Below are positions 1 to 64,000 of a DNA stretch of 64,000 nucleotides, one piece after another. The notes under the pieces were generated by a model. It made no database searches and was not told the DNA's origin. It worked only from the letters and a program-made list of their open reading frames with translations. The first letter of the stretch is position 1, and each line of letters starts with the position of its first letter. Source of the stretch: Leucoraja erinacea (taxonomy: Eukaryota); contig NC_073396.1 in NCBI RefSeq assembly GCF_028641065.1, positions 10,664,001 to 10,728,000 on the forward strand, read 5' to 3'. The position numbers were made by a program, and so were the translations under genes.

Positions 1-119
1 AAATTATACAAAATGCAAATGGGAAAGGCAAATTGCACCTTATATTTTAAATTAGCATCTCCAGGAACTGAGATGATTCACCTCCATAAACCACAAACAT
101 TTTCTGATGAAAGGTCATT

Positions 120-248
120 ATAGAAACATTGAAAATAGGTACAGGAGTAGGTCATTCGGCCCTTCGAGCCAGCACCGCCATTCAACATGATCATGGCTGA
201 TCATCCAAAATCAGTACCCCTTTCCTGCTTTTTCCCCATACCCCTTGA
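120..248 (-). mobile_element. CR1 LINE 3' end fragment
   Basis: Reverse complement of the CR1 3' UTR/tail seen at ~34440-34567 (tagaaacat..aaaataggt.caggagtaggtcattcggcccttcgagcc...atgatcatggctgatcatcc). Confidence 0.85.
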
Positions 249-302
249 AACCATTCGAGTTTCATTCTTTCATTTAGTTGAAAGGTTAAATGGCAAATAG
301 TT

Positions 303-907
303 TTTTTATTTTTTTATTTTTTATTTATTTTTATTAGAAGTACGGCAAGTTACAATAATACACAACACATATGTCTTAATACATTTTTTGTACCGCTTCA
401 TTTTTTGAACTTTAAGGAAAAGATAGTAAAGGAAGTAAGGAAAGTGCGCAAGAGTCGTGAAGGTGCAGGAGAGTGTTGAGAAAAGAAAGCCCCTTAGAAA
501 AGAAGTTAGAGAAGGAAGTAAAGAAAGAAAGTAGACCCTAGAAAAGAAGGAAAAAGAAAGTAGAAACAATCGCTCTATTATAATATTAAACTCCGCAGAA
601 AGGGGGCTACCAATCAAGTCTATTTTTGTTGTTTTACCCCCCGTTGCCAGATCCTGATACCATTTATTTATTTATTTATTTATTTATTTTTTAAATCACT
701 ATTGCACCTCATGCTTGTAATAGTTCCAAAAACGTAGACCACGTCTTTTGGAATCGGTCTGCTTTACCTGCTAAGAGGAATCTCATCTCTTCCAGATGTC
801 GTGTTTCAAACATATTTGATATCCACATTTTTATTGTTGGTGTGGGCGCATTTTTCCAGAATTTAAGTATGAGCTTTTTTCCCATTATTAGCCCGTAATT
901 GAGTAAA
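303..907 (-). mobile_element. 5'-truncated L1-clade LINE (ORF2 C-terminus + 3' UTR + poly-A) with 15-bp TSD
   Basis: Minus strand reads ~LLNYGLIMGKKLILKFWK..PTPTIKMWISNMFE..HLEEMRFLLAGKADRFQKTWSTFLELLQA* (typical L1 ORF2 end). T-rich tail at 303-335. Direct repeat aaatggcaaatagtt at 288-302 and 908-922. Confidence 0.85.
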
Positions 908-1369
908 AAATGGCAAATAGTTAAAATATATTTCCAATATTGTTTCTATTTCAGTTTTCCAAGTATTGACACTATTTTACTTTGGTAAAGTTCTTCAATT
1001 ATGCTGGGGGGTCTGAGAAATGGATAACCGCAAGTTAGCCGCAAACTTACATTAATGTACAATATATGTTTCATGGAAGTTACAAAAGTCCACAACTGGC
1101 AACTTTAATGGACCCACTCAGACCCCACAGCTAAAGAATAACAATGTATGCCACACCTTAATATCTAGACTTCTGTCTCTTTAAATCTAAAGGCTTTGTA
1201 TGTAATGTCCATTGAAAATCCTGTGACTGATGCTTTGAATGTCTCCAAAACATGAACTCCTGCCCTGGCTTAAATGTAATAGCAGCATGAGGGTTAGGTT
1301 AGGTTTTGCCTGGCTTTCATCTTTTTAATGAACTGAAATAACATTTTTTAATACATTTCACTTTCCATC

Positions 1370-1575
1370 CGCCTCATTGGAGACCTTTGAATTTTCTTTA
1401 ATCAGAATTCAGTGTTATATCTTTGCACTAAATGTTGTACCCTTTATCCTTTCGCTTTGCACTGTGGATGCTTGATTGTGTTCATATATAGTCTTTTTTT
1501 TTGACAGGATATCAGACAAAAGATTTTCACTGTATCTCGGTACACATGACAATAATAAGCTAAATTAAATTGAAC
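1370..1575 (+). mobile_element. L2-type LINE/SINE 3' end fragment
   Basis: ttttcactgtatctcggtacacatgacaataa followed by a short tandem tail, resembling L2 3' ends. Confidence 0.5.
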
Positions 1576-2087
1576 ATTGTTAGGAATGGATAAAACTATA
1601 CTAAAGGGAAGGGCCACCACCTACAGTTTCACAAGGAAGATAATTCTCACATATTTCCAGTTTGCATTAACAGTTTGAATTTGGTGAGGCTAATAAACCG
1701 ATTGCTCCGATAAGCCATTTAGAACTTAAACTCCTTTATTGGAATGTGGGAATCACTGCAAGGGTTTTCACGCTTGGATCTGGGAAAATAAAGCACAACT
1801 TAAACATTATATAACTGGTCATTCCTAAAATTAAAAAAAGTGAAGCAAAGCTACTTACATGCTAACATTTTAATCTACTTACAATAATTGTTACATACCA
1901 ATCTAACATGGCTTAGACAGGGGAAGTTTGACCAAATTAGTTTCCATTATTGATTCCAACAAATATTGAAGATTATAGAATTTCACATGCATTCCTTTCC
2001 TAATCTATTTTTGTGTTTATAATTTAATGAAAACAAATAATATAATCTCACTTGTAAACTACTTTTCAGATCAGCAGATGCGAAGGT

Positions 2088-2395
2088 TCCACTTTCCCGA
2101 GTTATTCACGAATTATCCTGAGTTATTATTCATTAATTCTCCCGAGTTTTCCAGCCGTAGGTACTCAGGGCATCAGGTAGGTCAGGACGTTTTTTCCAGC
2201 CTGATGAAAAATGTCCACGACTAAAAAATAGCCCCGAGTACCTACGCTGGTATAACGAGCCGCTACGATATATCCACGGACTCTTACGGCCTCCTACGGA
2301 CTCGTTACGAACATTCTGCGAGTTTGAAAACTCGGGAGAATTTGTGGATAAATCAGGAGAATTTGTGAATAACTCGGGAAAGTGGGACAGGCCCT
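2088..2395. mobile_element. Non-autonomous Harbinger-type MITE
   Basis: Terminal inverted repeats ccactttcccgagttattcacgaatt / aatttgtgaataactcgggaaagtgggacaggccct followed by TTA. The left TIR tip is lost. The aattctcccgag motif is repeated internally. Confidence 0.7.
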
Positions 2396-2409
2396 TTAGC
2401 AAGAGGGTG

Positions 2410-2626
2410 TTAGCGAGGGTTGTTACCTAGGAGTGCTAGCAAGGGGATGTAGGCAGATTAAACAAGTGAGCATGAAGTTAGGACATGGAATAAAATGTGG
2501 GAAAAATTAGAGAATATCCACTTTGGAAGAAACAATGAAAAAGCAAATTATTACTGCAATCATACATGGGACGCAAAGGGCTGACATGCAGGTACTATGT
2601 GTAATTAAAAAGGCAAATTGGCATTG
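2410..2626 (+). mobile_element. Old CR1 RT fragment, left half (interrupted by the DIRS element)
   Basis: Degenerate RT C-terminal sequence (..atccactttggaagaaacaat..; gtaattaaaaaggcaaattggcattg) that resumes at 7496 (ataaaggatatgtagtataaaagtggggaagtttt..ctggtgagac..). Confidence 0.65.
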
Positions 2627-5600
2627 ATTTTACTTCGGAGTCACGTGAGGGACTCCATGAAAGAAACCCGCTACGACGCATGCGTGTCATATCGCATACA
2701 CGCATTGAACGAGTCAGAAGTGGGAGACGACGTCTCCCTAGAGAGAAAGGCAAAGAAGCAGGTAAGAGACTGCAAAAAATTTTTCCACTTACCTTGCAGG
2801 TAGGAAATACAAGAAGCTGCAGGAGCTGGAGGGAGACTGCAGAAATATTGCAGCCAGACCAGCAGCAGCAGCCGTTAGCGCGAACCCTCCGGAGAGGATT
2901 CCCAAACGGCTATTTTTAGCACAGAACAGCTGTGCCCGACGTCGCTCCCCGCACCGGCAAGAGACTGCTGCCGGGCGGGAAACAAAGCTACACGGCCCGG
3001 GGAGTTTCTAGACCAAGTCGGGTCTATTTTTAGATGCAGTTGTTCGGCGCTCCGCAGCTGATTGAAGCAGCTGCACCACCGGAGAGAGAGAGAGCCGACA
3101 TGGGGACAGCAGCCCATGGACCTGCACTACGGGGTCCGTGGGGCTGCGGGAGGAAGGACGTTCCTCCGAAAACGGCAGGCTGAAAACCAGTACAGGTAAG
3201 AACAAATTTCCCTTACCTTTTTTGGTGCTTTTTCCAGAGTGCTTGCTGTATTCTGAAGAGACTGGTGTGTTGCTGAACAGCAGGGAGCCAGCTAAGGACG
3301 TCAGGGCACAGCCACAGGTCGTTACTGGTGTGATGCTGAACAGCAGGGAGCCAGCGACTGATGTCAGTATAGAGCTGAAGGGCTGTTGTTTAATGACCAG
3401 CAGCAGCCAGCAATAAATGTCGGCACCAGCATCTCCCAGATGGGAGCGAGTGCCAAACTTCACCCTAAATGGGTAGAGGTGCCCGTGAGTACCAGGACCA
3501 TGGGGAACGGTCCAGTGCCCGTAGGCATGGGGACGGGCAGTGGGATATACCGCGTGCGACTAGTGCCCGAGAGCACCAAGGTCGGCAGGAGCGGTCCCAT
3601 ATATTAAGCACCCGCGACAACTAGTGCCCGAGAGCATGTAAGTCGGCTGGAGCGGTTTGCTGGAGTAAAATTCTCCATATTGGCAGGCTCCGGGATTGGA
3701 GGTAGCCACAGTGGGCAAATAATAATATAAGTCCCACAGCAGTTTCCCATATGGGCTGCATGAAATGTCGGACGCCTCTGAGGAGGGTATGGAAGGTCTG
3801 ACGGGGTAAAGCCTGAGCAGGTGATGGAGCCATTGTCCCCTATTGAAGGGGGGGAAAACAACCTGCCGAACATGATGAGCAGTACTGCCAGCAGAACTCA
3901 CAGAGAATGATTGCGAGAGGATGGCTGTGAGTATTGAAGGACTGTGAGTCCACCCATCAACTTCAAGCTAATATTTTTGCTGAAGTGTTGGCAAGGCTTC
4001 TATACCCCGGAATATTGTGGTGCTCTTAATGTAGCCATTGTTACAGGTGCATTTGCAGACATGTTGGGAAGGCCGTTAGGAGTTGGGAAAATCCGTAATA
4101 CTCTGAAAGGTCTCATGGCGGGCATAACAGCTTTGGCCCGCATGTTAAATAAGGTGTACAAAATTAGTGACCACAAGGATGCCATTAGCACTATTTTTTT
4201 GCAATGTGCAGTTTGAAGGGCCATTAAGCCAGCTCTAGACCCTAGTTCGCTATACTATGTAAGCAAAGGGCTATAGACCCCGTTATTTGGGGGGGAGACC
4301 TGTCTAAACAGGTAAAGAATTGGCGAGGAGGCTTGACTTTGGGGCTGATTAAAGCATCCAAAGGTTATCTGGGGAAGACATTAACCTCATGTGCATCCTA
4401 AGAGAGGTAGTGTTTTTGTAATTATACTACAAAGAATTGGGCAGAGGTACCCAGCAGCAGCGTCCTGTTTAGGGTTTGGGCCGGGACGACCACTGTGGAA
4501 GATGCAAAAGTAACATTAACCTTTAGGCTCTCCACAACCGCATATGAAACCAAGAAAAATAACTTGGTTACCACCAATACCATGGAGTTAGGTGAATTTG
4601 GGGCTCCAGCATTAATAGGGAGCACGGAAGTTGGAGGGACATTGCAACTTCATGTTGAAGCGTGGTGTAATATATCTATGGACAGATATATCCTTAGCAG
4701 TTTTAAGGGATATCTGATAGAGTTTCTACACAAACAAAACCCTCCAGTACAACATATACCGGACAGATATACATGCTGGTAATGGAATAAACCAAACCTG
4801 AACAACAGGATTTGTCTCAAATATCTTTATTAGAAATAAGAAAGATGGGGGGAAAAATTTTAAACCAGCGTTGGGACTGCTGCAACACCAAAATCATAGA
4901 GTAATGGTATAGTTGGATGATATCCTTAGCGTTGGGTGGGAATAACTTATGAATCTTATTGTGGGAATGTTAGGCATGTGGTTGCCACTAAACAATTGTT
5001 TGAACAGCTGGGATTCATTATCCATCCACTTAAGTCAAAATTGACACCATTAACACATTTAATATGTTAATGACTTTACTAATATGGAAAGCCACAGAGT
5101 TTAATGGGCGCATATATTATAGAGGTCATTTATTTTGGCCAATGGAAAAATGATAGAAGCTATAAAAGAATTACAATGTTGGGAACACAATGTTAAGTAT
5201 TGCTCCAAACCCAATAGTTATTCACAACCCGTCTGTGCTATTACAAACAGATGCCAGTGCAATTGGTTACGGTACAACTGATACCATCTCGAGCTATGGG
5301 GGAGATGGAATATATAAGAAGCTAACCTACATAACACTAAGGGTTAGAAATGTTAAGTGCATTTCATGGGCTAAAATCTTATTGCTCAGGAATGAAACTG
5401 CAGCATGTTAGATGGTAGATAGATAATACCTCGGTGATGGCATATACAAGTCATATGGGTGGAAAGATATCACCAGCTTGTGATGAATTGGCAAATTAAA
5501 TTTGGCAATGGTGTGTCCAAAGGAATATTTGGTTATGGGCTACGTATCTACCAGGGATACTAATTCAGTGGCAGACACCAGGTCACGAAAATTTATTGAA

Positions 5601-7495
5601 AGTACTGAATGGATGTTGGATAGAACGGTATTTGCTAAAATCAGTAAAGTATGTAAGGCCGGATATTAGGATCGCATCCAGGGTTAAATCACCAGTTACC
5701 GAGGTATGTATCATTGGTACCAGATCCTGAGGCAGAAGCTACAGATGCTGTTTCACTGCACTAGGGGAGGGTTTTCATTTATGTATTACCTCCTTTTCTA
5801 CTTTATAAATTTGGGGTACTAAGGGACATTCAACAGGAATCGGCATCGGGGATGTCTTAGTACCTGATTGGCTTACCCAACTATGGTTTTCCGGGGTACA
5901 GGACATGGTGCTGGAACCATGTATAACGGTAGACATAGTCCTAAGTTGCTGGTGCATCCAGTAACTGAGGATAGCTATCCATGTCATAGAAAATATTGAT
6001 TTAGTAGGTTGTAGACTCTAAAACACCGCTACGGGACATGGGGCTATCAAAAGAACTGTGGACATGATCACAGCAGCACGAAGAAGGTCTACACAATAAC
6101 AGTATTTAGGTCATATTAAAATGGACTAATTACTGCCATAATAACTTTCTGGACCACAGAAATAAGGATGTTCCGGCGGTGCTACAGTTGCTCACCAGCC
6201 TGCAATATGGATGACTGAGTTTCAGCACTGTGAATAGTGCCAAAAGTGCATTGTCAAGTTATTGGTGGCAAGGAACAGTAAGACAGTCTGTGGGATCACA
6301 TCCTCTGGCAGTTAATAATTTTAGAGGATATGTTAACACCAAGCCACCAAAAAATAAGATACAACCATATCTGGAATGTAAGTGTGGCTTTGATCTTGCT
6401 AAGGAATGGGTCGCCGGCTACAGCATTAAATCTGGATAACTAACTAGAAATGGTAATGCTGATAGCGCTAGTCACAGCGCATAAGCTCCAGTTATTGCTA
6501 AAAGTAAGACTGGATGGCTTCACTATTGCGGCACGAAGTTTGGGGTTTTGTGATCCAGGACCGTATTATTAAACAAAATAGGCCAGGATCAGCGGGGCAG
6601 GTCATAGAATTGATGGCCTACTCGGAGGACAATGCCTCTGTATAGTAAAGTACGGTTTTGTTATACAGTAAAGGGAAAAAGGCTATCAGAGGCAAGGAAT
6701 TGGTGTTTAATCAGCTATAAGATACTGTACCATAGATTGTAACTCAGACCATTTCACGGTGGCTGAAATATGGGATATGATAGGCGGGAGTGGACAATAA
6801 CATATTTAATTCTCACCCCACCAGGGCTGCAGCTACATCTGCAGCAAAACGCCTTGATGTATCCATGGACCAAATCCTCAGGATTGCAGGATGGTTGTTG
6901 GAGAATATGTTTCAGAAATTTTAACAAACCAGTTAGCAGTATGGGAACGTTTTTTCGGGGAACAATTTTAAGTTCTGTATGATAATTGATCCCTGAAGAA
7001 TACAGGGTTATGATTTGAATTAATTCGATATTATTTATCATTTCCATTAAAGAATTGGTATGAATGCTTTGAATATAATTAACAAATTTCTCTCTAACTA
7101 CCAAGGCAGTTGTGAAGCATGGACTCGTTTTCCACGGCATGAGGTCACAGAGCTTTGAAATCTTTCATGGAGTCCCTCACGTGACTCCGAAGTAAAATAG
7201 TAAGATTAAACGAGAACTTACCAGTTTGAAGTTTGATCTGTATTTTATGAGGAGGAACGTTGAGGGAATACATGCCCTCCGCTCCCACCCTCATAGGGTC
7301 AAATCTTAAGCTGGTATCTCTTTGATAATCTTGCTATTTTAGGTCAATATAGGGTATCTGTGACCTCACACCGCTGCTTTGAAGGATGACACGCATGCGT
7401 CGTAGCGGGTTTCTTTCATGTATTCCCTCAACGTTCCTCCTCATAAAATACAGATCAAACTTCAAACTGGTAAGTTCTCGTTTAATCTTACTATT
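2627..7495 (+). mobile_element. DIRS-type tyrosine-recombinase retrotransposon; intact terminal structure, decayed ORFs
   Basis: Left ITR 2627-2690, right ITR 7386-7495, internal complementary region 7161-7274, ATT at both termini. Remnants of RT (LDDIL ~4908-4927; LFEQLGFIIHPLKSKLTP ~4997-5050), RNase H (LQTDASAIGYG ~5240-5273; DNT ~5422), a methyltransferase-like domain (PDPEAEATDA, YVLPPF, VPDWLTQLWF ~5718-5890) and tyrosine recombinase (VNSAKSALS 6230; SHPTRAAATS ~6810-6840; ILRIAGW ~6874-6895). Confidence 0.93.
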
Positions 7496-7725
7496 ATAAA
7501 GGATATGTAGTATAAAAGTGGGGAAGTTTTGATTCAATTTCCTGGTGAGACTGTACCTGGGCAATTCTGAACAGTTTTGATCCCTATCTTTTAAAAAGGA
7601 TATGCAGACAGTGGAGACGGCAATGAAGATTCAGCAGGGTGGAAGATCATGAAGAAAGGTTGAGCAGGTTGGGCCTATTCCGTTGGAATTTCGAAGAATA
7701 AGAGATGATCTTATTGAAACGTTAA
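7496..7725 (+). mobile_element. Old CR1 RT fragment, right half
   Basis: Continues the CR1 sequence broken at 2626 (..gttggaatttcgaagaataagagatgatcttattgaaac, LEFRR.R.DLIE motif). Confidence 0.65.
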
Positions 7726-9034
7726 AAGCAACTCTCACCCCCTGGCTATTGTAAATTTTATGTGGTAATTTACTGGCTGAATAAGAACCCATAATATTCA
7801 ACAGAAACTTTGTGAAGTTGAGCTTTTGCATTGGCAAACACCACACAATAATTACAAGTATACACCATAAGATCAGAATAATAGTTTGAAAAATTGTAAT
7901 TGTTTGCCAAAATAAAAAAATAAATCGTACTACAATCAGTAATGAAAAAACATTTGATTTCCATTGCCAGTAATGGTAGTGAAGGCAGATCCAACCATCA
8001 CCTACAAGGGGAACTTGGATCCAAACATGCATAAACCTTTGCAGAAACACAGGGAAACAGCAGTGGGTTGGGACTGGCTGCATTGCTCTTGCGCTGAGCA
8101 TGCGGTTGCAACAAGGAGACCGATGCTCGCACCAAGGAAGATGATAAACCTAAACCAGTGCCCTGTTCACTTAAATCCTAAGTAAAGGCAGAGCTAAATA
8201 AGTGGAACAACATGAAGAAATCCCTATCTTTTAATGAAGTCTACCCAAGACTGCGAGCTCCTCGATGTTCAAATCCGCAGGAGGGCCGATCCCAGGCAAG
8301 GGATCGCAGACTCCGATGGTAAGTCCACGGACCAGCAGTGGGGTTCAAAGTCAGTCTCGAGCAAGGCCACCAGCTCCATGATGTTAGGGCAATGTCAGAG
8401 TGACCGGAGATACGATCCGGAAAACAATCACATCTCCAGCATGATAAGAATTTGAAAAAGTTTCCCCCGACCCCCACCCCCACTCCCCACATAAAACAAA
8501 CCAGAGAACATTAACACATGCTTTTTAAAACACACAAAAAATGACAAAAAAAGACGAAAAGACAGACAGACTGTTGGCGAGGCTGCCGTCGCTGACGGTG
8601 CCACACAGCTTAAGGTGATGCAGCAAGACAAAGCCTTGTCTGCCAACACAAAATAATCACATGGGCCTTAAATTTGGGTCTGAGATCTTGCCAAGAGTGA
8701 TGGACCCAATGCTAGTGAAATCAATACAATATTTAATAGTCCCAGTAACTGAGGAAGAGCAGTTGAGGGAGAGAGCGTTTCTGGCGACACTATGTCAAAT
8801 TAAAGTGGAGCAAGAATGCTTTCCTGAGAAAGTGGACTGTTTCCTCTTGGAAAGAAGGTGGCAGAAGTTCTAAATGTCACAGATCAGAAAACATCAGAAA
8901 GTAGACCCTTCCTTGACTAGTTGTGTTGAGTCTTGTTAGTTTATTAGATTAACGTCAACTTTCAGCTGCAATTTACAGTCATTTGGGAATATTGACAAGG
9001 AAGCAACATCACAGTTGGTTGCTTCAACATTTCC

Positions 9035-9165
9035 TTACCTTTTGTTTCTTTGAATGGCACTCCATACAACAATAATTACAAATACTATGGCCAGAAACGC
9101 AAGGACAGCACCTAACCCTATGACTGCAGAGGAACGAACTGATCTGGTCTGATCCTCCTGAGGTC
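9035..9165 (-). CDS. ENPP7: ENPP7 coding exon 5 (C-terminal transmembrane anchor)
   Basis: AG acceptor at 9166-9167, phase 1 matching exon 4. Reads GPQEDQTRSVRSSAVIGLGAVLAFLAIVFVIIVVWSAIQRNKR* (TAA 9035-9037). The stop overlaps a possible GTAAGG donor, so a further small exon cannot be excluded. Confidence 0.8.
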
Positions 9166-10103
9166 CTAAAAGAGAATGAGATGAATTTAACTTAGCGTTT
9201 TTTCTGGAGTTCTTTATTGCGTTTACTTTTTAACTTACAGTATGTATACAATTTTGCCAAAATAAAAGGACCCATCACTGCAGTAGTCTCAGGTGTGGGT
9301 TAGGAATTGTTGCACTGATGTGAAAAATAAGAAAAAACTTTCAAAAGACTCTTTAGATTAGTTTATTTTTAATTTAGTTTAAGGATGCAGTGTAGAAACA
9401 GGTCCTTTGGCACACCGAGTCCACGCTGACCAATGATCACCACATGTACTATCCTACACACTAGGGAGAACTTACAGAAGCCAAACAACAGTGTGATTTC
9501 TGAGGAGATTGGTCCCCAGACCTTGAACTCAGTTTGAAAGAGTGAGTATATGGGTTGAATGCAGATTTTGTTATGGTTTGACAGTTCTGTCTAGTTTAGA
9601 ATCAGAGCCGAATGGGTTGTCAAAGAATTTGACATTTTATGGATGCATCTTGTTCTGGCAGCCCCAGAAAGTCAGAGGTAAGTTCAAATTCCCCAAATTC
9701 TCCTTCCCCCCAATCTCATCTCAACAACTCACCTCACCCAAGGTCATGGCGAGCAGACAGAGCTGACCACAAAAGTGTTCAAAAGCCTGCTATTATGACA
9801 GTTTCCTGGTTGTTAAGTTTTAGCCTTAGAGATACAGCGCGGAAACAGGCCCTTTGGCTGATCTGGTCCATGCCGACCAGTGATCCCTGCATATTAACAC
9901 TATCCAACACACACTGGGGACAATCTTTACATTTACCAAGCCAATTATAAAGTTCCATAATAGCTGATCAATTATGTTTTCTGCTTACATTTTGACATGT
10001 ATTCGTTTGCAGGCAACTATAAGTGAATAATATATTTTCCATTTTAAAATTACATGTATGTCGTAAAATGCATCGATGCATGGAGAAGGAACTCTTTCAA
10101 TAC

Positions 10104-10350
10104 CTGGGTAATCTGGTATTTTGTCAGGTGAACCTACTAGCATCCCACGAGTGAATGCCAATGAGCCATTGTTCGGTTCTGGTGTCACTCCCAATAACTT
10201 GCACATCAAGGGATAAGTGTGAATACTGTCAAAGGGCTCTGCCAGGTAAGAATGCTGGAAATCTGGGCCAAATGCTCGGAAAATCATCTTCATGTCCATT
10301 TCTCCATTGTCAAATCCATGATCTCCTTTGTTGAAGTAAATGATGATTCT
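10104..10350 (-). CDS. ENPP7: ENPP7 coding exon 4
   Basis: AG/GT bounded, 247 bp. RIIIYFNKGDHGFDNGEMDMKMIFRAFGPDF...PLMCKLLGVTPEPNNGSL contains the NPP-family GxHG metal ligand and the PNNGS motif. Confidence 0.95.
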
Positions 10351-10966
10351 CTGAAATAATAAATGGTCAGTCTTCCCTCCAGCATTTGCAACTAGCTCAG
10401 ACAATGAGGATTTCTGCGATTATGTTTTTTATTCAGAAATTTCCAAATGTTGTCATAATTTAATCATTTTACTTGTTTATGTCACATAAGCCCTTGAATG
10501 TTCAGTAAAAATAATGGTGAGGCTAATAATAACAGTGTCCACATTTTTTTATATATGTGGGAATCAGTCAACAATTTAAGACAAATGCAGAGATGGATTC
10601 AATTGGGAAGCTGGAAGCCAGCGCGGAGAATGTGTTATGAAAATGCAGCTGTGTATAGGAAGGAATAGCAGAAACGAAGTGGTAGTAACTGGTTCAATAA
10701 TTCGTGACCAGGTTGTTAAATTGGACATGTGTTAAAGTATAAGGCAGCAGAATTTGGACGTGCCTTTCTGCAAATATACTCCCAATATCAGTGAGCTCCT
10801 TTCGAGAATGGTAAAGCAAACATTAAGACATGCTCAATGTTGCTATTAAATGCACCTTACAGTAATGACAGTTCTGGTCTGGGAATGTTGTGCAGCACAT
10901 CTTTCTTGACAAGGAAAACAGTAAATAAAAGAAGGGGTATATAATTAAAGAGAAAGAAGGGTAGAA

Positions 10967-11250
10967 CAATGGTGCAGTGAACCAGGTTCCGTCCTGACTT
11001 CTGCGGTTGACTGTGTGGGATTTGCATGTTCTCCTTGTTTCCCCCTGCTGTTCTGGTTTCCTCCCACAGTCCACAGATGTGCAGGTTTGTAAGTTAAATG
11101 GCCATTGCAAATTGCTCCTGGTGTGTAGAATGGGAAATTTGAGAGAATACAATGTGATTAATGTAGGATTAATGTAAATAGGTACTTGATGGTTAGCACA
11201 CCTTGATGGGCTGAAGGGCGTGTTTCCCTGCTATATCACACCATGACTAC
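10967..11250 (+). mobile_element. HE1/V-SINE (tRNA-derived)
   Basis: V-domain-like tttgcatgttctcc..ctggtttcctcccacagtccacagatgtgcaggtttgtaagttaaatggccattgcaaattg..gtgtgtag plus a CR1-like tail (gggctgaagggcgtgtttcc). Minus-strand fragments also occur at ~9375-9490, ~9820-9950 and ~20265-20320. Confidence 0.75.
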
Positions 11251-11509
11251 CCTATGACTATGGCAAGGGAGCCACTGCTTTGCTGCTTGGATATTTTGTG
11301 CTGCCTGAAAATATGAATAAAAAGGATAGAAAAGAACAGAAAGAATTGTTGATGGAATCAGCACCCACAGTAATCATTTTTAGTATATTGTTGACAACGC
11401 ACTAAAAGAAATAAACATGTTCTAAAAGAAGATACATTTACATTAGTTAGCCATTCATAGTTTCACTTAATTCCTTATGGAACATATAAAGAATATGTAG
11501 ATTCATAAG

Positions 11510-11702
11510 ATATACACAAAATACTGGAGTAACTCAGTGGGTCAGGCAGCATCTCTAGAGAAAATGGACCGGCATTCTTCGGTCTGAAGAAGGGTCCCAA
11601 ACCGAAACATCACTTATCCATTTTCTCCAGAGATACTGCCTGACCCACTGAGTTGCTCCAACATTTTGCGTCTATATTTGGTATAAACCAGCAACTGCAG
11701 TT
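11510..11702. mobile_element. Short Penelope-derived palindromic repeat (hammerhead-motif family)
   Basis: Inverted arms (acaaaatactggagtaactcagtgggtcaggcagcatctct / agagatactgcctgacccactgagttgctccaacattttg) around ggtctgaagaagggtcccaaaccgaaacatcac. Further copies at ~14165-14610, 16700-16840, 21730-21805, 23010-23102, 23900-24030, 36665-36745, 37370-37445, 37720-37940, 53575-53770 and 55020-55260. Confidence 0.75.
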
Positions 11703-11824
11703 TCTTTTAATTACTGTGTAGATTCATAAGGTTTGTTTATATTTCATTTCTCTCAGCTGCCATACAAATAACTCTCCTTTTTATACCTCAAAATTAAATT
11801 GAAACAAAAGCACTTGCCACTTAC

Positions 11825-12448
11825 CCCATTAACAGAATACCCATTGTCTCCATAAACAAAGATGGGCAAAAGACGATCATTTTTGCTGTAATGAAAATGT
11901 TCAGGCATTTCTTCCTTTTTATATACTTTTAAATGTGGATGTGCATTTTTCAGTGCCTGGTAAACTTCTTCAGTTTTTCCTTGTTTGGGCAAAAGCATCC
12001 CAAATCCTCCATAGTCTAATAATTCGAACTTGACATTTTTAAAACTGATGTAGTTTGAGAGTTTGATTTCATTAATTTCAGGCTTTTTCTTTACTGTTGT
12101 CATCCCATGGTCTGAGGTTATGATAACGTTTAGCCGGTCTTTCAGATTGTGCCTATCAATGCTGGATATTAAGTAGCCAATGGTTCTGTCAATCTGTCGG
12201 ATTATATCACGTCTCTGTGGTGTTTCTGGTCCCACTTTGTGTCCAACGCCATCAGGCTCTCCATAGTAAAGCGTTACAAAATCAAAGTCTTCCTTTTCAA
12301 ACCAATCCAAGACCATATCGATATTTATTCTCCATTCTGTCTCATTAGCATCAGGGTGAATCAGTGATTCCCCCAGAGATCTGTAGATTGCTTGTCCGCC
12401 ATAGGTCACATTTCCTCCTGGATAGTGGAATGATGCTACTTTTTTTCC
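11825..12448 (-). CDS. ENPP7: ENPP7 coding exon 3
   Basis: AG/GT bounded, 624 bp, phase 0. GKKVASFHYPGG...LYYGEPDGVGHKVGP...NVIITSDHGMT carries the NPP metal-binding motifs. Confidence 0.97.
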
Positions 12449-13281
12449 CTGTGTGCAGAAGTCGAAATATGTCCTTATTTTTTTCATTTTATCGATGACA
12501 ATTAACTCCCAGAAGAAAATGGGAGTGGCTCTTCTAATGTTTCATTGGAAAAATACGTACTCAATGTGTAACATTTGGGAACTAGGTGGGATAGGTGCCT
12601 TGATCAGCCTGAAGAGTTAGCCAGCCTCAGCCAGAGTGACAATAAGGTTGTTACAATAGTGCTCAGCACAGCTGGTGTAAGAAATCAATGTAAAATCCTA
12701 CTTTTAGTTGCTCTATGTTCTTGAAAAGGCTAAGCTCAAGATGAAGATCAGCCTCAGAATTATGGCTGAGAGTGAGGGGATGTGCTTTAACTTTAACATT
12801 GAAGTAAAGGTCAACCCAACAAATGTAGCAATAGGAAATTAGAAGAAGCTCATTTAATGACATCATCTAAAAGGAAGCACAAGCAATGGCTGACTCTTAC
12901 CAGGTCCTAAAAGTATGTATAATAATTCACACTCTGAACCTGAACCAACACTGATCAAGTTAACTTGTGTGACCCATGACCTGTTCTAATCTTAGTTATG
13001 TGAAGAAATGATGCAGCCATTAGTTTAATATTATAGTGGAGAGAATGCAAACAAGCACTTCAATGCAACATCACTATTGACCAGGTTAGTAAAAGAGGAA
13101 CAGGTACATGGATAAGAAAGGTGTAGAGGTATAATGAGCCAATCTACTGGGATTAGCATTACGGTCGGCATAGGTGAGGTGCACCGAAGTGCCCACTTCA
13201 GTCTAAGGTTCTATTTAATTTGGTTTAATAGATGATTTGCTACAAATGTAACAATTACACAACTCAAAGTATGAAAAATAC

Positions 13282-13427
13282 CTGGTTTTGAGCTGTGATC
13301 CACAAAGGAAGTACTCCATTATCCCACCATGATGTCTTCCCTAATGTAATTTTATGAGGTAGTTTAAGCATAGTTTTTGTGTTGTAAAACATATTGTGAA
13401 CAACTCCATGATCTTCAATCCACCGCC
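13282..13427 (-). CDS. ENPP7: ENPP7 coding exon 2
   Basis: AG/GT bounded, 146 bp. (G)RWIEDHGVVHNMFYNTKTMLKLPHKITLGKTSWWDNGVLPLWITAQNQ; phases fit exons 1 and 3. Not in the supplied ORF track. Confidence 0.95.
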
Positions 13428-13670
13428 CTGTGAAAGGAAACAAATATTACTTCATGGACGGAGAGCGGGAAACACAAAGAATGTTTGCAACTGCAGTTGA
13501 ATTATTTGTAGAGTTCCTGGAATTTTAGAATAGATCTTCAGGTTTACAGATACATTTGTGAAACTTACAATAAAAAGTTGTTATTCTCATTTGGGTTTCA
13601 ATGAAATAATGGTAATCTGCCAGCTATGTACTTGTTGTACCTCGACTAGAAACTTAAAAAAAGTTCCTTA

Positions 13671-13864
13671 TGCCCAGGAGACCTGGACGGAAATCTCTGG
13701 AGACTTTGCGCCCCAGCCAAGGTTTCCGTGCGGTTCCCGGAGGTTGCAGGTGGTTGCAGGTAGTAGAAGCAGGGAGGGAGACTGACAAAAACCTCCGGGA
13801 ACCTTGGGTGGGGCGCAAAGTCTCCAAAGGTTTCCGTTCAGGTTTCCTAAGTGGGACAGGGGCA
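13671..13864. mobile_element. Non-autonomous Harbinger-type MITE in ENPP7 intron 1
   Basis: ~60-bp imperfect TIRs. The right end is aagtgggacaggggca (same TIR type as 2088-2395) and the left TIR lacks 11 bp. Flanks are TTA/TAA. Confidence 0.7.
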
Positions 13865-14220
13865 TAAATCAGACTAAACAAAGTGAATTTGATTAAGGGG
13901 AACAATGAGCAAAAATCAGGTCAATTATTCTATAACAAAATCTTCTTTATTTTAAGGAATCCATTCCTGTGTTTCACAACCATAGTAATAAAGGAAAGTG
14001 CTGACAGACCATTTGGCTTGCTCTGAAGGGCACTTGATAAAATATACCCTTTAATCCCATTTTACTGCCTGGAGATCAGAGATTAAAAGCATGATACTTG
14101 TTCACCTAACTTGAGCTGTTAAAAAAAAAGATGATTAGACCATTTTATATTTTGGTAGGAGGGTATTATCTCTGGAGAAAAGGAATAGGTGACGTTTCGG
14201 ATCTAGGCCCTTCTTCAGAA

Positions 14221-14523
14221 CAAGGGGTCACAGTTTAAGAATAAGGGGGAAATCCTTTAGGGCCGAGATGAGGAAAACATTTTTCACACAGAGTGGTGAA
14301 TCTCTGGAATTCCTTGCCACAGAAGGTAGTTGAGGCCAGTTCATTGGCTATATTTAAGAGGGAGTTAGATGTGGCCCTTGTGGCTAAAGGGATCAGGGGG
14401 TATGGAGAGAAGGCAGGTACAGGATACTGAGTTGGATGATCAGCCATGATCATATTGAATGGCGGTGTAGGCTCGAAGGGCCGAATGGCCTACTCCTGCA
14501 CCTATTTTCTATGTTTCTATGTT
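14221..14523 (+). mobile_element. Young CR1 3' fragment inserted into a Penelope-derived palindromic repeat
   Basis: Nearly identical to ~34265-34567; ends in the ttttctatgtttctatgtt tail. Confidence 0.9.
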
Positions 14524-15034
14524 CAGACTCTCGACCCGAAACGTCACTTGTTCCTTTTCACCAGAGATGCTGCCTGACCAGTTGAGTTACTCCAGCTTTT
14601 TGTGTCTATCTTTGAGTTTATTGCCATATGCACAAGTATGCTGAGGCACAGGTACATTGAAAATCTTGCTCGCAGCAGCATTGCAGGCATATGGACAAAT
14701 GCAACGCACAAAAAGATAAACTCTGCAAGATTGTAAAAAGACAGCAAAATCAAGCCATTAGTGCAAAACAAAATTAGAAATCAAGTACATGCTAAACCAA
14801 GTGATGGACCATAGTGTTCCATTGCCGAGTAGGAATAGGTTGTGCATTTTGGTTCAAGAAGCTGAGTTGTAGGAAAGTAGCTGTTCTTGCATTCTGATAC
14901 ATAACTGCTACCAATTAATCTCATTGTAATATATTTCATTCTAAATTGTGTCCACATTCCGTCATGAATAAAACAGTAAATTAGCCACATTGAACAAATT
15001 CATTTAACATTGTAACTTTACTCTGAAATCCCAC

Positions 15035-15302
15035 CTGTGATGGTTGTAAAATGAGATGGCGATGTCATGGTTACAAAAGGTGGGTTAATATATTTTGCCT
15101 TTACTCCCGTTGTTACCAAATAGTCCAGGTGTGGTGTCTCGACGTCCTGATCGTAATCCCAGCGAAATCCATCAAAAGAAATCAACAAGAGTTTATTTGG
15201 CTTCTTGCTGCTGTGGGTCTGTTGGATTGGCACACATATCACCACTGCTACCAAAACCGATGTCGCTGCTATGAAAATTAGAATCTTCATATCACTTCCC
15301 AT
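15035..15302 (-). CDS. ENPP7: ENPP7 coding exon 1 (signal peptide, catalytic Thr motif)
   Basis: MGSDMKILIFIAATSVLVAVVIC hydrophobic leader; KLLLISFDGFRWDY; PPFVTMTSPSHFTTITG (ENPP7-type TMTSP active site); GT donor at 15033-15034. The start could be the ATG at 15302 or 15290. Spliced CDS is ~471 aa. Confidence 0.95.
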
Positions 15303-15394
15303 GTTGAGTTAATCCAGATGAAGTTGTTCAGCGACGAAAGGGAACGACAAAATGAAAGGTGGCAACTTTAATCAGCACTTTTCTGAGTGTTGAT

Positions 15395-15485
15395 TGCTTG
15401 CGTGTATCTTTTATCTTGATCTAAAAAGACAAAGGTCGTTTGGTTTTATATTCTGAGTCAACACATTTCTCTGATAATTACCCAG
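15395..15485 (-). promoter_or_regulatory. Putative ENPP7 core promoter
   Basis: TATAAAA on the minus strand at 15444-15450, GATA-type sites (ttttatct ~15409, ctgataa 15471) and TGAGTCA at 15454-15460. Motif matches only. Confidence 0.35.
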
Positions 15486-18004
15486 ACAAATTGTACTCTA
15501 TTAAAACATTTCCCGACTTTTGACACACAGTACTAAGTAGTTAAACCTGTATTAAAGGGAAATTATAAACCAGAGTTGCAAGGGGTGTAAAGGGTTTTCT
15601 CTTGGTAATTTCCATACAGTTGTTGAACAGATCAGTGAGAAATTGTTCCCACAGCCTATTAATTTAAGGCAATTCATAACCTATTAATTCTCAAAAAAAT
15701 AGTAGCTATGATCGCTGCAACTAAATATATACGCTATGATTCCGATAGCTGCAACTAAAGCCATTTGATAAATGGATTGCAATCATGGACCATGCAGTAA
15801 ATTATGACACCAACGCTAATCTAATTTCACAGTGCCATTTTGAAATTCTGCATTCTAACCTGGTGCTTGCTTAATCTCTCGGAGCAAGACATGACAATAA
15901 TGCCTGAAGGATTTTTCTGCTGGAGCTATGCAATGTGATAAAAAAAAAATTACAAGTTAGCTTCAGGCTGCCTCCCAATGTTGTCAATGTTAGTTGCTGT
16001 GGTTCTCTGTGATCAGTGGGCTATTGAAAGACATTTGCTGATACAAAACATTGTTATTTTGGCTTCTAGTTATCCCTCAGGTTGGATAGGCTGATGGAGC
16101 TTCCTTTAGCATTTTCTGTGACTGCAAAATGATGGGAGTTGCTGTAGAAAAGGGAGGAGAAAACATGAGTGAAGAGCTCTCAGAAGTCTAACATGCTTTA
16201 AGGAATATTTATCTCACTTCAACAGGAACTGCGGTTCATGGTCTTTGCTTTACAAATGACTGAAAAACAGTGGCCACAACTGCAACATCAGAGCAGGGCA
16301 AGGATCATAATGTTTTTGGGTTTCAAGCTCCGAGCTCCACTTAAGGACTGGGCTAGTACTGGCTTTGACGCTCTTTTTAAACTGTTTTTCCCTCTGATTC
16401 GCCTTCTTTCCCACGAGCATTCGGGTGTAGGTACCATCGAGAGACTTGGAGAGTCCATGCCTCACACCCATACACAACAGCATTGTGTAAATAGGGTTCA
16501 GGCTAGCTTGGTGACTCAAGGTGTCAGTTGAACCTCTTATTTACAGGTAATGACTACCTCATTTGGCAATTGGATGGTTCACAAGGAGCAATAAGAGAAG
16601 CTCTCCAAAGCCCCCAAAAAGGAGTATTGTAGGAGTATTATAAAGAAGAAGCTTAGAAAACAACATGTAATTATGGCAGCGACCAAAGGGACCTAATTAT
16701 AGATACAAAATGCTGGAGTTACTCAGCGGGAAAGGCAGCATCTCTGGAGAGAAGGAATGGGTGACGTTTTGGGTCGAGACCCTTCCTCTGACCTGAAGAG
16801 ATGCTGCCTGTCCCGCCGGGTATTTTGTGTCTATCTTTGGAGTAAATCCATTCCTCCTTACACATGAGGACCTTCCAGTTAATTTCAGCTAAATAGTTGA
16901 AAAATCAAGAAGTTTATATCCTTCCCTACTGCACATTAAGCATAATAGCCTAGTGGGCCACATTGCAAGATATGAGACACATTGAGAAAGAGCTAGGCTG
17001 TAAATGTGGGCCTTAGACATGGGGTGGAGATTGCGAGTATGGTTCTTAGGTAAGCCATCAATTATTTCCAACAAAAGAAGAACCATTTTTTGTGCAACAC
17101 TGATACATTGGAGCTATAAGAGAGGTTGGGCAAACAACAGATACAAGTAGCCACAATGAACGTAGCTTAATCTGGGCCGAGTGCCAATGTGATTTCATCA
17201 TCTATAACCCCGAAGGGGGATCCTTTCGGAAATTGATGTTAATCTGAGTTGCATGAATGATATTTATAATAGCAGCCATTGGAATACTGCCAAATGACGC
17301 GAGGAGTTTGTCTATTTGGCATCCAACGAATGATAGGAAGCTGCCAAAAATACATCAGATCTAATTTTAATCATTTTCTTACTTGATTGTGTTATCTGAT
17401 CCATCCACATGGTCCAATCGTTAAGCAGAACATTTTTAATTAAAATGATAAAATGATACTGCTTCAATTTTGATTGAGAGAGTATTCCCTATATTATAGG
17501 AATGTACTATAGTTTTTGGAATTCTAGGAACAAACACAAGAGTATTCTAAACATGCCACTCAATGTAAACACCTAGTTTACAGCTAGATCAGTGAAATTA
17601 CTCTATTTCCGTGTTCAGCCCATGATGAAATGAGTTGCCCATCTTGCCATTCTTGTACCTATTGCAATGTCTATAAAAAATAAAGTCTTGCTTTGTTGCT
17701 TGTTTGTATTTTTGTTCCTGCTTCAATAAGTTACACAAATAAGTTATTTTGGAGAACCCTTTAGCTGTATTATTGACCAACATGTGCTTTGTGTGTTTTG
17801 CTAATCTTTCATTAATGTAATCCATGAATTGTAGCCTGCACCACCTACCAGATCGTCATTTGTGTGATGACTAGTCAATGCTGATCAACAGTCCCAAATC
17901 TGGACCTGTGCAATGTGATCAACAGCCCAATACATAATATCCTGGATGCATGAACATTTGATTATTCATTTATTGCCCAAAAACATAGACTCCATCAGAT
18001 ATCA

Positions 18005-18261
18005 CTGACTCCCCCCTCTTTTTCTCCCCCTCCTCCCTCAAACACCGTCCCTCCCCTAAACCCCCCTCCCCTCCACACACCCCTACCACCTTCCCTCCCC
18101 CTCCCTGCTCCCCACCTCTCCCCCCCGCCCCTTATCTCACCCCCCTCTCAGCACTCCCTCTCTCCTCCCCCCCCCCCCCCTTTTGCTGCATGCCGCCTCC
18201 CCCCCCCCCCCCACAACCGCACGTTGGGGGAACAGACCCAACGGGTCTGCACTTGGTCTAG
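18005..18261 (+). mobile_element. Helitron-like 3' end with C-rich body
   Basis: GC hairpin cagaccc-aac-gggtctg (18233-18249) 8 nt upstream of a terminal CTAG (18258-18261), the canonical Helitron 3' signature. The 5' boundary is uncertain. Confidence 0.65.
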
Positions 18262-18283
18262 AATATATATATATATATATATA

Positions 18284-19894
18284 TAGTGGCTTGCAAAAGT
18301 ATTCATACCCCTTGAACTTTTCCACATTTTGTCACGTTACCACCACAAACGTAAATGTATTTTATTGGGATTTTATGTGATAGACCAACACAAAGTGGTG
18401 CATAATTGTGAAGTGGAAGGAAAATGATACATGGTTTTCAAATTTTTTTACAAATGAAAAACTGAAAAGTGTGGCGTGCAAATGTATTCAGCCCCACTGA
18501 GTCAATACTTTGTAGAACCACCTTTCGCTGCAATTACAGCTGCAAGTCTTTTGGGGTATGTCTCTACCAGCTTTGCACATCTAGAGACTGACATTTTTGC
18601 CCATTCTTCTTTGCAAAATAGCTCAAGCTCAGTCAGATTGGATGGAGAGCATCTGTGAACAGCAATTTACAAGTCTTGCCAGAGATTCTCAATTGGATTT
18701 AGGTCTGGACTTTGACTGGGCCATTCTAACACATGAATATGCTTTGATCTAAACCATTCCATTGTAGCTCTGGCTGTATATTTAGGGTCGTTGTCCTGCT
18801 GGAAGGTGAACCTCCGCCCCAGTCTCAAGTCTTTTGCAGACTCTAACAGGTTTTCTTCCAAGATTGCCCTGTATTTGGCTCCATCCATCTTCCCATCAAC
18901 TCTGACCAGCTTCCCTGTCCCTGCTGAAGAAAAGCATCCCCACAGCATGATGCTGCCACCACCATGTTTCATAGTGGGGATGGTGTGTTCAGGGTGATGT
19001 GCAGTGTTAGTTTTCCGCCACACATAGCGTTTTGCATTTAGGCCAAAAACTTCAATTTTGGTCTCATCTGACCTGAGCACCTTCCTCCACATGTTTGCTG
19101 TGTCCCCCACATGGCTTGTGGCAAACTGCAAACGGGACTTCTTATGGCTTTTTTTCAACAATGGCTTTCTTCTTGCCACTCTTCCATAAAGGCCCGATTT
19201 GTGGAGTGCACGACTAATAGTTGTCCTGTGGACAGATTCTCCCACCTGAGCTGTGGATCTCTGCAGCTCTTCCAGAGTTACCATGGGCTTCTTGGCTGCT
19301 TCTCTGATCAATGCTCTCCTTGCCCAGCCTGTCAGTTTAGGTGGACGACCATGTCTTGGATGTTTGCAGTTGTGCCATACTCTTTCCATTTTCGGATGAT
19401 GAACAGTGCTCCGTGAGATGTTCAAAGCTTGGGATATTTTTTTATAACCTAACCCTGCTTTAAACTTCTCCACAACTTTATCCCTGACCTGTCTGGTGTG
19501 TTCCTTGGGCTTCATGATGCTGTTTGTTCACTAATGTTCTCTAACAAACCTCTGAGACCTTCACAGAACAGCTGTATTTATACTGAGATTACATTACACA
19601 CAAGTGGACTCTATTTACTAATTAGGTGACTTCTGAAGGCAATTGGTTGCACTGGATTTTATTTAGGGGTATCAGAGTAAAGGGGGCTGAATACTTTTGC
19701 ATGCCACACTTTTCAGTTTTTTATTTCTAAAAAAATTTGAAAACCATGTATCATTTTCCTTCCACTTCACAATTATGCGCCACTTTGTGTTGGTCTATCA
19801 CATAACATCCCAATAAAATACATTTACGTTTGTAGTTGTAACGTGACAAAATGTGGAAAAGTTCAAGGGGTATGAATACTTTTGCAAGCCACTG
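18284..19894 (-). mobile_element. Tc1/mariner DNA transposon, Passport-like IR/DR type
   Basis: ~210-bp TIRs ((c/t)agtggcttgcaaaagtattcataccccttgaac...) at 18284-~18497 and ~19681-19894, TA flanks, and internal direct repeats (gtattcataccc / gtattcagcccc). Confidence 0.95.
18502..19515 (-). pseudogene. Tc1 DD34E transposase, inactivated
   Basis: MKPKEHTRQVRDKVVEKFKAGLGYKKIS..GRPPKL..SDETK..QQDNDP-(34)-PIENLW. Compensating frameshifts ~19400/19360 and a premature TAA at 18667-18669; the frame continues to ...AAKGGSTKY* at 18502. Confidence 0.93.
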
Positions 19895-21269
19895 TATATA
19901 CACACATGTTACGTATATATGATAAAGCTATCATTTAGGTGCAGGACCTGGTCATTATTTCATACAAGTACACATTTTCACCCATTTAGCCACTAATTGA
20001 TAACAGAGCTCTGGATTTTCCAGTCAACCTCAGTAAATGGGAGAGGACAGGAAGGGTAAGCCAGCAGGAGAGGGAGCATGTTCTTGCCTTACTGATTCTG
20101 AGCTCAACATACAACAGCATGTCCTCCATACGAAGAGGTTCCAGGCGAATCTCCTGAGACAAAATGCCAAAAACCATTTGGTGGATTGTCTAGTCTGCCT
20201 GATAGAATGAGAGGAAAAGGTGCATGGGGAAATCCATCTCTTTCCACTTGCTGGACCTACTATTTAGTTTAGTTTCGAGATACAGCATAGAAACAGGTCC
20301 TTTGACCCACCGAATCCCAGGCCACTCCATTCAGAGCTCTGATTGTTATTATGTGAGAGTAGACTGATGTTATTCAAAATCAGAGGGATGGCAAACAAGC
20401 AATAGATGTTACTAAGATGTCTGCGTCATCCTAGACTAGAGGTGGACCTCGAGCAGAAAGCTTGCATCTGGATCAGAGACCTAATAACCAGGAGTATTCT
20501 ATTGCCATCAATGGGCTGATGCTACCATGCAGGAGTTGAACATTTATGTTGGTATGAATCTTGAAGCATTGAGGACAGCTATTTGATCCCAGTCACGGTA
20601 GAAGCACACTCCATTATTTGTGCAGTTCCAAGAGAGTTCTACCAGGATTGTGCAGTTTAAAAGTGCATTCATCGCTCAGGATATTGGCTTTCCTCTTTCC
20701 AACACTGCCATTACACAGGTGTCCCATTGCTAAATGCCCCAGACCTCAGCCCCTATCACTGCAGGAAAACACATAGGTGAACCATTCATGTCATCGTGTA
20801 GTCATCAGATTTCTTTTGTTATAATGCACTGACATTTATGTCTATTAAAATCTTTTGTTCAAAATGTTCCATCCATAGCAATTCAATGAAATGTGCAGAT
20901 GGCAGGATGATGGAGGCTTTGGAAAGGTGGAACATTGCATGATGCTCAGTCTGTTATGCAACCCTTTTGTTTGTTTATTGATTGACTGTTTTTGAAAGCA
21001 AACACCTCATCTGCGGTTTAATTTGCTGTAAATGCCAAAGTCATTGCACCTTTTCCCTTTAATGAGGAGATAAATCTTCTGTCGTTAAGTCTAATTTATT
21101 GACAGATATATATAAACTAATCAGTGTCAGGATGCTTTATAGTTGTCATTTATTTATTTTATCTTACACTCAGTCAATGTATTTTTTCCAGACCCTTACA
21201 TTTTCAAGAACTTGAACCTTTTGCAGCACTAGGAGGAAGTACATGAACTGATGTCTTTAATCAGACCTG

Positions 21270-21730
21270 ACCCATTAGTGAGTCTGGTCCACCCACGAGC
21301 ACAGAAAGGGACAACGGTTCTCTAGCCGATGCGAGGATCCGGACCAAGGCAACGTGTGGAAGCCCTGCAGGAGCATGGGGGCTCGACTGGATCAGGTGCT
21401 ACTCCAACAGACCGAGGGCACGGGCCGGACACGGTCTGCAATTACACAGAGCGGTGGACAATGCCTACAATTTGGCTTGGGCTGGCTGACCCTGCTGCAA
21501 CGCCAAGACAATGGGCCTTTATGGCCAGCTGCACTAATGCAACTTGGACTTTAAAAATGGCGCCAAAACCTGGTGGCTCTTGTATATTGTCCTGTGGACT
21601 CTTTCCATACACGTTGTACTTAATCTAGGGTTATGCTTATGTATAGTAGTACTCTGCTGAACTATATGCAAAACAAGAATTTCATTGCACCTCATTACAT
21701 GTGACAATAAAGAACACATTGAACCTTGAA
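21270..21730 (+). mobile_element. L2-tailed non-autonomous retroelement fragment
   Basis: GC-rich body followed by tttcattgcacctcattacatgtgacaataaag..ttgaaccttgaa, an L2-type 3' end. Confidence 0.45.
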
Positions 21731-22289
21731 GATAGACACAAAACGCCGGAGTAACTCAGCGGGACAGGCAGCATCTCTGCAGAGAAAGAATGGGTGACGT
21801 TTCGGGAAATTCCTTCGTGCACACATTGAACTTGGCTATTCGGACAGATGTCCCAATCTGCCATCTCTACCAACATGAAGGAGAAGGGCACAAAGTAGAT
21901 TAGGAAGACAACCATTTGCAGTTTCAAACTCCCAGTCAAACACCATCCTGCTTTGGAAACATGGCACTGATATATCATGATCTTTCAATTTAAATCCTGG
22001 AATTTCCTCCTCATCCGCACTGTGGGTGTACCAGAAGAACTACAGTAGTTTAAGAAGGGAGCTCACCTCCACCATCTCAAGGGGAAATATATGGGCAATA
22101 ATTAGTAGTCTTGCAAGTGACACTCAGATCCAGAAATATGATTCAAATAAATGCTTGGAGTTTTGAAAAATATGAATAATTGTGTAGATAAGTAGATTTT
22201 TTAAATAACATTAACAATTAGTTGAAATAAATTGCGAACATGTGAAGTACTTTTGGAGTCACAGTCCATTGAACCTTTGTTGCCCCTTT

Positions 22290-22763
22290 CTCGGCGGTTC
22301 TATTCGTTGTTCCGCAGGAAGTCAGCCGGTCAAACCAGCGAATGACTACAACTCCCAGAATGCGCCTGGCCCACGGCGCAAGCGCAGCAGTCGAATGTCC
22401 CCTCTGCCAACGGTGACCTTTGCACCTCGTCTCTCAGCCAATGAAAATGCGCAACTATTGCAGGTCCATAGTGACGGTAAAGTGGTGAGCCAATGGGAAA
22501 TGGCGATGCTGCCACCCCCCTGCGGTGAGTCAGAAGCTGGTTGCGGCCATCTCGCGTTGTCAGGGGCTGTGAAGGAGAAGTGGCGCTGGCCGCGGTGACC
22601 GGGTGATTGCGACTCTCAGCCGAACCGGCGCCCCCCCCTCCTCCTCCTCCCTGTCTTTCTCCTCCTCCTCCTTCTTCTTCTTCTACCCCCTCCCTCCCTC
22701 TTTCTCCCCTTCTCGCTTCGCTCTCAAGGCGTGGGCTGGGCTTTGCTGGGCGGACAACGAGAG
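22290..22763 (+). promoter_or_regulatory. GID4 CpG-island promoter / 5' UTR
   Basis: CpG-rich. gactacaactcccagaatgc (ZNF143/SBS-type, 22344-22363), gcgcaagcgc (NRF1-like, ~22376), two CCAAT boxes (~22438, ~22490), YY1-like aaatggcg (~22498) and gcggccatct (~22542), and a polypyrimidine tract at 22635-22715. Confidence 0.8.
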
Positions 22764-22919
22764 ATGCCGGTCCGCACCGAGGCGGCCTCGCTCATCCCGC
22801 CGCCTCCGATCAACACTCAGCAGCCCGGAGTCGCCACCACACTCCTGTACAGCGGCTCCAAGTTCAGGGGACACCAAAAAAGCAAAGGCAACTCCTACGA
22901 CGTGGAAGTGGTATTGCAG
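22764..22919 (+). CDS. GID4: GID4 coding exon 1
   Basis: [52 protein letters not shown] matches vertebrate GID4; GT donor at 22920. Confidence 0.95.
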
Positions 22920-23068
22920 GTAAAGTTGCACATGCTTCTAAGTCTTGCATGCTCGCACCTCGGAATGCACATCATTGACCAAACCTGTGTTATCGATGCC
23001 ATGAATATAGGCACAAAATGCTGGGAGTAACTCAGCGGGGCAGGCAGCACGTCCGGAGGGAAGGAATG

Positions 23069-23102
23069 GGTGACGTTTCGGGTCGAGACCCTTCTTCAGA
23101 CC
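23069..23102 (-). ncRNA. Minimal type-I hammerhead ribozyme motif (Penelope-associated)
   Basis: Minus strand: GGU-CUGAAGA-A-GGGUC-UC-GACCC-GAA-ACGU-C-ACC. It has the conserved core, helix II, a palindromic helix III and a GGU/ACC helix I. Confidence 0.65.
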
Positions 23103-24039
23103 AGTTTCTGCATTTCCTTCCTACACTCATCGCTGTCATGAACCCAAAAAAAAGGGATTGCGGAAACTATCCATTTCACGCCTATTTGCCGATCCGATAA
23201 ATGTCATTTCTCCCCGCACGTTGAAAGACCAAATTTAAGGGAAAGCCGGTTGGTGCATCAGGCAGTAGCAGTTGCGGAGAGATAAACTGTTAACGATTCG
23301 TGTCGTTTCTGCCCAGTCCCTCTTCGTTATCATCTTGATACAGGGTCATGACCCGACATTTAGTCGATCCTTCCACAAATGCTGCTTGACCAGCTGAGTT
23401 CCACCAACAGTTTGTTTTTACTTTCTGATTCTATTGATGGCTATTATATATCACTGAATACATTTCTAGGTGAAACAGCAATTCGCATTTGCTTCCAATC
23501 CAATGTAGTGCATTTGATGCACCTAAAATTATTTGTTCTTATTTCTGGAGAAATCGAATGCAGAAGGAACTTCCAGGTGCTTGTCTCTTTAATTTTCACC
23601 CCACTCCCTGTCCTGTCCTTGGCATCTTGCACTGATCTGACAAAACCCAACATATTCCAACCAGGCACGTTTACAGCCCGTAAAGCAAAATAGAATTCAA
23701 CAATTTTGGATAGCACTGTCGTTTCAGTCAGTATCAGAAGCTAAAACATTTAGATCATAAATGATAGGTGCACTGGGATTTGAAACAAATTGGTTGAGAA
23801 TTGCATTCATGAATATCTGAAATTGTCCTATAATAAGAGCAGAGGGTGATTAACAGTTATTCTTAAGATTGGAAACCTGTGTTAACAGTGTACCACTGTG
23901 TAGGAAAGAACTGCAGATGCTGGTTTAAATCGAAGGTAGACAAAAAAAAAACGCTGGAGTAACTCAGCGGGTCAAGCGGCATCTCTGGAGAGAAGGAATG
24001 GGTGATGTTTTGGGTCATGAGCTTTTTCAGACTGTACTA

Positions 24040-24660
24040 CAGGTCAGTGCTGGGACCCTTGCAGTTTGCTCGATGCATTCGCAGTCTAGATGTGAATATA
24101 GGAGATATGATCAGTAACTTTGCAAATCGGTAAGTGAGCAAAGTGATATGTAGAGAGTGGTGGTGTTGTGGATAGTGAAGAGGGTAGACATTAGATACAG
24201 AATGATGTTGATGCATTAGTAAGGTAGGTAGAGCAATGGCAGATGGAATTTAATCCTGAAGGACTGTAAGGTGATGCATTTTGGAAGGATTAAAAAAGCT
24301 AGATTGTACGCAATTAAGTATTGATGTATTAAGGCATCTTGGTGTACATGTCTGAGGGATGCCTAAATGCTGCAGCACTGGTAAATTGGTTGAAAATTGC
24401 CTTAATAGATATAGGAGCAGGGAGACTGGTGCAACTATATGTAAAATTGGTTAGACTGCAGTACTGGTCACCATACTACATTACATGGTGATTGCATTGA
24501 AGTATATGCAGGGGAGGTTTGTCAGGTTGTTGCCTGCGATAGAATATTTCAGTGGTGAGGAGTGACATGTTAGAATGAGTGTTTTTCTTGGAGGAGCTAA
24601 GACTGAAGGGGGACCTGTTTGAGATGTATAACATTATGAGCAGTGTAGAGAGAATGGAAG
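24040..24660 (+). mobile_element. Old degenerate CR1 RT fragment
   Basis: ggtcagtgctgggaccc (GSVLGP), gatcagtaactttgca (ISKFA), tggcagatggaatttaatcctga (WQMEFNP). Confidence 0.7.
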
Positions 24661-25260
24661 ATCGAATAGTACAGCACTGGACCAGGCCCTTCGGCCCACA
24701 ATGTCTGCACCAAACATGATGCCAAAATAACCTAATCTCATCAGCCAGAAGAGGACTCATTTAGATGAATAAGATTATGATAGGCTGTGGGCCGAGATGC
24801 TTTTTCGTTTAAGTTCATGACCCAAATCGTGTAACTACCTGAATTTTTAACACATTGTGTAAAGATATTATAGAAATCATACCTGAAACTTGTCGAGAAC
24901 AAAACGTGCACATATTTTTAAAATATCAGAAAAACTTGCAATTTCCCGAGTAGTAATTGTCCAATCAATGCACGTTTGCCATTGGTCAATTGGCATCCGA
25001 CGCAAACACGCACTTTGTTTCATGGTAGCTAGGCAGCGAGCACTCTGGGATCATGGCTGCCTCCTAATTACATCAAACCAATAGCAAGGTTTCGAAGGAA
25101 TAAAGGTATTGGTAACCTTGCTGATAATTTTGTTTGACAATTGATTTATCTTTGTAAAGTTATGATGTGAACTGTTAAATAAAAATGATAAATAACAAAT
25201 GTAGAGCTAGGGTTAGGATTCGTGTCAGTCAGAAGTCGGTCATAAGTCAGTCAGTCTGTC

Positions 25261-25454
25261 GGTCGGACTGTTGGTAGGCTGGTGGATGCTGTGAGGGATC
25301 GGTCGGGCTGTCGGTAGGCCGGTGGATGTTGCGAAGGGTCGATCGGGCTGCCGGGCCACCGGTGAGTGCTGCGAGGGGTCGGTCAGGCTGTCGGGCCAGC
25401 GGTGGGTGCTGCGAGTGGTTGATCGGGCTGTCGGACGACCGGTGTTGCAGCGAG
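25261..25454 (+). repeat. 40-bp GC-rich minisatellite, ~5 diverged units
   Basis: Units such as ggtcgggctgtcggtaggccggtggatgttgcgaagggtc start at 25261, 25301, 25341, 25381 and 25421. Confidence 0.85.
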
Positions 25455-26716
25455 CGAGCGAGTTAACTGATGGAGCTGGCGCTATGGGGGGTGCTGAAGG
25501 CACCCACCATCATCACCACGATGATCCAGAAGGGCATGCTGGCCGAGGTGGACGCGCTGATCGGCCACACGTACGGAGCCCGCAGCCGGTCCCAAAGTGG
25601 CTCGAGCTTCAGCAGTGGGCAGCTCTGGAAGGGGGGTGGGTTAGGGTTAGGCATTTTCCTCTCAGTGGAAGATGCCTTGGCCTTCCCCCAGCCTGGCACT
25701 GCCCCAGTCCCACTATGCTCGTGACCCCCACTCTGCACACTGGCAGTCAGTGGGGTTCAGTAAACGGGGGAACCCACAGGAACTGCCCTCACCTATTAGG
25801 CGGGTTCAGGAGCTGGATCTCTGCGGCAGTCTCATTCAAAACACAATTATATTAATTATATTATTTTTATATAATATAATTATATATAATTACAGTCATA
25901 TTCACATCACACACACATACATGCATACATACATATACATACATACAGGGGTGGAAATCCCGGGGGGGGGGGGGGGCGCCTCGGTTTTGAGAGGTGGGGG
26001 ACGATCCCCCCCATTTTTTGTAATCCGGACTTTAAAACCCGGTGAAATCTCCGCTTTCCGCGAGACAGTGGGGGTGGGACTGCTGATCTAGGGCGCCGAT
26101 TGGACGAGAGAGATGTCGGTCAGCAGGCAATGGGGGCGGGACATGATGATTCAGCGTGATGATTGGAGGCGGGAGTTGTCGGTCAGAGGCGTAAGTAGTG
26201 GGGGTGGGACTGAGGGTAGAGCGCGGTGATTGGAGGAGGGAGACGTGGCACAGACCTGCGCCTCATCCGCAGCCAGGATCTATCCCGGTTCTCCGGCGCT
26301 GTCCCGTCCCCACCCAAGTGCCCCCCCCCCCCCACGCCGGGGGTGGCCAGAGACGTCGGGAGTCAGATGGGGACCTGTACCTCCAGGCCCACAGCCAGTG
26401 CAGAGAAGCAGCGCTGAACCCAGCTCAACTCTGCCTGTCCCGCCAGGTTAACCTACAGCTCTACCTGGACTTAAGGGAAATATGGCCCAGGCTTACAGCC
26501 AGCGCGGAGAAGCAGCGCTGGTGTTCCGTCAGTCCAGGCAGGGCTGTAGGTTAACCCAGCGAGACAGGCAGAGTTGAGCTGCATTTAGCGCTGGATTGAG
26601 CCTCCGAAGCCTCGCGTGTGTGAGTGTGCGCGGCCGCCAAGATATTGTGCTGTCCCCCGGTCCCCTCCATATTTTGATACGATTTCCGTGTATATATATA
26701 TATATATATATTTGTA

Positions 26717-26747
<31 letters not shown>

Positions 26748-27009
26748 ATGTGTGTGTATGTGTATATATGAGCATTGAACACTAGACGGTGCTTACTTTT
26801 TCGATCTTATTTTCTAATTAGCTTAATTAATGTTCATCTTTGGGCACTGACAAGTTATGACTTCCTTCTCAATTATATTTTATCTAAATCTGCAAAATTT
26901 CAAGTAGACATGGGTCACGAAAATTAAATTCTAGACACATTTTTGATGCTCGGCCCACACCCTATGAGCAGTGTAGATAGAATAGAACATTCAATCTACA
27001 CTGCCAGGA

Positions 27010-27700
27010 ATAAAGGCGTAGACTATTTTCTAAATGGGGCGAGAATCCAGAAATCGGAGGTGCAAAGTCTAGCATTTATTTCAAGAGAGCTTGTTTACAA
27101 AAACAGGGATGTAATGTTGAGGCTCTATAAGGCGCTGGTAAGGCCGCATTTGGAATATTGCGAGCAATTTTGGGCACCATATCTGAGGAAGGATGTGCTG
27201 GCACTGGAGAGGGTCCAGAGGAGGTTTACAAGAATGATGCCAGGAATGAGTAGGTTAACCTATGATGAGCGTTTGTTGGCACTGGGCCTGTACTTGCTGG
27301 TGTTTAGAAGATTGAGGGGGATCCTCATTGTAACATACAGAATAATGAAAGGCTTAGATAGAGTAGATGTGGAGTGGATGTTTCCACCAGCGGGGGTGTC
27401 TAGAACTAGAGATCATAGCCTCAGAATTAAAGGATGTTCTTTTAGGAAGAAGATGTGGAGAAATGTCTTTAGTCAGAGGGTGGTGAGTCTATGGAATTCT
27501 TTGCCACAGAAGGCTGTGGAGGCCAAATCAGTGGATATTTTTAAGGCAGAGATGGATAGATTCTTGATTTGTACAGGTCGGAGATTATGGATAGAAGGCA
27601 GAGAAATTGGTTTAGGAGGTGTAGATAGATCAGCCATGATTGAATGGAGGAGTAGACTTGATGGGCCGAATGGCATTCTACTATTCCTTATGACCTTATG
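27010..27700 (+). mobile_element. CR1 LINE 3' portion (RT C-terminus + 3' UTR)
   Basis: YKALVRPHLEYCEQFWAPYLRKDVLALERVQRRFTRM...SRTRDHSL; internal deletion near 27066. Confidence 0.9.
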
Positions 27701-27734
27701 ATAGAATAGTTAAGCATAGGAACAGTCCCATCTA

Positions 27735-27951
27735 CAGTGCCCTCCATAATGTTTGGGACAACGAGCCATCATTTATTCATTTGCCTCTGTACTCCACAAT
27801 TTGAGATACGTAATAGAAAAAAATCACGTGGTTAAAGTACACATTGTCAGATTTTATTAAAGGCCATTTCAATTTCAATTTGTGGCGCACTGAGGCAAAT
27901 AAATAAATGATGGGTCATTATGGGTCATAATAAACATTATGGAGGGCACTG
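27735..27951. mobile_element. Tc1-derived MITE (217 bp)
   Basis: TIRs cagtgccctccataatgttt / aaacattatggagggcactg, TA on both sides, and a further internal inverted match (ccatcatttattcatttgcctc / gaggcaaataaataaatgatgg). Confidence 0.88.
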
Positions 27952-27954
27952 TAT

Positions 27955-28640
27955 AACCATGATCCATATTCCTCAATTTTCTGCATACCAATGTACTTGT
28001 CTAAAAGCCTTGTATTCCATTATCGTATCCCCATCCACCATTACTCATGACAGTGTGTTCCACGCACCCACCATTCCCAATGTTTTTAAAAAAAAAACTT
28101 GCTCTGCACTTCTCCTTTATACTTTGGCCATCTTACCTTAAGCTAATGCTCTCTAGTCTTTGATATTTCTACCCTGCAAGAAAAGTTCTGACATTCTACC
28201 CTATCTATGCCTCTCATAACCTTATATACTTCTATTGGGTTTCCCCTCAACCTTCAGCACTCCAGAGAAAACAATGCAAATCAGTCCAACTTCTCCTTGT
28301 AGCCCTCCAATCCAGGCACATTATAGCTAATCTTTTCTGCAGCCTCTCCAAAGCCTCCACATCCTTTCTAGGAACCAGAACAACATGCAGTGCTCCAAAT
28401 TGTGCCTAACCTATGTATTATAGAGTCGCAACACAACTTCCTGACTCTTATACTCAGTGCTCCAACCAATGAAGAAGCTCAAACATGCCTTCTTTAACCA
28501 CTCCATCAACTCGTATTGCAACTCTGTGGGAACTAAAGTCATTTGTCCCAAGAAGCCATGTATATCAAATACTTTCACCTTTCATTCGACCTCCCAAAGA
28601 GCAACACCTGTTCACATTTGCTCAATTTAAACTCCATAGG
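27955..28640 (-). mobile_element. Old CR1 fragment, minus strand
   Basis: accctatctatgcctctcataaccttatatacttc..., aaccagaacaacatgcagtgctccaaattgtgcctaac (reverse complement of the VRPHLEYC.QFW region). Confidence 0.7.
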
Positions 28641-30518
28641 TAGGATAGAGTAGTTAATGTGAAAATATTCCCCTTAATAGAGATTTAAGATGGGGGACAA
28701 GAGTTGTAAAGGGAATTTGAAGAATTCTGCCACCGTCTGGGTGAAAAAAAGATGTCTGGAATATACTTCCTCAGGAGGTGGTAGTCGCAGGTACTCTTGC
28801 AAAAGGGTTAAAGATTACAGTGAACAGACTAGAATGTTGAGTTGATGTTACAGTCAAACCACCCATGAACTTGTGAGTGTGGAGCAGGTTTGATGACCTA
28901 CTCTTGTTCCTGATTTGCATGCCTGTATGTTATTGACTCATCATCCACGGCCTTTTGTATAAAAAATATTTTCCTAGTTCCTGGTTTCCTTTTGAATGGC
29001 TCCTTATGGAAATCATGTGAAAGAGGAAATGTTTTTTTGTCTATCAACCTTTTAATTCATTTTTGAAATCTTCTTGTCAACCTTTGAGATTTAAGAACAT
29101 GTGAAATTGTTTATGTAACCTGCTATGCTATTTAACTCTTGAGGCCTGTACTGCACTCTTAAAAACAAAACTATCTTGGGGAGATTCCCAGAACTGGAAG
29201 CACTATTTCATTTGCAGCACAATGTTCCCAACTGTAGAATGCAATCAAAAATTACAATCCCTCTCCTATGCACTTAGTTTCCTTGATATAAAGAACAATA
29301 TTCCAATTTTAATTAGTAATCTTTTTATGCATTATACTGCCTTTGATTTGCATGTGAAGTGAAATCTCAACTCTTTTCAATAGAATTCACCTGCCTGAAT
29401 CCAAAATGAACTTCATTTATGGCAATTTAGCCTGGTGCGTGATCCATGTTCTCTGCAACTTCCTGCCCCATCTACAAATTTACTGAGCCTCCTTGCTTAG
29501 TGTTCATGTATACTCTACATGTCTGTATACATGGACTACAAATTGATTTGTTCAGTTTATTGTTGCAGATAGTGAAGAATGAGTACAGATATCAAACAAT
29601 CTGGCATCACTGATATTTCTCCATCTGGAATATGTTCCCTCTGCATCCCATCTTCCAGCATATTACATAGGATTACATTCAATGCAAACCAGCTACTTAA
29701 CGCAACAAGTCCATGGCAGCATTTAGGTTGTACTTGAGTTTCCTTAAAATCCCCCATTCTCTTTTTCACATTTGTCCAGCCTGTCCTTAAATACATCAAA
29801 GCTATTCAATGTAAACGTCTTAGACGATTGCCTGCTATTCCACATTCTGTACAGGAATCAATAGCAAGGATGAACAAATATTAAAAGTTCGCCATTTAAG
29901 CAACATTCTTGTCAACTATTTTTCTGATCCCAAATGCAACTGGATTCGTTCTGGATTACCCTTCCATGGTGACTTTCTCTGGTGACCGCTTGCATGGGCC
30001 ACGGAACCGGGGGGGCTGCAGACCCTCCACGTTTTTTGCCGACATATTGCTTCATAACCCGAAATTATCCGGCCTACAAACGTATTTTTCTCTTCTTCTG
30101 AGGACCTCCAACATCCAGAATCTCAGAACAATCGCACAGTGAGCAAGGCAAAACCATGATCAGCCGTGGCAGAAACCGACTGCCCCCCTCCCCACAAAAC
30201 CCTCCCTCAGAACTGCTGTAGATTTGGGAGCAACAGCAGGAGGAGATTAGCAAGAGATCAGACTGATTGGCTCTAGCCCGAGTGGGAGGATAGAAGTGAG
30301 TTGGTGCCGGGAAAACAGTTGAAAACTGAGGATTTGGTTTGTAAATTGGTAAATTGGGCACTATCAGTCAATTTAAGCAAGACTGCTCTTAGGGAGCGGC
30401 AGTGAGTGAGCGGCATAGTGAGGGAGGTGCCCTGTGAGTAAACTGTGAGTCTTTGGCTCGAGAGTCATCAGAGAGGAGACCACGCAATACGCTTGAGAGT
30501 TAGAGACGAAAGAAGGAG

Positions 30519-31446
30519 ATGTCAGGCAAGCTGATTCAGTGCGATGCTTGCAGTATGTGGGAGGTCAAGGACAACGCTGGTGCCTCTGGCTGCTACAAAT
30601 GCGAGAAGTGCATCCAGGTAGAGCTCCTGAAGGACCGTGTTGGGGAACTGGAGAAGCAAGTGGATGACCTCCGGTTCGTCCGAGAAACAGAGTCGTTCCT
30701 CGACAAGTCCTACAGTAAGATTGTTACACCTAAGGTACTGGAAGAGAGAAGGTGGGAGACAGTGAGAAAGGGAGGGAAGCATGGAATGCCAACGTCCCCG
30801 GGTGTTGTACCTCTTGTGAACAGGTTCACCCACTTAGAAGCTGTCGGGACAGAAGACGTGTTTACACTGAGCGGCGGACTGGCTTGCGATGCGAATAGGG
30901 CTGTTGAGCCAAAACCAAAAAGGCCTAAGGCAGGCAAGGCCATTGTAGTGGGAGACTCCATTGTGAGAGGTACGGACAGGGGTTTCTGCGTCAACAGACG
31001 GGATGCGAGGATGATGTGCTGCCTTCCTGGTGCCAGGATCCAGGATGTCACGGGACAGAGTGCAGAAAATCCTCAAGGGCGAAGGTGAACATTCGGAAGT
31101 GGTAGTGCATGTCGGCACAAACGATGTCGGAAAGAAGGGGATGAATATTCTGCAGCTTGACTTTAGAGAGCTCGGAAAAATGCTGAAAAGCAGGACCTCC
31201 AGGGTTGTTATCTCCGGTTTGCTTCCAGTTCCTCGTGCTGGCGAGAGCAGGAACAGGGAGATACGGGACTTGAACGTGTGGCTGAGGAACTGGTGCACGG
31301 GGCAGGGATTTAGATTCTTAGATCACTGGGATCTGTTTTGGGGTAAGGGGGACCTGTACAAAAGGGACGGATTGCATCTTAACAGGTGTGGGACCAGCAT
31401 TCTGGCAGGCAGGTTTGCCACTGCTACACGCGTGGTTTTAAACTGA
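30519..31446 (+). pseudogene. CR1 ORF1 (zinc finger/leucine zipper + SGNH esterase), one frameshift ~31050
   Basis: CDACSMWE...CEKC, coiled coil LKDRVGELEKQVDDL, IVVGDSIVRG, VVVHVGTND, DGLHLN. Confidence 0.9.
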
Positions 31447-31669
31447 ATAAGGGGGGGTGGGGTGTCGAATGGGATAGTGGTGGATGGAGTTAAAGGGAAA
31501 GGGTTTCTTAAATGTGTGAGCGTAGAGACAGAGGGGTGTGGAATGAGGGTAGAAGCAATAGGTAGCAAGGTGAAAAGTAAAAGTGTCAGGCCGGCAAATC
31601 CAGGGCAAAAATCAAAAAGGGCCACTTTTCAGCATAATAGTATAAGGGGTAAGAGTGTTGTAAAAACAA

Positions 31670-34503
31670 GCCTGAAGGCTTTGTGTCTCAATGCAAGGAG
31701 CATTCGTAATAAGGTGGATGAGTTGAATGTGCAGATAGCTATTAATGACTATGATATAGTTGGGATCACGGAAACATGGCTCCAGGGTGACCAAGGCTGG
31801 GAGCTGAACATCCAGGGATATTCAATATTCAGGAGGGATATACGGAAAGGGAAAGGAGGTGGGGTAGCGTTGCTGGTTAGAGAGCAGATTAACGCAATAG
31901 AAAGGAAGGACATTAGCTTTATGGGTAGAGCTGCGAAACACTAAGGGGCAGAAAACGCTAGTGGGAGTTGTGTATAGGCCACCTAACAGTAGTAGTGGAG
32001 TTGGGGATGGCATCAAACAGGAAATTAGAAATGCGTGCAACAAAGGTAAAACAGTTATAATGGGTGATTTCAATCTACATATAGATTGGGTGAATCAAAT
32101 TGGCAAGGGTGCTGAGGAAGAGGATTTCTTGGAATGTATGCGGGATAGTTTTCTAAACCAACATGTAGAGGAACCAACGAGAGAGCAGGCTATTCTAGAC
32201 TGGGTATCGAGTAATGAGGAAGGGTTAGTTAGCAGTCTTGTTGTGCGAGGCCCCTTGGGCAAGAGTGACCATAATATGGTTGAGTTCTTCATTAGGATGG
32301 AGAGTTACATCGTTAATTCAGAAACAAGGGTCCTGAACTTAAAGAAAGGTAACTTTGAGGGTATGAGACGTGAATTGGCCAAGATAGACTGGCGATTGAT
32401 TCTTAATGGGTTGACGGTGGATATGCAATGGAAGGCATTTAAAGACTGCATGGATGACCTACAACAATTGTTCATCCCAGTTTGGCAAAAAAATAAATCA
32501 AGGAAGGTAGTGCATCCGTGGATAACAAGGGAAATCAGGGATAGTATCAAAACAAAAGATGAAGTGTACAAATTAGCCAGAAAAAGCTGCCTACCAGAGG
32601 ACTGGGAGAAATTCAGAGACCAGCAGAGGAGGACAAAGGGCTTAGGAAAGGGAAGGGCTAATTAGGAAAGGGAAAATAGATTATGAAAGAAAACTGGCAG
32701 GGAACATAAAAACTGACTGCAAAAGCTTTTATAGATATGTGAAGAGAAAAAGATTAGTTAAAACAAATGTAGGTCCCTTGCAGTCAGAAACGGGTGAATT
32801 GATCATGGGGAACAAGGACATGGCAGACCAATTGAATAACTACTTTGGTTCTGTCTTCACTAAGGAAGGCATAAATAATCTGCCGGAAATAGCAGGGGAC
32901 CGGGGGTCAAATGAGATGGGGGAACTGAGTGAAATCCAGGTTAGCCGGGAAGTGGTGTTAGGTAAATTTAATGGATTAAAGGCCGATAAATCCCCAGGGC
33001 CAGATAGGCTGCATCCCAGAGTACTTATGGAAGTACCCCCGGAAATAGTGGATGCATTAGTGATAATTTTTCAAAACACTTTAGATTCTGGAGTAGTTCC
33101 TGAGGATTGGAGGGTAGCTAATGTAAACCCCACTTTTTAAAAAGGGAGGGAGAGAGAAAACAGGGAATTACAGACCAGTTAGTCTAACGTCGGTAGTGGG
33201 GAAACTGCTAGAATCAGTTATTAAAGATGGGATAGCAGCACATTTGGCAAGTGGTGAAATCATTGGACAAAGTCAGCATGGATTTATGAAAGGTAAATCA
33301 TGTCTGACGAATCATATAGAATTTTTCGAGGATGTAACTAGTAGAGTGGAAAAGGGAGAACCAGTGGATGTGTTATATCTGGACTTTCAGAAGGCTTTCG
33401 ACAAGGTCCCACATAAGAGATTAGTATACAAACTTAAAGCACACGGTATTGGGGGTTCAGTGTTGATGTGGATAGAGAACTGGTTGGCAGACAGGAAGCA
33501 AAGAGTAGGAGTGAACGGGTCCTTTTCACAATGGCAGGCAGTGACTAGTGGGGTACTGCAAGGCTCAGTTCTGGGACCCCAGCTATTTACGATATATATT
33601 AATGATTTGGACGAGGGAATTGAAGGCAACATCTCCAAGTTTGCGGATGACACGAAGCTGGGGGGCAGTGTTAGCTGTGAGGAGGATGCTAGGAGGCTGC
33701 AAGGTGACTTGGATAGGCTGGGAGAGTGGGCAAATGCATGGCAGATGCAGTATAATGTGGATAAATGTGAGGTTATCCACTTTGGTGGCAAAAACAGGAA
33801 AGTAGATTATTATCTGAATGGTGGCCGATTAGGAAAGGGGGAGATGCAACGAGACCTGGGTGTCATGGTACACCAGTCATTAAAAGTAGGCATGCAGGTG
33901 CAGCAGGCAGTGAAGAAGGCGAATGGTATGTTAGCATTCATAGCAAAAGGATTTGAGTATAGGAGCAGGGAGGTTCTACTGCAGTTGTACAGGGTCTTGG
34001 TGAGACCACACCTGGAGTATTGCGTACAGTTTTGGTCTCCTAATCTGAGGAAAGACATTCTTGCCATAGAGGGAGTACAGAGAAGGTTCACCAGACTGAT
34101 TCCTGGGATGTCAGGACTTTCATATGAAGAAAGACTGGATAGACTCGGTTTGTACTCGCTAGAATTTAGAAGATTGAGGGGGGATCTTATAGAAACTTAC
34201 AAAATTCTTAAGGGGTTGGACAGGCTAGATGCAGGAAGATTGTTCCCGATGTTGGGGATGTCCAGAACAAGGGGTCATAGTTTAAGGATAAGGGGGAAAT
34301 CTTTTAGGACCGAGATGAGGAAAACTTTTTTTCACACACAGAGTGGTGAATCTCTGGAATTCTCTGCCGCAGAAGGTAGTTGAGGCCAGTTCATTGGCTA
34401 TATTTAAGAGGGAGTTAGATGTGGCCCTTGTGGCTAAAGGGATCAGGGGGTATGGAGAGAAGGCAGGAACAGGATACCGAGTTGGATGATCAGCCATGAT
34501 CAT
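31670..34503 (+). pseudogene. CR1 ORF2 (APE endonuclease + reverse transcriptase), several frameshifts
   Basis: LNARSIRNK, GITETWL, GGGVALLV, YRPP, MGDFN, SDHN, KSPGPD, LDFQKAFDKVPH, QGSVLGP, FADDTKL, VRPHLEYC. Breaks near 31920, 32650, 33128 and 34330. Confidence 0.93.
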
Positions 34504-34796
34504 ATTGAATGGCGGTGCAGGCTCGAAGGGCCGAATGGCCTACTCCTGCACCTATTTTCTATGTTTCTCCCCTCCGCTCAATGGCCAATGACAGCGCGGT
34601 TCACAGCGCGGCTCAATGGCCAATGACAGCGCAGTCGAGATACGAGAGAGAGAGAGAGTTTTTTGTTGTTACTCGACCTCCAAAAACTGGGGGGATAATA
34701 TATCCCCCCCACTTTGAGTTGGCGGATGGAATATATCTCCCATTTTCCCCTCTCTCTATCTCTCGGGGCCGACTCTCCCTCTCTCCGGGGGTCTAA

Positions 34797-35275
34797 GCTG
34801 CCCAAATGAAATATGAGGTGCTGTTCCTCCAATATGTGCTGGCCTCCGTCTGACAGTGGAGGAGGCTCAGGACAGAAAAGTCAACATGGGGGGGGGGAGT
34901 TAGTGTTTAGCAACTGGAAGATCAGGTGGGTTTAGACAGACTGAGCGGAGGTGTTCAGCGAAACTATCGCTGAGCCTGCACTTCATCTCACCGATGTAAA
35001 GGAGCCCACACCTGGAACAGCGGATATGGTAAATGAGGTTGGAGGAAGTGCAAGTGAACCTCTGCCCCAAAAAGATTGTTGGGGTCCTAGGACTGAGTCG
35101 AGGGAGGAGGTTTAGGGACAGGTGTTGCATCTCCTACGGTTGCAGGGGAAAGTACCTGGGACGGGTTGGTTTGGGTGGGAAGGGGTCAGTTAACCAGGGA
35201 GTTGTGGTGGGAATAGTCTCGTGGAAAGGGGTGGAGATTGGAAGATGTGGCTAGTGGTGAGATTCCATTGGAGGC
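34797..35275 (-). mobile_element. Penelope-like element fragment with GIY-YIG endonuclease
   Basis: ORF 34900-35130: QRFTCTSSNLIYHIRCSRCGLLYIGEMKCRLSDSFAEHLRSV (GIY-YIG with CxxC), followed downstream by EEQHLIFHLGSL. Confidence 0.88.
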
Positions 35276-35744
35276 GGAGGTTCACATACAATTTTCCAGT
35301 TTTTGGGTGCTACCCTTGAATCTATATTTTTGGAAGGTTGTAGCCATAGTCTGTATTGTTCCTTCCATTCCAACATGAGCCTAGAATGCATCCTATCTCA
35401 ACTGGGTGATGGGTCCTTTTTAAATACAGCTAGCCCATGTAGTACCTCTTTTTATTCATTTTCAGTTGCATCTTCCTTGACAGGAGGTTTTACATTTCCT
35501 TGGTGAATATTGATGTGAAGTACAAAGCATGTCTTGTGTCTCCATAAGCAAATTTATTTTGGTTTATTTTGGCCCCCTCTCTTCTGTTGCAACCCCTTTG
35601 TTATGCATATGTCTGGAATATTTTTGCTTTTTATGTGGAAATAAATTTATTCTGATCTCTTGAGCCATCTGAATATTTTGTTTACCTCTAATTACATTTG
35701 GTAATTGTATACAAAGCAATAACACATTTTATTTATTTCTGTAG

Positions 35745-35804
35745 CACGTTGACGTCGAAAACTCTTTTCTCTGTGGATACCTAAAGATCAAAGGGCTCAC
35801 AGAG
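35745..35804 (+). CDS. GID4: GID4 coding exon 2
   Basis: AG/GT, 60 bp, HVDVENSFLCGYLKIKGLTE. Confidence 0.96.
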
Positions 35805-38800
35805 GTAAGTAAAAGAGGTTCTTAGCTGATGGATAATAATGAATTATATTCATTTTGGATGATGTTCAAGTGACAAAAACAAATTGAAATCCAGAGCAAA
35901 GCTGTGTTTGTAGCTGTCTAAATTAATACTACTGATTGTTAATATGAGGTTCTAATTCTCACTGCCGTTTTGAAAATTAGACCATGAATACATCTGCCTA
36001 AGCAAGAACCATCTTGTGTGTAATTTTTGTGAGGTCCTTTTAAAATAGCTTCCTATCCTACCCAGTACTTGCCCATATAGACAGGTTGATCAGCTCCCAG
36101 GCAGTAAATCCATCAACCAAGGGACATATTTGGATGTTCTTATATGTTCTTCGGCAAATGGAAGATGGGGAATAATAGGCTGTGACTTGGGGTGGGGGAA
36201 ATTAGGGTCAACAGGAAGTCCTTATTCGGGGCCAGATTCGTTTTGAAATGGAACTATAGCAGAAGAAAATTGGGTAAGAAATTTAGGGACTTGAATAGCT
36301 CTGGGGTCCTCTGTGTTGTCATGGGAAAATGTGATCATGAGCAATGTGAGAAATAGTACATTCCTTCTTGAAAATTCAATAATTGCACTACTTTCTACCC
36401 TTCCTTAAGCTGCAGACATTTGTTATGGTATGATTCTAGAGATAGAGAATTTCTTTATTGTTGCAGAATAGCCAATATAACTGGAGTGAAGCATAATGGG
36501 GCCTTCTTCTTCACTTGAGGTTTACATTTGGCTCCAGTGAGATTTAATGGATAGCATTCAGGAATGGAACTTGTGGCTGATTTGGTCTTCCTGGTATAGG
36601 CAATTACCTATTTGACAAAAGTTTCTTGACGTTTAAACAGTTTCACAGAACTCTGAGGTGTACGGTCTCTACCCAAAACGTCACCCATTCCTTCTCTCCA
36701 GAGATGTTGCCTGTCATGCTGATTTACTCCAGCTTTTTGTGTCATTCTTCAAAAAACTGAATCTCTTTGTAAACACAGAATTTTGTATAAAGGGAGCTTT
36801 TGGGATAAAGCATTTAATTCTTAGCATTCTTTGTCAGTGCTAAGCTTTGTTGTGATGGTGTGGCCAATTGCCGTGTACAACTCCCTTTATTCCTCCACAG
36901 TGACATATGTCTAAAGCCATAATTTTAAAAGATCACTTCCTACTACACCAGCATGAAGTTCCATCCCACTCACTCTCTCTTTTCCACAGTCATTGCACTT
37001 CAGGTAAGAATTATTCTAGTCACTGTGCAACAGCATGGTTAGATTCCCCTCTTATTCTGGAGTGATCCTGTCATCTGCTTCATTTAATTATTCTATTGTG
37101 CACACTTATGAGAGCATTATTTCCGTTACATTTTGTTTTTTCATTTCTGTTCGATTTTAACACTTTTTTTCACCTACTTTCTACAGCAGTATTAATAATT
37201 TTCTTGAATTGTTGATATTAGTTTTTTAACTTCATCCCACCAAGAACTTTTGGCTTTGCATTTCCTTGTCTTAGGCTTATTTTCTATTTTGTCCCATGTT
37301 TTATTTGAACAATTCTGTCTTTGACTGGTTTCATGACTGCAGATGCTTGAAATAGTCAGCATGTTTAAGAAAGAACTGCAGATCCTGGAAAAATCGAAGG
37401 TAGACAAAAATGCTGGAGAATCTCAACGGGTGAGGCAGCATCTCCGAAGATAGAAATAGATTTAATATTTCAAGTTGATGATCCTTCATATGCTGGAAGT
37501 TCATCAATTTGATATCTAGACCTTTTTTCCTCAAGGATGCTTCCTGACCTGCGAGTAGCTCCAATATTTTCTCCCTTTTTAGTTACTAATTGTAAATGCC
37601 CTGGGACTCACTAAATGTCAGAGGAGGACTCTTTGCAATGATAACTTCATCCATCAAAAATTACTCTTCAATATCATTGTGAAAGTGGAATTCTTGGAGA
37701 TAAAGCCACTTTTTGTTTTGTGTGGGAAGGTACTGCAGATGCTGGTTTAAACCGAAGATGGACACAAAAAGTTGGAGTAACTCAGCGCGTCAGACAGCTT
37801 CTCTGGTGAAAAGGAGAAGGTGACTGTTCGGGTCGAGCCCCTTCTTCAGACTGAGCAGTCTAAAGAAGGGCCTCAACCTGAAATGTCACCTATTTATTTT
37901 TTCCAGCCTGTGGAGTTACTCTAGCTTTTTGTGTCTATCTCCACTATTTGTTCTGCAGTCTGAATCATAAAGGAGTAAAATACCCATGCCGTACCCATTT
38001 CATTAAGAAATGTCAGTGGTTTCAGAACAGAAATCTTGGGAACATCTATGAACACAATACTGCCATTTTCTGCTTCTGTTGAATTAGAAAGAAAAAAGCT
38101 ATTCTTGGCTTATTAGTTAATCCTTGTGAGATCAAATTAACTTCCAAAATTCTATAGGGTGGATATCAAAGCTGAAGTGTTAGGGCTGAGGTCATCCGAG
38201 TAACCCAAGACTCCAGCAACTGATGTATTAAAAAAATATATATATCAGCAAGGATGACAATTAAATTCCTTTAAGAATGTAATATTGGTTTTCCTGGAAT
38301 CACTGTTTGAGTCCTGGTCATGTTTGGGATGCTGTAACATGCAACTTGCAGTATTTCCTGTTTACTATTCATTATGGTTATGATCCTTTAATCTGGTTGT
38401 TTAATGGTTGCTTGTTGATGCCTAGAAGATTTTGTGGTTAACTAGCAAGGCCAGCATTTATTTTGCAATCCAGGTTGCCTTAAGCCATTGCAGTTCCTAC
38501 GAGGAAGGTAGCCTTGTAAGAACTCTTTAGAGATTAGAGGATTTTGGTCGCGCAGAATGGGTTGGGAGCATTGAAGGAATATCATCGTCTGAAGGACAGC
38601 AATGATTTATAATTGTGGCTTATCGTCAACATCTCAGAGACAATTATGTATAGGTAATTAAGTATAGGTGACAAGTACTTGACCCTTAAACAAGGACCTC
38701 ACATTCAAATCTTTTTGCAATGAGATAGGGACTATGAAATTTAACCGCTTGTATTTATTTTGTATGTAACATTTTAGATCGTGAAGAGTTTTATACGTTT

Positions 38801-38989
38801 TATTCTTTTCTCAACTGTTGGTACATGTACCTGATTGAACCATTCTGCTAGATTATATCAGTGTTGTTGATCTAACAGTCACGTAAAATAATTACTTTTG
38901 ATGTCCAATAATAGAGGGCAGAATATTATACGGAGGCATCATAATAAAATGGTGTTGATTTAGACTTTGTTCATTTTTATACCTTTCAG

Positions 38990-39097
38990 GAATATCCCAC
39001 TCTTACCACTTTTTTTGAAGGAGAAATTATCAGTAAAAAACATCCATTTTTAACAAGAAAATGGGATGCAGATGAAGATGTAGATCGAAAACATTGG
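38990..39097 (+). CDS. GID4: GID4 coding exon 3
   Basis: AG/GT, 108 bp, [36 protein letters not shown]. Confidence 0.97.
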
Positions 39098-40174
39098 GTA
39101 AGTTTTACTCCATTTTTCGATAATAGTTGTCAGGATATTCAAGTCAAGAGAAAGATGTAGAGCAATATCAGAGGGGAAAATAAAGTTTCAGTACAGAAAT
39201 TTCCCCACATGCTGCACAGTTTATCTCCACAGTGTCATCTTTTATGTCCTGATTATCAACCCAGAAGACAATCTGAGCTCCCATTCACACTGTGAGGATT
39301 TAAGAAAAGGTCTAGGAATAAGAAGGTCAAATCCTGGTTGTTTATTTGCTTGGGTAAGGTTGCTGAGCTAGGAAGTTTGGCAGTACTGAGGAACGCTTCT
39401 GGAAGTGCTCTATTCCTGGAAGTTCGGATTGTAAAGAACCAGTGTATGACAGATACACGCTGTGGAGATAAAAGTGCACAGCATGTGGAGAAACTGGAAC
39501 TTTGTGGTCCACAAGCAAAGCTATAAAAGCGTGTCCTCTCCCTGATACCCTCTTATCCCTTCTTCAGCTGTCGGGTTTCTCAAGGTTTGGTTAACACGAC
39601 GGGCCACTAAAAAATCTGCAAAGTTAGAGGCTGCTTGACTTATTGTGAAAATCAGGTTAATCATCAGTCCATTGACTGGCTTTCATCAACCCCACAGTTG
39701 GTGAATTAGGAATAGGTTTCAGATTATTACAAATCTAACATTTAACCCAAACTTGCACTGCATTTTATGAAATAATTAATCAATGTAGTCATTGCATTAG
39801 CTAAGGCTGTTTCTTGAAAAGAACTTGCCTCCTCCTGTATTGGATAGATTGGAGGTTTCATAAAGTCCAGGAATTAACCATATGGGCATAGTTCAGTAAT
39901 TAGATCTTCGGAAGTAAATTTTCAAATGATTATTTTTTAATGTGGTGGAATAGAGAACAGAACCCATTAAAATTATTTTGTAATAGTTTTTTTCATACTG
40001 AGTTTACATTAGGCCCTTTCATTCTCAATCCTAACCTTTTTGGATAGTTTCCGAATATCGTGCACTTTCACATCCATTTGTTTCCTGGGGTGCTATAGAT
40101 TAGAGTGCTATTGTTTCAGTAATTTAGTTTTTTCCTGTAGTTTTGCATTTTTGTGTTTTTTTTTTGTTTTCCAG

Positions 40175-40276
40175 GGGAAATTCTTGGCATTTTACCAATA
40201 TGCAAAAACTTTTAACTCTGATGAGTTTGACTATGAAGAGCTAAAGATCAGTGATTTTGTCTTCATGAGGTGGAAG
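40175..40276 (+). CDS. GID4: GID4 coding exon 4
   Basis: AG/GT, 102 bp, [34 protein letters not shown]. Confidence 0.97.
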
Positions 40277-43200
40277 GTAATGAGGATAATATAATTATGT
40301 GTGTTGAAGCCTGCTTTATCTTTACAGTTCAGTGACCAAGATTTATCACTGTAATTTTGCTTTGTTTGTTGAATGTGACAACAATAATTGATTGGTAGTA
40401 ACATAATTGAGAAACATTTCCACTTCTCTGCTACAGGCAGTCTCTGGGCTATGACAGTGTTCCATTCCTGAGTGCTGCTCATGTCAGAAATAAACAAAAA
40501 TAGTGTATGGGACCGGATCACAGAAATGGCTGTGAGGGGAGAGCAAACAAGCACGGGAAGAATGACTTCCAGCCAGGCTTGCTACTCTGAGCGAGTGAGT
40601 CTGCTTGCCTCAATACCCCCGCCTCCCAGTGTCATGGATCATTGACAAGATGGGGTGATGGTGGTGAGGCGAGAAAGCACTGGGAAATGCCCTGTTTCTG
40701 AAGATGCCTGCAGCAGCCAGCAAATCCTTACTGCTGGTCTCTTAAACGTTCATTCACATGTACGGGGTGTCCGTAGGTTGGACGTCCATGCCCAGGGATG
40801 GATCTATACTGTGAACTCAGTAGGTCCAATTAAGATATATAAAAAGGATAATTTGTCGAAATTATGCCAGTCAATTGTAAAAAGCTCTGAGGTATTCTAT
40901 ATGTTGCTATTTTCCTGAAAATGTGACTTTCAAATAGATTTGTTCTTCCCTTTTTAATAGGGAGGGGTTGACCCAGCAGAATATTAATCTGAAGAGCACT
41001 TGCATAGATGTTTACAGTGAGGAATAAATATTTTCAAGATATTTATGTTTGATCCAATTTCTTGATGCACAATAGATGAAGTTGCTGTGCTTATACAATT
41101 TTGTGGAGTAAATGGGGAAATTTTAGTGGGGAGAAAAGCCAGAGGTTGTGTTTATTCCAGGAAAAACCATTCTGCCGTGTATCTCCTCCAATAAGCTAGT
41201 TCGGTATCTCGATAAACGCAAAGAATCATGGGATTTGTCGAAGGTCATTCGGGGGGGAAAAAGGCAAATGCTGCGCTGTATAAACTGTGTATAAATTGTT
41301 AATTATTCTACCAAGGAATTAATTTAGAATTCTGTCAACTCAATAGCTTCCTTTCTTGTTCTGCTGCTCACACACTACTTACAGTCCTAACTCGAGTTCA
41401 GTTAATTAATCTGCAATTATGAGATATTCAAAAAGTTAAAGAATTGATTATTTTCATTTAATCCTTAATGTGTTTGCTACTGGAATAAGAAAATATTACT
41501 TGCTTGAAACATTTTCATATATTTTTACACACAAATTATGAATGAAGATATTTAATCTGAGGCAGGCAGCGACTATGTCAGTGTGATGTGGGCTGATGCT
41601 ATACCTATAGGTGGTGTGAATGTACCATTAAGGCAAAGATTAATCTCCAAGGAAAACTGAGTGCAGGGTTGGCCCTGTGAAGGAGCCGATACAAGACATT
41701 TGGCTGCGAAATGCCTGCTGTTTAGTATTGGGTAGATTGAGTGGAGGGTCTGTGCTGTTCCAAGTTAGCGGTGGTTGCGGAGCGTTTCCCCCAGCCATCA
41801 CGCACGTTGACCACCACTGTTCACCAGTCATCACCACTGTTCACCAGTCATTGTTATCAGAGGCTCTTTGTGCAGGGGTTCCCCGAAGATTTTGTGGAGG
41901 TTCTGCGTTCGGATCGGGCACGCAGCGAGCTAGTGAGAGGGCTGTCAGATCAGATCAGGTTGCCGAGTGACCGAAGGGCGGATTTTAATGGGTCGTTATT
42001 AAATTGTCCCGTCTGTGCGGCATCGCCAGCTCTCCAATATCACCCACCCCAGCTGTCGACAAAGTCTGACTGAGAAAATGCTCCCACTATGGGTTGGCCC
42101 CACGTTTGAACACTTGCAGGGGCGGCAGCGCCTCCTTCAAAGAGAGCGAGAACAGGTCTCGTCAGCTGGGGAGCTGCGACCCACTCCTGAGTGAAGCCTC
42201 TAGTTTGGCTGCGGTTCAAAAGGCTGCAAATTCTCATAATTATCACTGCCCGGTCATTCGGACCTTGCTCCCAACTGTGGCCTAACAGACTGGAACCAAC
42301 TCCAGAGGTTAAAGCGACAGCATCTTTATTTAAGCCAACACACCTCGAAAGTTTAACCAGCTTGTTCGAATCTAATCTGAACTTTCCAGCACATTCTTCT
42401 CGTTTCCTTCAATCCAGGAAGGTTGTTTAGATAGGAATGCAAGGACTGTCTCAAATTGGTTGACCAGACAACTTGTAATTTGTGTAAATCAATATTGAAT
42501 TTGAATGGCTGTGACTAAGGCTAATGCCAGGGATTTGATAATTGACAGGTTCATTCCAGGCATTCTAGCATTTTCGAGACTGGTGCTGTATTGAGTCAAT
42601 AATTTAAATAGATACATTTGTGTATTTGTGCAGCTTGCAGTACTCTGTCGCCTACTGCTGACATTTTTGATGGATACATTTATTTATAAATTTAATTGAA
42701 ATGAATACGCAGGTCCTTACACATACAGTAGCTCAGCTGGCGAGAGTGTTTATCCTGAATGACCCATGACCTGGGCATGCGGAGTTGTAATACCGAACTC
42801 GCTTATTTGAAGGGGAATCTACATAGTTCTTGGCCAAGTATCTACGATTGCTACTTTGAGATGCTGCCTTGCACTTTGTTGCAGGGGAGTCAGCAACCAT
42901 ATTGCATTAAATTGGTGATGGCAGGGAATCACTGGGCCAAAGGGTGGCCTTTTATTTCCAAGCAATACTATTCCTGGTTGTTTTTCTTTGTCTTCACTAT
43001 CATTTAACATTATTTTTAACTGTCCAGCAGCCCAACAGAATACCCCATCTAAGGTTGGGATCCTTTAGCCTGAGGATAAAGTCAGATTGTCCCACCTTGT
43101 CTATGTATTCATGCTAAAGCATATGAAAATAATTCTGTTTTTGGAAAAGCAGTAGCTCCTGGTCAGTAACATGCTCATTAATGTATCACAGTGCATCTTG

Positions 43201-45324
43201 TGTTTATATTCCTTTATTCCATCCTCTCCATTTTATATTCCTCTCCATTGCCAAGAAACGATAACATTTATTTAATAGCAAGTGGAAATTATCAATATTA
43301 AACTGTTTTGAAATCTGTGCTCGCATGTTTCTTGACCAAGAACTCTTCAGTGTTCTCTCAGACCTCGTATCAAAAGTCAATTCCTGGATTACATGAGATT
43401 GTGGTTTCAGTTGAGTGTCAGAACTTAATTCTGTACATTCTGAGTTGTCAGGATTTCCCAATGCAAATCTAAATATATTCCCATTTCATCTTGACTTTTT
43501 CCAGTTTTATCTATGTATATTTAATTGCAGAAGACAGAGGTAAACCCTGGGAAAATTGATTTAGGTTAATGTACCCTTCGAATCTTTTGCTGCAGACTAT
43601 TGTTGCTTCAATATATTCTAATGGTCATGCTTACCCTTAAAGGGCTTGTGTTTTATGGCCTTCATGCTGAAGCTGACAGGTCAGTTTGAATTGGATCCAT
43701 TCCTTTTTCATTTCATTTTGATCTCTAGCAAAACAAAGGAAAAGGAATAAGTGAAAGGGACCAGAAAAATATCAGAATCAGATTTTATTCACCAAGTATG
43801 TTTTGCAACATACGAGGAATTACTAAAGTATTTGCCCAACTTTACTGTTTTTGCTATTTTGTTCTCTGCTGTGGCCAAGTTCCTGCATTAATTGTCAATA
43901 ATATGTCACATCCTAATGTAATCTTGAGAATGCCCCTTGAGGAAGTTATTCACTTAGATAAAAGGGCTTCAGTGCCAAATTACACTGTCACAAACTGATG
44001 GAGTTGCTGTACAAATTTGGGGGGGGGGGGGGTTAAAGTTGTAACTTTACTGATAAATAACTTTGATATTTCATTTTAAAGTGTATACACAATAAGAGAC
44101 CCAGTTTAAATATTACCATTTTTAAAAGCTTGAGGTAACATTTCTATTAATTTCCATATGAAAATATTTAAAACTTTGTGATATTTGTCTTCAATTGGGA
44201 GCAGTATTTCAGTTATAATTTTAGACAGGAGATGTTTAACGAATCTAAATAAATCAGTAGTATATGAATTTTAGAGGCTGGCCTCCAGATTCTGCAGTTC
44301 CTTCGTACACGTCCTTGTTCTGTTGTTTGAACTGGGGAACGTTGCTACTCAATGAGCATAATGAAGAGCTGTCTTGTGCAGCCCTATGTACGGTGCAGGA
44401 AAGGATGATTTTTTTCCCCCCAGTACTTTTTAGATTGCTCATTGAAATGTCAAACTTTCTACTAAACCCAGAAGCCAAACCCAGATTATTTCTGTAAAGA
44501 AGCAAGAATTGTGATGATTGTGCTAATCAAAAACGGAATTGTTTTATATTGAAAATACTCTTGCTGTTTCCAATACCTTGGGAACAATTGTTCTGTGCTG
44601 TGATGTTAGATTCCTGTTCTACAATGATGAGAAACTGATCAAATGCTTTGCTGTCAGACTGATATTTCTTTTCTGGGTTTTGTATTAAGTTGTAGTGTAA
44701 TATGAATTAAAAACCTGCATTATAAAACATTGAGAGATTTTCAGTGAATCTTCCCATATGGAAAACTTTCAGAATAACCATTATCATTGGTTGATTTGTG
44801 ATATTTAGGCTTTATATTGTACTTTAACTAACGATTGCTTGGTTATATACTTGGCAGATGTTATAACCTATTCACATATAACGGTATAATATTCAATATA
44901 AATCAAGATTTGGAGGAACGGGGATTTCCGTTTTCCAAACGGGAATCCCTGCATTTTTAAATTCAAGCTTCATGGGATTCATCTTTTCTTTTACACTCTG
45001 AATTACTCGAAGTCTATTTGGTTGATGTTTTGTCAAGTCGCAGCAGATCAACAAGAAACTAATAATTTGTAGCAATCTCTCAAATATTTCATTTTGTAAA
45101 GTAACTGCAAGGCTATCCGTATTCAAAGAACTGTAGTGGAAATGAAATCCTTTTGCATAATGACCTTGCAATATAAATGAAAACAGCTTGTTTTGAAACG
45201 TGCTTGGGGAGAGGTCTAAGCCTCAAAGCAATCAAATTTCTATCTGTTAAGACTTCTGTCGGACAGAAGTTTATCCAGGATCACATCAAAAATAAAATAT
45301 ATAATTTCTAAACGCTGGCAAAGT

Positions 45325-45620
45325 AAGAAATATTTGCATCCAAATAACACTTTTTGCATCCACTGCATATCCCAAAGCACTTATCAGCATGTGTAGTTAA
45401 ATATGGCAGGCAACTTGCACACAGTGAGGTGCTTGCAATAAGAGAGAAATTAATGTATGATTTAGTGATGGTGGATTTTGACTCTAACACCAAAGGAGAG
45501 GTGGTAGACCTTCAAGTGGCTCGAAATGTTTCATCTGAAAGATGGTGCCTCACAGTATAATATTAAGCCTTTAATATTCTGCTGCAGCAGAAGTTTAGAT
45601 TTTGTGCTTCAGTCCAGATA
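45325..45620 (-). mobile_element. Ancient Deu-domain-type SINE remnant
   Basis: tcccaaagcactt...aatatggcaggcaacttgcaca...aatgtttcatctgaaagatggtgcctc...tagattttgtgcttcagtcc resembles Deu/SacSINE sequence as recalled. Similar pieces at ~47800-47930 and ~48160-48200. Confidence 0.45.
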
Positions 45621-48600
45621 AAAGGGAGTATTGGAATCCTTGGACAGTTCTTGGTGGTTATTTTGTAAATTAAAGGGCATAGACTTGGGGGCCAATCTTT
45701 AACATGTTACATGTGAACGGAAACGGGATATTGTGGGGGGGGGGAATTAAGATACTCATCAGTTCCATATCTTTTCCATTTGCGTTTGATGGCACACCCC
45801 GAGATCAACTTTTTAAAATAGATTTTGCAAGAAAAAGCATACCTTAACTATCACAGTAACTTTTTGATGACCATTTTAATGGTTCATGAAAACCTTTGAA
45901 CATTAAGTTTAGCAAGGAATCATCTGTCAAAGAGGTCAAAGTTTGCTTTTAGTCACTGTGCTGAGGTTGTTTGCTTTCAGGGTGTGATGCTATATTAAGA
46001 TGAGACCAAACTTTTAAATTTACATTAAATTTTATATGAATCCCACCATTTCCATTTGGGCCACAATTAGTATTTGGACTATGGGGAGGAAGGAGGAGGG
46101 GAGTGGAAAGAGAGTGGAACAAGCTGGCATCCAGAGGCAAGGCATTTCTCAATTGGGAAGGAGGCATAGTCCTCCAAAACCATTCTTCTGGGACACACCT
46201 ATCCCACTATTGCCACATGCACCAAGGGAAAAAAACGTTGATGCAGAAACACATTGATTTTCTTTTTTCATCGCAACATAAACAGATAATTTTCTACAAA
46301 TTGCCTAAAACTGACAAGGATTTCCAGGATACTGAACTCATTAATGTTTTGACTTCATCCTACTGCAACTGCTCCATAAAGGTCCTCCAACTCAAATAAA
46401 TCTCAACACCTCTTTTTAGTCCCGCCTACATCTGCTCCACGACGTGGATGCCATGCCTGCCTGCCTCTACCAACTGATGCACAGCAGCTTCCCTCCATGA
46501 TTGCGATCCCGAAACACAGGACCTCAAAGTATCCTCCGTGCGCGAGGGCTGCCAGCACAGTAAGTGTATAAATTAAAAGTCTGTACTTGTTGCCTTATAA
46601 ACACAAGTCACACGAAGAGGAGAAATTATTTTATTTATAGTAGTTTCTGCAATATGTCCAAATAAAAGTATAACATTTATACCAGGACAGTGGACACATG
46701 AAACAAACTCCTGAAGAAAGAAATTCAGGATGGCTTTTGAAGAATGATATTTATTGAGAAGGAGATGGAGATTTAAGACTAAGAGAAATACTTTTTTTTT
46801 TTTTTTAGAAACTAAAAACTTTAGAAAATATACGTGTACCACTCTAGGTTGACTGATTAACGGGTGGTAGTGGAAATCGATCATGGAACTAGTATGATAA
46901 AGTGAATAAGATATATAGTGAATAATTCAGATTTTGTCCATGCTAAAGCCAGTCTTTTTGATAGCTTAATGTAGATTCCCCCCACTTTAGATCGGTTTCC
47001 TGACAGAACGGTCATACTCATTAGGTGGGGTCGTCTTCATATTGGATCTCCTGTGTAATATTTTCACAGTTCAAATAGTTACAAAATAAACAGACCATTT
47101 TGTAATGCAGGTGACTTCTATCTGACATTTCAATTCACTTACAGCTGGGAAGACTATTTTGTTCCTCATAAGTTAGCTAGGCATGATAATGAAAAGAATA
47201 TTATTTGAAAATGACCATGCTTGCCACCTTAACTGATCATAAAAATGCGTAACTAGTTTGAAATGTGGTCCTGTTGTGAAAACTATTCTAGGTTATCTTG
47301 GCAAGTTATCAGTGTGGTTTCAAATAAAGGGGCCTGAAATGTGACGCTTCTTTAAGGCTCTCAAAAATACATTAATTTCACTCCTCCCAATGAATTTAAA
47401 GTTACACCTTTAACATAGGGATTCTCTACTAATATGAATTCAACAATGTAAAAAGCATTGGAAAATGAATTTAATGCAAAGATTAATTTTAATATTTGAA
47501 TTGGGCAACGTGTGCTTGCACAGATAACCTCTTAGTGCTTCATAGATCTGAGCAGAAACATGAGGAAAATTAACTAACAGGATTGTCAAAAAAATAGAAT
47601 TTGCAAAAGCTTGTAAAAGTGAAAAAGATGCAAAATTGGTGGGAAGAGCTTCAGAAGATGACGGGGCAGCTCTGCCACCAATGTGGGGTTGGGGTGGAAG
47701 AGGTGTGGCTATAGTTTGCAAAAATAACAAATAAAAGCTATAAACTAAATTTTGTGTAAAGTGTGCAGCTGCAGGATAAACCAAGATTTGTATAAGCTAG
47801 AATTTGTACCGTGCTTTTCACAATCTCAAGGTTATTCTGAAAATAGAAGTGTCTTTTGAAATATAGTTGCTGTTGCAACATTGGGAAATATGGATATCTA
47901 TTTGTGCAGAGCAAGTCCTACAGAACGCTATGTGAAAGGATGCTGATTGAAGGAAAACTGTTCCTCCGCATACTCCACAATGTATTCCAACTAATTAGTC
48001 TACACCAATCTATAAGCACTTGTGCTGTTTCTGGAATGAGCGTGAGCTCACAGCCACTTTGCTTTGCAGCACAATCGCTATAGTAGATTCAAAGTTAACA
48101 ACTTATAAAGGATCTGCAACATGAAATGTTTACATAAAAGATGGGATTTGAAAAGTATTCTTTGTGCAAAGTGCTTTGGGATATCCTGAAGATGTGTTGG
48201 GGTGCAAACAATTGAACACATTGAACGCTTCTGGAATTTTAGCACGCCCTCCACTTTTTTTCCACCTTTATAAAAAAATTGTTAAATTGCGAACATTTTA
48301 AGAAAGTTGGTTATTTCTTCTTCATGCCTGCAGTCACGGGCTAATATATAATTGCGGGAATTAAACCATGATGCAAAGTGTGCTGCTATACATCCATTTA
48401 TTATTCAGAGTTTATTTTAGTTATGTAGGATGTAATTGTGTGCTTATACACTCATATCCAAGCATTTTGTCCTCTTGTATCTGAACAGTTTCTAATGAAT
48501 TTATCAAAATATCTAGTTTCTTATGGGCCTTTTATCTTTTTCTTTAATTTCAAATGGGAAATGTTATGTAATGTCGTAACAGTTGGAAATCACGTTGATT

Positions 48601-48892
48601 TGTGTGTGGATATTCTGTGTTAGTTACTTTTCCTCATGGCATACCTAATTACACCATACAATCTATGCAAGTGGCTCCTCAATATTTAGTTTTGCATCGT
48701 ATACAAAATATACTGTGCCTCTTTTATAAACAAGCCTTTTTAGTTGATTCGACTTTTTGATTCATTTAAGTTGACTGGAATTATAATATTTCCTAATAGG
48801 TTTCATGTATTTGGGAATAAATTAGAAAATGTTTTGAAAGGTTACTCTATAAATGTATTGTACCGAGGTTTTTCTTTCTTTTCCATCAACAG

Positions 48893-49023
48893 GAACAATT
48901 TCTAGTCCCTGATCACACAATCAAAGATATCAGCGGTGCTTCCTTCGCAGGCTTTTATTACATTTGCTTCCAAAAATCCACGGCTTCAATAGAGGGCTAT
49001 TACTACCACAGGAGTTCAGAATG
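48893..49023 (+). CDS. GID4: GID4 coding exon 5
   Basis: AG/GT, 131 bp, [43 protein letters not shown](W). Confidence 0.97.
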
Positions 49024-49987
49024 GTGAGAGAAACCTGTAAACATTGTGATATAAATGATTTTAATATTTTCCGCACAGATTGCAGAAATTATTGGTTTAT
49101 GTTATGCATTAATGTATAATGCGTATCAATTAGATGTCAACCAAGCCTTTCGGCTCTTTAGGCCAGCATCATTACTTATTTTCCCTCGTGTATGATCTTA
49201 TCCAATTTTATTTACTCATCCTTTTTTCTATATCCTTTGTGGAGAAAATTAAACTTGTATTAAAATGACTTTATGGATTTCACTCTGGATTGTAAAAATA
49301 TTTAAAAAATAATGTAAAGTATTTTTAAAAAGATTTTCCTCAGTTATTCTGTCAAGATCCTTTTTCATTTAAAACATTTCAAGTAGATTACCCTTCTAAT
49401 ACTAACAGTATATTTATTTCAAATATATCCCAGTCTCTTCAAATACTTTATGTACTTGTATACTAGTACTTAAAGAATTCTTACCTAGCTTCTTAAATCG
49501 GTTTGGTCCTCAGCAGCGCATATTAGTATCAAAGTAAAACCTGGTTTCTCTTTTTGAATCCAGAACGGATGACTGTTACTTTTGAATTCCATCTGTCATA
49601 GAATTGTACAGAAGGAGATTATTCAGCCCATCATGTTTGTATTGAGAAGGTATTCATCCACCATCCTCTCAGGATTATACTGGTGGTAAATGCAGAGTGT
49701 AACACTTGCATAATGAATGCTCTGTTGTTGCCTCCTAGGTTATTCGAACAGCACCGATGACTACCACGGTCAAGGATATCAGATAATTTATTAAACATTG
49801 TGTCTAAATCTAGGAACATCACAGCACTAACTTTTGTGGGAGGGCCTTCACCAGAAGAACTGAGCAGTTCAAAATGCACCCCACTGCCATTTTCTCAATA
49901 AATGTAGGAGATGCATTCACATGCCAAAAATTAATACAAACAGCAGCTTTTGGGAAGGGTGACTCAATTAACCTTGGCTAATCCACC

Positions 49988-50970
49988 AGATAGTGAGGAT
50001 GGTTGTGAAACATTACAGCAGGGTCTTAATCAATTGGCCAGGTGCGATGAGGAATAGTTGATGGAATTTAATACAGAGAAATGTGAGGTGTTTGCATTTT
50101 GGGAAGTCTAACCTGGGCAGGGCCTACACAGTGAATGGCAGGGCTCTGGGGAGCATTGTAGAGCAGAGGGATCTAGGAGTGCAGGAATGGCAGGGCTCTG
50201 GGGAGCATTGTAGAGCAGAGGGATCTAGGAGTGCAGGAATGGTAGGGCTCTGGGGAGCATTGTAGAGCAGAGGGATCTAGGAGTGCAGGTGCATGATTCC
50301 GTGAAAGTGGTGTCACAGGTAGATAAGGTGGTCAAGAAAGCTTTTGGCACATTTGCCTTCAACAGGCAGAGTATTGAGTATAGAAGTTGGGAGGTCATGT
50401 TGCAGTTCAGATTGTATAAGATGTTGGTGAGACAGCATTTAGTGTATTGTGTTCAGTTCTAGGCACCATGTTATAGGAAAGATGTTGACACGCTGGAAAG
50501 GGTACAGAGAAGATTTACAAGAATGTTGCCGGGACTAGAGGGGCTGAGCTATAGGGAGAGGTTAAGTAGGCTGGGACTCTTTTCCTTGGAGCACAGGAGG
50601 ATCAGGGGTGATCTCATAGAGGTGTATAAAATCATGAGAGAAATAGATTGGGTAGATGCAGTCTCTTGCCCAGAGCAGGTGAACTGAGGACCAGAGGACA
50701 TGGGTTTAATGTGAAGGGGAAAAGATTTAATAGGAATTTGAGGGGTATCTTTTTCACACAAAGGGTGATGAGTGTATGGTACAAGCTGCCAGAGGAGGTA
50801 GTTGAGGCAGGGACTATCCCAACATTTAAGAAACAGTTAAACAGGTACATGGATAGGACAGGTTTGGAGGGATATGAACCGAACACGGGCAGGTGGGACT
50901 AATGTAGCTGGGACATGTTGGCCGGTGTGGGCAAGTTGGTCCGAAGGGCCTGTTTCTACACTGTATGACT
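49988..50970 (+). mobile_element. CR1 3' portion with an internal tandem triplication
   Basis: RT C-terminal motifs (gaaatgtgaggtgtttgcattttggg; ctggaaagggtacagagaagatttacaagaatg) and tail gggcctgtttctacactgtatgact. A ~52-bp unit occurs three times at ~50133-50288. Confidence 0.88.
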
Positions 50971-51878
50971 GATCCATCCTACTATGCTAGGTGTCACTTA
51001 GAAAGTGCTCTTTCTTTTGGATATTTTAGTATGGGATGAAAAGCTGAAGACCCAGGGCTGACAACTATATAACATCAATTGTCAACTTCCTGTAATATGA
51101 GAAAGGTCACTTTACCCTAACTAAACTAGGCTAATAGCTGAAAGGTATTTGCTAAACAATGTTCCAAAACCCATGATTCTTACTTTTTAACTCGGTCCTC
51201 GTGCTTTTTGTGAATCTTTTACACATTTAGCTAGATTTGGCTTTTGTAATGGTTTTGCCTCTCTTTTCTTGGCTGCCCTTTGAGTTTTAAAATCCTCCCA
51301 ACACTTGATTAAGGAGCATGGCTTCATTATTCATATACTCCAATGTTTCTTATTTATTGCAGTGGAATATTTTTTCCCATGTTATTCACAAAAAGAAAAT
51401 TATGAATGATTTATTGTTATTTGCAGATGGATCGTATCTGGATTAACAATGTAGTTTGTCTTTATCTGTTCCTTATAGCTGTGGTTTTGTCGTGATTTTA
51501 AATCTTAATTTCTGAATTATTCTTAAACAATAAATACTTCACCATTGTAAAATATCATTATATAGTTGTACATATTTAAACATGCCACAAACTGTTTCAC
51601 TTAAAATTAATTGGTAAAAATAAAATGTTAAATGTGAACTAATGTTATATTAGTTGTTTGAAGTACTTTACTGTCAAAATACAAGTAATCGCCTGAAAAG
51701 TTTGAGGTTGAACATATTTGAGTGCACTACTTTTCAATCTGCTGTCACTTACAAGATGATAAGCAAGCCCTCTAGCAGATAGTTTCCCCCTGTGTATTCC
51801 TGCACTCTAAAAATAATTATTTTCATTGTATGTGTGTAGATTTGATAGAGTTTTCTGATTATTGCTTTTATTTTCTAG

Positions 51879-51942
51879 GTATCAGTCTTTAAATCTGACA
51901 CATGTACCTGAACACAGCACTCCGATCTATGAGTTCCGGTGA
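51879..51942 (+). CDS. GID4: GID4 coding exon 6 (terminal)
   Basis: AG acceptor; (W)YQSLNLTHVPEHSTPIYEFR* with the conserved C-terminal YEF anchor. Spliced CDS is 621 nt = 206 aa + stop. Confidence 0.97.
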
Positions 51943-53160
51943 CGTTCATCAATGCGGCCTCCAACAGTTGGGGGAAGAGTCGATAAATAGTGGAACTGTT
52001 GAAGAGGTAGAGAGAGAAATGTGTTCTGTAACAATGAGAACAATTATGTTTCTCCGCTGCTGACAGACCGACCACAACGTGATGAGGAGCTCGAGCATCA
52101 ATAAACCAATCCAAGTGCATGACTGTTGGAGCTTGTGATCACCGAGCAAAAGAAAACTCCATTTTAATCTCATTTGTAATGCTAATGGCACTTACAGATT
52201 TTCAAATTTGGTCTTTGATTTATAAAGTTCTTCTTGTACTTCGAACTTGTTGTACACGAACTGGCAACGAGCCAATAGTATGAGAGCTGTGTGCTATTGT
52301 TGTTTTTGTTTCTTTCCCCCTTTTTTTTTTTGCTGTTGCTATTTTTATACATTGCTAATCAAGCTTGAACTCTTTAGATGGCAGTGGTCCTTTTTATCTA
52401 TGCTGCTGGTGCTGTTGCACATGTTCTGTACTAGGGTTTTTATGGGAGAACAGAAGTGGCCTTATCCTAACAGAGCAATTGTTTAGATACCACAAAACAG
52501 TATTGGAGGGAGAGGTGAAGTTTAAATACAATACTCGATGAATGAATAAAAAATCTTGACCTTTGTAAGACTCGGGTTGTATGGAACATTTCTGAAATGG
52601 CATGCCTGGCAGTGTGTTAGTAAGGCCTATGACCTAACTGGGAAGCTATAGGGAATAAATCAAACCTTTTGGAAAATAGTTGCCAGGCTATAGCTTTGTA
52701 ATTTTCTGTTAACACATGCTGTGTGTGGCGTTTTGAGTTATTTTTTGTGTATGTCACAGGTGTGTGCGTGTGTGTTGTTGGTGCTATCTCAGCTTTCACA
52801 GAAGGATACTGTGTGCCTTTAATGATGTAAATCCATAAGGAATTACAGAAATATTCAATTTACATTGCATTAGTAGGAAATTCCATGCACAGTATATTGC
52901 TCATTGGAGGTTATGGGTGGCAGCCCCCCGCAACCCCTTCAAGGAAAGCCTTTGTGCTAAGCCTGTGCAAAGTATTGGATCATATTCCGTGTGCTAGAGA
53001 GAAACAAAACAAATCTACCTTGGATCTAGCCAGGGGTCGAACCAGCTAGTGGATGGTGGATGTTGCACTTAAATAGTGGATGATGGAGAGAAATGGTTTC
53101 CAAATTGGACAGCCTATTAATATAATTTTTAAAATATAGATGTTTTAATAAAATTGGTGC
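51943..53160 (+). other. GID4: GID4 3' UTR (probable)
   Basis: Repeat-free U-rich sequence after the stop, with AATAAA at ~52544 and ~53147 (another at ~54039). The true end is unknown. Confidence 0.55.
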
Positions 53161-55841
53161 AAAGATAATTCTTCTTGAGCTGTTGATGACAAGATGCAAG
53201 GGATTAACATTCTCATAATAATTGTCACTTTCAAAAATTTAATTGCGCAATAACATTCTAATAGAATACCATGTTATAACTAAATCTAATGGCTATGATG
53301 GGATTTAATTGAACAAAATTGTTATGTTTGCAATTTTGTAGCTAGTATTTCATGTAATTTTGAACATTTTAACATTCACAATAACACTTGGGGTGGCATC
53401 TTGTGTAAAGTTAGAAAAAAAAAATGCATCTCTAATAATCCAGTGACAGACAGAGAAATATAGTGCCATTTTTACAAAATTATATTGCACCAGCTTTTTA
53501 TGTCCAGTCTTTAAATTGTTGAATCCTGATAAATGCTTTACTGATTTGCCAAGGGAGATGATAATGCCTGTGTGTGGAACAAGGAACTGCAGATGTTGGT
53601 TTACAGAAAAAAAACCTCAAAGTGGCACAGCCAGTCAGGCGGCATCCCTGGAGAACGTGAATAGATAATGTTTTGGGTTGGGTCTGAAGAAAGGACATGT
53701 CCTGAAACATAATTTATCCACGTTCTCCAGGGATGCTGCCTGACCTGCTGAATAAATGCAACACTTTGTGTCTTTTTTTATATAACGCCTCTTGGCATGT
53801 TTATGTGTACGTTTGAGTGTAAATGGGAAGAGGAAGTTTATCTATGGATCAAGATTACGCTTGGATAAAGGAGCCTCTCTTAAAATATTTGAATAAACTC
53901 TAATTTTTGAACCCCACGTCAAAAAGTGAGGGCAGCGTTTTGCTTTATACTACCCCAGTGTTTTTTTTTTTGGAAAATAGGAATTTTTAATTTCACATAG
54001 TTCAAGACTTCTGAATTTTGCATATTTTTGGAATTCCAATAAATAAGCTGAAAATGTGTTTTTTTTTTATTTAAAACATGAAGAGGTGTGTAAGTGCGAG
54101 GAAAGATTGCTGAATAGGGTGAGACAGCCCATGTACATTGAGTCTGACCTGTTGATACTTGAGAGAGTGACTAATTGGATTGAAAGTGAGTTGATTTTAT
54201 TGTATAAATCAGAGCACGGGAATGAGTGTTTTATTACTTTACACTGTTCATGAGACTTCAGGAGCTTTAAGTTGCAGATCTGTGGTGACATTAACGAGGA
54301 TATTGCATCCAATAAAGGTCCTGTGAAAGACTTTCTGAAGTTTGTACTTTTCTGTTTGTTAGATGAAATTCGGCACTATTCCACTGTTGTTTCCTCTGCA
54401 TTCATGTAACAATGTTGGTACAACAATACAAATAATTGACCAACAATGGTGAATTAAATATTCTGAAGAGGTGGATAAAATTGAAATAGAGCTGGGACAG
54501 CCGTGGTTTTAAGGAATGGGATAAAGGCAGTACAGAAACTTAGCTGAGTAAATTGTGGGATCGGTGTGGGTGGAGCGAGGTACAGAAAATATTGCTGAGA
54601 GTTGTATATCAGACAAATAACAGTCAAGGATGTAGGGCATAGTATCATTTGGGAAACTACAGACGCATGCAACAAGGGTAATGAAATCATTATGAGGGAC
54701 TTTCATTTTCGTATGGCCCAGGCAAACTGAATTTTCAATAAAACTGATGGATGATTTTTAAGAGTTGGCTTTCTACATCTGTTGAGGAACCAATGGGTTA
54801 TTTTAAGTGTGCAAATGAGAAGGTTTTAATAGCGTCATTATGAGACCTTGCGGTAACAGTGAGGGTATTATGACAGAATTTTATATAGCAGTGATTTGGT
54901 CCAATCTGAAGCCAGTCTTAATGCTAAATAAAGCAAGCTGCAAAGATATGACGCGTCAATTGGCTTTGATAAACTGGGGAAACTACAGTAACGGGTATCG
55001 CAGTTAATTAGAGAAACGAGGAACAACAGATGTTGGAATCTCGAACAAAACAAGGTCCTTGAGTAACTCAGTGTGTCAGGCAGCATCTGTGGAGGGAATG
55101 GACAGGTAACAGTTTGATTCGGGACTGTTCGTCAGACTGATTACAGGCTGGATGTGGCAGCTTCGGAGAGGGTGCAGAATAGGCTTAGCGGGATGCTGCC
55201 TGGATGAAGAAGGGCCTGACCCAAACATCACCTATCCATTACCTTCCCAGATGCTGCCTTTCTCAATAATGTGGGATAGATCCCATCAGGTCCAGGGGAT
55301 TTATCCACCTGAATGCTCTAGAAAAGACCCAACACCACCTTCATAATTTCAAAATGTCTTGGCATATTAATATACCTCCACACTGATCTCACTATCCTCT
55401 CTTCGTCTTGGTGAATACTGAGGGAATGTACCCTTCCTACAATCTCCAAGCATAAATCCCTCTGCTATCTTTGAATGACCCTATCCTCTCCCTAGTTACC
55501 CGTTTCTTCCTAATTTATGTATAAAAAGCAATGTGATTCTTTATAATTGTATTTGTGAATGACATTTCATGGCCCCTTCTGATCGACCAATTACTGTGCT
55601 TGAGTTCTTTACTGCTCTCTTTGTCTTCCTCAAAATCCTTGTCTGATTTAATTTCCAAATTCTTATGTATGCTTCCTTTTCCTTTTTGACCAAATTTGCA
55701 TTATCTTCTTATCAAAGGTTCCCTCATTTTGCCATACTTGCCTCTCCTGGAACATATCAGCTCTGAACTCTGATAAGTTGGTCGTTAAATGACACCTGCA
55801 TGTCAGTTGTGTATTTACCTAATAAAGCTGCTCCCAAAAGG

Positions 55842-56705
55842 CCTACCGGGAGGAGGTGGCTGATCTGGCACTCTGGTGTAAGGCCAACAGCCTCCTCTTG
55901 AACATCAAAAAAACTAAGGAGCTGGTCATGGACTTTAGGAGGGCAGATAATCCGAGGACGTACACACCATTGAGGATAAATGGGGATACTGTGGATAGGG
56001 TGAGCTGTTTTAAATACCTGGGAGTCCACATCTCTGAGGATATGACATGGACATCACACGCTGCAGCACTCGTGAGTAAGGCAAGACAGCGCCTTTACCA
56101 CCTCAGGCAATTGAGGAAATTCAGAGTGTCTCTGAGGATCCTCCAGTGCTTCTACTCAGCGGCTGTGGAAAGCATCTTGTCCGGAAATATCACGATTTGG
56201 TTTGGGAATTGCTCTGCCCAGGACAAGAAGGCTCTGCAGAGAGTAGTGCGTTCGGCCGAACGCACTATGGGAACTTCACTCGCCCCTCTGCAGGAACTAT
56301 ACATCAGGAGGTGCAACTCCAGAGCCAATAAGATCATGGGAAACCCCTTCCACCCCTGCAACGGACTGTCCCAGCTGCTCCGGTCAGGCAAATGCCTCCG
56401 TTGCCATGCTGTGAGAACGGAGAGGTTGAGAAGGAGTTTCTTCCCAGAGGCCTTTAGGACTGTAAACTCCTACCTCACCAGGGACTAACTTTACTGTACC
56501 ACTCTGCTGTGTTTTTTTTTAATTGATGTCTTTTTTTCCTTTTTCCTTCCTCCCACAATATGTAATATGTAAAAGAATATGTAATCTTGTTCCATTCTGT
56601 TTGTAATTTGTTTGTTTTTTGCACAAAGTCCACCAGCATTGCCACTTTTCATTTCACTGCACATCTCGTATGTGTATGTGACGAATAAACTTGACTTGAC
56701 TTGAC
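55842..56705 (+). mobile_element. 5'-truncated Rex1/Babar-type LINE
   Basis: Open RT C-terminus YREEVADLALWCKANSLLLNIKKTKELVMDFRR..FKYLGVHISEDMTW..ARQRLYHLRQL..LRRSFFPEA and tail aataaa(cttga)n. It is nested in an old minus-strand CR1 (~55270-57750). Confidence 0.88.
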
Positions 56706-57138
56706 AATGAATGCTGTAAATGTAATTTGCCCCATCCCAAGATTCATAATTAACATAAGGAGTTGTGATCACTGTTCCCAAAATGCTCTCCCACTCGTTT
56801 CCCAGTCTGCTCACTCCACAAGTTGGAGTAACTGCTTAATGTTTCTAGAAATCCTTTTGGATACACTGAACCAATTCTGCTCTCTTTGCCTTTTGCAGTA
56901 AGGCCACCCCAGTCAACACTAGGGAAGTTAGTCATCTAGATCCGCAACAATCATGTTACTTTTATTTCTTTCCATAATCTGTCTGCCTATCCGTTCCCTT
57001 ATTTCCTGCTGGCTATTGGAAGACCTGGAGTACAATCCCAATCAGAGTGATTTCAGCTCTTTTATTTTTGAGTTCTACCCATACTTCCTAATTTGATGAA
57101 CCTTCCAGTATGTCCTCTGAATAAACTGTGATAGTCTC

Positions 57139-57139
57139 C

Positions 57140-57191
<52 letters not shown>
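57139..57191. repeat. Poly-C homopolymer (~50 nt)
   Basis: Directly visible; the length may be a sequencing or assembly artefact. Confidence 0.8.
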
Positions 57192-57193
<2 letters not shown>

Positions 57194-57827
57194 GAGCTGT
57201 TATTTCTGTCTCACACTCAAATCTCTTTAATGATCACGATATAATTGTTCCATGCACTGACCTGGGCTCTGGGTAGATCTGCTTTACGATAAAACTTTGT
57301 TCATCTCCGGAGGGAAATTGGTCTGCCAACAGTCACAACACGCAAGGTACACAAAAACTTTAACAAAAAATTAAAAGTGCAAACTGTTGGCTGGCTGTCA
57401 TGTGCACAATGCCTGAACTGGAACGAACAACAAACAAACACAGACTTATCCCCTGGGCAGAGGATTCTAAAACTAAAGCCCCCCTCTCCACCCTACACCC
57501 GGTCCCCATTGTTCTTCATGGCAGCCCCCCCCCCCCCCCCCACCCCCCAGCCTCACATGGCATGCGTGGTAATTCCGAAATTATAGCCTAGATGTCTGGT
57601 TTTATGACCTACTGTTGAACTGCCTAAATTCTCTGCAGGACCTTATCTCCCTTCCTACCAACGTCATTGGTACTAATATGGACCATGAGTGAAAACATCT
57701 TGACATCTACTTTGTCATGCCTCCTTCAAATCCTATAGGTTTCAATGAGATATTCCCTCACTCTTCCACATTATATAGTCCCAACCTGTTGACTTGTTAG
57801 GTGCAGCTCGGAATGCAATTACACGTA

Positions 57828-58410
57828 CAGGGCTGCCAACTCTCACGCTTTGAGCGTGCGACTCACGCCCTCAAGCAAACTCTCACGCCCTCACGCTCAT
57901 CAGAAATTACTCACGCTCAGTGGTGAGAAATTTTGTGATCAACGAAAATTTCAAAACTCGGATAAACTGCCTGGTTCGCGGGTGTTGGAGAGCCGGGGCT
58001 GCGGGAGGGATGGGAGCAGAGCCAGCAGCGGGAACGGATGCGGGGAGCCGGGACTGTCGAGTGTTTACCGGGACCGGCGTGTCGCTCGCTGCAGCTCTGG
58101 TCAAGGAGCACTCCGGACAGTGTATGTCCCGGGCGTCGGAGTCGTCGGAAGCATTGTGCCGCTGCTGCGGGAGTCTCTGTGCGGAAGGGACAGACTCTCA
58201 AAGGGAGGTGGAGAGAGAGAGGGAGAGGGCAAGGAGACAGGGGGGGGGAGAGAGAGGGGAGAGACAGAGGTGGAGTGAATTGGAGAGGGAGAGGGGGGGA
58301 GAGAGGTAGGGGAGAGTGAGGTGGGAGAGGGGGGGAAGTGAGAGGGAAGAAAGGGGAGAGAGAGGGGGTGGAGAGGGAGGAGAGGGTAGGAGAGAAGGGG
58401 AAGAGGGCTC
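57828..58410 (+). mobile_element. hAT-like left end with ctcacgc subterminal repeats and GA-rich tract
   Basis: Starts cagggctgccaac (hAT-type TIR); ctcacgc occurs five times in 57842-57917. No matching right end was found in the window. Confidence 0.5.
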
Positions 58411-58449
58411 CCGAGCTTTCCCGTTAAATCTTGAATGAACATTGTGGAC

Positions 58450-58487
58450 CAAAGATCCTATAGCAAAGCTTTGCTATAGGACCTTTG
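58450..58487. mobile_element. 38-bp palindromic mini-element with 8-bp TSD
   Basis: caaagatcctatagcaaag|ctttgctataggacctttg (1 mismatch), flanked by ttgtggac at 58442-58449 and 58488-58495. Confidence 0.85.
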
Positions 58488-58586
58488 TTGTGGACTGTGA
58501 AGTGTTCATCACGTGGCACAAATGATGTCACTTTTTTTCGCACACTATAAATATCCTCCCTTGGTTGAATTGGCTCATTTGGAGAC

Positions 58587-59918
58587 ATGCCTATACTAAG
58601 TCGTTTCGAGTACAGGATGGTGGTTTTTTTCATTGACGCGCTGTATGCAGCAGCCCACTATGTGCATCAAGGACGCTTGCGTGAAGGCAGAAGGGTGAGA
58701 TTAATTAAAAAGAGAATTAAGAGGAAGTCTCACTGGGTGAAGCCCATCTTTCAACGGAGACCTCAATTTGGACAATATGATCAACTGCTTAATGTGCTGT
58801 GCGAAGAGGATAAAAGTGCATTCACAAACTTTGTCAGAATTTCACCCGAACTCTTTAATGAGCTGATGGATAATTTGGGACCTCTGCTGAAGAAGACTGA
58901 CACTGTAATGAGAAAGGCACTGGAACCAGGGTTGCGCATAGCAATCACCCTCCGCTACTTGGCCTCAGGCGATTCTTATAAAAGCCTATCTTACAACTTT
59001 CTTGTAGCCACCAGCACCATCTGTGGTATTGTCCAAGAAACCTGTGAGGCGATCATCCAATTTTATTCAGCTGAAGTGATGGAATGCCCCACTACACCAG
59101 AGGCGTGGAAGAGAGTGGCGCTTGGGTTTGAAAACAGGTGGAACTTTGTTCACACATGTGGGGCTTTGGATGGCAAGCATGTGGCAATTCGTAAACCACC
59201 CGGAGGTGGCTCAAATTATTTAAATTACAAGAAATTCCACTCAATTGTACTCTTGGCGGTGGTTGATCATAACTACAACTTCCTGTATGTGGATGTGGGC
59301 ACACCTGGAAGTGTTGGTGATGGCCGGATTTGGAAAGAAACCTGGCTGGGAAAGAAAATGGAAGGTGGAACAGCAGGCATGCCTGATCCTGAACCTCTGC
59401 CAGGAGAAGACAGCCCGGACGTCCCATATGCGATGGTCGCTGACGAAGCCTTTGCACTACGGCCCTGGATTATGAAGCCATATCCACAGAGGAATCTAAC
59501 TAGGGAACAGAGGATCTTCAATTACAGGATGTCAAGGGCCAGGAGGGTTGTAGAAAATTCTTTTGGCATCTTGGCAAACAGATTTAGATGCTTGCTCAAG
59601 AAAATGCAGCAGAAGCCCAAGAATGTGGAGAGTATAGTATATGCAGCATGTGTTCTGCACAACCTGATCCGAATGAGAGGTGCAGCTGCAGGATCAGCAA
59701 CATCCAACCAGGATGGTGACCTAGTGGACAGTGACACAGGGGGAATAACACTAGGCACATGGAGAAGTGGTGCGACCAAGTCGGAAATGGTCCCACTGCA
59801 GCGTTTCCAAGGTAACTGGGGCACATACAGTGTGGAAGAGCAAAGAGGCCATCTCTGCGCTTACTACAATTCACAATTGGGGAGTGTGCCGTGGCAGGAC
59901 AGCTATATTGATGGGTAG
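58587..59918 (+). CDS. Harbinger/PIF DDE transposase (HARBI1-like), intact 443-aa ORF
   Basis: HTH region (ITLRYLASGDSYKSLSYNFLVATSTI), GALDGKHV, YLNYKKFHSIVLLAVVD, MVADEAF, FNYRMSRARRVVENSFGILANRFRCL, ACVLHN. TATAAATA at 58546; AATAAA at ~60176 and ~60297. The start could be the ATG at 58617. Confidence 0.95.
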   Translation: MPILSRFEYRMVVFFIDALYAAAHYVHQGRLREGRRVRLIKKRIKRKSHWVKPIFQRRPQFGQYDQLLNVLCEEDKSAFTNFVRISPELFNELMDNLGPLLKKTDTVMRKALEPGLRIAITLRYLASGDSYKSLSYNFLVATSTICGIVQETCEAIIQFYSAEVMECPTTPEAWKRVALGFENRWNFVHTCGALDGKHVAIRKPPGGGSNYLNYKKFHSIVLLAVVDHNYNFLYVDVGTPGSVGDGRIWKETWLGKKMEGGTAGMPDPEPLPGEDSPDVPYAMVADEAFALRPWIMKPYPQRNLTREQRIFNYRMSRARRVVENSFGILANRFRCLLKKMQQKPKNVESIVYAACVLHNLIRMRGAAAGSATSNQDGDLVDSDTGGITLGTWRSGATKSEMVPLQRFQGNWGTYSVEEQRGHLCAYYNSQLGSVPWQDSYIDG

Positions 59919-60699
59919 CCGACCACAGGAACACTACTGCATGTTAGCAGAAACGCATAGCAAATAAGCTGCCATTTAGCATATTGCATTGTCCCTTTTA
60001 ATGCCTGAGTTTAGGCTTGTTGCGGCGATTAATGAATATAATGTGTTTAAAATAATCTAGCGTGCCTCATTTGTTGATTTTCGTGTTTGCGAGGCCCTTT
60101 TATAGACAAATGTTTGGTGTGATGCACCTTCTCTCAATATGTGCAAGAAGTCGTCTTTTTATATTGTCAAATAGGAATAAAGACTTTGTCTCACATTTAC
60201 CGTGCTGATTGGCTTATTTTATTTTCTACCGAGAGGTGAAACTTTCAAACGTTTAAATAGCTCAACAATTGATGGACCTGAACACTCAAAATTGAAAATA
60301 AATGAAAATGTGATTATATCACCTCCCTTCAACTATTTTGTGTTTCAGCATGAGAGGGATTATAACATTAGAGACATTCATCTTGTAGTGATGTGTTAAT
60401 GAAGAATTGCAGACATTAAGTTGACAGTAAAAAATATATTTATTTAACAATGAGGTAAACAAGCACTGACAAATCAAACTGCTGAGATAAAAGCTTTATC
60501 ACACTTCAGGCTATAATCAAATGTGGAGCCTCCAACAGAAACAAAGTAATGCCCAAGAGGAAAAGACACACATATTAACATACAGACATTTATAAAGGAC
60601 TCTAGATGTCACACCAAATGTTGAGTGGCCAACAACTAAAATAAACTAAAACTCAAATGGTTATTTAAACACCACATAAATAATTATCAACGTCCGAGG

Positions 60700-62933
60700 G
60701 TTAACTTGAGTCATTGACGTCAGCGAAACCATCTGCCCCTTCTTGAAATGGCGTTTGTGCACGGCCCTCTCCATAAACAAAAGGCAAAGGTGGATTTCTA
60801 GCAGGCTGCTGCTCTGTAAACATCAGTGGTGATGGTGAGTGTCTCTAGAAGGAAATTAAGAAGTACATGTGAAAATTTCCTCACGGACCATAAAATTGCG
60901 GGACCTTTCATTATAAAGTCCCTTTTAAAGATTAGAGTTCTTTTCTTGAATCTCATTAACATAACTCATGAATAAGTTGTTGTCCATATGCGGATGCAAA
61001 TCTTTATTTTTTAAATTCAATCCCACAAAACACAATTGTTTACCTGTTCAGCACGGAATGTTGGATGTGCTCCCATTGCACGTGGCAATCCATATGTCCT
61101 ATCTGTATACTTTCGGATCACAGAGTGATGTATTAGTCAATGCATAAAAAGAAGACAGATTATGAATTAAGTTTGGGAAGCGCACATATATTTGTTAATA
61201 CCTGGTCATAGAAGTGAGGCGGGCGAGGCTGAGGAACCAGTGGACGCTGCGCCTCAGGTGCACGTGCTTCCATTAACTGCACAGACAACACCAGACATTA
61301 AAACTATGTTGCTTTATGATGTGAGAAATAAAGAGTTTTAACAGAAATGCTGAATGAAGGGAAGAAGATTAAGAATAGATCTATACCTTTTTATTTCGCA
61401 TAGTGATTGCCCCATTGATCATATTCCATACAAAATCCCATTGTCGTTCATTTATTTCTTCTTCCATAATAGCTTGACAGAAGTCTACTGCCCTCTGCGT
61501 AAAGCTGTTCGGTCTCAGGCGTCCTTCCTCCAACAATTTAATACCGTCTCGAACAGTATTAATGAGCTGAAAATTCACAGCGCAAATATAAAAAACAGCA
61601 AAATGCTGGGTGGGTGCATTGTCCAATAAGCATCAAGTTTATATACTCACACTTTTAATGCTGTTTCCATCTGTCCCTTCTTCAGCGGGTGTGGTGAGGT
61701 CGATGCTGGAAATGTGCCTACTGCGGTGCTGTTGGCTGGTGGATGGGCTCGGCATGGAAGTCCCTTCCTGAGGATCATCGAACGCATGGTCAATGATGTG
61801 TTGTTCCTGTAGGAATCACATAAAACCATTTAGACATAGTGTCCAGAGCCTCATGACCTCAAACATTTGTTGTGATAAAAGTACCTTGGGTGCGCTAGTC
61901 CTGGTCACTACACGCACAATATGCCCTGATAGGAACCGCCACTTCTCCTCGATCCACCTATTCCTCTCTGTCAGTGTGCTGCCAGCTGACCCTGTTTTGG
62001 TCCCAAATGCGGTGACCTTTCCATAGATGGTCCTCTGATTAGTGAACCATTGCATGAGTTGGTCATTTGCATTACAGTAGAGTGGTGGAATTAAATAGAA
62101 CTTCAAGCATTGGATGTATTCCGTTATATTAAAAGTTCTGGACAGTAAACAGAGGCCTGTTTAAGAGCCTGCCCTCCGCATGTAATGTGCTATGTCTTGT
62201 GCTTCTTGGCTACCTGAGCACATGTTTATAAATACAGATGGCCTTTTTTAAGACAAGCATTACAAGTGAGAATTGCCTGCCCTCATGCATAATTTATTTT
62301 ATGGCTCTTGGAGGTATGATTCCAACTTCAAACACAGAGAGTGTAAAAGCTGTCTGCGACTTTTTTACTTTGCAGCTGCAGGGCACAGACACACTTATAA
62401 GAGAAGTTTAAGTTAACTGCAAAAACAGCATTTTTACATCTATAGCATTGTATGTTTTTAAATCTTGGATAACATTAAATGGTTCTCCTGTTGATGAAGT
62501 AATATATCGTTATATATACTCACATGAGCACCCGAGATAATCCGCAGCCTTCGTCTCCAGCAGGCTCCGTTTTCTCTCCCTGTTTCTATAATCCTCTCTG
62601 GATTTATCGTAGAGAATCTCGTTAAATTGGTACCATTTCTACAAGTTCCCCCTCTTGTTCCCTGGTGAAGTTATATGGCCTTACCTTCTGCCATCTTCCC
62701 TTTACATAAGCGTCTGTAGAGGCTATTCCTACAACGGCTACTGGGGAGGCAATCTGAAATCCACCTTGCTCACTCTCTCCCTGCTCCAAGGAGCCCACAG
62801 GCAGTGTTATCTGTGGCATCTCCTGTTGCCTCTCCACCTGTCTCTCTTGCTGTGTCTCCTCCTCATTCTCCTGCATGGCAAAAACCTTTCTGACATGCTT
62901 TACCCCCTTTCTTTGAGCTTTTCTGGGAGCCAT
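60700..62933 (-). pseudogene. Harbinger MADF/Myb-like DNA-binding partner gene, multi-exon, disabled
   Basis: Exon 62933-62524 MAPRKAQRK...FTREQEGELVE(+1 nt)WYQFNEILYDKSREDYRNRERKRSLL; exon 62066-61885 DQLMQWFTNQRTIYGK...LTERNRWIEEKWRFLSGHI (acceptor CAA instead of CAG); further GT-AG exons ~61806-61651, ~61566-61387, ~61276-61202, ~61102-61044 and ~60845-60700. Confidence 0.8.
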
Positions 62934-63363
62934 CTCTGCAAGTGTTCCTGTTAAAAAGATTCTCCAACAATGACAATTAGGTGGGACGTCCTCGATGGAC
63001 ACATGTTCCATTGGCGATATTGAGAACACCTTTTTTACTCACCTTCTGTCCCCTCTGTCCAGCTTCCGGGTTCACCGTTCGCAGGAGAGTTATTACGGAT
63101 ATCGCATGGATATCGCACTGGCCACTACGTTCATATAATGTTGCAATGCTCAACCACAAGTGTACAAGTCACTCTTGGAGAAATTCAAGCTTGCTTGAAT
63201 TTTCTCCCGAGTCACCAAGTTACACGATTACCTGCCATTAGCGCCACGGTGGTCCACGGTGGTCCACGAATGCCGTACTGTTATCGCACGAGGTTCCCAC
63301 GATGTTAAACTCTAGTTAACTCTTGCGTCAAGTCGCCCCGTGAGAAAGGCCTATTACTGTAAC

Positions 63364-63710
63364 GGCAGGAAAAATGTTCCCCGATGTTGGGGGCGTTCAG
63401 AACCATGTGTCACAGTTTAAGAATAAAGGGGGGGGGAGCAGTTAGGACTGAGATGAGGACAAACTTTCTTCACGTAGAAAGTTGTGAATCTGTGGAATTC
63501 TCTGCCACAGAAGGCAGTGCAGGCCAATTCACTGGATGTTTTCAAGAGAGAGTTACATTTAGTTCTTGGGGCTAACGACATCAAGGGATATGGGGAAAAA
63601 ACAGGAAAGAGGTACTGATTTTAGATGAATAGCCATGATCATATTGAATGATAGTGCTGGCTCGAAGGGCCGAATGGCCTATTCCTGCACCTATTTTCTA
63701 TGTTTCTATG
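63364..63710 (+). mobile_element. CR1 3' fragment
   Basis: Similar to ~34230-34567, ending in ttttctatgtttctatg. Confidence 0.88.
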
Positions 63711-63779
63711 CTTGAGTATATGGCAATAAAACTCGATCACTTGATTTTGAAGCATTCATGCATGGTGGAGGTATAATGT

Positions 63780-64000
63780 AGTCATAGAGTGATACAGTGT
63801 GAAAACAGGCCCTTCGGTGCAACTTGCCCACACCCGCCAACATGTCCCAGCTACGCTACCTGCTTTTGGTCCATACCTCCAAACCTGTCCTATCCATGTA
63901 TCAGTCTAACTTTTTCTTAAATGTTGGGATGGTCCCTGCCTCAACTACCTCCTCTGGCAGCTTGTTCCATACACCCATCACCCTTTGTGTTGATAACGTT
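63780..64000 (-). mobile_element. CR1 3' fragment (second family)
   Basis: Reverse complement of ~50755-50970 (aacaggcccttcgg..aacttgcccacac..acctgtcctatccatgta..). Confidence 0.85.

Follow-up and report, generated by a model that had tools for sequence, protein, structure and literature searches.

A dispersed, decaying skate repeat family with a minimal hammerhead motif, very probably the pLTR end of a Penelope-like element

A short sequence in the first intron of GID4 in the skate Leucoraja erinacea resembles a hammerhead ribozyme on the antisense strand, which raises the question of whether it acts on RNA of the host gene or is the remnant of a mobile element. The window, that is, the whole 64,000-nucleotide stretch analysed (NC_073396.1, positions 10,664,001 to 10,728,000 of the forward strand), was used for all coordinates below. 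The assignment of the site to GID4 intron 1, made earlier from the letters alone, was confirmed: exon 2 matches the GID4 protein in PDB (E=1.4e-6), and intron 1 begins at position 22921. With exon 1 by itself, neither PDB nor Pfam returned a match, and the later exons were placed by motifs that we take to be those of GID4. The motif lies about 150-180 nt into the intron. The same intron also contains a near full-length, frameshifted CR1-type LINE (30500-34568, plus strand) with an esterase-like ORF1, an AP endonuclease and a reverse transcriptase.

22921..35744, plus strand: GID4 intron 1 (host context)
23069..23102, minus strand: only intact minimal type I hammerhead in the window, by descriptor match and consensus match (C3 at 23099; cleavage predicted after 23072)

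The minus strand of 23069-23102 has exactly the letters that the sequence-only reading gave, and the hammerhead motif is real. A strict minimal-hammerhead descriptor applied to both strands of the 64-kb window returned one match, with C17 at 23072, and a match to the same descriptor occurred in 1 of 300 block-wise dinucleotide shuffles of the window. With a relaxed descriptor, three matches were obtained versus a null mean of 0.17. The motif agrees at every defined position with the published consensus for the minimal hammerheads of Penelope-like elements (PLEs), namely CUGANGA, the extra base after A9, helix II with G10.1-C11.1, GAAA, the palindromic 15.2/16.2 pair, UH and a helix I of at least 2 bp. 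Helix II had been described as 5 bp long; folding instead gives 4 bp closed by a 4-nt loop, not a 2-nt loop. The Rfam search that had been proposed as a check was run, and no hammerhead model matched at E<=10 in either the whole window or a 251-nt stretch. The hammerhead motif in the skate repeat is real but ordinary for PLEs.

The element carrying the motif had been located at 23010..23102. The element is larger (about 23003-23128) and includes an inverted copy of the family tail past the core.

23003..23102, minus strand: inverted tail-less arm of the focal element (profile search)
23100..23128, plus strand: opposite arm of the focal element, of which only the 3' tail is left (22/28 match to the tail of another copy)
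22992..23005, plus strand: left target-site duplication (TSD) of the focal element (12/14, null fraction 0.02; its final bases overlap the arm end)
23129..23142, plus strand: right TSD of the focal element

The third helix I pair of the focal copy sits at the junction of the two arms and may be contributed by the tail of the opposite arm.

A profile search (E<=1e-4) detected 19 arms in the window, which form 12 elements (nine two-armed and three single-armed) summing to 1,947 bp, about 3% of the bases. The motif had been said to recur in about ten short inverted-repeat elements. The repeat was indeed found at every coordinate cited, and the pair at 37820-37890 is head-to-head as described, but a whole hammerhead is present in only 1 of the 19 arms, at 23099-23069, the one place where all features of the PLE minimal hammerhead occur. 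The elements other than the focal one are as follows.

11507..11716: two-armed element, tail on the right arm, 14/14 TSD, ACGU decayed to ACAU
14168..14613: two-armed element, centre split by the 3' fragment of a CR1-type LINE (14216-14520)
16697..16862: two-armed element, right arm with a partial tail, core mutated
21725..21820: two-armed element, right arm reduced to the final ~13 nt of the tail, CUGA box absent, 11/11 TSD
23342..23420, plus strand: degenerate single arm without core boxes
23897..24034, minus strand: tailed single arm, G8 and G12 of the core mutated, weak 7/8 TSD
36664..36751, plus strand: single arm beginning in helix II, without tail
37362..37582: old two-armed element, left arm tailed, palindromic junction
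37719..37940: head-to-head pair, left arm tailed, mutated core in each arm, 11/12 TSD
53571..53781: two-armed member of a divergent subfamily; helix II carries two compensatory changes, the palindrome of helix III is gone, and the TSD is weak (8/9)
55019..55260: old two-armed element with a 60-nt scrambled spacer

Several observations accompany these elements. The family tail occurs by itself at 44281-44310 (plus strand, 20/28), with no adjoining arm. The LINE fragment at 14216-14520 is 95% identical to 34263-34568, and there is a possible 6-bp duplication at its insertion in the 14168 element. A type I phosphodiesterase (ENPP-like) gene has exons at 9985-12541 on the minus strand, and the 11507 element is situated between two of these. 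An arm at 37520 (plus strand) that seemed to begin at the cleavage site was dropped as a candidate; its alignment to the partner arm continues back as far as about 37488.

Counted from the core, the unit reaches its short 3' end after about 97 nt, and certain arms add a tail of 30-35 nt. A tail was present on exactly one arm in all seven two-armed elements with both 3' ends preserved, the partial tails of two of them (16697 and 21725) being read by eye; in the remaining two, one arm has lost its 3' end. The distance from C3 to the end was 94-97 nt in four tail-less arms (82 in one with a deletion) and 131-135 nt in three tailed arms (117 in one old copy), with three start points off by 1 nt. 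Clear TSDs of 11-14 bp flank 4 of the 12 elements (14/14, 11/11, 11/12 and 12/14; null fractions of 0-0.02 from 500 random pairs), the TSD at 53571 is suggestive, and those of the seven other elements are indistinguishable from chance. Whether the arms of one element are each other's closest relatives gave a mixed result, the partner being best or tied in one case of four.

Short inverted-repeat elements carrying TSDs could be MITE-like DNA transposons, whose terminal repeats would be hammerhead-like by chance or capture. We regard this as very unlikely. The arms are unequal, the tail is one-sided, three elements are single-armed, both the TSD length (11-14 bp) and the junction positions vary, and the hammerhead motif is rare in shuffles (1 of 300). 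The MITE reading is largely refuted by this asymmetry.

DNA transposons and other repeats are found elsewhere in the window. A Tc1/mariner element at 18278-19900 contains a transposase frame (18667-19527) and has inverted repeats of 218 bp (96%). An open frame of 449 aa at 58569-59918 (plus strand) encodes a DDE_Tnp_4 transposase, presumably Harbinger-like, and a 38-bp palindrome lies at 58450-58487. Other hairpin or MITE-like elements occur at 13676-13848, 26409-26593, 27733-27953 and 7193-7498, with a convincing hammerhead core in none of the four. A CUGAUGA box at 104-118 (plus strand) immediately precedes a CR1 tail at 120, and its 3' half was not found; it may be due to chance or to a shortened second family and was not counted.

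The arms also share a sharp 5' boundary, where the common sequence ends abruptly 2-4 nt upstream of the ribozyme core. Eleven arms reach the CUGA box; of these, 9/11 agree at positions -1 and -2, 6/11 at -3 and -4, and mostly 3-5/11 further upstream. None of the arms in the window starts at the cleavage site, and no shared upstream sequence was detected among 42 upstream segments of ORFs from outside the window, although F, L, S and P are frequent in a few of them. So sharp an edge would not be expected if a long RNA had been truncated at random from its 5' end. The edge could reflect a transcription start, short master copies or arrest of reverse transcription at the ribozyme. Four arms carry CAGT at this edge, which may resemble an initiator. 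In D. virilis, the published start is further upstream, with an intron that ends at helix I, so that a splice boundary is a further possibility. Taken with the lack of arms that begin at the cleavage site, the sharp edge suggests that uncut RNA with a fixed 5' end was copied; the fixed boundary is also compatible with short master copies acting as a non-autonomous family.

These boundaries bear on the term "retrozyme-like" in the sequence-only reading. A retrozyme would be a non-autonomous element that spreads by reverse transcription of circles, which its ribozyme cuts from multimeric RNA. The skate family has a type I hammerhead motif, no ORF and a high copy number, and animal retrozymes, with monomers being common, have been argued to stem from pLTRs (bioRxiv 10.64898/2026.07.22.740005). 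Retrozymes are, however, defined as tandem repeats with a hammerhead per unit (PMC7229834; bioRxiv 10.64898/2026.07.22.740005). No head-to-tail array of the repeat was found among the 18 tandem rows for the window, and since this defining feature fails, the family is not classed as a retrozyme. In addition, the unit is only 100-135 nt long, its hammerhead is minimal rather than canonical, it neither begins nor ends at the cleavage site, and inversion with a one-sided tail fits PLE priming. A retrozyme origin is considered unlikely.

The conservation of the hammerhead was compared with that of the rest of the repeat. Core identity was 123/146 and body identity 905/1135 (p=0.22), so that the core is no better conserved than the body in this rough test, in which two rows were misaligned at the 5' end. 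The CpG containing G12 has become CA or TG in 8 of 16 arms, and that of helix III (ACGU) has decayed to CA or TG in 7 of 16. The family decays neutrally.

Covariation in helix II had been put forward for the family. The double change at 53684 is real, but the signal hangs on that one copy, and the example near 23343 fails: it keeps an identical stem and differs only in the loop, and therefore shows no covariation. Among the eight arms with both core halves there are three double changes, two in the 53684 copy and one in an otherwise broken helix at 55135. The covariation score of this set was reached by 5 of 500 shuffles; when the 53684 copy was left out, it was reached by 64 of 500, and a control slid by +1 scored higher. 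A 13-row alignment gave 1 of 500, a result that was set aside because non-homologous flank was included. The double change at 53684 may mark an older functional subfamily, as judged from one copy. Repair of a DNA quasi-palindrome could equally produce paired changes in helix II.

The copy in GID4 could still be an active ribozyme that was retained near the promoter and cleaves antisense RNA there. It is the sole intact motif, it lies about 150-180 nt inside intron 1, and its isolated 34-mer is predicted to fold into helices I and II as a hammerhead scaffold, with a helix II probability of 0.80. However, this probability is predicted to fall to 0.06 when nine more 3' bases are added, the core being buried in a hairpin, and to 0.002 in the whole element. 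For a dimer of the focal copy, the double-hammerhead fold was calculated at -10.7 kcal/mol, whereas the best dimer fold reached -22.5 kcal/mol; arm-arm pairing amounted to -95 to -106 kcal/mol in the three long two-armed elements that were folded. All of these values are thermodynamic predictions that ignore protein assistance, and on them the focal copy is predicted to misfold. The strict descriptor found no intact hammerhead in the window that could serve as a partner in cis, and the nearest arms on the same strand have broken or missing cores. The focal copy differs from the majority sequence by only 9%, and its intactness therefore requires no selection. In published work, minimal PLE hammerhead motifs were inactive as monomers in vitro. 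Because the copy is predicted to misfold, has no intact partner in cis and belongs to a family in neutral decay, the proposed cutting of GID4 antisense RNA found no support. We consider such a role highly improbable; the copy in the GID4 intron is most likely inert and intact only through having few mutations.

The identity of a possible autonomous partner was examined next to these data. A Penelope GIY-YIG fragment had been noted at 34797-35275, and its presence was confirmed; it is frameshifted and matches reverse transcriptase and endonuclease proteins.

34788..35300, minus strand: broken Neptune-type PLE ORF fragment with Cys linker and GIY-YIG, cut before the stop codon; candidate autonomous partner

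In this fragment the C-terminal GIY-YIG is preceded by a Cys Zn-finger linker, which is a feature of Neptune, the linker being common to Nematis as well. Pfam did not match the fragment itself and matched 7 of its 14 homologues, weakly. No repeat arm adjoins the fragment, and no repeat joined to the 3' end of a PLE ORF in pLTR order was seen among the sequences examined. Translations of the repeat were recognised in 78 database ORFs (14 in a first set and 64 more later), the weakest of which may be false members. An antisense arm lies upstream in 17 and downstream in 3 of the 78, compared with none of 78 in a reversed control. P0018 alone among them has an arm and tail with endonuclease sequence immediately downstream, in a different frame (E=5e-9), an arrangement possibly due to chance. 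A BLAST search of the repeat against phages and plasmids gave no match, nor did two scans for stray host DNA in bacterial and archaeal genomes. With an ORF cut before its stop codon, no adjoining arm, one possibly fortuitous case among 78 and empty DNA scans, the link between the repeat and a candidate Neptune-type autonomous element is graded only as likely.

Named proteins with a translation of the repeat come from L. erinacea (three) and Rhinoraja longicauda (one). The repeat translation is contained in P0023, P0025, P0027 and P0028, which are NCBI skate models for fermitin 1, a beta-arrestin-1-like protein, CHD1L and a sulfate transporter; its presence there is exonisation or an annotation artefact. 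At 11581-11709 and 37715-37855, one frame stays open from the hammerhead through the tail, interrupted by a single variable stop. This frame could hold the start of an ORF, as is the case in other PLEs; it matched no long PLE protein, and the repeat was absent from 21 long PLE proteins, including their N-termini.

The observed set of features comprises a unit of about 100 nt with an optional tail of 30-35 nt, head-to-head arms, TSDs, a hammerhead at the 5' edge of the unit and neutral decay. PLE insertions are described as having an inverted 5'-truncated copy, a usually one-ended tail of 30-40 bp and TSDs, along with solo pLTRs and palindromes at the head-to-head junctions (PMC3846280; bioRxiv 2021.04.23.441226). 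The consensus match and the insertion anatomy thus support both the Penelope connection and the reading as a minimal hammerhead that were proposed at the outset. We consider it probable that each element is a short insertion derived from the terminal-repeat (pLTR) end of a PLE, itself probably of the Neptune type, and that these insertions are decaying in the skate genome. Besides the failure to find the repeat joined to a PLE ORF among the sequences examined, it speaks against this interpretation that 8 of the 12 elements lack a clear TSD and that the sharp 5' boundary is at odds with random 5' truncation.

A mechanism can be proposed from work on a PLE of Anolis, whose protein nicks and extends both strands in vitro; two internal start sites of reverse transcription define its tail, uncut RNA is the main substrate, and the protein assists the hammerhead (PMC11167929). 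We infer that this biochemistry carries over to the skate family. A PLE protein would make staggered nicks that give rise to the TSD, and reverse transcription would be primed on each strand from one of two internal sites in the RNA, which lie about 35 nt from each other, so that one arm would be tailed and the other tail-less. The two cDNAs would extend toward the 5' end of the RNA and be joined head-to-head at microhomologies in or beside the hammerhead. The RNA templates would be uncut, because the arms retain the core and none begins at the scissile bond. They could stem from a complete PLE transcript, of which they would be the 5' end, or from a short master copy. The hammerhead would be a passenger from the source element, where it probably worked as a dimer or with the element's protein. 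Lunse et al. have reportedly worked on PLE hammerhead dimers.

A more specific, tentative version, to which we give limited credence, is that the family is a distinct transcription unit of 100-135 nt that starts 2-4 nt upstream of the core and travels uncut, like a SINE, with the help of a Neptune PLE; the conserved flank on its 3' side would pair with the core and hold the ribozyme off until protein binds. If so, the many two-armed copies would preserve the traces of a PLE dimer that primed on both strands, and a single genome would suffice to map where priming occurred, where the RNA began and what the ribozyme did. In so abundant a family, the sharp 5' boundary, the two fixed 3' ends and the TSD-bounded inversions also provide a large natural data set on whether cut RNA serves as a template.

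The skate family is very probably the pLTR end of a PLE with a minimal hammerhead. No description of it was found in the openly accessible literature searched; one chondrichthyan genome is analysed in bioRxiv 10.64898/2026.07.22.740005, and the supplements of that study may include the family. Cartilaginous fish were absent from the supplement of PMC4209133 in the rows examined and in a term search. The present results add a skate repeat family, which makes up about 3% of the window and is missed by Rfam, to the known occurrences of the motif, and they caution against taking such copies for host ribozymes.

The skate motif shares its consensus and helix sizes with the minimal hammerheads of PLEs (PMC4209133), the closest in layout being a Neptune example from Acropora digitifera with a 3-bp helix I, a 4-bp helix II and a 4-nt loop; the published motifs are likewise mostly single and dispersed, and opposite-strand pairs 100-700 bp apart have already been noted. 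Penelope of Adineta vaga (PMC3846280; Craig et al., bioRxiv 2021.04.23.441226) has in common with the skate elements the head-to-head inversion, the tail on one arm, the TSD, the junction palindromes and the solo pLTRs, whereas the skate elements have no ORF, are only 80-240 bp long and have 5' ends that cluster at the hammerhead. Metazoan non-LTR retrozymes (PMC7229834; bioRxiv 10.64898/2026.07.22.740005) are also non-coding, have a type I hammerhead and are likely PLE-dependent, but they consist of tandem units of 150-450 bp, whereas the skate family is dispersed and inverted and carries a minimal motif. Poseidon of Anolis (PAc; Frangieh et al. 2024, PMC11167929) belongs to another PLE clade, and its ORF starts inside the hammerhead, whereas the skate repeat matched none of the 21 long PLE proteins; the two share a hammerhead located about 100-135 nt upstream of two tail-defining start sites of reverse transcription, as well as uncut RNA as the template, which in the skate family is the probable one.
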